Positions 1 to 32,000 of a stretch of DNA of 32,000 bases are shown one piece after another; positions within the stretch are counted from its first letter, which is position 1, and each line of letters begins with the position of its first letter. The notes under the pieces were generated by a model. That model saw only the letters and a list, made by a program, of their open reading frames with translations. It searched no databases and had not been told where the DNA came from. The stretch is taken from positions 3,540,001 to 3,572,000 of the forward strand of contig NC_009483.1 in assembly GCF_000016745.1 (NCBI RefSeq). Direction: 5' to 3'. Origin of the DNA: Geotalea uraniireducens Rf4 (GTDB taxonomy: Bacteria > Desulfobacterota > Desulfuromonadia > Geobacterales > Geobacteraceae). The position numbers and the translations under genes are program-made.

Positions 1-293
1 CCGAGCATGATCGACTTGAGGCCGCTGCCGCAGACCTTGTTGATGGTCATGGCGTGAACGCCGTCAGGGATTCCCGCCAGCCGCATTGCCTGGCGTGCCG
101 GCGCTTGGCCCGCCCCGCCGGATAATACCTGACCAAGGATTACTTCGCTGACTGCCGCCGGGTCAAGACCGGTCCGTTCCAGCGCGGCACCGATGACCGT
201 TGCCGCCAGCTTCGGCGCTTCCACGTCCGACAGCACGCCGCCAAAAGAACCGAATGGAGTTCTCAGGGATTCAACCACAAACACGTCTTTCAT
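1..293 (-). CDS. acetyl-CoA C-acetyltransferase (thiolase), N-terminal fragment; gene runs off the window start
   Basis: Manual reverse translation from the ATG at 293-291 gives MKDVFVVESLRTPFGSFGGVLSDVEAPKLAATVIGAALERTGLDPAAVSEVILGQVLSGGAGQAPARQAMRLAGIPDGVHAMTINKVCGSGLKSIML. This contains the thiolase nucleophile-Cys context NKVCGSGL. GGAGG lies 6 nt upstream of the ATG. The ORF track omits it because the window edge cuts the ORF. Confidence 0.85.
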   Translation of the reverse strand, partial: MKDVFVVESLRTPFGSFGGVLSDVEAPKLAATVIGAALERTGLDPAAVSEVILGQVLSGGAGQAPARQAMRLAGIPDGVHAMTINKVCGSGLKSIML

Positions 294-549
294 CGCCAAC
301 CTCCACAAGCCGAAATTTGATTCAAGTATAAGAGCAGTTTACGTGCATGTCAATCAAATTTAAAACATGTTTCTACAATATGATAAATTTTTCTTTGCTA
401 CGCGCACAACCCCCTTGCCTACAGGCGCTTTACTGAAAGTAAAAATGTTTGTATTGTATTTGCTTTCCAAACCCACGCACGTCTCGCGATAATTTGACGT
501 AAAGGGAATGCACGTACAAACGACTTCCATCACCAGTGCAATACTACCA

Positions 550-645
550 GAAAATACGAAAGGGGCATGTTGCCCGTCACACCTGACCGGACAACATGCC
601 CCTTCGAAAACTCCCTTTTACTTTTTTTCAATCGTGCGCTGCCTG
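550..645 (+). repeat. 96-bp hairpin-containing repeat, copy 1 (left flank of the AT-rich cassette)
   Basis: gaaaatacgaaaGGGGCATGTTGcccgtcacacctgaccggaCAACATGCCCCttcgaaaact...gcgctgcctg recurs at 1917-2012 with about 5 mismatches in 96 nt. It contains an 11-bp perfect stem that extends with bulges. Confidence 0.9.
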
Positions 646-752
646 CCAGGTTTTAGGAAAAAAATGGGGAAATTTTTTAATGCTGTGGAGGCAGGAGTCT
701 TGGATCATGTTTAGACGTTAAAAGAATTTGCAAGTTATTTACGAACTTTAGG

Positions 753-807
753 TTGACAAATAATCACAATATGGTTTACAAATAATATATAAAATGTTTA
801 CAATAAT
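753..807 (+). promoter_or_regulatory. three phased direct repeats TT(G/T)ACAA(A)TAAT overlapping sigma70-like promoters for the 824 gene
   Basis: The motif starts at 753, 775 and 797, exactly 22 bp apart. One candidate promoter is TTTACA (775-780), an 18-nt spacer and TACAAT (799-804), about 20 nt before the ATG at 824. A second is TTGACA (753-758), 18 nt and TACAAA (777-782). Confidence 0.5.
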
Positions 808-823
808 TTAAACGAGGTCGATC

Positions 824-1864
824 ATGGATATAAAAGATTTCATTTTGGAAGCCATTTACCAAAATAAAACAGGGCACCTTTCGCAGACAATAGCCGAAAA
901 ATTCAATATCACCCGGCAAGCAGCACAAAAACATATCAAACAACTTGTCGATGCTGGCATTCTTATTATGACTGGTTCTACAAAATCAGCAAAATATGAG
1001 TTTGTCAAAATTGTAAGTGAGCAGAAACGTTTTGATTTATCTCCAGGAATAACTGAAGATTTTCCATGGCGTACATTTGTCAGGCCGCTGCTGGACAATT
1101 TGCCGGGAAATATTATATCAATTTGTCAGTATGGTTTTACCGAGATGTTTAATAATGCCATTGACCATTCCGGAGGTAGTAGCGTTCTGGTGTCTGTTGA
1201 GAGAACAGCATACAATATAGAGTTAGTGGTAAGTGATGACGGTATTGGCATTTTCCGTAAAATAACTAATGATTTCAAGCTTGATGATGAATTACATGCA
1301 ATACTCGAACTTTCGAAAGGGAAATTAACCTCAGACCCTTCTCGTCACAGTGGAGAAGGTATCTTTTTTACCAGCAGGATGTTTGACCGCTATAACATAA
1401 TATCTGGGAAACTACATTTTTCGCATACATTAACAAATACAGATTGGTTGCATGAAGGGAACAACCCGCACACAGGGACAGGCGTTATTATGGATATAAG
1501 AATTTCTAGTGAACGAACAACACGGGCGATTTTCAACGAATTTGCAACTGTTGACCATCCCGGTTTTTATAAAACCATTGTTCCGGTATACCTAGCCCAG
1601 TACGGGGATGAGAATATGATTTCCCGTTCTCAGGCAAAACGAGTTCTGGCGCGTGTGGAGAAGTTTAGAGAGGTTGTCCTTGATTTTGAAAGGGTAAAAG
1701 AAATCGGGCAAGCTTTTGCCGATGAAATTTTCAGAGTTTTTAGACTGGCAAATCCTCACGTACATCTTATTCCAGTTAATGCAAATGAGTCCGTTCAATG
1801 GATGATTGACCGCGCCATCGCTTCCAGTGATGCGGAAGTTAATCAACTTAGTGTTAAAGATTGA
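824..1864 (+). CDS. wHTH - GHKL (histidine-kinase-like) ATPase - STAS-like (DUF4325-type) fusion protein
   Basis: 346-aa ORF. The N-terminus resembles a winged HTH (LSQTIAEKFNITRQAAQKHIKQLVDAGIL). GHKL motifs are present: N-box FTEMFNNAIDHSGG, G1 VSDDGIGIF and G2 SGEGIFFTS. The C-terminus (SRSQAKRVLARVEKFREVVLDFERVKEIGQAFADEIF) resembles STAS-like DUF4325. GAGG precedes the ATG. The gene is markedly AT-rich relative to its flanks. Confidence 0.8.
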   Translation: MDIKDFILEAIYQNKTGHLSQTIAEKFNITRQAAQKHIKQLVDAGILIMTGSTKSAKYEFVKIVSEQKRFDLSPGITEDFPWRTFVRPLLDNLPGNIISICQYGFTEMFNNAIDHSGGSSVLVSVERTAYNIELVVSDDGIGIFRKITNDFKLDDELHAILELSKGKLTSDPSRHSGEGIFFTSRMFDRYNIISGKLHFSHTLTNTDWLHEGNNPHTGTGVIMDIRISSERTTRAIFNEFATVDHPGFYKTIVPVYLAQYGDENMISRSQAKRVLARVEKFREVVLDFERVKEIGQAFADEIFRVFRLANPHVHLIPVNANESVQWMIDRAIASSDAEVNQLSVKD

Positions 1865-1916
1865 TTCAACGCATTCCAAACCGAGACACTTCCTATTTTT
1901 TAAAGGAGGTGAGTTG

Positions 1917-1969
1917 GAAAATACGAAAGGGGCATGCTGCCCGTCACACTTGACCGGACAACATGCCCC
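1917..1969 (-). terminator. probable intrinsic terminator of the MCP gene, formed by repeat copy 2
   Basis: On the minus strand the hairpin GGGGCATGTTGTCCGGTCA...TGACGGGCAGCATGCCCC (1969-1929) is followed directly by TTTCGTATTTTC. It sits about 80 nt downstream of the MCP stop at 2051. Confidence 0.45.
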
Positions 1970-2012
1970 TTCGAAAACTGCCTTTTGCTTTTTTTCAATC
2001 GTTCGCTGCCTG
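1917..2012 (+). repeat. 96-bp hairpin-containing repeat, copy 2 (right flank of the AT-rich cassette)
   Basis: About 95% identical to 550-645 in the same orientation. It lies between the convergent genes 824..1864 (+) and 2051..3742 (-). Confidence 0.9.
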
Positions 2013-2050
2013 GCGGCAGAAATGGAGAAGCAGCGGTACGCCGCCGGCTC

Positions 2051-3742
2051 CTACGTATTGAACTGTGTAACCAATCCCTTCAGTTCTTCCGATAGCTCGG
2101 AAAGCTGGGCCGCAGCAAGACTGACCTCCTGCGAGCTCTTGGCACTCATTTGCACCACATCGGAGATAGACTGGATGTTATTGGTAATCTCACGGGTTGT
2201 TGCGGTTTGCTCCTCGGCTGCCGTTGCAATCTGATTTATCTGCATCGTCACGCCGCTTATCTGAATGAGGATTTCTTCCAGCGCTTCGCCTGACTTGGCA
2301 GCCTCTGTCGTGCCCACTTCAACCTCCTTGACCCCCTCCTCCATCGCCTTGACAGCCAGCTTGGTTTCGGACTGAATGTTCTTGATCATTTCGCCGATTT
2401 CCCGGGTAGCCTTGGTGGTCCGCTCTGCAAGGGCACGCACCTCGTCGGCGACAACGGCAAAGCCCCTACCCTGCTCGCCGGCCCTGGCCGCCTCTATGGC
2501 CGCGTTAAGCGCCAGGAGATTGGTCTGGTCGGCTATATCTTCAATGGTGCCGACAATTTCACCGATCTGTTCCGAGCGGTTGCCGAGCAGTTCGACCACC
2601 TTTGCCGAATCCCTGACCTTTACTGCGATTTGATTCATGCCATTCACCGTCAACTTGACGATTTCAGCTCCCTTCTGCGCTGCGTTGCTGGCCTGCTCGG
2701 AGCTTGTCACCGCCATGTGGCAATTGTTGGCAATCTCGGAACTGGTGGCAGCCATCTCCTCGCTGGCTGTCGATACGCTTCCGGCCTGACTCACCACATC
2801 GCCGGAGTTTTCCGCTGTCTGCCTGGCGTTTGCCTGGAGTTCGGCAGAGGCTGCAGAAACCTCCATGGAACTGCGATTTACCCGTTCCATGATTATGCGG
2901 AGATTTTCGACCATCCGCTTCATGGCGCCGTAAATGCCGCATTCCGCATCATCCAGAGATACCGTCAAATCCCCTCTCGACACCCTTTCGGCGATGTCTT
3001 CAAGCAGCATCGGCTCGGTGCCGATATGCTGCAGCAGCCTTTTTGTCAAAAAGATCGATATTACAGAAATGCCGATCAAAATTACGAATGTCGCGCCGAG
3101 AATCTGATAAACACCCTTTTTCAGGGCGCGCAGATTTTCTTCGGCAGCTTTTGCCACGATCGCTTCGATGTCATCCACATAATTGCCGGTACCGATAACC
3201 CAGCCGAACGGGGCAAAAAGCCGGGAATAGCTCCTCTTGGGAAACGGCGTAGGACCATCTTTTTTCGGGTACCAGTAGTCGGTAAAGCCGCCATCCTGCT
3301 GCATGCCGTTCTTGATTATTTCCTGGATGAGGTATTTCCCCTTTGCATCCTGAAGATTGAAGCGATTGGTCCCCTCGATCGGCTTGCCGAGCATGACGAC
3401 GTTCACCCCTTCGGTGGTGTCGGCCCATATATAGCCGTCCTGGCCGTATTTGATGTTTCGCAACAGGTCAGCGCCCTGTTTTTTGGCTTCATCAAGGGTA
3501 ATTTCCCCCTTCTGGCTCCGCTCAAAGACCCGTTGCAGCATGCTTAGAGAAATCTCGACTTCGCTCCTGGCAAGCCGATCGAAGTCCGCATAGAGGGATT
3601 TCTTGTACGAACCTATAAAATTGTTATACGTCGTAAAATATTCCTTCAGGAATAATGCGCTTACGACCAGCGCCAGGACGATACTGCTCGCTAACACCAT
3701 CAACAGGACCTTGGTACGGAAACTTAACTGTTTTTTTACCAT
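2051..3742 (-). CDS. methyl-accepting chemotaxis protein with periplasmic single-Cache (sCache_2-like) sensor and HAMP
   Basis: 563-aa ORF with an N-terminal TM segment. Cache signature: [23 protein letters not shown]...[11 protein letters not shown]...[13 protein letters not shown] second TM segment and HAMP follow. The MCP signalling hairpin is conserved: [39 protein letters not shown]. Confidence 0.92.
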
Positions 3743-4104
3743 TGCTATACCCCCCGGTTTAAAACTGTCAGTAGTATAATTATCGGCTGACCCCGCCGAG
3801 ACTTAAGGAATTTTAAAACGTATTTTTATTATTTTTCAAACATGCCGTAGTGTTAATTAATAAATTTTTGCATGCTGCAAGATTACTCTAAATAAACCGC
3901 GTTTCGTTACGACCGATTACCTGTGAAAAAACAGTATGTTATAAAACTATCCATGCCACTTCAGTATACTATTGAATTTTAAATATGATGGTGGATTTGA
4001 GTAAGAAGAAGAACGATCTGTGTTGATCAGGCAAGCTGCCGGGCAACACGTAAAACAAGAAATTTTATTGTAAAATTTTTTAACAATTTATTATTGCCCG
4101 TTCC

Positions 4105-4132
4105 TTGACAAGAGTGAAAGTTCGGCTTTAAT
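4105..4132 (+). promoter_or_regulatory. sigma70-like promoter of the riboswitch-GT4 operon
   Basis: TTGACA (4105-4110), a 16-nt spacer and TTTAAT (4127-4132), placed just upstream of the structured leader. Confidence 0.45.
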
Positions 4133-4149
4133 TCTAAACAACCGACATA

Positions 4150-4235
4150 TAAATCCCGACAAAGCCAACCCCTTCGTGAGGGGGGGAACGGAAAGCCACG
4201 GGCCTCCGGAATGGAGACAGCCGAGCCGCCAAAGG
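4150..4235 (+). promoter_or_regulatory. candidate GEMM-I-type cyclic-dinucleotide riboswitch aptamer
   Basis: Reads CGACAAAGCCAACC, then the hairpin CCCCUUC-GUGA-GGGGGGG (4169-4186, GNRA loop), then AACGGAAAGCCACGGGCC, then a second hairpin CUCC-GGAAU-GGAG flanked by CGG...CCG. This order matches the GEMM-I consensus as I remember it (..GGCAAACC-stem-GNRA-stem-GGGACGCAAAGCC-CCGG..). Its 3' end overlaps the terminator stem. Confidence 0.5.
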
Positions 4236-4268
4236 AATGAAAACCTTTTTGCGCACTCGGTTTTTTTT
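4221..4268 (+). terminator. intrinsic terminator / riboswitch expression platform
   Basis: CCGAGCCGCCAAAGG (4221-4235) pairs with CCTTTTTGCGCACTCGG (4244-4260) across the loop AATGAAAA. Eight T follow (4261-4268). The structure lies 65 nt upstream of the ATG at 4333. Confidence 0.7.
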
Positions 4269-4332
4269 ATTTCGTAGAGAAGTCAAACTGCCGAGGAAAC
4301 GTTCAACAGCAAGTTATTAAAGGAGTTCGCAC

Positions 4333-6135
4333 ATGAAATTCATTTTTCCCTGTGTCGCTTCGTTCATGCTTACTGTCGTTATCACGCCGCTGGTCATCCG
4401 CTTTGCGAAGGCTTGCAAGTGCCTGGATGTACCGGGCGGGCGGCGGGCGCACAAAAAGGTAACCCCACGATGGGGGGGAGTGGCGTTCTTTGTCGGAGTG
4501 CTGCCATTTATGTTCATGGAAAACGAAAGCGGCGCCCTGACATCCTTCATCGTCGCTTCGTGCTTTCTGGTCGGCATGGGGATCATAGACGACCTTAAAT
4601 CGCTTGGATGGAAAACGAAATTTGCCGGTATGGCGATAGCTGCAACGATAGTCATATTTGGCGGGAATATCGCTGTGCATCACATCGGGACCTACGGTTC
4701 CCTGGGCAGGCTGGACCTGGGGCGGCTCAGTATCCCCTTTACCTACCTAAGCATCATCGGCATAACAAACGCCATCAACCTTCTCGACGGTCTTAACGGC
4801 CTTGCCGGCGGTGTATCGCTGCTGGGGTTTCTGTTTATGGGGATTGCCGCTGTCATCGCGGGCAATATCGTGGTTGCATTGGTCTGCTTCGCCTTCGTGG
4901 GAGCACTGGGCGCGTTTCTCCTTTATAACTTTCCCAACGCCAGGATCTTCATGGGGGACTCGGGAAGCACCTTTCTGGGCTTCTCCCTTTCCATCATGGC
5001 CGTATTCCTGACCCAGGATGCGAACTCGTCCGTGGATTCGATGTTCCCGGTACTCGTGCTTCTCATTCCCATATTCGATACTCTCCGGGTGCTTTTCGTG
5101 AGGCTCCTGAACGGAAAAAATCCGTTCCAGGCAGACAACCTTCACCTGCATTACCTGATCGTAGAAAACCTTTCACCTATGAAGGTGGCGCTTCTGTTCT
5201 GGTCATTGACGGCAGTGTTCGGCAGTATTGCTCTCACCCTTACCGGCAAGACGTCGGTGTCATACCTTGCCGTAGTGCTGTATGCCTCTTTGCTCTTGAG
5301 CCTGTTCGCCATAAGCCTTACACAGAGGCGGCCTCAGGAAAAAGGCCGTCTCAAGACGCTGCGGCCGGCCGGTATGAGCGCGGATTCGTCCGTCCTCATG
5401 CCGTATGACGATGCCGGCCCGGACTTTGCCCGAAAAGGAGAGATGATGATGACACTCAAATGGCTGGTGGTCCTGGGAATTGTGCTGCTGACCGCTCAGG
5501 TGAGCGCCGGGGAGCCGCAGGACCTCAAAACCCAGAAGGACAAGGTAAATTACGCCATCGGCGTCAACATGATCAACAGCTTGAAGATGCAAGGTGTCGA
5601 GATCGACCTGGACCTCGTGATAAAGGGAATGAGGGACGCGCACTCGGGCGGAAAGCTCCTCCTGCCCGATGACGAGCTCCGCAAATCCATAGGCGTGTAT
5701 CAGACTGCGGCCCGGCAGAAGCAGGCAATGGTCAGGGTGATCGCGGCGGATGAGAACAAGAAGGCGGGCGAGGCGTTCCTGGCTGCGAATGCGCAGAAGG
5801 AAGGGGTGGTGACCCTGCCGAGCGGGTTGCAGTACAAGACCCTCAAGGCTGGTGACGGCATGAAACCGACGGATGCGGACACGGTGGAGGTCAACTACCG
5901 GGGGGCTCTCATCAACGGGACCGAGTTTGACAGTACCGAACCAGGGAAACCCGCGGCCTTGAAGGTTGCCCAACTCATCGCCGGCTGGAAGGAGGCGATG
6001 AAGCTCATGCCGGTGGGCTCGAAGTGGCAGATCTTCATTCCTTCCCGGCTCGCTTACGGTGAGCGGGGATCGGGAAAACAAATCGGGCCGAACGCAACGC
6101 TCGTTTTTGAAGTGGAGCTCCTCGCCATCAAGTGA
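4333..6135 (+). CDS. GT4-family polyprenyl-phosphate HexNAc-1-phosphate transferase (WecA/MraY-like) continuing in frame, with no stop, into an FKBP-type PPIase
   Basis: 600-aa uninterrupted ORF. Residues 1 to about 335 are multi-TM and carry GT4 motifs: VTPRWGGVAFF, NAINLLDGLNGLAGG and FMGDSGSTFLGF. Residues from about 371 onward form a complete Mip/FkpA-like protein. AGGAG lies 6 nt before the ATG at 4333. Confidence 0.8.
   Translation: MKFIFPCVASFMLTVVITPLVIRFAKACKCLDVPGGRRAHKKVTPRWGGVAFFVGVLPFMFMENESGALTSFIVASCFLVGMGIIDDLKSLGWKTKFAGMAIAATIVIFGGNIAVHHIGTYGSLGRLDLGRLSIPFTYLSIIGITNAINLLDGLNGLAGGVSLLGFLFMGIAAVIAGNIVVALVCFAFVGALGAFLLYNFPNARIFMGDSGSTFLGFSLSIMAVFLTQDANSSVDSMFPVLVLLIPIFDTLRVLFVRLLNGKNPFQADNLHLHYLIVENLSPMKVALLFWSLTAVFGSIALTLTGKTSVSYLAVVLYASLLLSLFAISLTQRRPQEKGRLKTLRPAGMSADSSVLMPYDDAGPDFARKGEMMMTLKWLVVLGIVLLTAQVSAGEPQDLKTQKDKVNYAIGVNMINSLKMQGVEIDLDLVIKGMRDAHSGGKLLLPDDELRKSIGVYQTAARQKQAMVRVIAADENKKAGEAFLAANAQKEGVVTLPSGLQYKTLKAGDGMKPTDADTVEVNYRGALINGTEFDSTEPGKPAALKVAQLIAGWKEAMKLMPVGSKWQIFIPSRLAYGERGSGKQIGPNATLVFEVELLAIK
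5443..6135 (+). CDS. FKBP-type peptidyl-prolyl cis-trans isomerase (Mip/FkpA-like) with its own signal peptide; possible independent translation from an internal start
   Basis: AAGGAG (5435-5440) precedes the triple ATG at 5443/5446/5449. The product starts MMMTLKWLVVLGIVLLTAQVSAGEP (signal peptide). An FKBP_N dimerisation helix region follows, then the FKBP core VEVNYRGALINGTEFDS...IAGWKEAMKLMPVGSKWQIFIPSRLAYGERG...ATLVFEVELL. Confidence 0.6.
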   Translation: MMMTLKWLVVLGIVLLTAQVSAGEPQDLKTQKDKVNYAIGVNMINSLKMQGVEIDLDLVIKGMRDAHSGGKLLLPDDELRKSIGVYQTAARQKQAMVRVIAADENKKAGEAFLAANAQKEGVVTLPSGLQYKTLKAGDGMKPTDADTVEVNYRGALINGTEFDSTEPGKPAALKVAQLIAGWKEAMKLMPVGSKWQIFIPSRLAYGERGSGKQIGPNATLVFEVELLAIK

Positions 6136-6200
6136 TTCGGGGCTGAACCTGCGGCCGCGGTCTTGACTGTTTTCCGGGGGGAGAGGGAGGTAGGGAAATC

Positions 6201-6650
6201 ATGGGAAGAATTGTGTTGGTGGCGATGGTGTTATTGCCTCGCATGGTCTTCGCCGCTACCGACTGCCGGGTTGTCGAATATCCGGACCATTACGAGGCTG
6301 TGTGTGTAGGAAGTGAAAAATACGGACCTGTGCAGGCGAAAACGGCCGTGCAGGAAAAGGCACCTCCGCAGGCACAGACACCCGTGCAGGCCCAGGAAGC
6401 AGCGCAGGCACAGACAGCTGCGAAAGCCCCATCACCTGCCGTGCAAGCGCTCATTGCTTATAGAGAGCGCTTGCCGAATAAATCACTCAGGGATGCCGCA
6501 AAAGCATCGAGAATGAGGCTGATACAGGAGGAACGGCAGAAGCAGCTTGATAAACCGGCCAAGGTTGATCCCCCCATGCCCGACATGATGCCGGATTCAA
6601 ACCCTGCGATCGGATCATTCGGCACGATGGACAGTGAAAGCGGCAATTGA
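6201..6650 (+). CDS. small secreted hypothetical protein with a Pro/Gln/Ala-rich low-complexity centre
   Basis: 149-aa ORF. GGGAGG lies upstream of the ATG. Signal peptide: MGRIVLVAMVLLPRMVFA-AT. I recognise no family. Confidence 0.6.
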   Translation: MGRIVLVAMVLLPRMVFAATDCRVVEYPDHYEAVCVGSEKYGPVQAKTAVQEKAPPQAQTPVQAQEAAQAQTAAKAPSPAVQALIAYRERLPNKSLRDAAKASRMRLIQEERQKQLDKPAKVDPPMPDMMPDSNPAIGSFGTMDSESGN

Positions 6651-6761
6651 ACGCGGATAAATGCAGATTTAAGTCAAAACCGAAAATCACCGGGCGGAAC
6701 AATGGTCAACGATGAAACAACAGGAACATGGGTGCAATCAAGCACAAAAGGAGGGAATATC

Positions 6762-9700
6762 ATGTCCAGGTGCAGATTTTTGACATGGATGAGTCTGGCA
6801 TCGGCGGCAGTCGCCCTTGTCAGCGTATTTGACCCGGGCCGCGCCCTTGCCGCCCCCGTGACGGGGCCCGGCAGTGTCCCGGACTACTTCGAGACCCCAA
6901 ACTGGGCCAACAGCCCCCCCCTGAGGAAATTCGTCGACTCGCTGGCGCCTCTGGGGTGCACCACGCCGAACACCCTCGGCCAGTGTATTCCGGTTGCCGT
7001 CCCGGATACGACAACCTATCCGGGGTCCGATTACTACGAAATCGAGGTTGTCCAGTATCGCGAGCAGATGCATTCGGATCTTCCTGCGGTCGTCGGCAAC
7101 AAGATGGACCCTGCAGCCACAGGCGGGACCCTGCTGAGGGGGTACAGGCAGTTCAATACTGCCGATCCCAACCTGTTGACCCCCCACTACCTGGGCCCCC
7201 TGATCGTTACCAAGAAATACGATCCGCGATATGCGCCGGACGCACCCTTGCCGGGTGGCGGCACGAATGGGAGACCGGTGCGCATCAAGTTCATCAACAG
7301 CCTGCCCACCGGGGACGGCGGCTACCTATTCATCCCGACAGACACCACCGTCATGGGTTCGGGGATGTTTGAGATCAATTATGACCCGGTGACCAAGGCT
7401 CCCGGCCCCACGATCACCGGTGATTTCGCGCAGAATCGGGCCACCCTCCACCTCCATGGCGGCCACTCTCCGTGGATCAGCGACGGAACCCCCCACCAGT
7501 GGATCACCCCGGCTGGAGAGGTCACGCCCTACGCCAAGGGGGTCAGCGTGGCCTACGTGCCCGATATGTGGTTCGACGCGGCCGGGAACACGATTGCTGC
7601 CTGCGCGGGCCAGACGACCTGCGGGGTTGGGGGAGCGACGAACAATCCCGGTGCAGGCGCGCAGACTTTCTACTACACCAATGAGCAGAGCGCCAGGCTG
7701 CTCTTCTACCACGACCATTCCTGGGGAATCACCCGCCTCAACGTCTATGTCGGCGAGGCTGCGGGCTACCTGATTGAAGACCCCGTAGAGATTGCCCTGC
7801 GCGACGGCGGGACCATCAACAGCCGAACCTTCACCGCCGGGACGATTCCCACCGCCCAGATTCCTCTCGTCATCCAGGACAAGACCTTCGTGGACGGCAA
7901 CCCGGCCAGCCCGACTTACGTCCGCGCCACTGATCCCACCTGGAACTGGGGATCGGGCACGCCGGTCGGAGGCATTCGCCCGCCGGTCACCGGCGACTTC
8001 TGGTGGCCCCATGTCTACATGCCGGCCCAGAACCCGTTCAATCCCGACCTGAGCGGGATGAACGCCATGGGGCGGTGGCACTATGCCCCCTGGTTCTTCC
8101 CGCCGCCCCCGATATGCGGGTCCGACCCCGAAGCGGTGAAACCGTACTGCATCGAGTTTGGTACGGTCGCAAACCCCTATTACGACTGCGGCCCTGGCGG
8201 CCCTTGCACCAATCCGGGCCAACCGCCGGAGATCCCCGGCACCCCCAACGTATCATGGGGGGCGGAAGCGTTCCTGGACACCATGATGGTCAACGGAACA
8301 GTCTACCCGACTCTTCCGGTACAGGCGCAACCTTACCGCCTCCGGATCCTGAACGCCTCACACGACAGGTTCCTCAACCTGCAACTTTATAAAGCCACCC
8401 CTATCGTCAGCGGCATCACCGTTGTCACCGGGGGGACCGGTTATACTTCTGCTCCTACGGTCGCCCTCATCGGCGGCGGCGGGACGGGCGCCACTGCAGC
8501 AGCGACGATCGATCCGGCAACCGGCGCCGTTACTGCGATCGACCTTCTTACCGTGGGGAGCGGGTATACATCTCCTCCGGCTGTCTCCATCACGGGTGGC
8601 GGCGGAACGGGCGTCGCTGCAACAGCAGCAGTTTACACTGCCTTGACGGAAGTAGGCATGGTGCCTGCGGCATCGACCTCGGGCTTCCCTGCAAGGTGGC
8701 CGGCGGACGGCAGGGAAGGTGGCGTGCCCGATCCGGCGACGAGGGGCCCCGCGTTCATTCAGATCGGCACCGAAAGTGGCTTCCTGCCGGCGCCGGTGCT
8801 ACTGAACAACCAGCCTGTTGCCTGGAACCTCGACCCGACCATGTTCAACGTCGGGAACGTTCTCCAGCAGGCCGACGGAGGCGGCACGCTCTTCGTCGGT
8901 CCGGCTGAACGGGCGGACGTCATCGTCGACCTCACTAACTACGCCGGTCAGACCCTGATCCTCTACAACGACGCTCCCACCGCTTTCCCGGCGCTCGTCC
9001 CACAATATAACTACTACACGGGCGCCCCGGACCGGCGCGACATCGGCGGTGCAGCCCCAATCCCGCCGGGTTTTGGCCCCAACGTCCGGACCGTAATGCA
9101 GATCACGGTGGCGGGAACCGGCGGCGCCGCGCCCCCCGATGACTACAACCCGGCGACCCTGAACGCGCTGCAAACTGCCTTTGCCGGCGGTGCGACACCC
9201 GGCGTTTTCCAGTCGTCCCAGGAGCAGATCCCCGTGGGGCAGAGTGCCTACGATTCCACTTACAACACCACTTTCCCCGCCACCTGGCCGAACTGGGGCG
9301 TATCGAGAATCTCGGATAGCGCAATAAGCTTCCAGAAGGTTGATGGCACAATTGTGAGCAATTTCAAGATGAAGGCCAAGGCCCTCCATGACGAGATGGG
9401 CGAGACCTTCGACGACTACGGGCGGATGAGCGCCAAGCTGGGGCTCGAAGTGCCGTTCGTCAACGCCGCGAACCAGAACTTCATCCTCCAGAACTACGTC
9501 GATCCGGCCACCGAGGTCGTGAACAACAACGGAGTCCAGATCTGGCGGATCACCCACAACGGCGTGGACACACACCCCATACATTTCCACCTGTTCGACG
9601 TGCAGTTGCTCAACAGGGTTGGCTGGGACGGGTTCATCAGGCTCCCCGACCCCAATGAGCTGGGGTGGAAGGACACCGTCAGGATAAGCCCGCTGGAGGA

Positions 9701-10688
9701 CACGATCGTCGCGCTCCGGCCGACCACTCCCATAGTGCCGTTCTCGCTCCCCAACAGCATCCGTCCTCTGAACCCATCTACACCCTTCGGCTCCACGATG
9801 GGATTCTCGCAGCTCGACACGACGACAGGCGGAGACATTGTGCCGCCCCAAACGAACCAGTTGGCCAACTTCGGACTGGAATACGTGTGGCACTGTCACA
9901 TCCTGAGCCACGAAGAGAACGACATGATGCGGTCGACAATACTGAATCCCAACACCAGGGACGACATCCTCTGGAGGAACACCTCTAACGGCCTGAACGC
10001 GTTCTGGTACCTGGACGGGGTAACGCGCACGGCGTCTGCATATATTCCCTCAATGACCGATCAGAACTGGAAGATCGTGGGCAGGGGTGATTTCAACACT
10101 GACGGCAAACCCGACATCCTCTGGAGGAATACCTCCAACGGCCAGATCGCGGTCTGGTACATGGACGGGGTAACGCGCACCGGATCCGCATTCCTTCCCA
10201 CATTAACCGATCAAAACTGGAAGATTGTCGGTGTGGGTGACTCCAACAATGACGGAAAACCCGATATCTTCTGGAGAAATACCTCTAACGGCCAGAACTC
10301 GGTCTGGTACATGAACGGGGTAACGCGCACGGGGTCCGCTTATTTCCCCGTATTAGCCGACCAGAACTGGAAGATAGTGGGCGTACGCGACTTCAACGAT
10401 GACGGCAAACCCGACATCATCTGGAGAAATACCTCTAACGGCCAAAATGCGGTCTGGTATATGAACGGAGTAACGCGCACCGGGTCTGCTTATTTCCCCA
10501 CACTAACCGACCAGAGCTGGCAGATTGTGGGTACCGGGGACTTCAACAGCGATGTCTATCCGGACATCCTGTGGAGGAATACCACTACCGGAGCGAACAT
10601 GACATGGTATCTGAAAGGGATAACACAGATAGGGACGGGAACGATCGCCACACTTGCAGATCAAAACTGGAAGATTGTGGGACAATAG
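6762..10688 (+). CDS. large multicopper oxidase (OmpB/OmpC-like) with C-terminal FG-GAP/VCBS repeat domain
   Basis: All four MCO copper motifs are present: [23 protein letters not shown] and [14 protein letters not shown] prefer the start at 6762 (M21 of the ORF-track ORF 6702..10688) because AAAGGAGGG lies 6 nt upstream and a signal-like [20 protein letters not shown]...ALAAP follows. The C-terminus carries five repeats of the type [50 protein letters not shown]. Confidence 0.9.
9961..10685 (+). repeat. about 4.8 tandem copies of a 150-bp coding repeat (FG-GAP/VCBS blades)
   Basis: cgacatcctctggaggaa recurs at 9962 and 10112, with close variants (atatcttctggagaaa at 10263, acatcatctggagaaa at 10413, acatcctgtggaggaa at 10563) continuing the 150-bp period. 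Long identical runs recur, for example ggggtaacgcgcac and gaccagaactggaagat. Confidence 0.9.
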
Positions 10689-10716
10689 CAGCATTATGAT
10701 TACCGGGTTTTAGATT

Positions 10717-10772
10717 GCAACTCCGTTGGCAGTTCACGCCATCCGGCCAGACGGTCAACGGAGTTGCTTTTT
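10717..10772 (+). terminator. intrinsic terminator after the multicopper oxidase gene
   Basis: GCAACTCCGTTG (10717-10728) pairs perfectly with CAACGGAGTTGC (10756-10767), followed by TTTTT (10768-10772). The loop is unusually long at 27 nt. Confidence 0.55.
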
Positions 10773-10868
10773 CGGTCGTTACCTGAAAGTACCGGTTGAC
10801 TCGTCACAGCCGGAACGCGAAGGACAACGGGGCGCTTTGGAAATCATTGAACTTCTCTCGGAGTTCCC

Positions 10869-11087
10869 ATGAACATCTTTATTGCGGCCAATACCACCTG
10901 GTATATCTTTAATTTCCGCAGTCGCCTGATTGCAGCTCTCAAAGAGCAAGGACACCGGATTACGGTTCTTGCTCCCCGGGATAAGTATGTGTCGCGCATC
11001 GAGGCATTGGGAGTACGGCATCTGCACCTGGAAATGGATAATGCCGGTACAAACCCTCTGTACTTTCCCGCCTGGCTGCCCTGGTGA
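10869..11087 (+). pseudogene. 5' remnant of a GT4/GT1-type glycosyltransferase gene (first ~65 codons only)
   Basis: MNIFIAANTTWYIFNFRSRLIAALKEQGHRITVLAPRD...LEMDNAGTNPL matches the usual N-terminus of glycosyltransferases of about 370 aa. The ORF stops after 72 aa, exactly where the AT-rich block begins. Confidence 0.55.
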
Positions 11088-11108
11088 GCGTTGAGGGTTC
11101 TGCATATT

Positions 11109-11426
11109 TCACAAAAATTTCCAACCCCACTTGTTGAAGTATGCAATAGCACTTCGTATATGTATCCAGGTCATTTGCAGGCTCTTGTACGATGCCCGTT
11201 CCCATAAGTGTGTTACCTTTGCGGTGGGAAAATAGACGGTCCGGTAGCCGGCCTGTTGGATCTTTCTGCTTAAATCAGCATCCTCTAAATACATGAAGTA
11301 TCGGTCGTCGAACCCGCCGACCGCCGTAAGCGCATCGGTGCGGCAAAACATGAAGCTGCCAGACATGAACTCCACATCACAAATATCCTCGTAGCCAATA
11401 TCTTTCATCTCGTAGCGGTCATTGAA
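11109..11426 (-). pseudogene. 3' remnant of a GT2-family (rhamnosyltransferase-like) gene lacking the N-terminal catalytic half
   Basis: DVEFMSGSFMFCRTDALTAVGGFDDRYFMYLEDADLSRKIQQAGYRTVYFPTAKVTHLWERAS is the C-terminal third of GT2 enzymes. The upstream part of the ORF (to 11501) only overlaps the preceding gene in another frame. No DXD-containing N-terminal domain is present. Confidence 0.55.
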
Positions 11427-12543
11427 GCAAAGCGAAATACTGTTGTGCAACAATGCGCCAAGTGTAGCGGCGATTAGCAATTTCAACCATATCGCTCCCA
11501 ACTCTCTCGGCCACGTCCATCTTCATCGTTTCCATTAGTCGCACCAAATCGTCGCTACTCTTAAAAAAAAACGCCTTGTCTTCCGCTGTACTACGATTAA
11601 AGTCACAGTCAAACGCTAGCACAGGCTTGCCAAAATGCATCGCCTCTACCAGCGCAGGATTTGTGCCGCCTGCAGAGTGCCCGTGTACATAAAACGATGC
11701 TCGCGAGCGTAGCGTCTTGAGCTTGCCCATATCGTAGATCGGATCGAGTAAAAAAAGATTATTGCAAGCAGAATATCGTTCGCGAATCGTACTGCCATAC
11801 TCGCTGTTGTTCCAGTTACCCACCATTACCAAGTTATGCGCATCCAGCCTGGAAAACGCATCAAGAATGACATGCACATTGTTTTCCGGCTCAATACGAC
11901 AAACCGAAAAGGCAAAACTTTCAGGCAAATTATATTCATCCACCGCCGCCGCTTCAACTGCCACAGCATGATCGCCGCCGTAGGCGATCACATGACTATC
12001 CACTCCATAAGTCTGCTTCACGTATTCGGCAATCGCCCCGTTATCGGCTATCACCTCGTGCGAAAAATGCACTGCCATCTTTTCCGAGAAGCGCAAGAAA
12101 CGCTTGGCCAAGCCTCGCCACTTTTCACGGCGCCACTCAATGCCGTCAATATTGGTAATGATCCGCGCCGATGAGAAAAGCCGAACCAACGGCAGCGAGA
12201 TCGCACCCGACACACCCAACAGCAGAATCACATCGCTGCGATTCCAAACCGCAGAGAAAAACGACCAGATGTCATAAGGAATGCTCTGCATACCATTGGC
12301 ATTGAGCGGGATGTATTTGAGCTGCGCAGAAAGAAAAGATTGCTCTCTTGATGGATAGCTTCTGCTGCTACAGTAAACCATGATTGGATCATGCAACGAT
12401 GATGCGTCATGGTATCGGACAAGGTTTTCAGTCAGTGTCTCAAAGCCCCCATAATTGGCCGGCACACCCACTGTACCAATAATGGCGATGCTTTTATTTG
12501 GTATTAGCAAACGCTTCACCAGATATGCGTATAATGCGCTCAA
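11419..12543 (-). CDS. glycosyltransferase family 1 with DUF1972-type N-terminal domain (RgpA/WchF-like, likely rhamnosyltransferase)
   Basis: 374-aa ORF. IAIIGTVGVPANYGGFETLTENL is the hallmark DUF1972 N-terminus. A GT1 C-terminal domain follows (FYVHGHSAGGTNPALVEAMHFGKPVLAFD). The ORF-track start is TTG at 12543. GTG at 12519 is an alternative that shortens the overlap with the upstream gene. Confidence 0.8.
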   Translation of the reverse strand: MSALYAYLVKRLLIPNKSIAIIGTVGVPANYGGFETLTENLVRYHDASSLHDPIMVYCSSRSYPSREQSFLSAQLKYIPLNANGMQSIPYDIWSFFSAVWNRSDVILLLGVSGAISLPLVRLFSSARIITNIDGIEWRREKWRGLAKRFLRFSEKMAVHFSHEVIADNGAIAEYVKQTYGVDSHVIAYGGDHAVAVEAAAVDEYNLPESFAFSVCRIEPENNVHVILDAFSRLDAHNLVMVGNWNNSEYGSTIRERYSACNNLFLLDPIYDMGKLKTLRSRASFYVHGHSAGGTNPALVEAMHFGKPVLAFDCDFNRSTAEDKAFFFKSSDDLVRLMETMKMDVAERVGSDMVEIANRRYTWRIVAQQYFALLQ

Positions 12544-13540
12544 CCTTGTCAGGATTAATAAGTGCGTCGTACCAAATCGTAGCCATCATTCCATATGCGT
12601 TATGTTCCTTAGCATAGCGACTAAAACTTTGTATCGTTTGTTGGTTTTCCCAAGTCGCACCCATTACCCGAAAACCCTCACGGCGAAATGTATCTATTGA
12701 TGGGAATCCCTGACTAGGGCGATAATGCCAATCACAAATTACAATGTCCTTGGGGATCTTTGCTCTTAACAACTTTCCGTAACCGGGTATTACGCCATTA
12801 AGATTTTCTGGGTTCATATCTGGAAACTCATCTGGAGAAATCAACATATCACCCCACATCCAAGTTTCAACACCGCGTTTCTTCAAGTGCGCATGAATTT
12901 GTAACACGTCTTGCAAAAAAAGTTTTGCGGGCAACGCTTTTTCATCCACGCCACGCCATTTCTTAAGTTCTGATGGATTAAATACTTCATCGTGTCCAAT
13001 ATGAATTGCCTTGGGGTGTGCCAGGTCAATCACTTCATCAAGAACGGCAAAAACGATCTTCTGTACCTCTGCTTTACGTGGGTCATATGTTATATGGTTA
13101 AACATGAGTTCAGGACGTGTCTCCTGAAGAAAAAACTCTTGATGGGAAAGCAATTGCACACCGATGATAACATCAAGCCCTTTTCCTTTTGTATATGCGG
13201 CCCATTCCGCAAGGTCAGCGGGAGTCAATGGATACTTAATGGTTGCCCAAGGGGAGGAATTCAGCTTAACTCCACCCCAAATCATCAGCACAATTGCATT
13301 AAAACGTGCTGTCGCGGCCTTATCTACCCAATGCTTGGCATCGATTAAAGATAACTCCCCAAGCGGAAAGTGTAACACCCGCAGCGCATGAGCAGTGTTT
13401 CCTACATCCTTAGGTGTTCTTTCTGCTGCAATTTGATTCGTTAAATTAGGAACACTTTGCATAGCAAAACCGCCCCGACAGAATATTAACAGGCTGATGA
13501 ATACACATGCTTTAATACAAAGTGAATTACGCATGAGCAA
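12494..13540 (-). CDS. secreted TIM-barrel glycoside-hydrolase-like protein (GH20-like HIGxDE motif)
   Basis: 348-aa ORF with an N-terminal signal peptide (CVFISLLIFCRGGFA). AIHIGHDEV resembles the GH20 HxGGDE catalytic motif. Later W-rich strands (WMWGDM, ICDWHY, MATIWYD) fit a TIM barrel. Family assignment is tentative. Confidence 0.5.
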   Translation of the reverse strand: MLMRNSLCIKACVFISLLIFCRGGFAMQSVPNLTNQIAAERTPKDVGNTAHALRVLHFPLGELSLIDAKHWVDKAATARFNAIVLMIWGGVKLNSSPWATIKYPLTPADLAEWAAYTKGKGLDVIIGVQLLSHQEFFLQETRPELMFNHITYDPRKAEVQKIVFAVLDEVIDLAHPKAIHIGHDEVFNPSELKKWRGVDEKALPAKLFLQDVLQIHAHLKKRGVETWMWGDMLISPDEFPDMNPENLNGVIPGYGKLLRAKIPKDIVICDWHYRPSQGFPSIDTFRREGFRVMGATWENQQTIQSFSRYAKEHNAYGMMATIWYDALINPDKVERIIRISGEAFANTK

Positions 13541-13581
13541 TACTCCTTTAAAGTTCCGCGTGCTTTTTATCCAATCGCGAA

Positions 13582-14580
13582 CTACTTTGTTGGTTTAATA
13601 ATCACAACCATTGTGCCAGACCTACCAATTAGCTGACTAAACAAAGTAAATAAAAGCACTGGAAGCGCAATTAATAGGCTCAGTGCTGAACCAAATATGA
13701 ACATCGCCCAAGCCCCCCAAGCACCAAAGCGATCCAGATATGCGCGATTAATTCTTAATCCATTGAAAACTACATTATTGCCAGGCAAAATTTTATTGAT
13801 GAGTGTAATTAGATCGCCAACAAAGTTCTGATAGAGGGAATTGAAGAATATTTTTTTGACTTCATAACCTTTTGCGACAACTAAAGTGTGCAGACTTTGT
13901 GGAGTAAAATGATGCATGTGGCGGGGTGGATCTAAGTGGTACCAATCAGACTTTCCAAGTCGCGCTTGGAAACTTGCAAAGTTGGGCACGGCAATTACCA
14001 CTCGACCATCTGATTCCAGTTTTTCCTTGATTTTGGACAGAACTGAACCAGGATCACTTAAGTGCTCCAATACATGCCAGAGCATTACGTAGTCGAATTT
14101 GCTCGGGAATGATGGTGCCTCATCAATTTTCTTAAGCCCAATTGGTGAAACGGAGCTACCTAATCGGTCAGAAGCAAAGGCAAAACTGCGCGGCGATGGT
14201 TCAATTCCATAAACTTGAACCCCGTGTTTCTTGGCGACTTCCAAAAAGCGTCCTTTGCCACACCCAATTTCAAGCAGTTTCTTGCCAAGAATCTCTTTGT
14301 TGACTCCCAAGTAGCAAAGCTTTCCTTGTTCTAATGCTGACAGCAAAGGCTTAATTAACCTGTGCCACGCTTTCTCTCGTACATCGTAACAACCGCCCGC
14401 GTACAAATTGGGTGGTTGTTGCTTAATCTCACCTGTTTTGCCATAACCACATTGAGAGCAAATAAGAATTGGATAGTCATGGTTGCCACTGTAGTCAAGT
14501 GGAGTGGCACGATAGCTTATTACTAGCGAGCCAACTTTACAGATTGGACACTCCGCCGGTTCAGATAAAGAGTGATTCAT
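13582..14580 (-). CDS. class I SAM-dependent methyltransferase with N-terminal Cys4 zinc ribbon and C-terminal hydrophobic tail
   Basis: 332-aa ORF. CPICK...CSQCGYG forms the zinc ribbon. SAM motif I: LLEIGCGKGRFLEVA. YVMLWHVLEHL is also present. The C-terminal TM-like segment is AWAMFIFGSALSLLIALPVLLF. It has the same architecture as 18700..19656. Confidence 0.8.
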   Translation of the reverse strand: MNHSLSEPAECPICKVGSLVISYRATPLDYSGNHDYPILICSQCGYGKTGEIKQQPPNLYAGGCYDVREKAWHRLIKPLLSALEQGKLCYLGVNKEILGKKLLEIGCGKGRFLEVAKKHGVQVYGIEPSPRSFAFASDRLGSSVSPIGLKKIDEAPSFPSKFDYVMLWHVLEHLSDPGSVLSKIKEKLESDGRVVIAVPNFASFQARLGKSDWYHLDPPRHMHHFTPQSLHTLVVAKGYEVKKIFFNSLYQNFVGDLITLINKILPGNNVVFNGLRINRAYLDRFGAWGAWAMFIFGSALSLLIALPVLLFTLFSQLIGRSGTMVVIIKPTK

Positions 14581-14644
14581 GCTCCCTCTATATTTCTAAT
14601 GCACAACACACGTTAAGGAATATGTGCTATCCGGTTTAAATACT

Positions 14645-15556
14645 TCACCGCCTGCCCATTTTTCCGATAACACCATGAACCACACCAGTCAACATTGCTT
14701 TTAGACTTCTAATCATGTTTTTATCAACAAGTAAATTAATGAAAAACCGATAGCAAAGTGTAGTCAGAAAATAAATCCGAATTCCACAGGGAGTATATTT
14801 CCCCAGAATAAGGACGGATGTATTTCGAAAAGCATAATAGCGGCGTATTGGTGAATACTTTAATACCAATCTGCCAAACAACCGTTTAGGGGCTTCTTCA
14901 GATATTTCGTGTTGCATAATCACCGAGGGGCATACAAAAAGCTCAAACTCACGATTAAGTGCTCGTAAACACCATTCAGTGTCTACATGATCGATAAATA
15001 AATCCTCTCGAAATTTCCCAATTTTTTCCCATGCAGAAATTTTTAATAGCATTCCAGAGGTTATCAACATACTTGCATTGATTGCAGCATGATTCCCACT
15101 TAAAGGATCTATCTTTTTTACCCACCAACATCCTGCTTGAAAAACTGGAAGGACTTCCGTGCTACCTCGCTCATCAACAAATACAGGGCCAACAGCAGCA
15201 ACGTTTTTGTTTGAATCAGAAAGCGTTACAATAAAGTCATGTAAACCATTAACAAAAACATCGCCGGGTAAACTATCTTGATCAAAGGTTACAACATAAT
15301 CAGCTAAATTTTGAGCGGCAAGTCGACAAATTTCATTGAGAGCCTTGGCTATACCAACGTTTTCACCGCAGCCAATAATTTCGAAATTGCTCCCTTGGAA
15401 AAGCTTACATATATCTTTATCAAGGCAGCCCCCATTATTGAAAACAATTATTTTATCAACTTGAATTTCGAGTATATTAACTAGGTTTTTTAGTTTAACC
15501 AAATCGGGATGATAAGTAATGACTCCTGCCCATATCAAAGCATCAGTACTAATCAT
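14645..15556 (-). CDS. glycosyltransferase family 2 (rhamnosyltransferase-like)
   Basis: 303-aa ORF with GT2 layout: N-terminal Rossmann strand (AGVITYHPD), VVTFDQDS (DxD-like), and a C-terminal half DLFIDHVDTEWCLR typical of WbbL-like GT2 enzymes. Confidence 0.7.
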   Translation of the reverse strand: MISTDALIWAGVITYHPDLVKLKNLVNILEIQVDKIIVFNNGGCLDKDICKLFQGSNFEIIGCGENVGIAKALNEICRLAAQNLADYVVTFDQDSLPGDVFVNGLHDFIVTLSDSNKNVAAVGPVFVDERGSTEVLPVFQAGCWWVKKIDPLSGNHAAINASMLITSGMLLKISAWEKIGKFREDLFIDHVDTEWCLRALNREFELFVCPSVIMQHEISEEAPKRLFGRLVLKYSPIRRYYAFRNTSVLILGKYTPCGIRIYFLTTLCYRFFINLLVDKNMIRSLKAMLTGVVHGVIGKMGRR

Positions 15557-15636
15557 AATTTACTTTCCTGAGTAATTGGCAATTGCGAATACATCACAGA
15601 TGATCCGACAAAAACTGTTTTCCGTTGTAGAATTTC

Positions 15637-16743
15637 TCAAATAATTTGAAAAAAAATAAGTAGGTCAGGGATAGCTTGAACATTAAAAATCAAATGATAT
15701 GCGTAAAGCATGAAGTAAAATATAAACAATATAGACATTACTAGTTTATCATCGGATTGACACACAATTGCCGGAATCAATAAAAGCAATACAACGTTTA
15801 AATATTCATTTAGCCTGAAAGCTATGACTGGCAATTGAAATGATGACAAGAAAAAAAACAGAAACAACGAAATTGAAAATATTTTGAACAACACCAAATC
15901 AAACTCATCAATTATTTCTTTACTTCTTAAATACAAGACAGCAACAAATAAAAAAAGCCCCACATGAGAAATACTGATTAGATTGAATGCCTTTATTTCT
16001 TCTTGTTGCCCAGAATGAGCTACGTAATAGTTACTCAGCCACTCAATTGGTAATAACGCCTCCGGTGTGACTAAATCCACATTGACGCCATTTATAAAGA
16101 GGAGTATCCCAATAAAAGGCAATAAATAGAACATTCCTATTTTTACATATCGAACTATAAAATATAGAGGAAGCAACACTACAGAGCTCCAATGGAACAG
16201 TATTGCCAAGAGCGCTTTTAGGAAGTACCTCTTAGCATCACCTTTCGCGAGATCGGAAAGCGCGAGTAAAAAAATACCCGTTGCCACTCCTGCACGAATC
16301 TGAATATATTCGTGCAGGAGGTAGTATGAAAATGCATATAGGATCAAACTTAAAAGAGGAATCTTCGAGTACTTTAGTAATGCAAAAAGCTTAATGCTAA
16401 CCCCAAGTATTGCAAACATTACAAGAAATGTTTGAAAATCAGAGCCGAATAAGATGTCATTTATCCATAGCAATGCTCTGAAAGCGAACTCTACTGTGTC
16501 CAACTTCACATTAGTCTTATCTATCACCATCTCTTGGTAGGCGTAGTAATCAGCACTCGGACCAAATAGTTGCAACCCTGCAGTTGCGATCAATATGGTG
16601 CCAAAAACAACAATACAGATTATTTCTATATTGCTCGCTTTGAGAATATTGGCAACCATCAACCAACAGTTATTTTGTAGAAGTGTCTTGCTCTTATTTG
16701 ATTGATTCATAAGATAATTATCCGCACAAACATAGTTAGTCAT
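15637..16743 (-). CDS. EpsG/Wzy-like polysaccharide polymerase (polytopic membrane protein)
   Basis: 368-aa ORF with about 10 hydrophobic segments, very AT-rich, with Phe/Ile/Leu/Tyr-rich composition. Its size and its position among GT genes are typical of Wzy/EpsG polymerases. Confidence 0.6.
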   Translation of the reverse strand: MTNYVCADNYLMNQSNKSKTLLQNNCWLMVANILKASNIEIICIVVFGTILIATAGLQLFGPSADYYAYQEMVIDKTNVKLDTVEFAFRALLWINDILFGSDFQTFLVMFAILGVSIKLFALLKYSKIPLLSLILYAFSYYLLHEYIQIRAGVATGIFLLALSDLAKGDAKRYFLKALLAILFHWSSVVLLPLYFIVRYVKIGMFYLLPFIGILLFINGVNVDLVTPEALLPIEWLSNYYVAHSGQQEEIKAFNLISISHVGLFLFVAVLYLRSKEIIDEFDLVLFKIFSISLFLFFFLSSFQLPVIAFRLNEYLNVVLLLLIPAIVCQSDDKLVMSILFIFYFMLYAYHLIFNVQAIPDLLIFFQII

Positions 16744-16839
16744 ATATTCGAGTTCAGATTAGTCCAAATAACCAAACTACACTTTTTCAGGGATGACTAT
16801 TTAATCTGTTGTTCAGCACAGCGAACAGCCCGCCAACTT

Positions 16840-17721
16840 TTAGAAGTTTTTCTTCGCTGTATTTGTGCCAGAGATAGAGCCAGTTTTGAGACCAAATAGT
16901 TTTTTATACGTTATCAATGTTGCAATGGTCCTATTTATGACTTTCCGTATATTGAATTTCAAACCTTGCATTACTGAAGTATGCTTAACGAGTTGGAAAT
17001 ATTGCTGACCAAATCGTGGGTCGCTTTTACCTAAAGACCCTAACAAAATGCCCAACCTCCACGCGATAAATGGAAGCGATAACTGGTCACGTTTCGCTCC
17101 GGAGCGGTATTCACTCCACCACTCGTCCATGAAGCGGCGCATACAAAGAGTAGTTTTCCTTATGATCACATTTGCCTCAAACAGGCCGTTTCCGACAGGA
17201 TATCCTATCTTACTGTATCTGCGCATCTGTGACGCAATGATCCATATCCAATCGAGCGAATAGTGCGCACATTTAGCAGCTTCGGCATAAACACAGTTTC
17301 TCAGCGGGTGTTGATATAAAAAAATATCTTCTGGTGAATGCAGAGCTGCGCAAATCAATTCATACAAATCCCCAACGATTTGAATACTACCATCGACATA
17401 TACGGTGACGTCATAACCCGGCAAGAATTCATGGGGATGCATCTTGATGTAACGGTTCTGGTCCTTTGGTGAAAGCCCCTTCAGGTCGATGGGACGAAAC
17501 TCCCATGGCGGCATCACGCTATGGGGGGTATCCGTAAAACAAAAATATGCAAGACGCTTGTCTACGGATAGCGGGATTTTCAACGAATCGTAGCCTTGCG
17601 TAATACACGTATAGACGGCAATCTTCAATGGCGCCATATCCACCGTTGCCGACCCTGGTCGTTTAGTTGCCTTATCAAGCCGGTTCTGTTCGATAGCTAT
17701 ACCACCAACAATGCCACACAT
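16840..17721 (-). CDS. DUF616 (TOD1/MUCI70-like) glycosyltransferase-domain protein
   Basis: KIAVYTCITQGYDSL...CFTD...YIKMHPHEFLPGYDVTVYVDGSIQI...HPLRNCVYAEA...GYPVGNGLFEANVIIRK...WWSEY..GAKRDQLSLPFIAW matches the DUF616 pattern. I chose the start at 17721 because ATG overlaps the upstream stop as TAATG. Alternatives are 17778 (longest ORF) or 17637 (MAPLKIAVY). Confidence 0.75.
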   Translation of the reverse strand: MCGIVGGIAIEQNRLDKATKRPGSATVDMAPLKIAVYTCITQGYDSLKIPLSVDKRLAYFCFTDTPHSVMPPWEFRPIDLKGLSPKDQNRYIKMHPHEFLPGYDVTVYVDGSIQIVGDLYELICAALHSPEDIFLYQHPLRNCVYAEAAKCAHYSLDWIWIIASQMRRYSKIGYPVGNGLFEANVIIRKTTLCMRRFMDEWWSEYRSGAKRDQLSLPFIAWRLGILLGSLGKSDPRFGQQYFQLVKHTSVMQGLKFNIRKVINRTIATLITYKKLFGLKTGSISGTNTAKKNF

Positions 17722-18677
17722 TAGCAGGCAATCCTTTGCACTATGCGTCTGAAAATATTGATCCCCGATTTTACCCAAACATATGGATGGACAAGTATTC
17801 TCAACACAACGGTTGTCTTCAATATGGGGAATCCATGGTGCAGATATCTAAAAGCATCTAAAACCGCTCCCCCTTTAAATATCAGGGAAAGATCACGGTA
17901 AGCTATGGGTAGAAGAGTGGCATTTCGCGCACGCCCAAGAGCTTTCGGCGGTATTTCGACAGCAGTGGCAGTCTGGTAAATCGACTCCCAAATCCCAAGG
18001 TTGTTGACCATATCCCGCCAGCAATTAATAAGGCTGGCATTGCCTCCATGTAAATTCCAACAGCCGACGACACGGTCGAGATATGCGACTTTGCCTGTTA
18101 GCGCCAGGCGCAACAGGGATTCCCAATCGGAACTGATGACATCCATTCGATAAAAGTCACAGGCTAACGCACTGGGCCGATGGTACAAGGTAGCCAGATG
18201 TGAAAAGTGATAGCGTTGATCATGGTATCGTAATAAGGCCTCTTTGCCGGATAGTATGGTCGTATCCAGGAGTAAAGGTTCGCGCGTACCCGTTGCCGTT
18301 ACTACATTCCGTCGAGCCGAGACGATCACGATGCCGGGTTCACTGTACGCAAGTTCTACCGCCTTGCTGATAAAATCAACATCAATATAAAAATCGTCTC
18401 CGTCAAGATTGACGACCCATTCTCCCGTAGCCAATTCGTACAAAGCACGACGATAATTCTTCACCCGACCAAGATTTTGAGTATTACGTATATAGCGCAA
18501 CCTGGGATCGCGGTATGCGGCAACCTTCTCAGCAGTTTGATCAGGAGAAGCGTCATCAACCACGATCACTTCGAGGTTTGGATAGCTTTGAGCCAGCGCG
18601 CTTGAAATCGCATGAGATACACAGTCCTGCTGCCCATAAGTCGGGATTACTATTGATACTTTAGGGAGTGGATTCAT
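17721..18677 (-). CDS. glycosyltransferase family 2
   Basis: 318-aa ORF. VSIVIPTYGQQDCVSHAISSALAQSYPNLEVIVVDDASPDQT and the NLDGDD (DXD) motif are canonical GT2 features. Confidence 0.88.
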   Translation of the reverse strand: MNPLPKVSIVIPTYGQQDCVSHAISSALAQSYPNLEVIVVDDASPDQTAEKVAAYRDPRLRYIRNTQNLGRVKNYRRALYELATGEWVVNLDGDDFYIDVDFISKAVELAYSEPGIVIVSARRNVVTATGTREPLLLDTTILSGKEALLRYHDQRYHFSHLATLYHRPSALACDFYRMDVISSDWESLLRLALTGKVAYLDRVVGCWNLHGGNASLINCWRDMVNNLGIWESIYQTATAVEIPPKALGRARNATLLPIAYRDLSLIFKGGAVLDAFRYLHHGFPILKTTVVLRILVHPYVWVKSGINIFRRIVQRIAC

Positions 18678-18699
18678 CAGCGTAGTCCAAAGGTATTGA

Positions 18700-19656
18700 T
18701 CATGCCTGTTTTCTCGCCCAGATTGTCATGCGGCCGGTCTGACCGAAAGCACTGAGCAACCAGGCCAGCGGATATAGCGCAAAGTGCCACTTTCCGGCCC
18801 GTTTCGGAAAATCGATGAGTTTCTGCCCCAGCCTGGTATAGCCCCTGTCACGTAAAACATAGCCGGTGCTGGCAAGCAGGTTGCTCAACAACCGCTGGTG
18901 GTGGATATTCTCCAGTGCCCAACCGCCAGCCTCCAGAACTTGCCTTAAGGTTTCGGGGGTGAAGTGGTAAAGATGATTAGGCAAGTGCAGTGCGTATAAT
19001 TTTTCTTTGAAAAGGCGAAACTCCAGCGAACCGGCATTTGGCACCGACAGCGCCAGGCAGGCGCCGGGTTTGGCCCATTCGCACAGCTTTTGAAGGCCGC
19101 CGATCGGATCGTGCAGGTGTTCCAGCACCATCCAGCCGACGATGAGATCAAAAGGCTGACGGGGTTCAGGAGCCGTTTCCAGGGGTCCGGCATGAACGTA
19201 ATAGCCAAGCCGGGTTGCGGCAAGTGCCGCCTTGTCGGAAAACTCGATCCCCTCCACCTGCCATCCTTGCCCGGCCATCCGATGCAGGAAAGCCCCGGAG
19301 GCACATCCCACTTCCAGCAACCGCCCCGGAGAAAGCGGCGGCAATGCCTCGGTGTTGAAGTTGAACAGTCGTTTGACCACGGGTTTGAGCAGTTTTTTAA
19401 TGCCGGAAGTTTGTTTGGGCCCAGTCTGCTGCACACGGGTGCCCAGGTAAGGGCCATAGTCATCGGGGTAATAGAAGCCAATTGTTTCCTGTGTCGGACG
19501 GGGATTGGTACGCATCAGGCCGCAGGTGCGGCATTTGACGATGGTGAAAGTACCGGGCAGGTCGTGGAGCAGGTCGCGCCCGCTGAGCACGAATTCATCG
19601 TTCTTCGGACAACCGAGGGGGCAGGAGACGTCTTCCAGATGAACGGAGTCGATCAT
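18700..19656 (-). CDS. class I SAM-dependent methyltransferase with N-terminal Cys4 zinc ribbon and C-terminal hydrophobic tail
   Basis: 318-aa ORF. CPLGC...CRTCGLMRTNP forms the zinc ribbon. SAM motif I: LLEVGCASGAFLHRM. IVGWMVLEHL is also present. The tail is WHFALYPLAWLLSAFGQTGRMTIW. It is a GC-rich counterpart of 13582..14580. Confidence 0.82.
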   Translation of the reverse strand: MIDSVHLEDVSCPLGCPKNDEFVLSGRDLLHDLPGTFTIVKCRTCGLMRTNPRPTQETIGFYYPDDYGPYLGTRVQQTGPKQTSGIKKLLKPVVKRLFNFNTEALPPLSPGRLLEVGCASGAFLHRMAGQGWQVEGIEFSDKAALAATRLGYYVHAGPLETAPEPRQPFDLIVGWMVLEHLHDPIGGLQKLCEWAKPGACLALSVPNAGSLEFRLFKEKLYALHLPNHLYHFTPETLRQVLEAGGWALENIHHQRLLSNLLASTGYVLRDRGYTRLGQKLIDFPKRAGKWHFALYPLAWLLSAFGQTGRMTIWARKQA

Positions 19657-20387
19657 TTTACTGCCTCACAAGACCAGCCAAATGGATCGTCCTTTTTGTT
19701 GTCGAACCTGTCCAGCCACAAGAATATTGTTTGCAACAAGCGTACAATCATTTGCGCAACGAATTTGACAGGGTAAATCACGATTCCAACGACGTTGGGA
19801 TTGTTGCTGCGAAGCCCCGCAGGAGGGAAAATCGACAGTCCCCTCGGTAGCTCGTATGCCCAGCGGACCCAACGTCCTCCAAATGGAGTTATCTTGATCT
19901 CCCGAAAACCAGCATGCTTGCATATGGATTCAAGCCCATAGGACGTATATCTGAAAAAGTCATGGGGACCCTGATGTTCGGGATGTGCCATCGGCACCGT
20001 CATGAAAAGCTTTCCGTCGGGTTTGAGGACACGGTACATCTCCTTGACGCTTTCACGGGGCCATTCCAGATGCTCAAGCACCTGGGTGCACAGCACTGCA
20101 TCGAAGGTGCCATCTTCGATGGGCATGTCATGCAAGGGAGCGACGTAATCGAGGTTGGCATAGTTCCAGCGGCGTTCACCCACGGCTAAGTCGATTGCTT
20201 TATAGTTGCAATTGGAAAAAAACCTTTTGTAAACACACTCTCCCGCACCGGCATCCAACAGGGAGGCATTCTCCGGCAGGCTCTCCGCAACATACTTCAC
20301 GAAACGGGTTATATACCATCTGCCGACATCCTGTATTTTATTTCTCGCTGAAAAGTCCTCATTTATCATCACAAAGTACTTCCCCAT
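19653..20387 (-). CDS. class I SAM-dependent methyltransferase (Methyltransf_11-like)
   Basis: 244-aa ORF. Motifs: LLDAGAGECVY, FDAVLCTQVLEHL, LKPDGKLFMTVP. Its stop overlaps the next gene's start (ATGA at 19653-19656). An alternative start is at 20369. Confidence 0.82.
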   Translation of the reverse strand: MGKYFVMINEDFSARNKIQDVGRWYITRFVKYVAESLPENASLLDAGAGECVYKRFFSNCNYKAIDLAVGERRWNYANLDYVAPLHDMPIEDGTFDAVLCTQVLEHLEWPRESVKEMYRVLKPDGKLFMTVPMAHPEHQGPHDFFRYTSYGLESICKHAGFREIKITPFGGRWVRWAYELPRGLSIFPPAGLRSNNPNVVGIVIYPVKFVAQMIVRLLQTIFLWLDRFDNKKDDPFGWSCEAVK

Positions 20388-21648
20388 ACAAAAAATTGAA
20401 GTGGTTGGTTTTCAGAAAATGGTGTTGGAGAAAAAGGTTTACGACAAAGAACAGGCTGGTGGCAAACGCGAGGCCAAATACGCCAAAGTAATAATACAGA
20501 GCAATTTTTGCCGGAACATAGAATGTATAGCTGCATATCCCCAGGCGTGTTGGTGTTGACGTGTCGCCGAGCGCGAAATACGATGATGACGATATCTGTC
20601 CCATTACACCACCGGCAAACATGCCGGAGAGCCAGACCATGATCCACCATAATTCCCGAACATTGCCGGCGCTCACATTACCGTGTCCCACCAGCAGGCT
20701 CAGTACTGTCTGCCCCAAAAGCCCCAGCACCAGAAGTCCGACGAGGCTGATTGCGCCGACCTGCACCAGTTTCCGGTGATAGGCACGCCGAAAGCCCGCC
20801 TTGTCCCCCGCCTTGTGGAGCCGACTCAGCGCCGGTACCAATGGGGCAGCGAAAGCCTTGTTGAGCACCTGGCTGACCGCACCATAAATCTGCTGAGCCA
20901 GGTAATATAATGACAGGCTGCCACTGCCGGCGGTGGAGAGCAGAATGCGGTCCACCAGCGGGTCGGTCTTGTAATAGGCTGTCCCCAGCAGCAGGGGTTT
21001 GATGCGCTGCCAGGCTTGCCGGACAGAAGGGCATCTCAGGTCGGGGCGAACCGGACGCCCCATGCCGGGGGCAAGCAACAGGGTTTGCAGGCCCATGCGC
21101 AGGGTGCTGATCCAGGCAGCCGCGATAACCCCGAAACGGGGGAGCGCCCAGATCAACAGGAGCAAGGCAAAAGCACTGACCAGGATCGGGGTGAATTCTG
21201 CCCACAAAAACTGTTGCCTGGCGTGGTAGGCGGCCCATTGCACGCCATTGATCGCCGTAAAGACCATGCCGACGAGTTGGATGCGGGTAAGCGTTACCGT
21301 GAGACTTTGGCCGGTCTCGTTGAAGCCTGGCACAGTAAGGGGCACCCACCAGGGTGCCGCCATATAAAGAAGAACTGCCAACAGTGCGAATATACCGCCA
21401 ATAAGGACGAAAAATCCCCAAGTGTCATGGCGGAGACGATCTTCGCTTTCTCCCGAAAGAAGCGGCACGAGGACATGCATGAGCGATCCGCTGATGACCG
21501 CCAATACGAGCTGGGGGATCGTCATGCCGGCAAAAAGCGCGTCGGTCTCTACTCCCGGCCCCAGTTTGACAAGAACATACCACTGAAAAACAAAGGCGAG
21601 GCCGATGTTGGCAGCGGAAAGGAAGCCGAGTTGAATCGAGAGTTTCAT
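20359..21648 (-). CDS. MOP-superfamily polysaccharide/lipid-linked oligosaccharide flippase (Wzx/MurJ-like)
   Basis: 429-aa polytopic membrane protein with about 12 TM segments. The N-terminus (GPGVETDALFAGMTIPQLVLAVISGSL) resembles the MurJ/MviN family. It sits between the PCP and methyltransferase/GT genes. Confidence 0.65.
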   Translation of the reverse strand: MKLSIQLGFLSAANIGLAFVFQWYVLVKLGPGVETDALFAGMTIPQLVLAVISGSLMHVLVPLLSGESEDRLRHDTWGFFVLIGGIFALLAVLLYMAAPWWVPLTVPGFNETGQSLTVTLTRIQLVGMVFTAINGVQWAAYHARQQFLWAEFTPILVSAFALLLLIWALPRFGVIAAAWISTLRMGLQTLLLAPGMGRPVRPDLRCPSVRQAWQRIKPLLLGTAYYKTDPLVDRILLSTAGSGSLSLYYLAQQIYGAVSQVLNKAFAAPLVPALSRLHKAGDKAGFRRAYHRKLVQVGAISLVGLLVLGLLGQTVLSLLVGHGNVSAGNVRELWWIMVWLSGMFAGGVMGQISSSSYFALGDTSTPTRLGICSYTFYVPAKIALYYYFGVFGLAFATSLFFVVNLFLQHHFLKTNHFNFLYGEVLCDDK

Positions 21649-22895
21649 TGGCTGCCCTGACTGTTTATGCCCGTCCGCAACTTCTGAAAATTATCAAGTG
21701 CCAGAACCAACGCGCAGGAGCCGGCCAAGGCCGCTAAAAAGACGATCGTTACGATTTTTCTCCTTACCGGCTTGCTCCGCCTCTCCGGCACCTTTGCATT
21801 CTGCAGCACATGAAACGGCGAAACGTCCTTGACCTCGGACAGCTTCGCCACCTCGTACTGTTTGGCCAGCAGCTCCACCAGCGTCTCCTGGATCCTGAAC
21901 TCCCGCATCAGCCGCAAATACTCCTGTCCCAGCTGCGGCATACTTCCGACTGATGGAATGGAACTGCTCCCCTCGCCATTTCCCTCCAGCTTGACGATCT
22001 GTGCCTGCAAATTTGCCGCTGTGGATTTGGCCGTTTTTACCTCCTGGCTTGATTCGGTAAACTGCCTCCGGAAGGTGGCCAACTGCACCTCCTGAGCAGC
22101 AAGTTGGGCCCGCAACTGCGCCACTCCCTCGATGGTGGCCTTGGCCTGGTCGGTTACCGATACGGCCTTATTTTTTGCCTGAAAGGCTTTGAGAGCATCC
22201 TCCGCCTTTGCCAGATCGACACGGGCCGCAGCGAGGCGTTCTTCCAGATACCCGCGGTCCTTGCCGGCCGATGTCATGTTGAGCCTGGCGGCAAGTTTCC
22301 CCAGCTCGTCCACGTAAGCATTGGCCAGATCCGCTGCCCGCTTGGGATTCTTGTCGTCCACGGCAATGGTGATGACCCCGTCCTTTTTGCCTGCCGTGAC
22401 GATGACATTCTTATCCAGCGCCGTGTACACATCGGACCGAAACTTTGCCTCGTACAGATCCTTCAGCTTGAAGCGGTCGATAATCGGGTCCTTGACCGTC
22501 TCACTCTTCAGCATGGTCACATACAAGCCGGCCTTGGTCGCCCCCCCCAGACCACCACCGGCAATACCGGCAACACCGCCCAGACCGCCAAGTTGGGCCA
22601 TCATGGCCCCCATGACCCCTTTGTCGTCCTCTCTGGGCAGAATCATGGCCTTTGCAGTGTAGATGCCGGGGATCAGCAGAACGACAATGATACTGATAAT
22701 GGTGGCGACCAGGGTGATGCCGGCGATCAGCCGCCAGCGTTTGACGAACAGGGCCAGGTAGTCGAAAAGAGTGGGAGCAGGTTCGAGGTTCGAGGTTCGA
22801 GGTTCGAGGTTAGAACCAGCTTCAAGGTTCGAGGTTCGAGGTTCGAGGTTCGAGGCGCGAGGTTCGAGCTTGTTAGTATCGGAATGCTGCATCAT
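21645..22895 (-). CDS. polysaccharide co-polymerase / chain-length determinant (Wzz/GumC-like, no kinase domain) with a repeat-encoded N-terminal extension
   Basis: 416-aa ORF with the Wzz pattern: FDYLALFVKRWRLIAG plus TM1, a long coiled-coil periplasmic region, and a C-terminal TM (IVTIVFLAALAGSCALVLAL). GGAG lies 5 nt upstream of ATGATG. Residues 9-40 (LEPRASNLEPRTSNLE...SNLEPRTSNLEP) are encoded by heptanucleotide repeats. Confidence 0.85.
   Translation of the reverse strand: MMQHSDTNKLEPRASNLEPRTSNLEAGSNLEPRTSNLEPAPTLFDYLALFVKRWRLIAGITLVATIISIIVVLLIPGIYTAKAMILPREDDKGVMGAMMAQLGGLGGVAGIAGGGLGGATKAGLYVTMLKSETVKDPIIDRFKLKDLYEAKFRSDVYTALDKNVIVTAGKKDGVITIAVDDKNPKRAADLANAYVDELGKLAARLNMTSAGKDRGYLEERLAAARVDLAKAEDALKAFQAKNKAVSVTDQAKATIEGVAQLRAQLAAQEVQLATFRRQFTESSQEVKTAKSTAANLQAQIVKLEGNGEGSSSIPSVGSMPQLGQEYLRLMREFRIQETLVELLAKQYEVAKLSEVKDVSPFHVLQNAKVPERRSKPVRRKIVTIVFLAALAGSCALVLALDNFQKLRTGINSQGSQ
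22779..22866. repeat. two tracts of the heptanucleotide AGGTTCG (coding-strand CGAACCT) inside the wzz-like 5' coding region
   Basis: Tract A has perfect units at 22779, 22786, 22793 and 22800 and a degenerate unit at 22807. Tract B has perfect units at 22825, 22832, 22839 and 22846, a degenerate unit (aggcgcg) at 22853 and a perfect unit at 22860. Isolated AGGTTCGAG copies lie at 22917 and 22934, upstream of the start codon. Confidence 0.95.
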
Positions 22896-22951
22896 TTATA
22901 CTCCGTCAGAAAAATCAGGTTCGAGGAAAAAACAGGTTCGAGTTTTCTCAT

Positions 22952-23133
22952 TCCTTTATCCTCGCACCTCGCTCCTCGATCCTGCCGTTTTACCTCGCTC
23001 CTTTATCCTCGCACCTCGTTCCTCAATCCTGCCGTTTTACCTCGTTCCTTTATCCTCGCACCTCGTTCCTCAATCCTGCCGTTTTACCGCGTTCCTTTAT
23101 CCTCGCACCTCGTTCCTCAATCCTGCCTTTACA
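22952..23133. repeat. about 3.8 tandem copies of a 47-bp repeat filling the wza-like/wzz-like intergenic region
   Basis: tcctttatcctcgcacctcg(c/t)tcctc(g/a)atcctgccgttttacc(t/g)cg(c/t) starts at 22952, 22999, 23046 and 23093. The last copy is truncated at the TAA stop of the upstream gene (23129-23131). A period of 47 is not a multiple of 3, so the array is non-coding. Confidence 0.95.
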
Positions 23134-25681
23134 ACCCCGCCGCAACTATCACCCCTGCAGAAAGCGCGAGATTGCCGAGGATGACGGCTATGTCCTTGAT
23201 TTCACGCATCCAGGCGATTCTTTCAAATTTCTGGGGGACTATGATTGTATCGCCCGGCTCCATGGGAGTGGACATGAACCCGCAAAAGAACAGGTTCTTG
23301 AACATTGAAACCTGTTGCCGGCTGATGACCGTTCCGTCCGCACGGACAACATAGGTATCGCTTTCTTCCGCTTCCCTGGTCGAGCCGCCCGCTTTCCCCA
23401 GATAAAACTCCACATCTTCACCATCAATCGGGATAAAGCTGGTCGGGTTATAGACCTGGCCGAGGACATTCACTGCGTTCGGCACCTGGGGTACTTCCAG
23501 CAGATCCCCCCCCTTGAGTTCCACGTCATAGGGGGAGTCCCTGAACTTGTCGAGTTTATCCATGTTGATCACCAGCCGGCCCTCCGCCTTCGCCGCTTTC
23601 AGCAAAGCCACGATTCTTTGCAGGCTTTCCAAGGCTGCCCTGGTAGCCTCCAACTCCTCCTTCGAGGCGGCAACCGAGGCCACTTCCGCTTGCTTTTTCA
23701 GGATTTCCTGTTCGGTTTTTGCCACAAGCTCATCCATCCGTTTCTGCTGCAGCTCGCGGATGGACACGCGGGTAAACTTGGCGGCCCGCAGGTATGCCTT
23801 GTCGGTAAAGCCGCCGGCCCGCTCGATCAAGGTGCTCAGCTTTTCCCCTTTATAGATCGGGTAGACGCCGGGAAACCGGAATTCTCCCTGGAGGGTGACA
23901 TATCTCTCCTTTTCTTCGGCCCAGTTCGGAATTTTCCTGATGCTCAACTCGTCAAAGGGGGCAAGCATCAGGTTATCCTTCGGATTGCCTTTGATGGCCT
24001 CTTCCAGGTTGATTACGATGGGAAACGACGATACCGCCTCGCCGGTTTGCTTGATGCGGTTTATCTCGGCATTTTTCAGATAAGCGTTGATTTTGGGGTT
24101 GCCCGCGACCAAAAGGAGATCACGGACCGTCATATTGGTGAAGAGCCGGTATTCGCCGGGCCGTTGCACCTCCCCGTTTATCCTGATCCTGGGCATTTCC
24201 TCCATCTCCCAACGGGAGAATATCTGCACCTTGTCGGACTCCTTCAGTTCCAGGTCATGCTCGGGATCACCCGCAAGCGCCTTGGCAACATTGACGAAGA
24301 TTTTCTCCGGATGATAATCGGGCGGATAAAGCCGGGTGATTTCTGCGGCATCTTTATAATATTCGGGGAGGAGATTGTCCTGTAGCAACAGCTGGCTCAG
24401 GCGCATGCCGGGCTGGAGGGCGTAGTCCCCGGGGCGGAGCACATAACCGTCAAGTCTGACATGGTCCCGCAAGGTTATATCGATGGGGAAGATCTTGACG
24501 ACATCCAGGTCCTGGATTTTTATGTTCGCCAAGATCTGATCCAGGGATTTACCCCCACCCTTGGGATCGATGTTGAAATCGGCCACCACCTTCTTTTCAT
24601 GGGCGTCAACCCTGGAAATCTGCACCCTCTGGAGATAACCGGTAGGGAGAAAACCTTCCGCCAGCGCTATCAGATCACCCAGATCCTTCTCTTCTCTGAG
24701 CTCATAGATGGCGGGTCTTTTTACGTTTCCGGCGATTCCGGCAACTCTGCCGATAACCGGCACAAAGATGGTATCGCCGGGCTGGAGACGAATGTCCTTA
24801 CCCTTGTCCCCTTTGAGAAAGAAATCGTAGAGATCGACCGTTTCCACGACCTTCCCCCCCCGTTTAACCTGTATATTCCGCAGGGTGCCGGTTTTCAGCG
24901 GTCCTCCTGAGGCACTGAGAGCGTTGATCAGCGTCGAAAGCGGGCTCAGGTTATAATCGCCGGGTGCTTTCACCTCGCCGACCACATACACCTTGATGAC
25001 CCGCAGTTTCCCCATGGTCACATTCAGGTCGAAATCTTTGAAGATCTTCGACAGATTGGCTTTTAAAAGACCCGGCAGCCGATCGAAGGTAATCCCCCAG
25101 ACCTTCACGTTCCCCACCCTCGGGAGCACAATTTCTCCGCTCCGGTTGACCTCCAGTTCATGCGTCCCTTCGACGCCTCCCCAGAGATTGAGGATGATCC
25201 TGTCCCCCGGGCCGATGACGTAATCGGGACCGACCGGGATGTCGGAGAGCGGGGCGAAACCGGCCGCGGACGGTCTGAAAAAATTGTAACCGAACTGAGT
25301 GAGATTTTTTACCTGGTATGGCTGAGGATGGGCAGTTTCTACTGCCGCATCTTCGGCGAAAGCAGCCCTTTCAATGGCGGAAAGCTCCGCCTGATCCGCC
25401 TGTTCGCTTTCCACTCCGGCATATTTAGTCTTTTCCACGCCCCCCTCCGGCCTTGTGCCTCCGGTGCTTTTCAGGGGTGAAGTTTCTGTCGGACTCAGGG
25501 ACGGAGCTGGCGATGCGGTTACCGGTAAAGAAGGGGGGGCTGCGACTGGACTAGATGCTGACGGTAACGCTGATTTTGCAGGAAGGGATTGCGAAAGTCC
25601 CTCGGCAGAAACCCGATGGCAATGAAATAACATCAAAATACCCCACATCAGGGCAACAAAAACCAAATTTCCTCTTCTCAA
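23129..25681 (-). CDS. outer-membrane polysaccharide export protein (Wza/OPX family; Poly_export plus multiple SLBB domains)
   Basis: 850-aa ORF. Signal peptide: ...LMLFHCHRVSA-EG. A Ser/Pro-rich linker follows. Poly_export motif: YVIGPGDRIILNLWG. SLBB-like units (PGDY.L..G.RLS.LL) recur. The C-terminal segment is hydrophobic. The start is TTG at 25681, with GGGAGAGG 5 nt upstream. Confidence 0.88.
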   Translation of the reverse strand: MRRGNLVFVALMWGILMLFHCHRVSAEGLSQSLPAKSALPSASSPVAAPPSLPVTASPAPSLSPTETSPLKSTGGTRPEGGVEKTKYAGVESEQADQAELSAIERAAFAEDAAVETAHPQPYQVKNLTQFGYNFFRPSAAGFAPLSDIPVGPDYVIGPGDRIILNLWGGVEGTHELEVNRSGEIVLPRVGNVKVWGITFDRLPGLLKANLSKIFKDFDLNVTMGKLRVIKVYVVGEVKAPGDYNLSPLSTLINALSASGGPLKTGTLRNIQVKRGGKVVETVDLYDFFLKGDKGKDIRLQPGDTIFVPVIGRVAGIAGNVKRPAIYELREEKDLGDLIALAEGFLPTGYLQRVQISRVDAHEKKVVADFNIDPKGGGKSLDQILANIKIQDLDVVKIFPIDITLRDHVRLDGYVLRPGDYALQPGMRLSQLLLQDNLLPEYYKDAAEITRLYPPDYHPEKIFVNVAKALAGDPEHDLELKESDKVQIFSRWEMEEMPRIRINGEVQRPGEYRLFTNMTVRDLLLVAGNPKINAYLKNAEINRIKQTGEAVSSFPIVINLEEAIKGNPKDNLMLAPFDELSIRKIPNWAEEKERYVTLQGEFRFPGVYPIYKGEKLSTLIERAGGFTDKAYLRAAKFTRVSIRELQQKRMDELVAKTEQEILKKQAEVASVAASKEELEATRAALESLQRIVALLKAAKAEGRLVINMDKLDKFRDSPYDVELKGGDLLEVPQVPNAVNVLGQVYNPTSFIPIDGEDVEFYLGKAGGSTREAEESDTYVVRADGTVISRQQVSMFKNLFFCGFMSTPMEPGDTIIVPQKFERIAWMREIKDIAVILGNLALSAGVIVAAGL

Positions 25682-25780
25682 AGGGCCTCTCCCATATCTA
25701 GTTATATGTACAGATATCCGTTGGCGGCGGCTTCGGTACGAGCTTTATTTTATTGCCTAGGAGCATCGCTGACCGTTTCA

Positions 25781-25808
25781 TTTGTAAACATATGTTACAC
25801 ATTGTAAA
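25781..25808 (-). promoter_or_regulatory. candidate sigma70-like promoter of the polysaccharide operon, overlapping a near-palindrome
   Basis: The minus strand reads TTTACA (25808-25803), about 16 nt, then TACAAA (25786-25781). The near-palindrome TGTAAACATATGTTACA lies at 25783-25799. The site is about 100 nt upstream of the Wza-like start. Confidence 0.35.
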
Positions 25809-26091
25809 TGACAATAGCCGGTCTGTCGAGGCCGGGGATGAAAGAAAATAACGCGAATAAATGCAATAACAGTTTTATCTCAAATTGCAAAAAGTCAAGG
25901 CTGCTCCCGAGGAGGCTCTTATTGATTTGGAGGCGTTCCGCAAAGGAAGAGGTGCTGATTCGGGGTTTTTCAAGATGCAAATTTGCTGGCAGTTGTTCCG
26001 TGAAGAACCAGGGAGAATACGTGGGAAGCAGAACGCAGAGGCCTGTTCACAGCGGTTGAGAAGAGGAACCGCCGGGGATAAGCCGATATTC

Positions 26092-26119
26092 AAAGGGGAG
26101 CGATGGTTAGCTCCCCTTT
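26092..26119 (-). terminator. possible terminator hairpin downstream of the second MCP gene
   Basis: AAAGGGGAGC (26092-26101) pairs with GCTCCCCTTT (26110-26119) across an 8-nt loop. The minus-strand trailing T tract is weak (TTTGAATAT). Confidence 0.3.
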
Positions 26120-26181
26120 GTCGCATGGGTGAGATCCGTTTCCGGATTTTGAGACATGACGCAGCCTGACGATCGCCTGCG

Positions 26182-27810
26182 TTACAGCCTGAACTGCCCG
26201 ACCAGCGACTGGAGGGTTTGGGCCAGTTGATTGAGCTGCATGGCGGCGGCTGCAGCGTCCTGGGTCCCCTTGGCCGTGTCGTGGACGATGTCGGTGATTT
26301 GGTGCATGCTTCTGCTGATTTCGCTGGTGGTGCTGGTCTGCTCTTCGGCCGCAGTGGCGATCTGGTTGAACTGCCGGTTAAGGGCGTCGATTTGGCGCAG
26401 GATGTCCCTGAGCGCATCGCCGGAGCGGTGCGCTTCGCTTGCCCCGGCCTCGACCTCTTCGACCCCCTGTTTGATCGAGATGACCGCCGCATTCGTTTCC
26501 TTCTGGATCGTGGCGATCATGTCGGCAATCCTGCGGGTGGCCTTCGTCGTCCGTTCGGCCAGTGCCCTGACCTCGTCGGCCACCACGGCGAATCCGCGTC
26601 CCTGATCGCCTGCCCGGGCGGCCTCGACGGCGGCATTCAGTGCCAGCAGGTTGGTCTGGTCGGCAATGTCCTCGATCACCCCGATGATCTCGCCTATCTC
26701 GTCGGATCGCTGCCCGAGGCTCTCTACGGTTCTCGCGGCGGCCATGACCTGTTCGGATACACTGTTCATCTTGTTGATGGTCTGCTCGACCACAACGCTG
26801 CCGGTCTGGGCAGAATCGGTGGCCTGCCGTGCCTCATCCGCGGCCAACAGGCAGTTCTGGGCGATCTCCGAGGAGGTCAAGGCCATCTCTTCGCTGGCGG
26901 TGGCGACCGTCGCCGATTGCTGCGCAACCTTGTCCGCCCCTTCGGCGATCTGGTTCGAGGAACCCTGCACCTGGAGCGCGGCTGCGGCCAACTGGCTGGT
27001 GGTGCCGGCAACACGGCTGACAATGGTGTACAGTTTGTCCATGAACAGATTGAACGAAGTGCACATCTCGCCAATCTCGTCCTGCCTGCGGTAATCGAGG
27101 CGCCTCGTCAGGTCGCCCTCGCCTTCGGCAATGTCCTTGAGCAGATCGTGCATGCGGTTCAACGGATTGAAGAGCCGGCTGACGGCAAAGGCGCTGATCA
27201 GGCAGGCCAGCAGCAGGATGACGGCCACGATGGAGGCGACGACCATCTGCAGGTGGTGATAGGCGGCGAAGAACTCGCTCTTTTTCACCCCAACGTATAG
27301 CACCCCGACGATGTCGCCCCGTGCATTGCGGATCGGGTCGTAGGCAGTGAAGTATGGGGCGCCGAGGATCTCGGCCTCACCCCGGTACGGCACACCTTTC
27401 TTGAACACCGCCTCGTAGGCCGGCCCGGTCAGCTTGGTGCCGACGGCCCGGCTGCCATCCGGCTTGATGACGTTGGTCGATACCCGTTCGTCACCCATGA
27501 ATATGGTTGCCGTTCCGCCGCAGAGCTCTTTAAGCCTGTCGGGCAATTCGAAGTTGCCGTTGACGGTGTAGTCGCCGATCTTCAACCTGCCTTCAACGAT
27601 ATCGATATCGTTGCCCTTGTGTTTCAGCAGTTCCCAGAAGGTTTTGATCCTGGCTTCCTGAGAAACCCCGGCTACCCGCTTCAGTTCCTGGCTGAATTTG
27701 ACGAGACAGGCCGCCGTGACCGCTGCCAAGGCTACGGCGACGATCAGGGCGTTAACGGCAATAAACCTGGTTTTTATCTTCATGGTGGTTACTTCTGCTC
27801 CCTTCGACAC
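26182..27810 (-). CDS. methyl-accepting chemotaxis protein with Cache_3/Cache_2-type periplasmic sensor and HAMP
   Basis: 542-aa ORF. After TM1 comes [30 protein letters not shown]...[30 protein letters not shown], a Cache_3-Cache_2 fusion pattern. TM2 and HAMP follow. Conserved hairpin: [39 protein letters not shown]. The start is GTG at 27810 or ATG at 27783. Confidence 0.92.
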
Positions 27811-27958
27811 ATATCTTCCAATATGTTAAAAATCGTCCCTATCGAACCGCCATCATGCACTCCACTCCGGCACGTCCAAAACCGCAAACCCATGAATACA
27901 GCAACTGCTGTGCCAATAGGGACTTGGCGGCCGGCATCCCCCAGACGACCTGCTTTTA

Positions 27959-28309
27959 ATGATAATCCGACAGAAAATGACAGTGGGCCGGCGCCCCGCT
28001 GTCATTGCCATCCTGGTCATTTTGTCCGCCAGAGTATCATTTTGTCGCAATCCTATCAGTCGTTTTTCCATGGAAACGGTCTGTTCCAGGGCGGACATTT
28101 CGCGTCCGACGCTTTACAAGGTCGAGAATGGTGATCCATCGGTTGCCATCGGGATCTATGTCCAGGTTCTGCGCGTATTGGGACTGGTTGAAGATTTGTC
28201 ATCGATAGCCAAAGAAGATGTTCTGAGGCGCCGTTTGCAGGACGAATCACTCCCCCAACGGAAAAGGGCTCCGCGCAAAAAGCCGCCGACGGGAGACAGT
28301 GATGGCTAA
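27959..28309 (+). CDS. XRE-family helix-turn-helix protein (HipB-like antitoxin/regulator)
   Basis: SMETVCSRADISRPTLYKVENGDPSVAIGIYVQVLRVLGLVEDL fits the HTH_3/XRE pattern seen in HipB-like proteins. The C-terminal tail is basic. An alternative start lies at 27977. Confidence 0.6.
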   Translation: MIIRQKMTVGRRPAVIAILVILSARVSFCRNPISRFSMETVCSRADISRPTLYKVENGDPSVAIGIYVQVLRVLGLVEDLSSIAKEDVLRRRLQDESLPQRKRAPRKKPPTGDSDG

Positions 28310-28475
28310 AGCCAAAGGAGAACAAATATGGGTCTGGCTTGACGACCCGGCGCCGTTTTGGAAAGCATTGGCGGACCACTTCTCAACGCTTATTCACTTT
28401 CTTGTGAGTTTGAGAAGCTTGGGATGTTGGAGAAGGGTCTCTTCAGGTCCCCGCCTTGTCCCCGGAACGACATAA
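28302..28475 (+). pseudogene. possible truncated remnant of the partner (HipA-like toxin) gene
   Basis: The ATG at 28302 overlaps the HTH stop (gATGGCTAA), the usual toxin-antitoxin coupling. The product begins MAKAKGEQIWVWLDD and runs only 57 codons into the 3' end of the convergent lipoprotein gene. The HipA assignment rests on position, not on recognisable homology. Confidence 0.25.
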
Positions 28476-30004
28476 TTACGCACAGCAAGCTTGAGGTAAT
28501 CGCATGTCTGAGTCGCCGAGTCAGAACATGCAGGGATCATATCTTCAGTAACGCTGAGGCAGTTGCCCCCGGTAAGATCCAGGATGTCGGAGCAGTTCCG
28601 GGCAAAATAGTACACATAATACTTTTCAATGTTGTTGATCCCGCCGGCTGCATAGCTGACAGCGGTGCCCTTCAGCTCGTCACCCGAGATGTTTGCGATC
28701 CCCTTCACCATCAAACTGTCATTTACGGACAGACCGACATAGGTCGCATTGTCTGTTTCCGTTCCGAGCGTGCCGACAACCGCATATACCTCCCCATGGT
28801 CAAGCGTCAAATTCCCAGGGGCTGCCTGATACGAACTGTCCTGCGAGTCACCGAGGCAGTTCATCCCGATCTCCATGCACGGTTGTCCGATAAAATTGAT
28901 AGGAGGCTCCTGCAGATTCAAAAAATCGGCAGTTCCCTGATCGGAGCAATCGCCACTGGCACAGGGCTGTCCCCACTTGGCGTTTACTGCCGCTACAAGT
29001 TTCGCAAGGTCAGCTCCCAACGATCCTTCATCGATTCCCGTTCTGGTTTCGTACACAACAGGTTGGTAGGTTTGAACCGGCCGCGAAGTTTTCTTTTCTC
29101 TCACCCGCAGCACGATGAGAGGCAGGTTTTGCTTCCAGGTATCAGAGGGCGTTCCCAGCCCTCCGCCGTCATTAGGCATGGAATAGCGCATGATCCAGAA
29201 AAGATCATCAGCGTGTTCATCCAGCCCTGTTTTTACCGCGGCCAGATTGCCCGCCACAGAAGGAATGGGCTCGGTAAAGATCAAGGAACTGTTCACCGCA
29301 ATCCGGTTGAGTGATTGCCTGACCGCGCTGTCCATAAACTGATCGGGCGTGATAATAAAGAAACGCTCCTGGTTGAATGCGGCCCCGGACTGCTGCTGGA
29401 CAACGACATCGTTATTGCTGTTGCTCAGGCTGGCGGCAATCTGAATGCGGTTCTGATTCAGGGGCACTTTGGTGAAAAACGTGTTGAGCATTTCAGGATT
29501 ATTCACCATGTATTGGTAGGTTGCACTCGTTGTGTCGAATGTTCCTTCCCGGGTGAAGGCGTACGTCTGCAACCCGAAGTAGGCGGCCGGGGGGGGGAGG
29601 ATACCCAAGATGACGATTGCTTCTCGTGGATCAAGGCGGAATGAGCCGCTGTAGCCCGGATAAAACTGGCCAAATGCCATGTTGGTTGCGGTATCAATAT
29701 ACTCCTCAGGCCAGGGCTGCACGCCAAACATGACGTAGGGCGCTGCAGGGTTATTGCCGTAACAGGTTTTCATCTGTGCGTAAGAATAGGTGCAATCCTC
29801 CTCGGTGTATAGTTTGAAATAACCGCGCGTTACCTCATAGCCCTGCGCAGTAAGGTCGGCGATTAGTTGTTGTGCCTGCGCCTCGACAGAGGCGGGAACG
29901 CTGTTTTTCGGTGCGGTGCTCGTTGTATCGGATGAACAACCGGCAACAAGAAGAAAGGCGATGAAAGACAACAAAAGAATGAAGATTCTTCCACAGGTAG
30001 TCAT
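28394..30004 (-). CDS. Cys-rich lipoprotein of unknown function
   Basis: I prefer the start at 30004 (M47 of ORF 28394..30142) because AAGGAGGA lies 6 nt upstream. The product begins MTTCGRIFILLLSFIAFLLVAG-C, a lipobox. The mature protein is about 510 aa with many Cys pairs. I recognise no family. Confidence 0.75.
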   Translation of the reverse strand: MTTCGRIFILLLSFIAFLLVAGCSSDTTSTAPKNSVPASVEAQAQQLIADLTAQGYEVTRGYFKLYTEEDCTYSYAQMKTCYGNNPAAPYVMFGVQPWPEEYIDTATNMAFGQFYPGYSGSFRLDPREAIVILGILPPPAAYFGLQTYAFTREGTFDTTSATYQYMVNNPEMLNTFFTKVPLNQNRIQIAASLSNSNNDVVVQQQSGAAFNQERFFIITPDQFMDSAVRQSLNRIAVNSSLIFTEPIPSVAGNLAAVKTGLDEHADDLFWIMRYSMPNDGGGLGTPSDTWKQNLPLIVLRVREKKTSRPVQTYQPVVYETRTGIDEGSLGADLAKLVAAVNAKWGQPCASGDCSDQGTADFLNLQEPPINFIGQPCMEIGMNCLGDSQDSSYQAAPGNLTLDHGEVYAVVGTLGTETDNATYVGLSVNDSLMVKGIANISGDELKGTAVSYAAGGINNIEKYYVYYFARNCSDILDLTGGNCLSVTEDMIPACSDSATQTCDYLKLAVRNYVVPGTRRGPEETLLQHPKLLKLTRK

Positions 30005-30250
30005 GGACGTTCCTCCTTTTCCCCACCGCTTCCGCCCCCTTTTCACGGACGGTTTGGCTTTGGTTGGTTGTTGCAGTCGGCGATGCCCTCCCTTCAGCTC
30101 TACAAGTGAGCAATGGGTTTCTTCACCAGAAACCATTAACATTTATTTACAATTATAATGCCGGCAGATGATACCGCAATACGGCAATTCCCCCAACGTC
30201 ATCCCAAACCCACCGCCCTGCCCCCCCTGTCGCCATTACAAATACCCTCC

Positions 30251-30278
30251 TTGACAGATTCCAGGCTCGGTATAAAGT
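30251..30278 (+). promoter_or_regulatory. candidate sigma70-like promoter of the multi-Cache gene
   Basis: TTGACA (30251-30256), a 16-nt spacer and TAAAGT (30273-30278), about 85 nt upstream of the ATG at 30362. Confidence 0.3.
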
Positions 30279-30361
30279 TGCTCCAATGAACTGAAACATA
30301 TACTTTGAGTTTTAATCGCATTGTGTGCAAAACGCTCGCAACGGCAAAAAGGAGCTAAGAC

Positions 30362-32000
30362 ATGGCAACCATCGACCCTTCCTTGAATTATCACAGCAAT
30401 ACCGAAGAACTCATTGCTTTGGTAAAGGACGCGACAGAGTTGGTCCGCACCAAAGGAGAAGCGGCGTTCAGCGATTTCCGTGTCTCAGGCAGCCGCTGGC
30501 ACCAGGAAGAGATCTATATCTTTGTGCTGGATCCCCAGGGAAACATGCTGGTCCATCCCGATTCGGCGATGGAAGGCAAGAACGAGATGGAGTTGAAGGA
30601 CATCAACGGGAAACCCATCATCCGGGGACTCATCGGTGCCGCAACGACCTTCCCCAACAAACCGGAAGGCTGGTACCACTACCAATGGCCTGTTCCAGGC
30701 GGGCTTCTTCCCCGATGGAAAAGCAGCTACGTGCGGCTGGTGACTGCTCCGTCCGGCAAGAGCTACGTGGTCGGGAGCGGCATGTACAACGACCGCATGG
30801 AAAGGAACTTTGTCGTGGATGCGGTGACCGACGCCATCGGACAGATCGAGAAGAATGGCAGGGCGGCTTTTCAGCTCTTCCATGATCCGACGGGCCCCTT
30901 CATCGCAAAGGACGCATATATTTTCGTGTTCGATATGAATGGCGTCGATCTCGTCAACCCGGGCTTTCCGAACCTGGAGGGACGCAATCTTCTGGACCTT
31001 AAGGATACCCAGGGCAAGCAGTTGATCCGGGAGATGTTCAAAGTGGTGCAAACGAGCGGTTCCGGCTGGGTCGACTATATGTGGCCCAAGCCGGGAGAAA
31101 GCGTCTCCACGCAGAAATCGGCTTATGTGAGCAAAGCGAAGATGGGAGACCAATGGGTGCTGGTGGGTTGCGGTGTCTACCTGGCTGATGCCCCCAAAGC
31201 CGTTCAGGCCGGCAAGAAGATGACCGCTCCGGAACTGATGGCCCTCGTTCGGGAAGGGGCGGCGCTCCTGGAGAAGGAGGGGGAGAAGGCCTATCCGGAA
31301 TTCCGAAGGAAAGGGTCCAGGTGGTTCCATGACGATACCTATTTCTTTGTCTGGACAGCAAACGGGATCAGGACCTTCCATGCTGCGAAGCCCGCGGGCG
31401 AAGGCCATGATGCCGGCAACATGACGGATGTTCTGGGAAGGCCCTTCGGGAAAATGGTCCTGGAGGTGGCTTCGAGCCCTTCAGGTGAGGGATGGGTCCA
31501 TTACATGTACCCCGAGCCTGAGGATATCTTCCCTACCTGGAAGTCCACATTTTTGAAGCGGATCACATTTCCCTCCGGGCAGCAGCACATCATCGGCTGC
31601 GGGATCTACAACATGCAGATGGATAAGGCCTTCATCGAGGATGTGGTCGATCATGCCGCTGCTCTTGTCGCAGACCGAGGGAAGGAGGCCTTTGGCCAAT
31701 TGCGGGACAAGACGAGTCCTTTTGTCTTCATGGACACCTACGTGTTTGTCATCACCCCGGATGGCACCGAGTTGGTGAACCCGGTCTTCCCCAGCTTCGA
31801 AGGAAAAAACCTCATCTACCTGAGGGATCTGAAGGGGAATCCGGTGATCCGGGACGAAATAGCCGCTGCCATGAAGGATGGCAGCGCCTGGATCGACCTC
31901 TACTGGTACAAGCCCGGACAAAATACGCCTGCGCGCAAGCAGACCTTCGTGCGGAAGGTGCAATCGGGTCAGGATACTTATATCGTCGGCTCGGGCGTTT
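30362..32000 (+). CDS. protein with at least four tandem single-Cache (sCache_2-like) domains and no signal peptide; 3' end beyond the window
   Basis: Manual translation from the ATG at 30362 (AAGGAG 7 nt upstream) is open to the window end. It begins MATIDPSLNYHSNTEELIALVKDATELVRTKGEAAFSDFRVSGSRWHQEEIYIFVLDPQGNMLVHP...GWYHYQWP...YVVGSGMY. Three further units follow, each with AF..F...GS.W...D.Y.FV....G....HP...G.N..D..D..G......GW..Y.WPKPG....K..Y......IVG.G.Y. The ORF track omits it because no stop lies in the window. The listed ORFs 30325..30885, 30485..31408 (-) and 31481..31963 (-) are shadows of it. Confidence 0.85.
   Translation, partial: MATIDPSLNYHSNTEELIALVKDATELVRTKGEAAFSDFRVSGSRWHQEEIYIFVLDPQGNMLVHPDSAMEGKNEMELKDINGKPIIRGLIGAATTFPNKPEGWYHYQWPVPGGLLPRWKSSYVRLVTAPSGKSYVVGSGMYNDRMERNFVVDAVTDAIGQIEKNGRAAFQLFHDPTGPFIAKDAYIFVFDMNGVDLVNPGFPNLEGRNLLDLKDTQGKQLIREMFKVVQTSGSGWVDYMWPKPGESVSTQKSAYVSKAKMGDQWVLVGCGVYLADAPKAVQAGKKMTAPELMALVREGAALLEKEGEKAYPEFRRKGSRWFHDDTYFFVWTANGIRTFHAAKPAGEGHDAGNMTDVLGRPFGKMVLEVASSPSGEGWVHYMYPEPEDIFPTWKSTFLKRITFPSGQQHIIGCGIYNMQMDKAFIEDVVDHAAALVADRGKEAFGQLRDKTSPFVFMDTYVFVITPDGTELVNPVFPSFEGKNLIYLRDLKGNPVIRDEIAAAMKDGSAWIDLYWYKPGQNTPARKQTFVRKVQSGQDTYIVGSGV

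Follow-up and report, generated by a model that had tools for sequence, protein, structure and literature searches.

A one-gene AT-rich insertion in Geotalea uraniireducens carries a candidate regulator with wHTH, GHKL and STAS-like domains in a single chain

CapK and CapS are regulators of immune operons in bacteria (Chambers et al., EMBO J 2026, PMC13373217). CapK has the domain order HTH-STAS-GHKL and its gene is followed by capS, encoding a STAS-wHTH protein, the pair being located upstream of the immune operon. The internal STAS domain of CapK is not the substrate and helps to sense single-stranded DNA, while CapS autoregulates through repeated sites in its own promoter (PMC13373217). VapKSC is a toxin-antitoxin system in which the antitoxin VapS, a STAS protein of the DUF4325 type, is phosphorylated by VapK (PMC13373217). 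The three domain types of CapK, i.e. HTH, STAS and a SpoIIAB-like GHKL domain, are all present in a 346 aa protein of Geotalea uraniireducens, and its gene, like capK and capS, belongs to an accessory region of the genome. However, the order of the domains is wHTH-GHKL-STAS, there is no adjacent capS or second STAS gene and no immune operon downstream, and unlike VapKSC no VapC (PIN) gene adjoins it.

The gene (824-1864, plus strand, ATG at 824) was analysed within a window of 32 kb, the whole stretch of DNA under study, where it occupies a cassette of 1,271 bp (646-1916) with a GC content of 38.3% as compared to 52.4% in the remaining window. The cassette lies between two direct repeats of 96 nt, copy 1 at 550-645 and copy 2 at 1917-2012, which are 95% identical with 5 mismatches and are 1,367 bp apart; extension of the repeat past 96 nt was not significant (p = 0.06-0.56). 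To the left and outside the insert lies the 5' end of a thiolase gene on the minus strand (1-293, ATG at 293-291), whose orthologues in L040-L045 are 391 aa long with Thiolase_N and Thiolase_C domains, and its promoter region (294-549) is alignable with that of relatives. To the right a methyl-accepting chemotaxis protein (MCP) gene of 563 aa on the minus strand (2051-3742), with dCache_2, sCache_2 and MCPsignal as the domains of its orthologues, ends 38 bp from copy 2. The hairpin core of the repeat (562-602 in copy 1 and 1929-1969 in copy 2) occurs twice in the window against 0.00-0.01 expected from shuffles. In both copies the fold is a strong hairpin (~19 bp; z = -3.3 and -3.9), with a U-rich tract after it on the minus strand. 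Copy 2 represents the native terminator region of the MCP gene and now has the MCP and cargo genes converging on it. Copy 1 is the extra one on the thiolase side; the thiolase start (293, minus strand) and the cassette promoter on either side of it point away from each other, so that no gene reads into it. The layout agrees with the sequence-only reading, which had described a ~1.27-kb AT-rich stretch with one gene and its own promoter between two same-orientation 96-bp copies with about 5 mismatches, a hairpin resembling the minus-strand MCP terminator, and a first copy that terminates no gene.

We looked at related genomes for the uninterrupted state of the locus. The MCP-thiolase synteny is present without the cassette in five contigs (L040, L042 and L043-L045) from three related lineages, with one 96-nt copy in each, and the empty site with a single repeat between the two genes that had been proposed as a check does therefore exist. 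Alignment to these sites showed exact insertion junctions and no loss of target sequence, and the MCP-thiolase intergenic region of 1,757 bp resolves into 390 bp plus 1,367 bp. The orthologous hairpin occurs once, directly 3' of the MCP orthologue, in a Geobacter sp. MAG (L008) and also follows the MCP gene in L040-L045; among 189 fetched loci it is restricted to the MCP terminator position. At four of the five sites that differ between the repeats, copy 1 departs from all relatives and copy 2 has the base of the relatives; the variants of copy 1 are 570T, 583C, 613C and 620A. As the relatives keep the synteny with no cassette and one copy of the element, the locus is a genuine insertion by which the MCP terminator was duplicated. 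Judged from these alignments, the thiolase promoter and the MCP gene have come to be separated by 1,271 bp of inserted, AT-rich foreign DNA with a self-promoted gene; the event gave a second copy of the 96-nt terminator segment of the MCP gene and deleted nothing. A minimal transfer event is documented here by the insert, its empty sites, exact junctions and a second site of the core, and it signifies that a bare gene without mobility function can settle between core genes while the signals of both neighbours stay intact.

The empty sites also bear on the possibility that the 96-nt element belongs to a dispersed family of intergenic repeats (similar to REP, MITE or attC) and that the gene merely lies between pre-existing copies. 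The element is indeed intergenic and contains a hairpin, but this explanation is extremely improbable given that relatives have one copy and no gene at the exact site, that the hairpin was seen nowhere else in the window or the 189 loci, that the element has no Rfam match, and that neither an integron integrase nor attC-like core sites at the ends of the hairpin stem were found. An exact 28-mer of the element had no match in the GTDB representative genomes, a set which does not include the source genome, and a hairpin pattern scan of JGI metagenomes gave no match, where the relatives differ at the pattern positions and the source genome is again not included. An integron cassette with attC was rejected as well, as the gene has its own promoter, the element has 2 copies in 32 kb with no Rfam hit, and the repeat is the MCP terminator found once in empty sites.

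The cassette is found at other places too, and its ends could be compared. In other strains a copy of the core (687-1867) with 92% identity lies upstream of msrA, where the end sequences differ and the flanking repeat (~15 nt, 13/15 nt) is unrelated to the 96-nt element. A further allele adjoins draT in opposite orientation, the arrangement being different again. The left-end DNA of the present insert (646-686) is not common to other cassette copies, homology to L046 and L047 (92%) beginning at 687, and its similarity to the target flank is not significant. Similarly, the right-end DNA (1868-1916) is missing from the closest other copies, and homology to L046, L047 and L005 stops at 1867. Terminal inverted repeats were not above shuffles in five alleles (p = 0.09-0.64). 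The candidate inverted pair TTGGATCATGTTTA / TTGAATCAATCTTTA looked promising by eye and was discarded, as it did not exceed shuffles in any of the five alleles. No common motif was seen at the insertion junctions. As the core at msrA has other ends, a ~15-nt repeat and no inverted repeats, the cassette shows no defined element end or att site.

The sequence-only reading had taken the cassette as inserted at the MCP terminator with the repeats as attL/attR-like duplicates. The five empty sites uphold the insertion, and the other copies with their other ends speak against the attachment sites. In such a case the cassette would be a non-autonomous (CIME-like) element and an integrase encoded elsewhere in the genome would recognise the terminator hairpin. 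Direct repeats of target sequence around the insert, the long imperfect hairpin inside the repeat and a cassette without recombinase (the ORF list has no integrase or transposase within 646-1916, as had been noted) are what this reading expects. We nevertheless consider it very unlikely, since the core at msrA has other ends and an unrelated 15-nt repeat, the draT site is arranged differently again, the junctions have no motif in common, and in relatives the hairpin is simply the terminator of the orthologous MCP gene. A transposon, IS or MITE was also rejected on account of the absent transposase ORF, the absent terminal inverted repeats, flanking repeats of 96 versus ~15 nt and the differing ends.

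Foreign DNA can be placed between direct copies of a chromosomal segment by Campbell-type integration. In E. coli with one-sided homology, 56 of the 60 recombinants were single crossovers of recircularised DNA, by which 109-950 bp of the homologous segment was duplicated (Amarir-Bouhram et al., PLoS One 2011, PMC3240628). The present locus has the same form, i.e. foreign DNA between direct copies of a homologous chromosomal segment and an insert without recombinase (PMC3240628), and the flanking repeat is a chromosomal segment that occurs once in the uninterrupted site. However, that study dealt with laboratory conjugation and identical homology, whereas here we have a natural event and a repeat of 96 nt with 5% divergence. 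We favour entry of the cassette by host recombination through such a single crossover of recircularised donor DNA. The donor would be a circularised fragment from a diverged relative in which the cassette lay beside a homologous terminator segment. One crossover in this segment would integrate the circle and duplicate the segment, leaving copy 2 as the working MCP terminator and copy 1 as a by-product. The 5/96 differences between the copies would exist because the crossover joined diverged homologous segments, and the split of the mismatches between the copies (4+1) agrees with a crossover close to the end on the thiolase side. A donor in which the cassette already adjoins an MCP terminator was not found, and the crossover model consequently needs an unseen intermediate.

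A similar arrangement was observed in the relative L104, where a 536-aa ORF lies between repeats of 161 nt which are 92% identical; when these were compared site by site with outgroups, both copies had private changes.

The duplication could instead have arisen in situ, by two staggered breaks or nicks that enclosed the hairpin at a distance of 96 nt from each other and capture of a linear foreign fragment through end-joining or replication template switching, gap filling then giving a perfect 96-bp duplication that later gained 5 substitutions. This would suit a pure insertion with exact junctions and no target loss, the non-shared DNA at both ends of the insert (as for a random captured fragment), the location of 4/5 changes in copy 1, which has no function to preserve, and the variation of repeat length by event (~15, 96 and 161 nt). 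About 5 mismatches in 192 bp would be expected if the duplication took place soon after the split from the nearest empty-site lineage. On the other hand, the repeats are 5-8% diverged as against 3-5% for the nearest insert-free relatives in the region, the junction microhomology is 0-2 nt, and we know of no bacterial mechanism that routinely yields duplications of 96-161 bp. Duplication in situ is thus rather unlikely, and the single crossover remains our preferred route. Ordinary recombination seems enough to account for how the DNA was inserted, and the greater interest of the finding lies in the protein family.

To delineate the cargo protein we used Pfam, an AlphaFold2 model (pLDDT 85.6, pTM 0.81) and Foldseek. 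Pfam matched HTH_11 at aa 7-49 (E 2e-7), HATPase_c_2 at aa 99-192 (E 1.3e-7) and DUF4325 (PF14213) at aa 270-325 (E 1.3e-15), so that the HMM search proposed earlier found all the three parts. On the basis of Pfam and the model, the wHTH extends over aa 1-71 (nt 824-1036, plus strand). The SpoIIAB-like GHKL ATPase/kinase domain covers aa 79-226 (nt 1058-1501, plus strand) by Pfam, the model and Foldseek, whose top five matches for this domain were SpoIIAB (1l0o, 1til, 1th8; probability 1.0; target-normalised TM 0.72-0.75). The DUF4325 STAS-like domain covers aa 233-345 (nt 1520-1858, plus strand) by Pfam, the model and an alignment to VapS. Across 73 homologues no variation was seen at the box residues E107, N110, N111, H115, D138, G140, G142, G177, E178 and G179. 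The initial description of a wHTH, a GHKL module with intact N, G1 and G2 boxes and a STAS-like domain in one polypeptide is borne out by the Pfam matches, the model, Foldseek and these invariant residues. As the box residues are conserved, the GHKL domain probably binds ATP.

The GHKL fold and its boxes are common to the cargo protein and the partner-switching pairs SpoIIAB/SpoIIAA and RsbW/RsbV. In contrast to these, a single chain contains both kinase and STAS, preceded by a wHTH; genes for a sigma factor or PP2C are absent from the neighbourhood, the neighbours being thiolase and MCP, and the STAS-like domain has no phosphorylatable serine at the canonical site. In the STAS substrates of partner switches a Ser/Thr is conserved at the N-terminus of helix alpha-2. 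In the cargo protein the phospho-acceptor Ser48 of VapS aligns with Gln296 (codon 1709-1711, plus strand), which is at least 90% conserved in the family of the protein and is preceded by the invariant Gly295. With Gln296 at the acceptor position, the canonical step from kinase to substrate cannot take place there. Neither the suggested self-contained partner switch nor a classic self-phosphorylating one is therefore supported. A true single-chain partner switch could still operate if the GHKL domain phosphorylated its own STAS domain at Ser267 or Ser269, whereby the kinase domain would be freed to sequester a sigma factor or the wHTH would be released from DNA. The first STAS helix begins with an invariant motif, S267-R-S269-Q, the GHKL fold is closest to the anti-sigma kinase SpoIIAB and the ATP-binding motifs are intact; but with Gln296 at the canonical acceptor position and no gene for a PP2C phosphatase or a sigma factor close by at any of the loci examined, we regard such a switch as quite doubtful. 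It is more likely that the STAS-like domain serves the kinase domain as an internal partner, regulatory or as a pseudosubstrate, an idea modelled on the internal STAS domain of CapK. As output, DNA binding could change, or a protein encoded at another locus could be phosphorylated.

The kinship of the cargo protein to CapK and VapK/VapS is only distant. The similarity to CapK of E. roggenkampii is limited to 47 columns from the N-box to G1 (hhalign, E 3e-4), CapK matches none of the Pfam families matched by the cargo protein, and VapK had no significant similarity to it. The C-terminal domain belongs to PF14213 like VapS (E 1.3e-15, and 2.7e-17 for VapS), with the common motif (V/I)LDF..V. It differs from VapS in having Gln296 in place of Ser48 and in being fused to the kinase.

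The region upstream of the gene in the conserved core (687-823, plus strand) contains a conserved non-coding block GGATCATGTTTAGACGTT (702-719), a putative promoter with -35 at 775-780 and -10 at 799-804, and GAGG at 814-817, all on the plus strand and upstream of the ATG at 824. Three direct boxes on the same strand, GGTTGACAAATAAT (751-764), GGTTTACAAATAAT (773-786) and GTTTACAATAAT (796-807), follow each other at a phase of 22 bp. The box pattern recurs at homologue loci, where the spacing histogram peaks at 21-22 bp and phased repeats of 21-22 bp are present in 10-11 of the 36 loci, as compared to 0.2-0.5 in shuffles. The wHTH probably binds these three candidate boxes over its own -35 and -10, and as the boxes overlap both hexamers the gene would autoregulate; the phasing of direct repeats at 21-22 bp upstream of the gene likewise suggests autoregulation. 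Owing to the overlap, the boxes could in part be mere promoter elements. Taken together, a foreign insert that entered by Campbell-type crossover and encodes an autoregulated, ATP-binding regulator with Gln296 in its STAS-like domain is an account that we hold to be about evenly balanced between right and wrong.

The family of the cargo protein comprises at least 1,251 clusters at 50% identity, having a uniform length of ~345 aa and being solitary. This large uncharacterised family unites parts of CapK/CapS and VapKSC in one chain, minus the phospho-acceptor. By analogy with these systems we put forward, as a speculation that is probably wrong, that the family is a stand-alone single-chain relative of CapK/VapK that senses DNA damage or single-stranded DNA and acts as a one-gene immune or prophage-protective switch. 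In such a switch the fused non-phosphorylatable STAS domain may gate the kinase, the wHTH on the phased candidate operators may hold the gene poised, the activated kinase may act on a host or phage target, and the promoter-plus-gene cassette may be small enough to spread by host recombination alone. If the protein does sense phage or DNA-damage signals, the signalling logic of CapK/VapK would extend to a single-gene format, and it would be a candidate matched by no PADLOC-DB v2.0.0 model; if it is merely an autoregulated transcription factor, the finding is ordinary. Assignment to a known defence system was rejected, as PADLOC (PADLOC-DB v2.0.0) matches were confined to the HTH region. The NCBIfam search of the protein gave nothing above cut-offs, PDB sequence searches returned HTH and histidine-kinase fragments only, and the BFVD fold search gave domain-level matches only.

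The distribution of the homologues was compared to gain insights on their likely role. Their genes retain low GC in genomes of 31-70% GC and are usually AT-richer than the host DNA. The survey of homologue neighbourhoods that had been recommended came out negative for a conserved partner gene among 29 loci, the recurring neighbours (terminase and tail genes) representing phage-lineage synteny, and just 3-4 of the 101 neighbouring ORFs matched known defence families. In L002, L005 and L007 the gene is surrounded by housekeeping or variable genes that are unrelated. By tblastn no homologues were found in GenBank phage records (INPHARED collection) or in PLSDB plasmids. Being a single gene with its own promoter, GC below the surroundings and a position between functional modules, the cargo gene resembles prophage morons; unlike them, it is located here between two core chromosomal genes and not in a prophage. 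The solitary occurrence, the AT-richness relative to the host and the presence on predicted prophage contigs and in variable regions suggest an accessory role in regulation or conflict, possibly one related to phages. Homologues are encoded on 56 IMG/VR viral contigs, and where the neighbours in these loci are annotated, the gene has a transcriptional regulator on one side and the small terminase on the other, or else follows the tail genes.

The MCP (methyl-accepting chemotaxis protein) gene and the thiolase gene of the window are separated by two same-orientation copies of a 96-nt element (copy 1 at 550-645 and copy 2 at 1917-2012, 95% identity), and in local alignments with shuffling the repeat did not extend significantly in either direction. 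The interval that they enclose (1,271 bp) has a GC content of 38.3% against 52.4% in the remaining window and carries one credible ORF, the cargo gene (824-1864, plus strand, 346 aa), preceded by a promoter-like site (-35 at 775-780, -10 at 799-804) and by GAGG 6 nt ahead of its ATG. Each repeat harbours a strong hairpin of about 19 bp (z-scores -3.3 and -3.9) that is followed by a U-rich tract when read on the minus strand, and two matches to the 41-nt hairpin pattern were counted in the 32-kb window, where shuffles predict 0.00. Copy 2 lies 38 bp from the stop of the MCP gene (2051-3742, minus strand). Copy 1 has the thiolase start (293, minus strand) to one side and the cassette promoter to the other, so no gene reads into it. 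The sequence-only reading had described this repeat pair, the AT-rich single-gene cassette with its promoter and a first copy with nothing to terminate, all of which were confirmed.

Five other proteins share the 90%-identity cluster of the window MCP, and the contigs encoding three of them keep the gene order of the window (GT4-FKBP fusion, MCP, thiolase, 3-hydroxyacyl-CoA dehydrogenase, enoyl-CoA hydratase and acyl-CoA dehydrogenase). These are five contigs, L040 (ENA groundwater metagenome), L042 (Logan assembly) and L043-L045 (JGI and ENA); they have 338-390 bp between the MCP stop and the thiolase ATG without the cassette, and are 91-97% identical to the window across the MCP-thiolase region. 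In alignment each contains a single uninterrupted copy of the 96-nt segment, the left and right halves of the window meet exactly at the repeat borders with neither target loss nor deletion at the insertion site, and the intergenic lengths add up (1,757 bp in the window = 390 + 1,367). In the more distant Geobacter sp. clean984 MAG (L008, MCP protein 88% identical) the orthologous hairpin is present once, immediately after the MCP stop, and in every relative the pattern was confined to this terminator position, with no further occurrence among the 189 fetched loci. These empty sites prove that the cassette is an insertion and that the repeat is its duplicated target, bearing out the earlier proposal of insertion at the MCP terminator element, for which close relatives had been suggested as the place to look. 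At the five sites that differ between the copies, the relatives' base is in copy 2 at four and in copy 1 at one; copy 2 is therefore the native terminator and copy 1 the extra one. The glycosyltransferase-FKBP fusion of the window (4333-6135, plus strand, 600 aa), which joins a family-4 glycosyltransferase (MraY/WecA-like) to FKBP_N and FKBP_C peptidyl-prolyl isomerase domains, is kept in L040-L045. In L008 synteny is lost directly past the MCP terminator, so in that lineage, too, the terminator-proximal spot is variable; a GTAAAAATTTTTTACAA-like motif is present there in three copies (7815-7950), followed by an ORF (8106-8630) that, from reading its translation, resembles IS3-family orfA.

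The identical cargo protein was detected in only two short Logan contigs, one of which, L001, has the same arrangement as the window. Close homologues (72-94% identical) were located in unrelated contexts: beside nif and draT genes (L002 and L003), next to crcB (L007) and, in L005 and L006, with a peptidase gene on one side and a FabMG-like gene on the other. The gene is solitary in every case, at about 38-40% GC within DNA of 50-58% GC, and DNA homology of these loci to the window is limited to about 687-1867. The clearest example comes from two further loci, L046 and L047, which are 92% identical over exactly 687-1867 and carry the cassette upstream of msrA. The insert there (positions 668-2000 of L047) includes 145 bp of other DNA on the left and has a 13/15-nt repeat (GTAGCAGAATAACCG and GTAGCAGAAAAATCG) at its flanks; comparison with L104, an ENA groundwater contig from a relative of the source organism, showed that in uninterrupted sequence the two flanks overlap by about 18 bp. 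In L110, a strain 97% identical to L002, an allele 71% identical to that of L002 lies beside draT in inverted orientation, and in more distant strains the draT-adjacent spot holds unrelated DNA. The two alleles (L110 2567-3373 and L002 6001-7065) are just downstream of draT, which is itself 97% identical. No terminal inverted repeats were detectable in the cassette alleles.

The lack of fixed ends, target or repeat length is evidence against a transposase or dedicated integrase, and the suggestion of a mobile mini-island with att sites is unsupported in its strong form. The best experimental precedent is the study of Amarir-Bouhram et al. (PMC3240628), where 56 of 60 recombinants obtained with incoming DNA of one-sided homology were single crossovers of recircularised molecules that duplicated 109-950 bp of the homologous segment. 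Given this precedent, we favour a Campbell-type single crossover, in which donor DNA of a diverged relative would have introduced the cassette. This would also account for the 5% divergence between the copies, and the 4+1 split of their differences is consistent with a crossover close to the end on the thiolase side. No donor of the cassette was found, and the target may instead have been duplicated in situ, the copies drifting apart afterwards. The transfer of a bare gene is thereby well documented, and host recombination is its most likely route.

At the msrA-upstream spot where L046 and L047 carry the cassette, L104 has a different single-ORF insert (1043-3382), whose 536-aa product had no match in Pfam or PADLOC. 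It is bounded by 161-nt direct repeats (92% identical) that take in the first ~85 nt of msrA and contain a frameshifted pseudo-5' end of this gene, so long, slightly diverged target duplications recur in these bacteria. The arrangement suggests a hot spot for insertions accompanied by long duplications of the target. Four independent metagenome contigs (L106-L109) all start at this apparent hot spot, 36-345 bp upstream of msrA, which would fit strain heterogeneity interrupting the assemblies there.

The domains read from the cargo protein were all recovered by Pfam profiles, with HTH_11 and other wHTH families at aa 7-49, HATPase_c_2 and HATPase_c (GHKL) at aa 99-192 and DUF4325, described as STAS-like, at aa 270-325 (E 1.3e-15). 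An AlphaFold2 model built from 73 homologues (pLDDT 85.6, pTM 0.81) had SpoIIAB chains as top PDB matches, and the N, G1 and G2 box residues were invariant among these homologues. PADLOC matched the HTH region only. Almost nothing has been published on DUF4325. Two related systems were reported in 2026 (PMC13373217): ssDNA activates CapK (HTH-STAS-GHKL), which in turn phosphorylates CapS (STAS-wHTH), and VapK (STAS-GHKL), VapS (STAS) and VapC (PIN) form a toxin-antitoxin system. Using the CapK, VapK and VapS sequences from the supplement of that paper, we found that alignment of CapK with the window protein was restricted to the N-box-to-G1 stretch and that VapK gave no significant alignment. 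VapS is itself a DUF4325 protein (E 2.7e-17), like the C-terminal domain of the window protein; hhalign aligned its residues 30-45 to 278-293, a placement that puts the phospho-acceptor Ser48 of VapS opposite Gln296. This residue directly follows the invariant Gly295 and shows at least 90% conservation in the family. The canonical partner-switch phosphorylation step would therefore be unavailable to the window protein, and the strong form of the self-contained partner switch envisaged from sequence is unsupported. Judged by these comparisons, the protein shares domains with both systems and belongs to neither family; by analogy it may share their logic.

With a cut-off of E <= 0.001 the family numbers at least 7,993 clusters (90% identity), and with E <= 1e-30 it has 1,251 clusters (50% identity). 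Of the latter, the 150 best that were listed almost all measure about 340-360 aa and match over their full length. Hosts include Geobacteraceae, Sulfurimonas, Anaerolineales and others. Members were also present in 56 IMG/VR viral contigs, where GC of the homologue is below its surroundings in nearly all loci; where neighbours were annotated, it either separates a transcriptional regulator from the small terminase or follows the tail genes. An integrase was within 2.6 kb at 5 of 29 loci. In the neighbourhood survey, which had been proposed from the sequence-only reading, no recurring partner gene emerged among the loci covered, and few neighbouring ORFs (3-4 of 101) matched PADLOC. The family is large, uniform and uncharacterised, and rearranges the signalling parts of CapK and VapK into one solitary protein; the insertion described here draws attention to it.

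Upstream of the cargo gene, three boxes (GGTTGACAAATAAT, GGTTTACAAATAAT and GTTTACAATAAT; window 751-807) start at 752, 774 and 796, thus 22 bp apart, and overlap the -35 and -10; the box occurs nowhere else in the window. Two to four similar boxes with the same phasing are likewise present at homologues that are 34-85% identical, even in L048 with flanks of 69% GC, and certain clades have another box sequence at unchanged spacing. In the window and at nine loci from very different hosts (L048, L051, L052, L055, L059, L063, L079, L097 and L102) the boxes are direct, phased at 21-22 bp and mostly of the TTKACAA type. Across 36 non-redundant loci, 10-mer repeats (<=1 mismatch) peaked at 21 bp (10 loci) and 22 bp (11 loci), against 0-3 loci at each other spacing and 0.1-0.6 in shuffles. 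This family-wide phasing gives good indirect support to binding of the wHTH to its own promoter. Near the left end of the shared core is a non-coding block (702-719, GGATCATGTTTAGACGTT), about 105-120 bp upstream of the ATG, with equivalents in L002, L005, L047 and L110; between L002 and L110 it appears, by eye, better conserved than the 71%-identical coding regions, and its candidate roles are those of a second operator, a divergent promoter or a recombination signal.

Elsewhere in the window, a long ORF (6702-10688) contains four tandem 150-nt units (9962-10711), which the repeat finder gave as 300-nt copies that overlap, and a block of 47-nt tandem repeats with 7-nt (GGTTCGA) tandem repeats is located near 22.8-23.1 kb (22764-23130).

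Follow-up and report, generated by a model that had tools for sequence, protein, structure and literature searches.

The window, a stretch of 32,000 nt from Geotalea uraniireducens Rf4 (contig NC_009483.1, positions 3,540,001 to 3,572,000), includes a 416 aa wzz-like polysaccharide co-polymerase gene on the minus strand (21645-22895), recognized from the list of open reading frames and the Pfam Wzz domain. Its product begins MMQHSDTNKLEPRASNLEPRTSNLEAGSNLEPRTSNLEPAP and is 100 % identical to the G. uraniireducens Rf4 protein ABQ27232.1. The Wzz domain starts at residue 43 (41.5 bits, cut-off 25.5), and a match to GNVR lies just under its cut-off (25.8 bits against 27.7). These matches fit a polysaccharide co-polymerase of the Wzz/GumC type, which has an N-terminal Wzz domain, a coiled periplasmic region and C-terminal GNVR/TM2. 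All of the NCBIfam equivalogs for the Wzz-like protein scored far under their cut-offs, and it is therefore treated as a generic co-polymerase without a kinase domain. From what is known of the family, the N-terminal tail is presumably cytoplasmic. The neighbouring genes encode Wza, a MurJ-like flippase, glycosyltransferases and EpsG. The wza-type outer-membrane polysaccharide export gene (23129-25681, minus strand, stop codon 23129-23131) encodes Poly_export and SLBB domains.

The ribosome-binding region of wzz (22890-22904, minus strand) consists of GGAG (22901-22904), 5 nt and ATGATG (22890-22895). An earlier note had placed the start at this ATGATG, with GGAG as the Shine-Dalgarno sequence, and the assignment holds, as the context cGGAGt, 5-9 nt, ATG CAR CA is kept in orthologs across the Geobacteraceae. 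Comparison of the orthologs supports this start codon, and hence a position of the repeats described below within a true open reading frame. The note was also correct that no alternative ATG precedes TM1; there is no in-frame ATG, GTG or TTG ahead of codon 84, a position beyond the first membrane helix.

Tandem Repeats Finder reported a repeat at 22779-22868 (period 7, 13.3 copies, 79 % matches) with the consensus AGGTTCG, or CGAACCT when read in the coding sense. On the minus strand, approximately 13 CTCGAAC-type units are found 3' of the wzz start codon (22781-22868) and are translated as SNLEPRT. The first coding array (22827-22868, minus strand) consists of CTCGAAC, CTCGCGC and then four CTCGAAC units, and corresponds to roughly codons 10-23 (translation LEPRASNLEPRTSN). 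It is followed by a degenerate link of 18 nt, CTTGAAGCTGGTTCTAAC (22809-22826, minus strand), between the perfect tracts, and then by the second coding array (22781-22808, minus strand), which is four CTCGAAC units followed by CTGCTCCC. Together, the coding units span codons 10-39. In the CGAACCT register used previously, there are four perfect units, 11 nt, one degenerate unit and four perfect units. Thus, the two tracts of four perfect units, 11 nt apart, that had been described after the start codon were found again on the minus strand, and the SNLEPRT repeat they were said to encode is present in the translation of the wzz open reading frame. The degenerate link probably represents decayed units rather than a spacer, because L199, a close relative, has an unbroken array and an N-terminal tail that is longer by 3 nt in total. 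When up to two mismatches were allowed, CGAACCTCGAACCT matched the window 10 times, always within 22779-22866 (0.16 in shuffled sequences), and there were 11 matches to the 9-mer CTCGAACCT against 0.22 expected. The CTCGAAC unit is free of stop codons in all frames.

The repeat includes parts that do not appear in the earlier note, namely units in the wzz 5'UTR and blocks of 47 nt upstream of them. The 5'UTR units belong to two 17-nt modules (22909-22942, minus strand), each made up of CTCGAACCTG and then a T-rich run. The units are of the same type as those of the coding region, and the two further copies of CTCGAACCT are at 22917-22925 and 22934-22942. The 47-nt tandem repeat (22947-23127, minus strand; 3.9 copies, 95 % matches) is itself a period-7 array, in the opposite orientation. 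In the mRNA sense, a block consists of GUAAAACGGCAG and five heptamers rich in purines (GAUUGAG GAACGAG GUGCGAG GAUAAAG GAACGAG), and on the plus strand it reads as CTCNNNC five times, then CTG, then a T-rich run. The blocks make up an inverted, imperfectly complementary arm that begins 6 nt after the wza stop codon, and the two arms are 70-83 % complementary. Period-7 CTCNNNC arrays were found at 22779-22868 on the minus strand and at 22947-23124 on the plus strand, and nowhere else in the 32 kb. The order in the mRNA is the wza stop codon, six bases, four 47-nt GANNGAG blocks, two CUCGAACCUG units each with a U-rich run, the Shine-Dalgarno sequence, AUG, and approximately 13 CUCGAAC-type units.

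This layout, with a purine-rich block, UTR units, GGAG-ATG and coding units, is kept in orthologs that are 52-96 % identical (L199, L195, L002, L001, L008, L004, L012 and L047). Among 62 wzz loci, the density of period-7 arrays at the wzz 5' end was 29 times that found over the remainder of the loci (18 arrays against 5). The units at the wzz orthologs are lineage-specific, and include CTCGAAC, CTCGATC, ATCGAAC and CCCCGAA. In L012, both arms bear one shared variant (GTTCGATGTTCGAAG in one, CTCGAACATCGAAC in the other).

The number of coding units was compared among close relatives that share 92-98 % identity in the protein body. It is approximately 13 in the window (counting the 18-nt decayed stretch), 13 in L199, 4 in L195 and L196, and 0 in L197 and L198. 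Six of the 13 units in L199 are perfect, compared with 4 + 4 in the window. The alleles of L199 and L195 differ only in unit number, by exactly 63 nt or 9 units, which keeps the frame. The range from 0 through 4 to 13 units, together with this difference, leads us to conclude that length change of the slippage type occurs at the wzz locus. L197 and L198 are 98 % identical in the protein body and yet have an unrelated, repeat-free N-terminal tail of 22 aa. As judged from these natural alleles, the N-terminal tail of the co-polymerase is dispensable. Among the orthologs the tail is 45 to 201 nt long and its sequence is poorly conserved, and peptides resembling N-L-(D/E)-P-R recur in many of them. 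Natural alleles carry 1 to 4 of the upstream purine-rich blocks. Co-expansion of the two arms was considered but is unsupported, as L199 has 13 coding units but approximately one purine-rich block.

At least 120 unrelated metagenome contigs also carry the same heptamer array, and no wzz homolog is present in any of them. The commonest length in 120 of these arrays was four units (45/120), and the range was 3-43. On the basis of these 120 contigs and a rough gene caller that uses third-codon-position GC content, the inverted partner lies 5' of the array in 34 loci and 3' in one, such that the purine-rich arm is the 5' arm of the inverted pairs (34 to 1), and among 62 intergenic cases at least 19 have a stop codon 0-12 nt ahead of the point where the array begins in its purine-rich orientation. 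The possibility that the inverted pairs mark divergent promoters, with each transcript carrying the pyrimidine-rich array only, was rejected, as the gene orientations are the opposite and the purine-rich orientation follows stop codons. The purine-rich block motif was also seen at unrelated gene junctions, for example between pilQ and aroK in L075, and the heterogeneous sequence of this block is conserved both between species and between loci. In-frame arrays were found inside eight Pfam-verified genes in the metagenome contigs, the hosts including ThiF, a LysA-type decarboxylase, MnmG, DNA polymerase I (polA), a kinase-receiver linker and a Ser/Thr kinase. By their sequences, the wza-wzz arrays belong to a widespread period-7 class, (GWTCGAG)n ... 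(CTCGAWC)n, as sampled in the metagenome contigs. The fixed arm polarity and the position relative to stop codons suggest a function tied to gene expression.

A literature search on the exact arrays found nothing relevant. We note that heptanucleotide repeats are described as the commonest long simple-sequence repeats in bacteria, that those of Xanthomonas mostly have four units and are sometimes in inverted pairs, and that Geobacter metallireducens has 49 four-heptamer elements, within and between genes (PMC4679880, PMC4692102 and PMC2700814). The wzz element was compared with the class of Mrazek 2007, Xanthomonas GGGAATC, Gmet_H4 and the class-3 paired sites of G. metallireducens, and TAACTGA of the Beggiatoaceae, as given in these reports (PMC4692102, PMC2700814, PMC4679880). 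It resembles them in a period of 7 with typically four units, in a location between or inside genes, sometimes as inverted pairs, in occupying the same gene junction in related species with variable length and sequence, and in being often near start codons (PMC4692102, PMC2700814, PMC4679880). It differs from the arrays described there in its unit, CTCGAWC / GWTCGAG, and in that it spans a start codon and has one arm translated. In the accessible parts of those descriptions (PMC4692102, PMC2700814, PMC4679880), we found no mention of fixed arm polarity or of adjacency to stop codons.

The RNA from 22760-23135 has a predicted folding energy of -141 kcal/mol, compared with -107 for shuffled sequences (z = -6.8). 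In the predicted fold the leader blocks pair with the coding units, and in the window the predicted pairing of the coding array is entirely with the leader. With the purine-rich arm starting 6 nt after the stop codon, a stable predicted hairpin thus lies directly 3' of wza. The fold z-scores are only -1 to -3 in most orthologs. The pairing model does not extend to every ortholog, as most of the predicted pairs of the coding array in L195 and L047 are with regions other than the leader (leader fraction 0.08 and 0.03). The antisense strand folds as well as the sense strand, and therefore nothing in the folding singles out the mRNA strand. The predicted accessibility of the wzz ribosome-binding site is unremarkable. 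When duplexes between leader and N-terminal coding region were compared within and across species, the window, L012 and L018 each had the cognate pair as their best, and results for the other orthologs were mixed. Because of these mixed results, and because upstream coding sequence is a confounder, the ranking was not taken as evidence of covariation. An Rfam 15 covariance-model scan of 22000-24000 (E ≤ 1) found no family match, and a scan of 22600-23400 for sigma-70 promoters and intrinsic terminators found none, and no U-tract terminator. As the leader in the window is GGA-rich, a CsrA-type leader or CsrA sponge was considered. This was rejected because the L012 arm, GTTCAATGTTCGATGTTCGAAG, has no GGA and yet is complementary to its own coding units, and GGA is therefore not the conserved feature.

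REP/BIME elements are intercistronic palindromes and hairpins at mRNA 3' ends, with a fixed palindrome of approximately 35 nt. Judged from sequence alone, the wzz element is similar in that it is an inverted repeat that directly follows the upstream cistron's stop codon in an operon, has a stable predicted hairpin and is of a dispersed type. However, it is built from period-7 tandem units, has no U tract, and its distal arm overlaps the next coding region.

The tracts had been interpreted in the earlier note as a potential switch for slipped-strand phase variation, of the design seen in contingency loci of pathogens. In a switch of the neuO poly-psi type, wzz would be frameshifted whenever one or two heptamers were added or lost, the surface polymer would be turned off or altered, and populations would carry both states. 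The design, a heptanucleotide switch in a coding region, is not new, as it is found in neuO of E. coli K1 and pglE of Neisseria (PMC3046976, PMC7157529), where it works. The wzz array resembles the neuO poly-psi VNTR and the pglE tract of Neisseria meningitidis in being a heptanucleotide repeat within the 5' part of the coding sequence of a gene for surface glycans. As in neuO, three units make one peptide heptad (RLKTQDS in neuO, SNLEPRT in wzz), the N-terminal extension is not needed by the core protein, and the frame is kept by only one residue class of the copy number modulo 3 (PMC3046976). The arithmetic proposed for the 7-nt unit is sound, as simulated changes of one or two units in either direction led to stops at residues 19-133 and loss of three units was in frame. 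The repeat is inside a true open reading frame, the number of units is not invariant in related genomes, differing between close relatives (4 versus 13), and across the family the array is retained at the 5' end of a gene for surface polysaccharide. It is the switch itself that finds no support. Among 18 array-bearing orthologous alleles from consensus assemblies (a small sample, and partly biased because protein searches pick out alleles whose N-terminus is intact), 17 are in frame and none is switched off by the repeat. The one exception, L060, in which the conserved ATG is not in frame, was rejected as an off allele. Hand comparison with L011 and L016 puts the shift 5' of the array, near the start codon in a CACAC context, and as the contig name suggests a long-read metagenome assembly, the shift may be a sequencing indel. 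The L199 and L195 alleles differ by a multiple of three units. By contrast, isolates with on and off alleles and measured high-frequency switching are recorded for neuO, which has 2-93 perfect copies (PMC3046976), and the hmw promoter has 13-38 (PMC2651432), compared with 4 + 4 at wzz. Arrays of this heptamer, most often of four units, are tolerated in polA, mnmG, the lysA-type gene and ThiF, where on/off switching would be harmful, and a 98 % identical relative has a different tail with no repeat. Unlike in neuO, the UTR contains further units and the spacer ahead of it is made up of inverted copies. Because these are outside the open reading frame they cannot work through it, and a frame-based switch leaves them unexplained. 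A search of the available literature for a phase-variable wzz gave no match. A neuO-like switch is arithmetically possible at wzz but unsupported, and we consider it improbable, although a switch of low rate may exist.

If the arrays were simply a slippage hot spot without function, produced by mutation and tolerated by the UTR and a disordered N-terminal tail, their occurrence in many unrelated contexts, the dispensable tail and the inconsistent RNA-structure signal across orthologs would be expected. So would adjacent units that are identical within a lineage and different between lineages, the mark of ongoing slippage, and in published work polymerase slippage is given as the cause of the excess of such repeats (PMC4679880, PMC4692102). 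However, the 29-fold density of arrays at one junction in orthologs down to approximately 52 % identity, the polarity of 34 to 1, the positioning against stop codons and the conservation of a heterogeneous purine-rich block between species and loci together make mutation alone hard to credit, and this explanation is rather unlikely, though it has some weight. Binding sites in the DNA for a global regulator or nucleoid protein have been proposed for paired tandem-repeat sites in G. metallireducens, where opposite-strand pairs of five tandem heptamers were ascribed to proteins of the IHF/HU type (Aklujkar 2009; PMC2700814). The pairing and inversion of the wzz arrays around a gene start, and the equal folding of both strands, would fit such a DNA-level feature. 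We nevertheless consider it very improbable here, as with a period of 7 bp neighbouring sites would not share one face of the helix, the prediction of promoter-like sites nearby (22600-23400) was negative, the unit sequences differ between lineages and no candidate binding protein emerged. Still less probable is a function of the peptide, with the SNLEPRT heptads serving as an N-terminal cytoplasmic extension that tunes the co-polymerase, as RLKTQDS does in NeuO (PMC3046976). The repeats are translated and in frame in relatives (the 17 of 18 alleles above), and similar peptides recur in many orthologs, but the tail is replaced by an unrelated one in a 98 % identical relative and elsewhere varies in length with little conservation of sequence, units occur outside the open reading frame and in reverse complement, and identical peptides are found as insertions in unrelated enzymes.

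The explanation we prefer, and to which we give about an even chance, is that the CGAACCT tracts form the distal arm, rich in pyrimidines, of a composite heptanucleotide-repeat element that occupies the wza-wzz junction and crosses the wzz start, with any function most likely exerted at the RNA level. The arrays of the element would grow and shrink through replication slippage. The CTCGAAC arm would have extended into the wzz open reading frame, to be read as SNLEPRT, which could happen because CTCGAAC is stop-free in every frame and the N-terminal tail is dispensable, and selection would then purge length changes other than multiples of 3 nt. By prediction, the two arms pair as a long imperfect duplex with the wzz ribosome-binding site looped out. 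Such an intercistronic hairpin, if it forms in vivo, would set the relative expression or stability of the wza and wzz messages, rather than act as an on/off frameshift switch.

A broader proposal, which we view as unlikely but worth stating, is that the arrays form a post-transcriptional module across bacterial phyla, with the purine-rich arm at a stop codon, the pyrimidine-rich arm at or over the next ribosome-binding region, and pairing, of a length set by slippage, that would tune expression of the adjacent genes. At wzz the module would have been kept throughout the history of the Geobacteraceae and would have invaded the open reading frame. In-frame changes in copy number would then be a heritable dial for expression and not an on/off switch. 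Heptanucleotide arrays are reported to be the commonest long simple-sequence repeats in bacteria, and the wzz locus is a tractable case for learning what they do, as G. uraniireducens Rf4 can be cultivated, the gene affects a surface-polysaccharide phenotype that can be scored, and there are natural alleles with 0, 4 or 13 units and with one to four blocks. Were the composite element found to regulate wza and wzz, this would be the first mechanism for the whole repeat class. Were it neutral, a frameshift-prone repeat in a surface gene would not be sufficient to call a contingency locus in environmental bacteria.

Two plus-strand open reading frames, 22104-23354 and 22771-23184, overlap the element. 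They are read as artefacts because they cross arrays that are without stops in any frame.

The repeats around wzz are best described as a composite element of heptanucleotide repeats that occupies the wza-wzz junction, with a pyrimidine-rich arm of CTCGAAC-type units within wzz, tolerated and translated in a dispensable N-terminal tail, and a purine-rich arm of 47-nt blocks in the spacer. The wzz ORF (21645-22895, minus strand) encodes a protein 100 % identical to ABQ27232.1 of Geotalea uraniireducens Rf4. The Wzz domain (Pfam) begins at residue 43, and a GNVR match is slightly under the Pfam cutoff. Because all NCBIfam equivalogs were far under their cutoffs, the product is considered a polysaccharide co-polymerase of generic type that lacks a kinase domain. 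The locus is part of a Wzx/Wzy-type cluster. The Wza gene (23129-25681) is upstream of wzz, a MurJ-like flippase gene (20359-21648) follows with a 4-nt overlap, and methyltransferase, glycosyltransferase and EpsG-type polymerase genes lie beyond it.

The pyrimidine-rich arm is a period-7 array of 13.3 copies at 22779-22868 (Tandem Repeats Finder). On the coding strand the order is CTCGAAC, CTCGCGC, four CTCGAAC, an 18-nt degenerate stretch and four more CTCGAAC, translated as LEPRASNLEPRTSNLEAGSNLEPRTSNLEP. The two CGAACCT tracts that the earlier note had placed in the 5′ coding region are thus genuine, and represent the two sets of four perfect CTCGAAC units. There are 11 matches to CTCGAACCT in the window, where 0.22 are expected, and all are inside 22779-22942. 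The first in-frame start codon past the repeats is codon 84, beyond the first membrane helix, in agreement with the claim that no alternative ATG precedes TM1, and wzz translation must start 5′ of the repeats. The start context cGGAGt, 5-9 nt, ATG CAR CA is common to Geobacteraceae orthologs and in frame with the Wzz domain. The frame arithmetic proposed earlier was reproduced by simulation, as a change of one or two units led to truncation at residues 19-133 and loss of three units kept the frame. The CTCGAWC-type unit has no stop codon in any frame in either orientation. Two long plus-strand ORFs that cross the repeat region (22104-23354 and 22771-23184) are regarded as artefacts, because heptamer arrays lack stop codons in all frames.

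Repeats also extend outside the coding region. Two more CTCGAACCTG units are in the wzz 5′ UTR (22909-22942), both with a T-rich run after them, and the remainder of the spacer (22947-23127) is a 47-nt repeat of 3.9 copies with 95 % matches (Tandem Repeats Finder). Each 47-nt block, on the plus strand CTCGTTC CTTTATC CTCGCAC CTCGTTC CTCAATC CTG CCGTTTTAC, consists of five period-7 units and a 12-nt tail (CTG, then a T-rich run), and is the same module as the minus-strand units. When the 32 kb were searched for three CTCNNNC units, only two arrays were found, the coding array and the spacer blocks, and they are oppositely oriented. Read as mRNA, the purine-rich arm starts 6 nt past the wza stop codon, and complementarity between the two arms is 70-83 %. 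The number of 47-bp blocks is one in the relatives L195 and L002, about 1.3 in L199 and 3.9 in the window, and this tandem repeat is a lineage-specific amplification.

Orthologs with 96 to 52 % identity (L199, L195, L196, L002, L001, L008, L004, L012 and L047) share one arrangement, a purine-rich block followed by UTR units, GGAG-ATG and coding units. Units are homogenized within a lineage and differ between lineages (CTCGAAC, CTCGATC, ATCGAAC or CCCCGAA), and L047 has (GAGGNNN)11 upstream. A set of 62 wzz loci, 251 kb in total, contains 23 period-7 arrays, of which 18 are within -400 to +50 of the Wzz-domain start, a density 29-fold that of the remaining wzz-locus DNA, though this ratio overstates the specificity for the wza-wzz junction because the remaining DNA is mostly coding.

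Close alleles were drawn from proteins that cluster with the Rf4 protein at 90 % identity and from its nearest neighbours, and fall into five types, all in frame. The N-terminal tail is 132 nt in Rf4 (about 13 units including the 18-nt decayed stretch), 135 nt in L199 (13 contiguous units, 6 perfect), 72 nt in L195 and L196 (4 units), 105 nt in L002 and L003 (partly decayed array) and 66 nt in L197 and L198 (no coding array). The 63-nt difference between L199 and L195 is exactly 9 units. In L197 and L198 (positions 1074-1500), the protein body is 98 % identical and the tail is unrelated (22 aa, MQQRTDQRSNTPQPATPTVS); between wza and wzz there is an inserted gene for a 23S-rRNA-intervening-sequence protein, and a fresh (CTCGAAC)3(TTTGAAC)2 array is directly 5′ of the Shine-Dalgarno sequence. 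This comparison indicates that the arrays change length and that the protein can dispense with the repeat tail.

When metagenome contigs were scanned for exact runs of three CTCGAWC units, at least 120 contigs matched (L075-L194), with G+C contents of 0.32-0.68 and no wzz homolog among those listed. Among the 120 matches listed, the number of units ranges from 3 to 43 and is most often four (45/120), and 34 loci have an inverted partner array on the 5′ side of the CTCGAWC array, against one with the partner on the 3′ side. The 5′ array of these pairs is purine-rich (GWTCGAG)n and the 3′ array is (CTCGAWC)n, a polarity that is independent of the strand read and shared with the window. No mention of a fixed arm polarity was found in the portions of the heptanucleotide repeat literature available to us. 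With genes called by a rough heuristic (third-codon-position GC content), at least 19 of the 62 intergenic arrays begin, in their purine-rich orientation, 0-12 nt past the stop codon of the neighbouring gene (e.g. L088, L093, L109, L112, L143, L146, L178, L187 and L193), and the stop codon sometimes overlaps the first purine-rich unit (..cctgagGATCGAG..). The window shows this adjacency at 23123-23131. By the same gene calls, 12 arrays are between convergent genes.

Unrelated gene junctions in L075 and L099 carry the window's purine-rich block motif together with (CTCGAAC)12-13. The L075 junction is between genes for a PilQ-like secretin and an AroK-like kinase (identified by reading the translations), and in L099 the spacer between the arms contains a canonical terminator-like hairpin with A and T tracts. 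In L101 the purine-rich block is similar but does not match the window motif, and is followed by 12 units that stop a few bases short of the start codon (ATG) of a prmC-like gene (also identified from its translation). In-frame arrays of 3-4 or more units are present within Pfam-confirmed housekeeping or regulatory genes in L080, L091, L097, L116, L118, L120, L144 and L170. The hosts are ThiF, an amidohydrolase, DNA polymerase I, MnmG (two sites), a LysA-type decarboxylase, a kinase-receiver linker, an ASPIC/FG-GAP protein and a Ser/Thr kinase. These arrays encode the same peptides, LEPRTSN or VRGSRFE, and in some intragenic cases both arms are within the ORF.

The phase-variation model proposed for the wzz tracts has a close counterpart in neuO of Escherichia coli K1, where 2-93 copies of AAGACTC begin 2 nt past the start codon, the gene is active only at multiples of three units, each RLKTQDS heptad is encoded by three units, and activity does not require the extension (PMC3046976). 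As pglE of Neisseria is also a coding-region heptanucleotide switch (PMC7157529), this design is already known, and its novelty would be confined to wzz and to Geobacter. The wider repeat class is likewise known. Among the long simple-sequence repeats of most bacterial genomes, those with heptanucleotide units are the most abundant (Mrazek 2007, cited in PMC4679880 and PMC4692102). Arrays of GGGAATC in Xanthomonas have mostly four units, are at times inverted pairs and keep the same gene junctions with variable length (PMC4679880, PMC4692102), and G. metallireducens has 49 intragenic and intergenic elements of four tandem heptamers, and also paired five-heptamer sites on opposite strands (PMC2700814).

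The phase-variation reading of the earlier note is only partly supported. Slippage-type length change at the array is real among relatives, but no off allele caused by the repeats was found among the array-bearing orthologs, 17 of 18 being in frame. The sole exception is L060 (1474-1555), whose conserved ATGCAACA start is not in frame with the Wzz domain; when compared by hand with L011 and L016, the frameshift maps 5′ of the array and close to the start codon, where the local sequence is CACAC. This may be an assembly indel, as the contig name suggests a long-read assembly, or a real pseudogene. Units of this type are, moreover, found outside the wzz ORF and inside housekeeping genes, which also argues against a dedicated switch.

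We infer, with moderate support, that the element most likely acts on the mRNA, where it would form an intercistronic hairpin that encloses the ribosome-binding site of wzz. The predicted fold of the 376-nt junction is -141 kcal/mol vs -107 for shuffles (z=-6.8), with the coding units paired with leader blocks and the ribosome-binding site looped out. L012 carries the same AT variant in both arms and is predicted to fold into a clean hairpin that encloses the start codon. The neutral alternative, a slippage hot spot, is a serious rival to hairpin action, and the RNA-pairing signal is uneven across orthologs: z-scores are only -1 to -3 in most, sense and antisense folding did not differ, L195 and L047 show no predicted pairing between coding array and leader, and the copy numbers of the two arms do not co-vary among alleles. 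We know of no established function for heptanucleotide arrays of the Mrazek class, or for those of Xanthomonas or G. metallireducens, and the wza-wzz locus is a testable entry point to what heptamer arrays do.

Elsewhere in the window, tandem repeats of 150 and 300 nt (9962-10681) correspond to the C-terminal FG-GAP repeats of a 1328-aa ORF (6702-10688, plus strand) that also has a multicopper-oxidase domain match, and Tandem Repeats Finder detected short repeats at 751-807 (22 nt, 2.6 copies) and 6346-6416 (36 nt, 2 copies).

Follow-up and report, generated by a model that had tools for sequence, protein, structure and literature searches.

Tandem repeats of seven nucleotides in or just upstream of surface-glycan and adhesin genes have been described in host-adapted pathogens. 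The Neisseria gene pglE undergoes phase variation through a heptanucleotide repeat in its coding sequence (PMC7157529), and in Haemophilus the length of a 7-bp tract upstream of hmw1A and hmw2A sets their expression (PMC4235727). The junction between a wza-like and a wzz-like gene in Geotalea uraniireducens Rf4 is similar in that tandem 7-nt units of polymorphic number are found in and just upstream of such a gene, and by analogy a change in repeat number may be expected to switch or grade expression. However, here the start codon is found between two opposed and complementary families, one of GAGG-type and one of CCUC-type, and a higher-order 47-nt repeat is present as well. Further, the host is an environmental metal reducer and not a host-adapted pathogen. 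Within the same bacterial family, Aklujkar et al. 2009 described heptanucleotide elements in Geobacter metallireducens (GGACCGG x4 at 49 sites and MTYCTGA x5), which are located both between and within genes and were proposed to be regulatory, although their function is unknown (PMC2700814). The Rf4 junction shares with them the short 7-nt arrays within and between genes. However, the unit sequence is another one, and the G. metallireducens elements are blocks of four or five units rather than opposed arrays around a start codon.

Repeats and structured elements between cistrons are the other obvious comparison. REP/BIME elements, such as those in malE-malF of E. coli, are intercistronic hairpin repeats that vary between strains and are thought to set cistron expression via mRNA stability; REPs are defined by their genome-wide multiplicity and the RAYT transposase. 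At the Rf4 junction, hairpin-forming repeats are also located between co-transcribed genes and vary between strains, but the arms consist of 7-nt tandem units with many possible registers, and one arm runs into coding sequence. In the MS2 coat-replicase "Min Jou" interaction and in several ribosomal-protein operons, long-range pairing couples two cistrons while the downstream Shine-Dalgarno sequence (SD) and AUG are paired. As in these systems, one arm is found here at the end of the upstream cistron and the other near the downstream start; however, SD and AUG are predicted to be open in a loop, and therefore the classical unmasking mechanism would not apply. Finally, the wzc-wbaP attenuator of group 1 capsules is also a predicted structured spacer in a polysaccharide operon downstream of export genes (PMC3438125). 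While that attenuator is a small canonical Rho-independent hairpin, the Rf4 junction contains hundreds of nucleotides of repeats in which a scan found no canonical terminator.

The original prediction stated that no element of this kind had been described, and the searches agree with this. There was no Rfam match at E <= 10 in 22600-23400, and nothing from Rfam in the related loci L005, L011, L015, L033 and L040. In the whole window, i.e. the 32,000-nucleotide stretch of DNA that was analysed, the sole match at gathering score is a c-di-GMP-I riboswitch (4154-4233). A literature search for the heptad strings returned no paper, and the strings are absent from the G. metallireducens supplements of PMC2700814. 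An origin from a mobile element was considered and rejected, as no similarity was found in plasmid or phage collections.

Two opposed repeat families at the wza-wzz junction

Both genes are on the minus strand. The upstream gene (23129..25681, from the list of open reading frames) encodes a wza-like outer-membrane polysaccharide export protein of 850 aa (Pfam Poly_export 1.4e-18, SLBB 2.7e-42) and ends with a TAA at 23129-23131; an exact-sequence look-up of the protein gave no record. The downstream gene (21645..22895) encodes a Wzz/GumC-like chain-length determinant of 416 aa (Pfam Wzz 1.7e-10, GNVR 1e-5), which is an exact match to the G. uraniireducens Rf4 protein WP_011939899 / ABQ27232.

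The spacer between them is filled by a 47-nt array followed by two 17-nt units. The array, referred to below as the G-arm, covers 22947..23127 on the minus strand and is a real tandem repeat, as originally proposed, with a period of 47, 3.9 copies and 95% matches (Tandem Repeats Finder, TRF, and copy alignment). It does reach the wza stop, starting 1 nt after it, but at the other end it finishes 51 nt before the wzz ATG, not the approximately 56 nt given earlier. In the mRNA sense the unit is GGCAGGAUUGAGGAACGAGGUGCGAGGAUAAAGGAACGAGGUAAAAC, which is itself made of about seven degenerate GAGGNNN heptads. On the plus strand each unit includes CCTCGCACCTCG(T/C)TCCTC, which is reverse-complementary to the (GAGGTTC)n tract in the coding sequence; the two arrays are thus opposed, as had been claimed, though the complementarity is imperfect. 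The array is 79% purine, with 42% G and 11% C, is unable to self-fold, and contains GAGG 14 times compared with 4.9 ± 1.9 expected. A scan for anti-SD duplexes identifies about 10 SD-like sites in it with energies of -7 to -8.5 kcal/mol to ACCUCCUUA, while the real wzz SD is weaker (-6.1). A translated small ORF was rejected, as there is no minus-strand ORF and every frame is closed by stops, given that the unit contains TGA and TAA and that its 47 nt are not divisible by 3. A sigma-54 promoter in the unit (GGCAGG...) was rejected by eye, since the spacing does not fit GG-N10-GC, and a promoter consensus scan of the spacer found nothing.

The C-rich family, the C-arm, is located on both sides of the wzz ribosome-binding site. 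In the 5'UTR it is present as a 17-nt x 2.0 repeat (22909..22942, minus strand, from TRF and the sequence), where each copy combines one C-arm unit with a U-run (CUCGAACCUGUUUUUUC / CUCGAACCUGAUUUUUC). They contain the two "solitary" AGGTTCGAG copies (22917-22925 and 22934-22942) that the original prediction placed on either side of the SD. In the mRNA sense both are 5' of it, and SD and AUG are flanked only if one takes the coding heptads as the second side. The initiation region itself (22893..22908, minus strand) consists of a U-rich spacer, the SD GGAG at 22901-22904 and the ATG at 22893-22895, and includes a block, CCTGATTTTTCTGACGGAGTATAAATGATGCAGCA, that is conserved in the intergenic alignment. 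The coding heptads, (AACCUCG)n, follow at 22779..22868 on the minus strand (TRF, translation and composition), with a period of 7 and 13.3 copies according to TRF; about 13 heptads are found in the first 40 wzz codons, and about 12 are counted for codons 9-40. They form two tracts with CUUGAAGCUGGUUCUAAC between them, are 40% C and 17% G, and are translated into the LEPRTSN repeats of the N-terminal Wzz tail, which is cytoplasmic. As in a contingency locus, a unit of 7 nt, not divisible by 3, is located inside the 5' part of the ORF.

Predicted pairing of the arms

Folding of the minus-strand RNA of 22750-23150 gave -150.2 kcal/mol compared with -118.4 ± 5.9 for shuffled sequences (z = -5.4), and folding from the wza stop to +130 gave z = -6.5 versus shuffles. 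The duplex between the array and the coding heptads scores -110.1 versus -66.9 ± 4.9 (z = -8.8), and 0 of 300 shuffles were as good; in this control each arm was shuffled separately and its purine/pyrimidine bias was thereby retained. The models thus support the claim that pairing between the untranslated array and the coding heptads is possible, and the predicted pairing is more stable than in shuffled controls, which the original prediction had set as its check. In the region 57 inverted pairs were found, with arms of 24-39 nt that are 70-83% complementary and 97-285 nt apart. According to the predicted ensemble, 69% of the coding-heptad nucleotides pair with the array. When the number of array copies was varied in silico, the array-paired fraction of the coding heptads rose from 0.25 at 1 copy to 0.69 at 3-4 copies, and that of the UTR arms from 0.03 to 0.53.

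The predicted helices in the Rf4 region are blocks of 5-6 bp with 1x1 or 2x2 loops between them, while in L006 and L017 near-perfect helix runs of about 15 bp are predicted. With such short blocks, the limited complementarity and spacers of at least 97 nt, the cruciforms, inversions and deletions suggested earlier for the opposed arrays are unlikely, and a reading as an invertible promoter or cruciform was rejected on account of the blocks and the complementarity.

The RNase III cleavage and the uncoupling of the two genes that were also suggested earlier are speculative. The idea that the array occludes the SD or start codon did not hold. In equilibrium folding SD and AUG are in a predicted loop and not base-paired, and the unpaired probability of the initiation region (-20..+20) is 0.50-0.58 over 0, 1, 2, 3 and 4 copies. 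In the native sequence the mean is 0.58 for this region and 0.49 for the SD (-14..-7); among relatives the unpaired probability at -14..+3 is 0.17-0.65. As the predicted accessibility is insensitive to array copy number, the simplest occlusion model fails. The predicted long-range helix is, as in a coupling stem, within reach of a ribosome terminating on the upstream gene.

Shorter structures are also predicted. The last 47-mer copy together with both 17-nt units folds locally at -27.6 kcal/mol (z = -3.6), and local hairpins between the co-directional genes have z = -3.6 to -6.6, so that imperfect palindromes of the REP/BIME kind are present. Directly before U-runs, hairpins are predicted in L039 (-32 kcal/mol, z = -4.9), L015 (-40 and -38.5 kcal/mol) and L040 (-33.3 kcal/mol); hairpin loops are 18-30 nt.

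Covariation adds little to this. Duplexes formed within a locus are predicted at -43.3 kcal/mol and cross-locus duplexes at -40.9 kcal/mol, no clear signal of locus-specific co-evolution, and apart from the motif common to all loci the arms covary little in a locus-specific way. The excess of G:U over A:C between the arms (21 vs 12) is biased by the predictor and does not help to separate constraint at the RNA level from constraint at the DNA level.

Allelic variation and conserved layout

Among close relatives the junction is hypervariable. In L033 the flanks are 99.0% and 99.1% identical to Rf4 (blastn), but the junction is unalignable, and a different cassette is present throughout 365 bp (22774..23138, minus strand), which includes the last wza codons, the whole spacer and wzz codons 1-41. 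The 47-mer array is missing altogether and the N-terminal tail of Wzz is wholly different. The contigs with 94-97% identical flanks (L039, L037 and L050) have one 47-mer copy and 4, 5 or 13 coding heptads. Taken over the genomes with 94-99% identical flanks, including Rf4, the 47-mer copies are thus 0, 1, 1, 1 and 4, and the coding heptads 0, 4, 5, 13 and about 12. The copy-number variation that the original prediction proposed to look for is therefore present, from 0 to 4 copies, and repeat number differs among closely related genomes as it does in contingency loci. The array itself is not kept in close relatives, contrary to what that prediction required, and its absence from L033 implies that the locus can do without the four copies. 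The core of the 47-mer, AGGAACGAGGTRCGAGGATAAAGGAACGAG, is a single copy in L037, L039, L040 and L017. As this motif is conserved as one copy in relatives, the four copies in Rf4 represent a strain-specific expansion.

A matched co-expansion of both arms, as the 14 G-arm versus about 12 C-arm units of Rf4 could imply, is refuted by L050, which has about 5 G-arm units versus 13 near-perfect coding heptads plus the UTR arms. Differences in tract length preserve the frame, e.g. 4 versus 13 units is 63 nt. Among the retrieved alleles there is no unambiguous out-of-frame one, though retrieval through proteins favours intact ORFs; in L017 the conserved ATG is offset by +1 from the reading frame of the gene body, possibly from an indel or assembly error in the MAG. 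Two short-read contigs, L047 and L048, break exactly within the heptad tract.

In the wider set of relatives, the opposed-arm layout recurs at about a dozen related loci. In nearly all repeat-bearing alleles the G-arm follows the upstream stop and the C-arm is beside the wzz start; the G-arm precedes the C-arm in the 5' to 3' direction in all of about 16 modules, and G-arms never occur alone. Both the G-arm and the predicted long-range helix start 1-5 nt past the upstream stop in seven loci (the Rf4 region, L039, L037, L041, L004, L017 and L006), and about 11-12 nt separate the end of the C-arm from the SD. Folds from the stop to +130 have z of -2.0 to -4.0 in L039, L037, L041, L004, L017, L006, L040 and L018, compared with +0.6 in L042 and +1.1 in L002, both without a G-arm; when the shuffling is done arm by arm, z is -3.7 to -4.7 in five loci. 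Further, the heptad variants are matched across the arms within a locus: CGAGG/CCUCG in the Rf4 type, AUGUUCG/CGAACAU in L006, and GUUCAAR/YUUGAAC in L015, L033, L018 and L040. The purine core motif is conserved across loci whose Wzz proteins are merely 47-88% identical. By the sequence comparison, it is the theme that is conserved, not the array itself.

The coding heptads are read in all three frames across loci, and in L033, L018 and L001 the heptads are found in the 5'UTR rather than in the ORF. Together with the replacement of the tail at 99% identity, this argues that the constraint on the coding heptads is at the nucleotide level and not at the protein level. Within about 380 kb of related loci, the double-heptad motif is almost confined to exopolysaccharide (EPS) cistron junctions, and the Rf4 window contains just one such repeat site. 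In L015, L033 and L040, IVP genes (23S-rRNA-IVP/Avd-like, four-helix-bundle) are inserted between the heptad arms.

Not all loci follow this layout. C-arms without any G-arm are found in L042/L043 and L001, some spacers are just 60 nt (L042), L002 and L003 (Wzz about 72% identical) have no repeats, and in other relatives this position is occupied by unrelated tandem hairpin repeats of 131-132 nt. In Vibrio vulnificus and Pseudoalteromonas the (AACCTCG)n heptad is simply a VNTR between genes, and in L023 it is found in-frame inside a sugar dehydrogenase gene. From these occurrences and the repeat-less or unmatched relatives, part of the repeat pattern may be mutational rather than selected.

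Possible mechanism and alternatives

We tentatively suggest, at somewhat less than even probability, that the 47-bp array is a strain-specific VNTR of a slippage-prone intercistronic leader whose long-range duplex tunes wzz expression. In this model the leader would begin right at the wza stop with the purine-rich, SD-like G-arm (GAGG cores), while C-rich heptad arms (CCUCG cores) would frame the wzz ribosome-binding site, with two of them in the 5'UTR and about 12 within codons 9-40. G-arm and C-arms could then zip into a long, register-flexible duplex of GC-rich 5-6-bp blocks with small A-rich internal loops, bridging the wza stop and the early wzz codons and leaving SD and AUG in the open loop. 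As every component of the leader is a tandem repeat, slippage and allelic replacement could change the arm lengths fast. Extra G-arm copies would tie up a larger share of C-rich RNA that is otherwise left naked, and would hide the strong SD-like decoys of the array. The level of Wzz and the downstream product would in this way be tuned relative to Wza, possibly through ribosome access or coupling at the wza stop, through the ease with which Rho or RNases reach the transcript, or both. While the repeats, their complementarity, the conserved layout and the hypervariability are seen in the sequences, duplex formation in vivo and an effect on expression are inferences.

The complementarity could also be without any regulatory role, the repeats being neutral, slippage-prone simple sequence in a junction prone to recombination. 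The heptad, 17-mer and 47-mer arrays would then be by-products of mutation or a selfish REP- or MITE-like hairpin element, tolerated as neither the spacer nor the disordered Wzz tail is under constraint. We regard this as rather unlikely, but it is the alternative with the highest probability. It would accommodate a junction that is wholly different between 99% identical flanks, copy numbers that vary at 94-99% identity, the repeat-free L002 and L003, the unrelated hairpin repeats of other relatives, and the same heptad as an ordinary VNTR in gamma-proteobacteria and as an in-frame insertion in an enzyme gene; Geobacter genomes are, in addition, rich in multicopy heptanucleotide elements of unknown function (PMC2700814). 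However, about 16 modules and all close-relative alleles preserve the order from G-arm to C-arm and the anchoring to stop and SD, the purine core survives deep protein divergence, and G-arms are never found alone. Moreover, the arms are imperfect complements with A-rich spacers in both, and thus they are not recent inverted duplications. An ON/OFF contingency locus, in which slipped-strand gain or loss of one or two 7-nt units shifts the wzz frame and switches chain-length control of Wzz/EPS, with the 47-mer incidental or modulating the level as promoter-proximal repeats do, is quite improbable. The position of a unit that is not a multiple of 3 in the first 40 codons of a surface-polysaccharide gene speaks for it, as do the polymorphic tract lengths among near-identical genomes, the near-perfect units of L050, the contigs L047/L048 that break in the tract, and the precedents of pglE (PMC7157529) and hmw1A/hmw2A (PMC4235727). 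But no unambiguous out-of-frame allele is found among those retrieved, the 5'UTR heptads of L033, L018 and L001 cannot shift a frame, the degenerate heptads of many homologues would slip poorly, and the complementary G-arm is left unexplained.

We consider it very doubtful that the arrays are protein-binding sites, whether for CsrA/RsmA on GGA-rich mRNA, for an IVP/Avd-like four-helix-bundle protein, or for an omega-type ribbon-helix-helix (RHH) repressor on 7-bp DNA heptads. The omega repressor recognises arrays of 7-bp heptads, direct as well as inverted, and both heptad orientations are present here, yet no sigma-70-like promoter was found in the spacer. GGA occurs 16 times in the 182 nt of the array and is also present in the SD itself, but the array count is barely above the 11.7 ± 2.3 given by composition (p about 0.05), which weakens the idea of a CsrA sponge; the GUUCAAG-type G-arms of relatives are, furthermore, without GGA. 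The IVP genes between the arms of L015, L033 and L040 would fit such a role. However, no candidate gene for a binding protein is adjacent in the window, and no adjacent RHH gene was identified among the four window ORFs scanned against Pfam. Slightly less probable still is an intra-operon attenuator, in which a hairpin of the last G-arm copy with the UTR C-arms, and the U-run behind it, would end part of the transcripts after wza, or an RNase III site in the long duplex that splits the wza and wzz mRNAs. Local hairpins do directly precede U-runs in Rf4, L039, L015 and L040, and a stem-loop attenuator is predicted after wzc in group 1 cps clusters of Klebsiella and E. coli (PMC3438125). But the consensus scan for canonical Rho-independent terminators gives 0 sites in 22600-23400 and none at the L039 and L015 modules, and loops of 18-30 nt, compared with 3-8 nt in a canonical terminator, also argue against this. 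The U-run before the SD is found in the hairpin-less homologues L002, L007, L008 and L010 as well, so that it belongs to the ribosome-binding site, and its reading as part of a terminator was rejected. RNase III excises 23S rRNA intervening sequences from an arrangement of flanking arms such as that around the IVP gene in L033; however, known RNase III stems, e.g. at T7 intercistronic sites, have about two turns of mostly continuous dsRNA, and the 5-6-bp blocks with internal loops predicted for Rf4 would probably be a poor substrate.

A broader version of the proposed tuning by a long-range duplex, which we consider unlikely, is that opposed heptad arms are an undescribed class of modular RNA "zippers" marking EPS cistron junctions in Geobacteraceae. 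They would be exchanged as cassettes between near-identical strains, sometimes with the four-helix-bundle gene, and their repeat number would set or switch the expression of the chain-length regulator. If so, a free-living metal reducer would possess a contingency or rheostat system, and phase or rheostat variation is hardly studied in environmental organisms. A phased 7-nt duplex that could pair in many registers and lengthen or shorten by slippage would provide a simple route to graded post-transcriptional control.

Co-polymerases of the Wzz/GumC type determine how long exopolysaccharide chains become and how much is made, and in Geobacter-type bacteria this affects how cells attach to minerals and electrodes, how well biofilms conduct and how uranium is immobilised. 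A junction that is wholly different between 99% identical flanks points to rapid heritable variation in the expression of surface polysaccharide. Even if neutral, the array would be a useful VNTR marker for typing Geotalea strains from metagenomes of groundwater, and it is known to cause breaks in assemblies.

Repeats and complementary arms at the wza–wzz junction

Three minus-strand genes lie head to tail within a long polysaccharide cluster: a Wza-like exporter with Poly_export and SLBB domains (23129-25681), a Wzz/GumC-like chain-length determinant (21645-22895) and a MurJ-like flippase (20359-21648). The 416-aa product of the second gene is identical to WP_011939899/ABQ27232 from G. uraniireducens Rf4. 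Upstream, about 500 nt of noncoding DNA (25682-26181) separate the wza-like start (25681) from an MCP-like ORF (26182-27810), and the operon promoter and leader presumably lie there. A 205-aa Arg/Ser/Pro-rich ORF called at 25875-26492 has no Pfam match and is probably spurious.

At the wza–wzz junction, Tandem Repeats Finder (TRF) detects 3.9 copies of a 47-nt unit at 22947-23127 (95% matches), two of a 17-nt unit at 22909-22942 and 13.3 of a 7-nt unit at 22779-22868. The original prediction thus described the 47-bp array and the heptads accurately. The two solitary copies it placed on either side of the SD, the ribosome-binding GGAG of wzz, are in fact the 17-nt repeat, and both are upstream of the SD. 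The 47-mer array runs from 1 nt past the wza TAA to 51 nt short of the wzz ATG. In the mRNA sense its unit reads GGCAGGAUUGAGGAACGAGGUGCGAGGAUAAAGGAACGAGGUAAAAC, is 79% purine and consists internally of about seven degenerate GAGGNNN heptads; we call such purine-rich repeats the G-arm. The array holds about ten SD-like sites with predicted anti-SD binding of -7 to -8.5 kcal/mol; the true SD, at -6.1, is predicted to bind more weakly. The coding tract, (AACCUCG)n, contains 40% C and 17% G, and its translation gives LEPRTSN repeats in the N-terminal tail of Wzz. C-rich heptads near the wzz start are referred to as the C-arm, and their copies within the 17-nt repeat as the UTR arms.

The complementarity between the array and the coding heptads is genuine and cannot be put down to base composition, with z from -5.4 to -8.8 against shuffles. 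The fold of 22750-23150 on the minus strand has an energy of -150.2 kcal/mol vs -118.4 +/- 5.9 in the control (z = -5.4), and the fold from the wza stop to +130 has -139.2 vs -101.7 +/- 5.8 kcal/mol (z = -6.5). The duplex between array and coding heptads reaches -110.1 kcal/mol vs -66.9 +/- 4.9 when the arms are shuffled separately (z = -8.8). The arms are built of 5-6-bp GC-rich blocks (CGAGG:CCUCG) with small, mostly A·A, loops between them, and at the DNA level they are 24-39 nt long with a complementarity of only 70-83%. Cross-locus duplexes are almost as stable as those within a locus (-40.9 vs -43.3 kcal/mol). Counts of G:U vs A:C did not discriminate between constraint at the RNA level and at the DNA level.

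Conserved layout and variable alleles in relatives

Relatives' loci (L-numbers) were collected via the Wzz protein and exact protein look-ups. Nearly all repeat-bearing alleles, from close and distant relatives alike, have a G-rich arm after the upstream stop and, further on, a complementary C-rich arm, placed just 5' of the SD, in wzz codons ~8-40, or both. The layout rather than the array is the conserved feature. Heptad variants co-change in both arms of a locus: CGAGG/CCUCG in the window type, AUGUUCG/CGAACAU in L006 and GUUCAAR/YUUGAAC in L015, L018, L033 and L040. For the fold from the stop to +130, eight relatives that bear arms have z = -2.0 to -4.0, vs +0.6 and +1.1 in L042 and L002, which have no G-arm; in five loci, shuffling each arm by itself gives z = -3.7 to -4.7. 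Within ~380 kb of collected sequence, the double-heptad motif YGAGGNNYGAGG hardly occurs outside these junctions, sense upstream and antisense downstream. The evidence has limits: arm numbers are unmatched in L050, C-arms occur without a G-arm in L042/L043 and L001, and the repeats are wholly absent from the homologues L002 and L003.

The 47-mer core AGGAACGAGGTRCGAGGATAAAGGAACGAG is present as a single copy directly after the wza stop in L037, L039, L040, L017, L041 and L004, and the downstream block (C)CTCGAWCCTGATTTTTCTGACGGAGTATAAATGATGCAGCA, comprising C-arm, U-rich spacer, SD and start, is conserved. The four-copy array is therefore a strain-specific expansion. Aligning the window with the closest contigs by blastn yields an allele series. 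The window has a spacer of 233 nt, four cores and ~12 coding heptads (13.3 by TRF, 9 by strict count). The groundwater-metagenome contig L050 (flanks 96.5-97.2% identical) has 109 nt, one core plus a truncated second copy, and 13 uninterrupted heptads; L039 (~96%) has 96 nt, one core and 4 heptads, and L037 (94-95%) 81 nt, one core and 5 heptads. L033, with flanks 99.0% and 99.1% identical, has a spacer of 513 nt and neither cores nor coding heptads. The original prediction listed absence of the array from close relatives among the outcomes that would count against it; by that standard, with zero copies in L033, the four-copy array is dispensable for an otherwise intact locus.

L033 carries a 579-bp cassette in place of the window's 365-bp segment 23138-22774 (last wza codons, spacer and wzz codons 1-41). 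Its order is GTTCAAG-type heptads, a 23S-rRNA-IVP-family four-helix-bundle gene, a 5'UTR with AACCTCG x3 and AACTTTG x2, and an unrelated N-terminal tail. On the evidence of the allele series and this cassette swap, both the 47-mer array and the heptad array act as VNTRs, and the junction as a whole acts as an allele that can be replaced. The coding heptads are constrained at the nucleotide and not the protein level, because all three frames are used, some alleles have them in the UTR, and a 99%-identical strain has an unrelated tail.

Such IVP genes (PF05635, Avd-like) lie between wza and wzz, with heptad arms on either side, in L033 (2032-2610), L015 (2692-3890) and L040 (2400-3000); since the L033 flanks are 99% identical to the window, presence or absence of the L033 gene is a strain-level polymorphism. 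Small coiled-coil genes are inserted likewise in L015, where each of three successive small genes between wza and wzz has an arm hairpin, a U-rich run and an SD in front of it. In L017 (5979-6030), the conserved ATGCAACAC start, whose SD is good, stands +1 out of frame with the Wzz body past the heptads, which points either to an indel error in this MAG, assembled from long reads, or to a naturally frameshifted (OFF) allele. Two independent short-read assemblies with the window's exact MurJ-like protein, L047 and L048 (1-30 in each), both stop precisely within the coding heptads (TCGAACCTCGAACCTCG…). Because assemblies break at the repeats, the junction will be under-represented in metagenome bins.

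Possible roles of the arms

In an in-silico series from zero to four copies, SD/AUG accessibility stays at ~0.5-0.58; the originally proposed hiding or uncovering of the ribosome-binding site, in its simple form, is therefore not predicted. With one copy the array sequesters a fraction of 0.25 of the C-rich heptad nucleotides, with three or four copies 0.69, and the sequestered UTR-arm fraction grows from 0.03 to 0.53 as copies increase. We suggest that the arms could zip into a register-flexible long-range duplex, running from the wza stop and closing round an open wzz initiation region. G-arm copy number would then set both the number of exposed SD-like decoys and the amount of naked C-rich, G-poor RNA, a plausible target for Rho or RNases, and expression of wzz and downstream genes would be tuned relative to wza. 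We tentatively take this as the best reading; the sequence features and the predicted pairing are shown, and the expression effect is inferred from them.

The repeats might instead be neutral slippage products or a REP-like element, which we consider rather unlikely, if the likeliest of the rivals. Frameshift phase variation via the coding heptads has precedents in pglE (PMC7157529) and hmw1A/hmw2A (PMC4235727) and is here improbable. There is only a slim chance that the arrays are protein-binding sites, and an attenuator or RNase III site is the least probable reading. Against the attenuator, scans of 22600-23400 and of the L039 and L015 modules found no canonical terminators, and the U-run belongs to the ribosome-binding site, since hairpin-less homologues also have it.

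No match for the element was found among Rfam families, papers, plasmids and phages. The nearest known kinds, with each of which it shares features, are heptanucleotide contingency repeats, REP/BIME intercistronic palindromes, the unexplained multicopy heptanucleotide elements of G. metallireducens (PMC2700814), long-range coupling stems and the wzc-wbaP stem-loop attenuator (PMC3438125). It fits none of these five definitions in full, and belongs with the repeat-based, hypervariable cis elements at gene starts.

Related repeats elsewhere

The (AACCTCG)n heptad is not specific to the wza-wzz system. Vibrio vulnificus (L045 5033-5128) has a perfect 14-unit intergenic VNTR of it directly after a terminator hairpin, and Pseudoalteromonas sp. 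(L046 ~4029-4090) a shorter array. The heptad can also colonise ordinary enzyme genes, since a UDP-sugar dehydrogenase-like CDS (L023 5515-5551) contains five in-frame copies (GAACCAC GAACCAC GAACCTC GAACCTC GAACATC; …NHEPRTSNLEH…). Spurious small (LEPRTSN)n ORFs are called in Photobacterium, Halomonas and Burkholderia. GGTTCGA is similar to the tRNA T-arm consensus, which may or may not be relevant.

Other tandem repeats lie directly upstream of wzz homologues, 132 nt x 3.2 in Pelotalea chapellei (L005 5377-5788) and 131 nt x 4.7 in L011 (5250-5859). Their units have ATCGTGAGGTAATCG..GAGGCTAAAAA in common and no Rfam match, and those of L011 form long hairpins (z = -5.35). Upstream of wzz there seems to be a general hot spot for structured tandem repeats.

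Elsewhere in the window, a c-di-GMP-I riboswitch aptamer (4154-4233, plus strand; 46.5 bits vs a gathering score of 35) precedes by ~100 nt a 600-aa ORF (4333-6135) at the border of the polysaccharide cluster. At 9962-10681 (plus strand), the 3' end of a 1328-aa ORF (6702-10688) contains a tandem repeat of 150 nt (and 300 nt), which encodes ~50-aa units and looks like a protein-domain repeat rather than a nucleic-acid element. A 22-nt tandem repeat x 2.6 (GGTTTACAAATAATCACAAAAT) occupies 751-807 (plus strand), just upstream of an ORF starting at 824.
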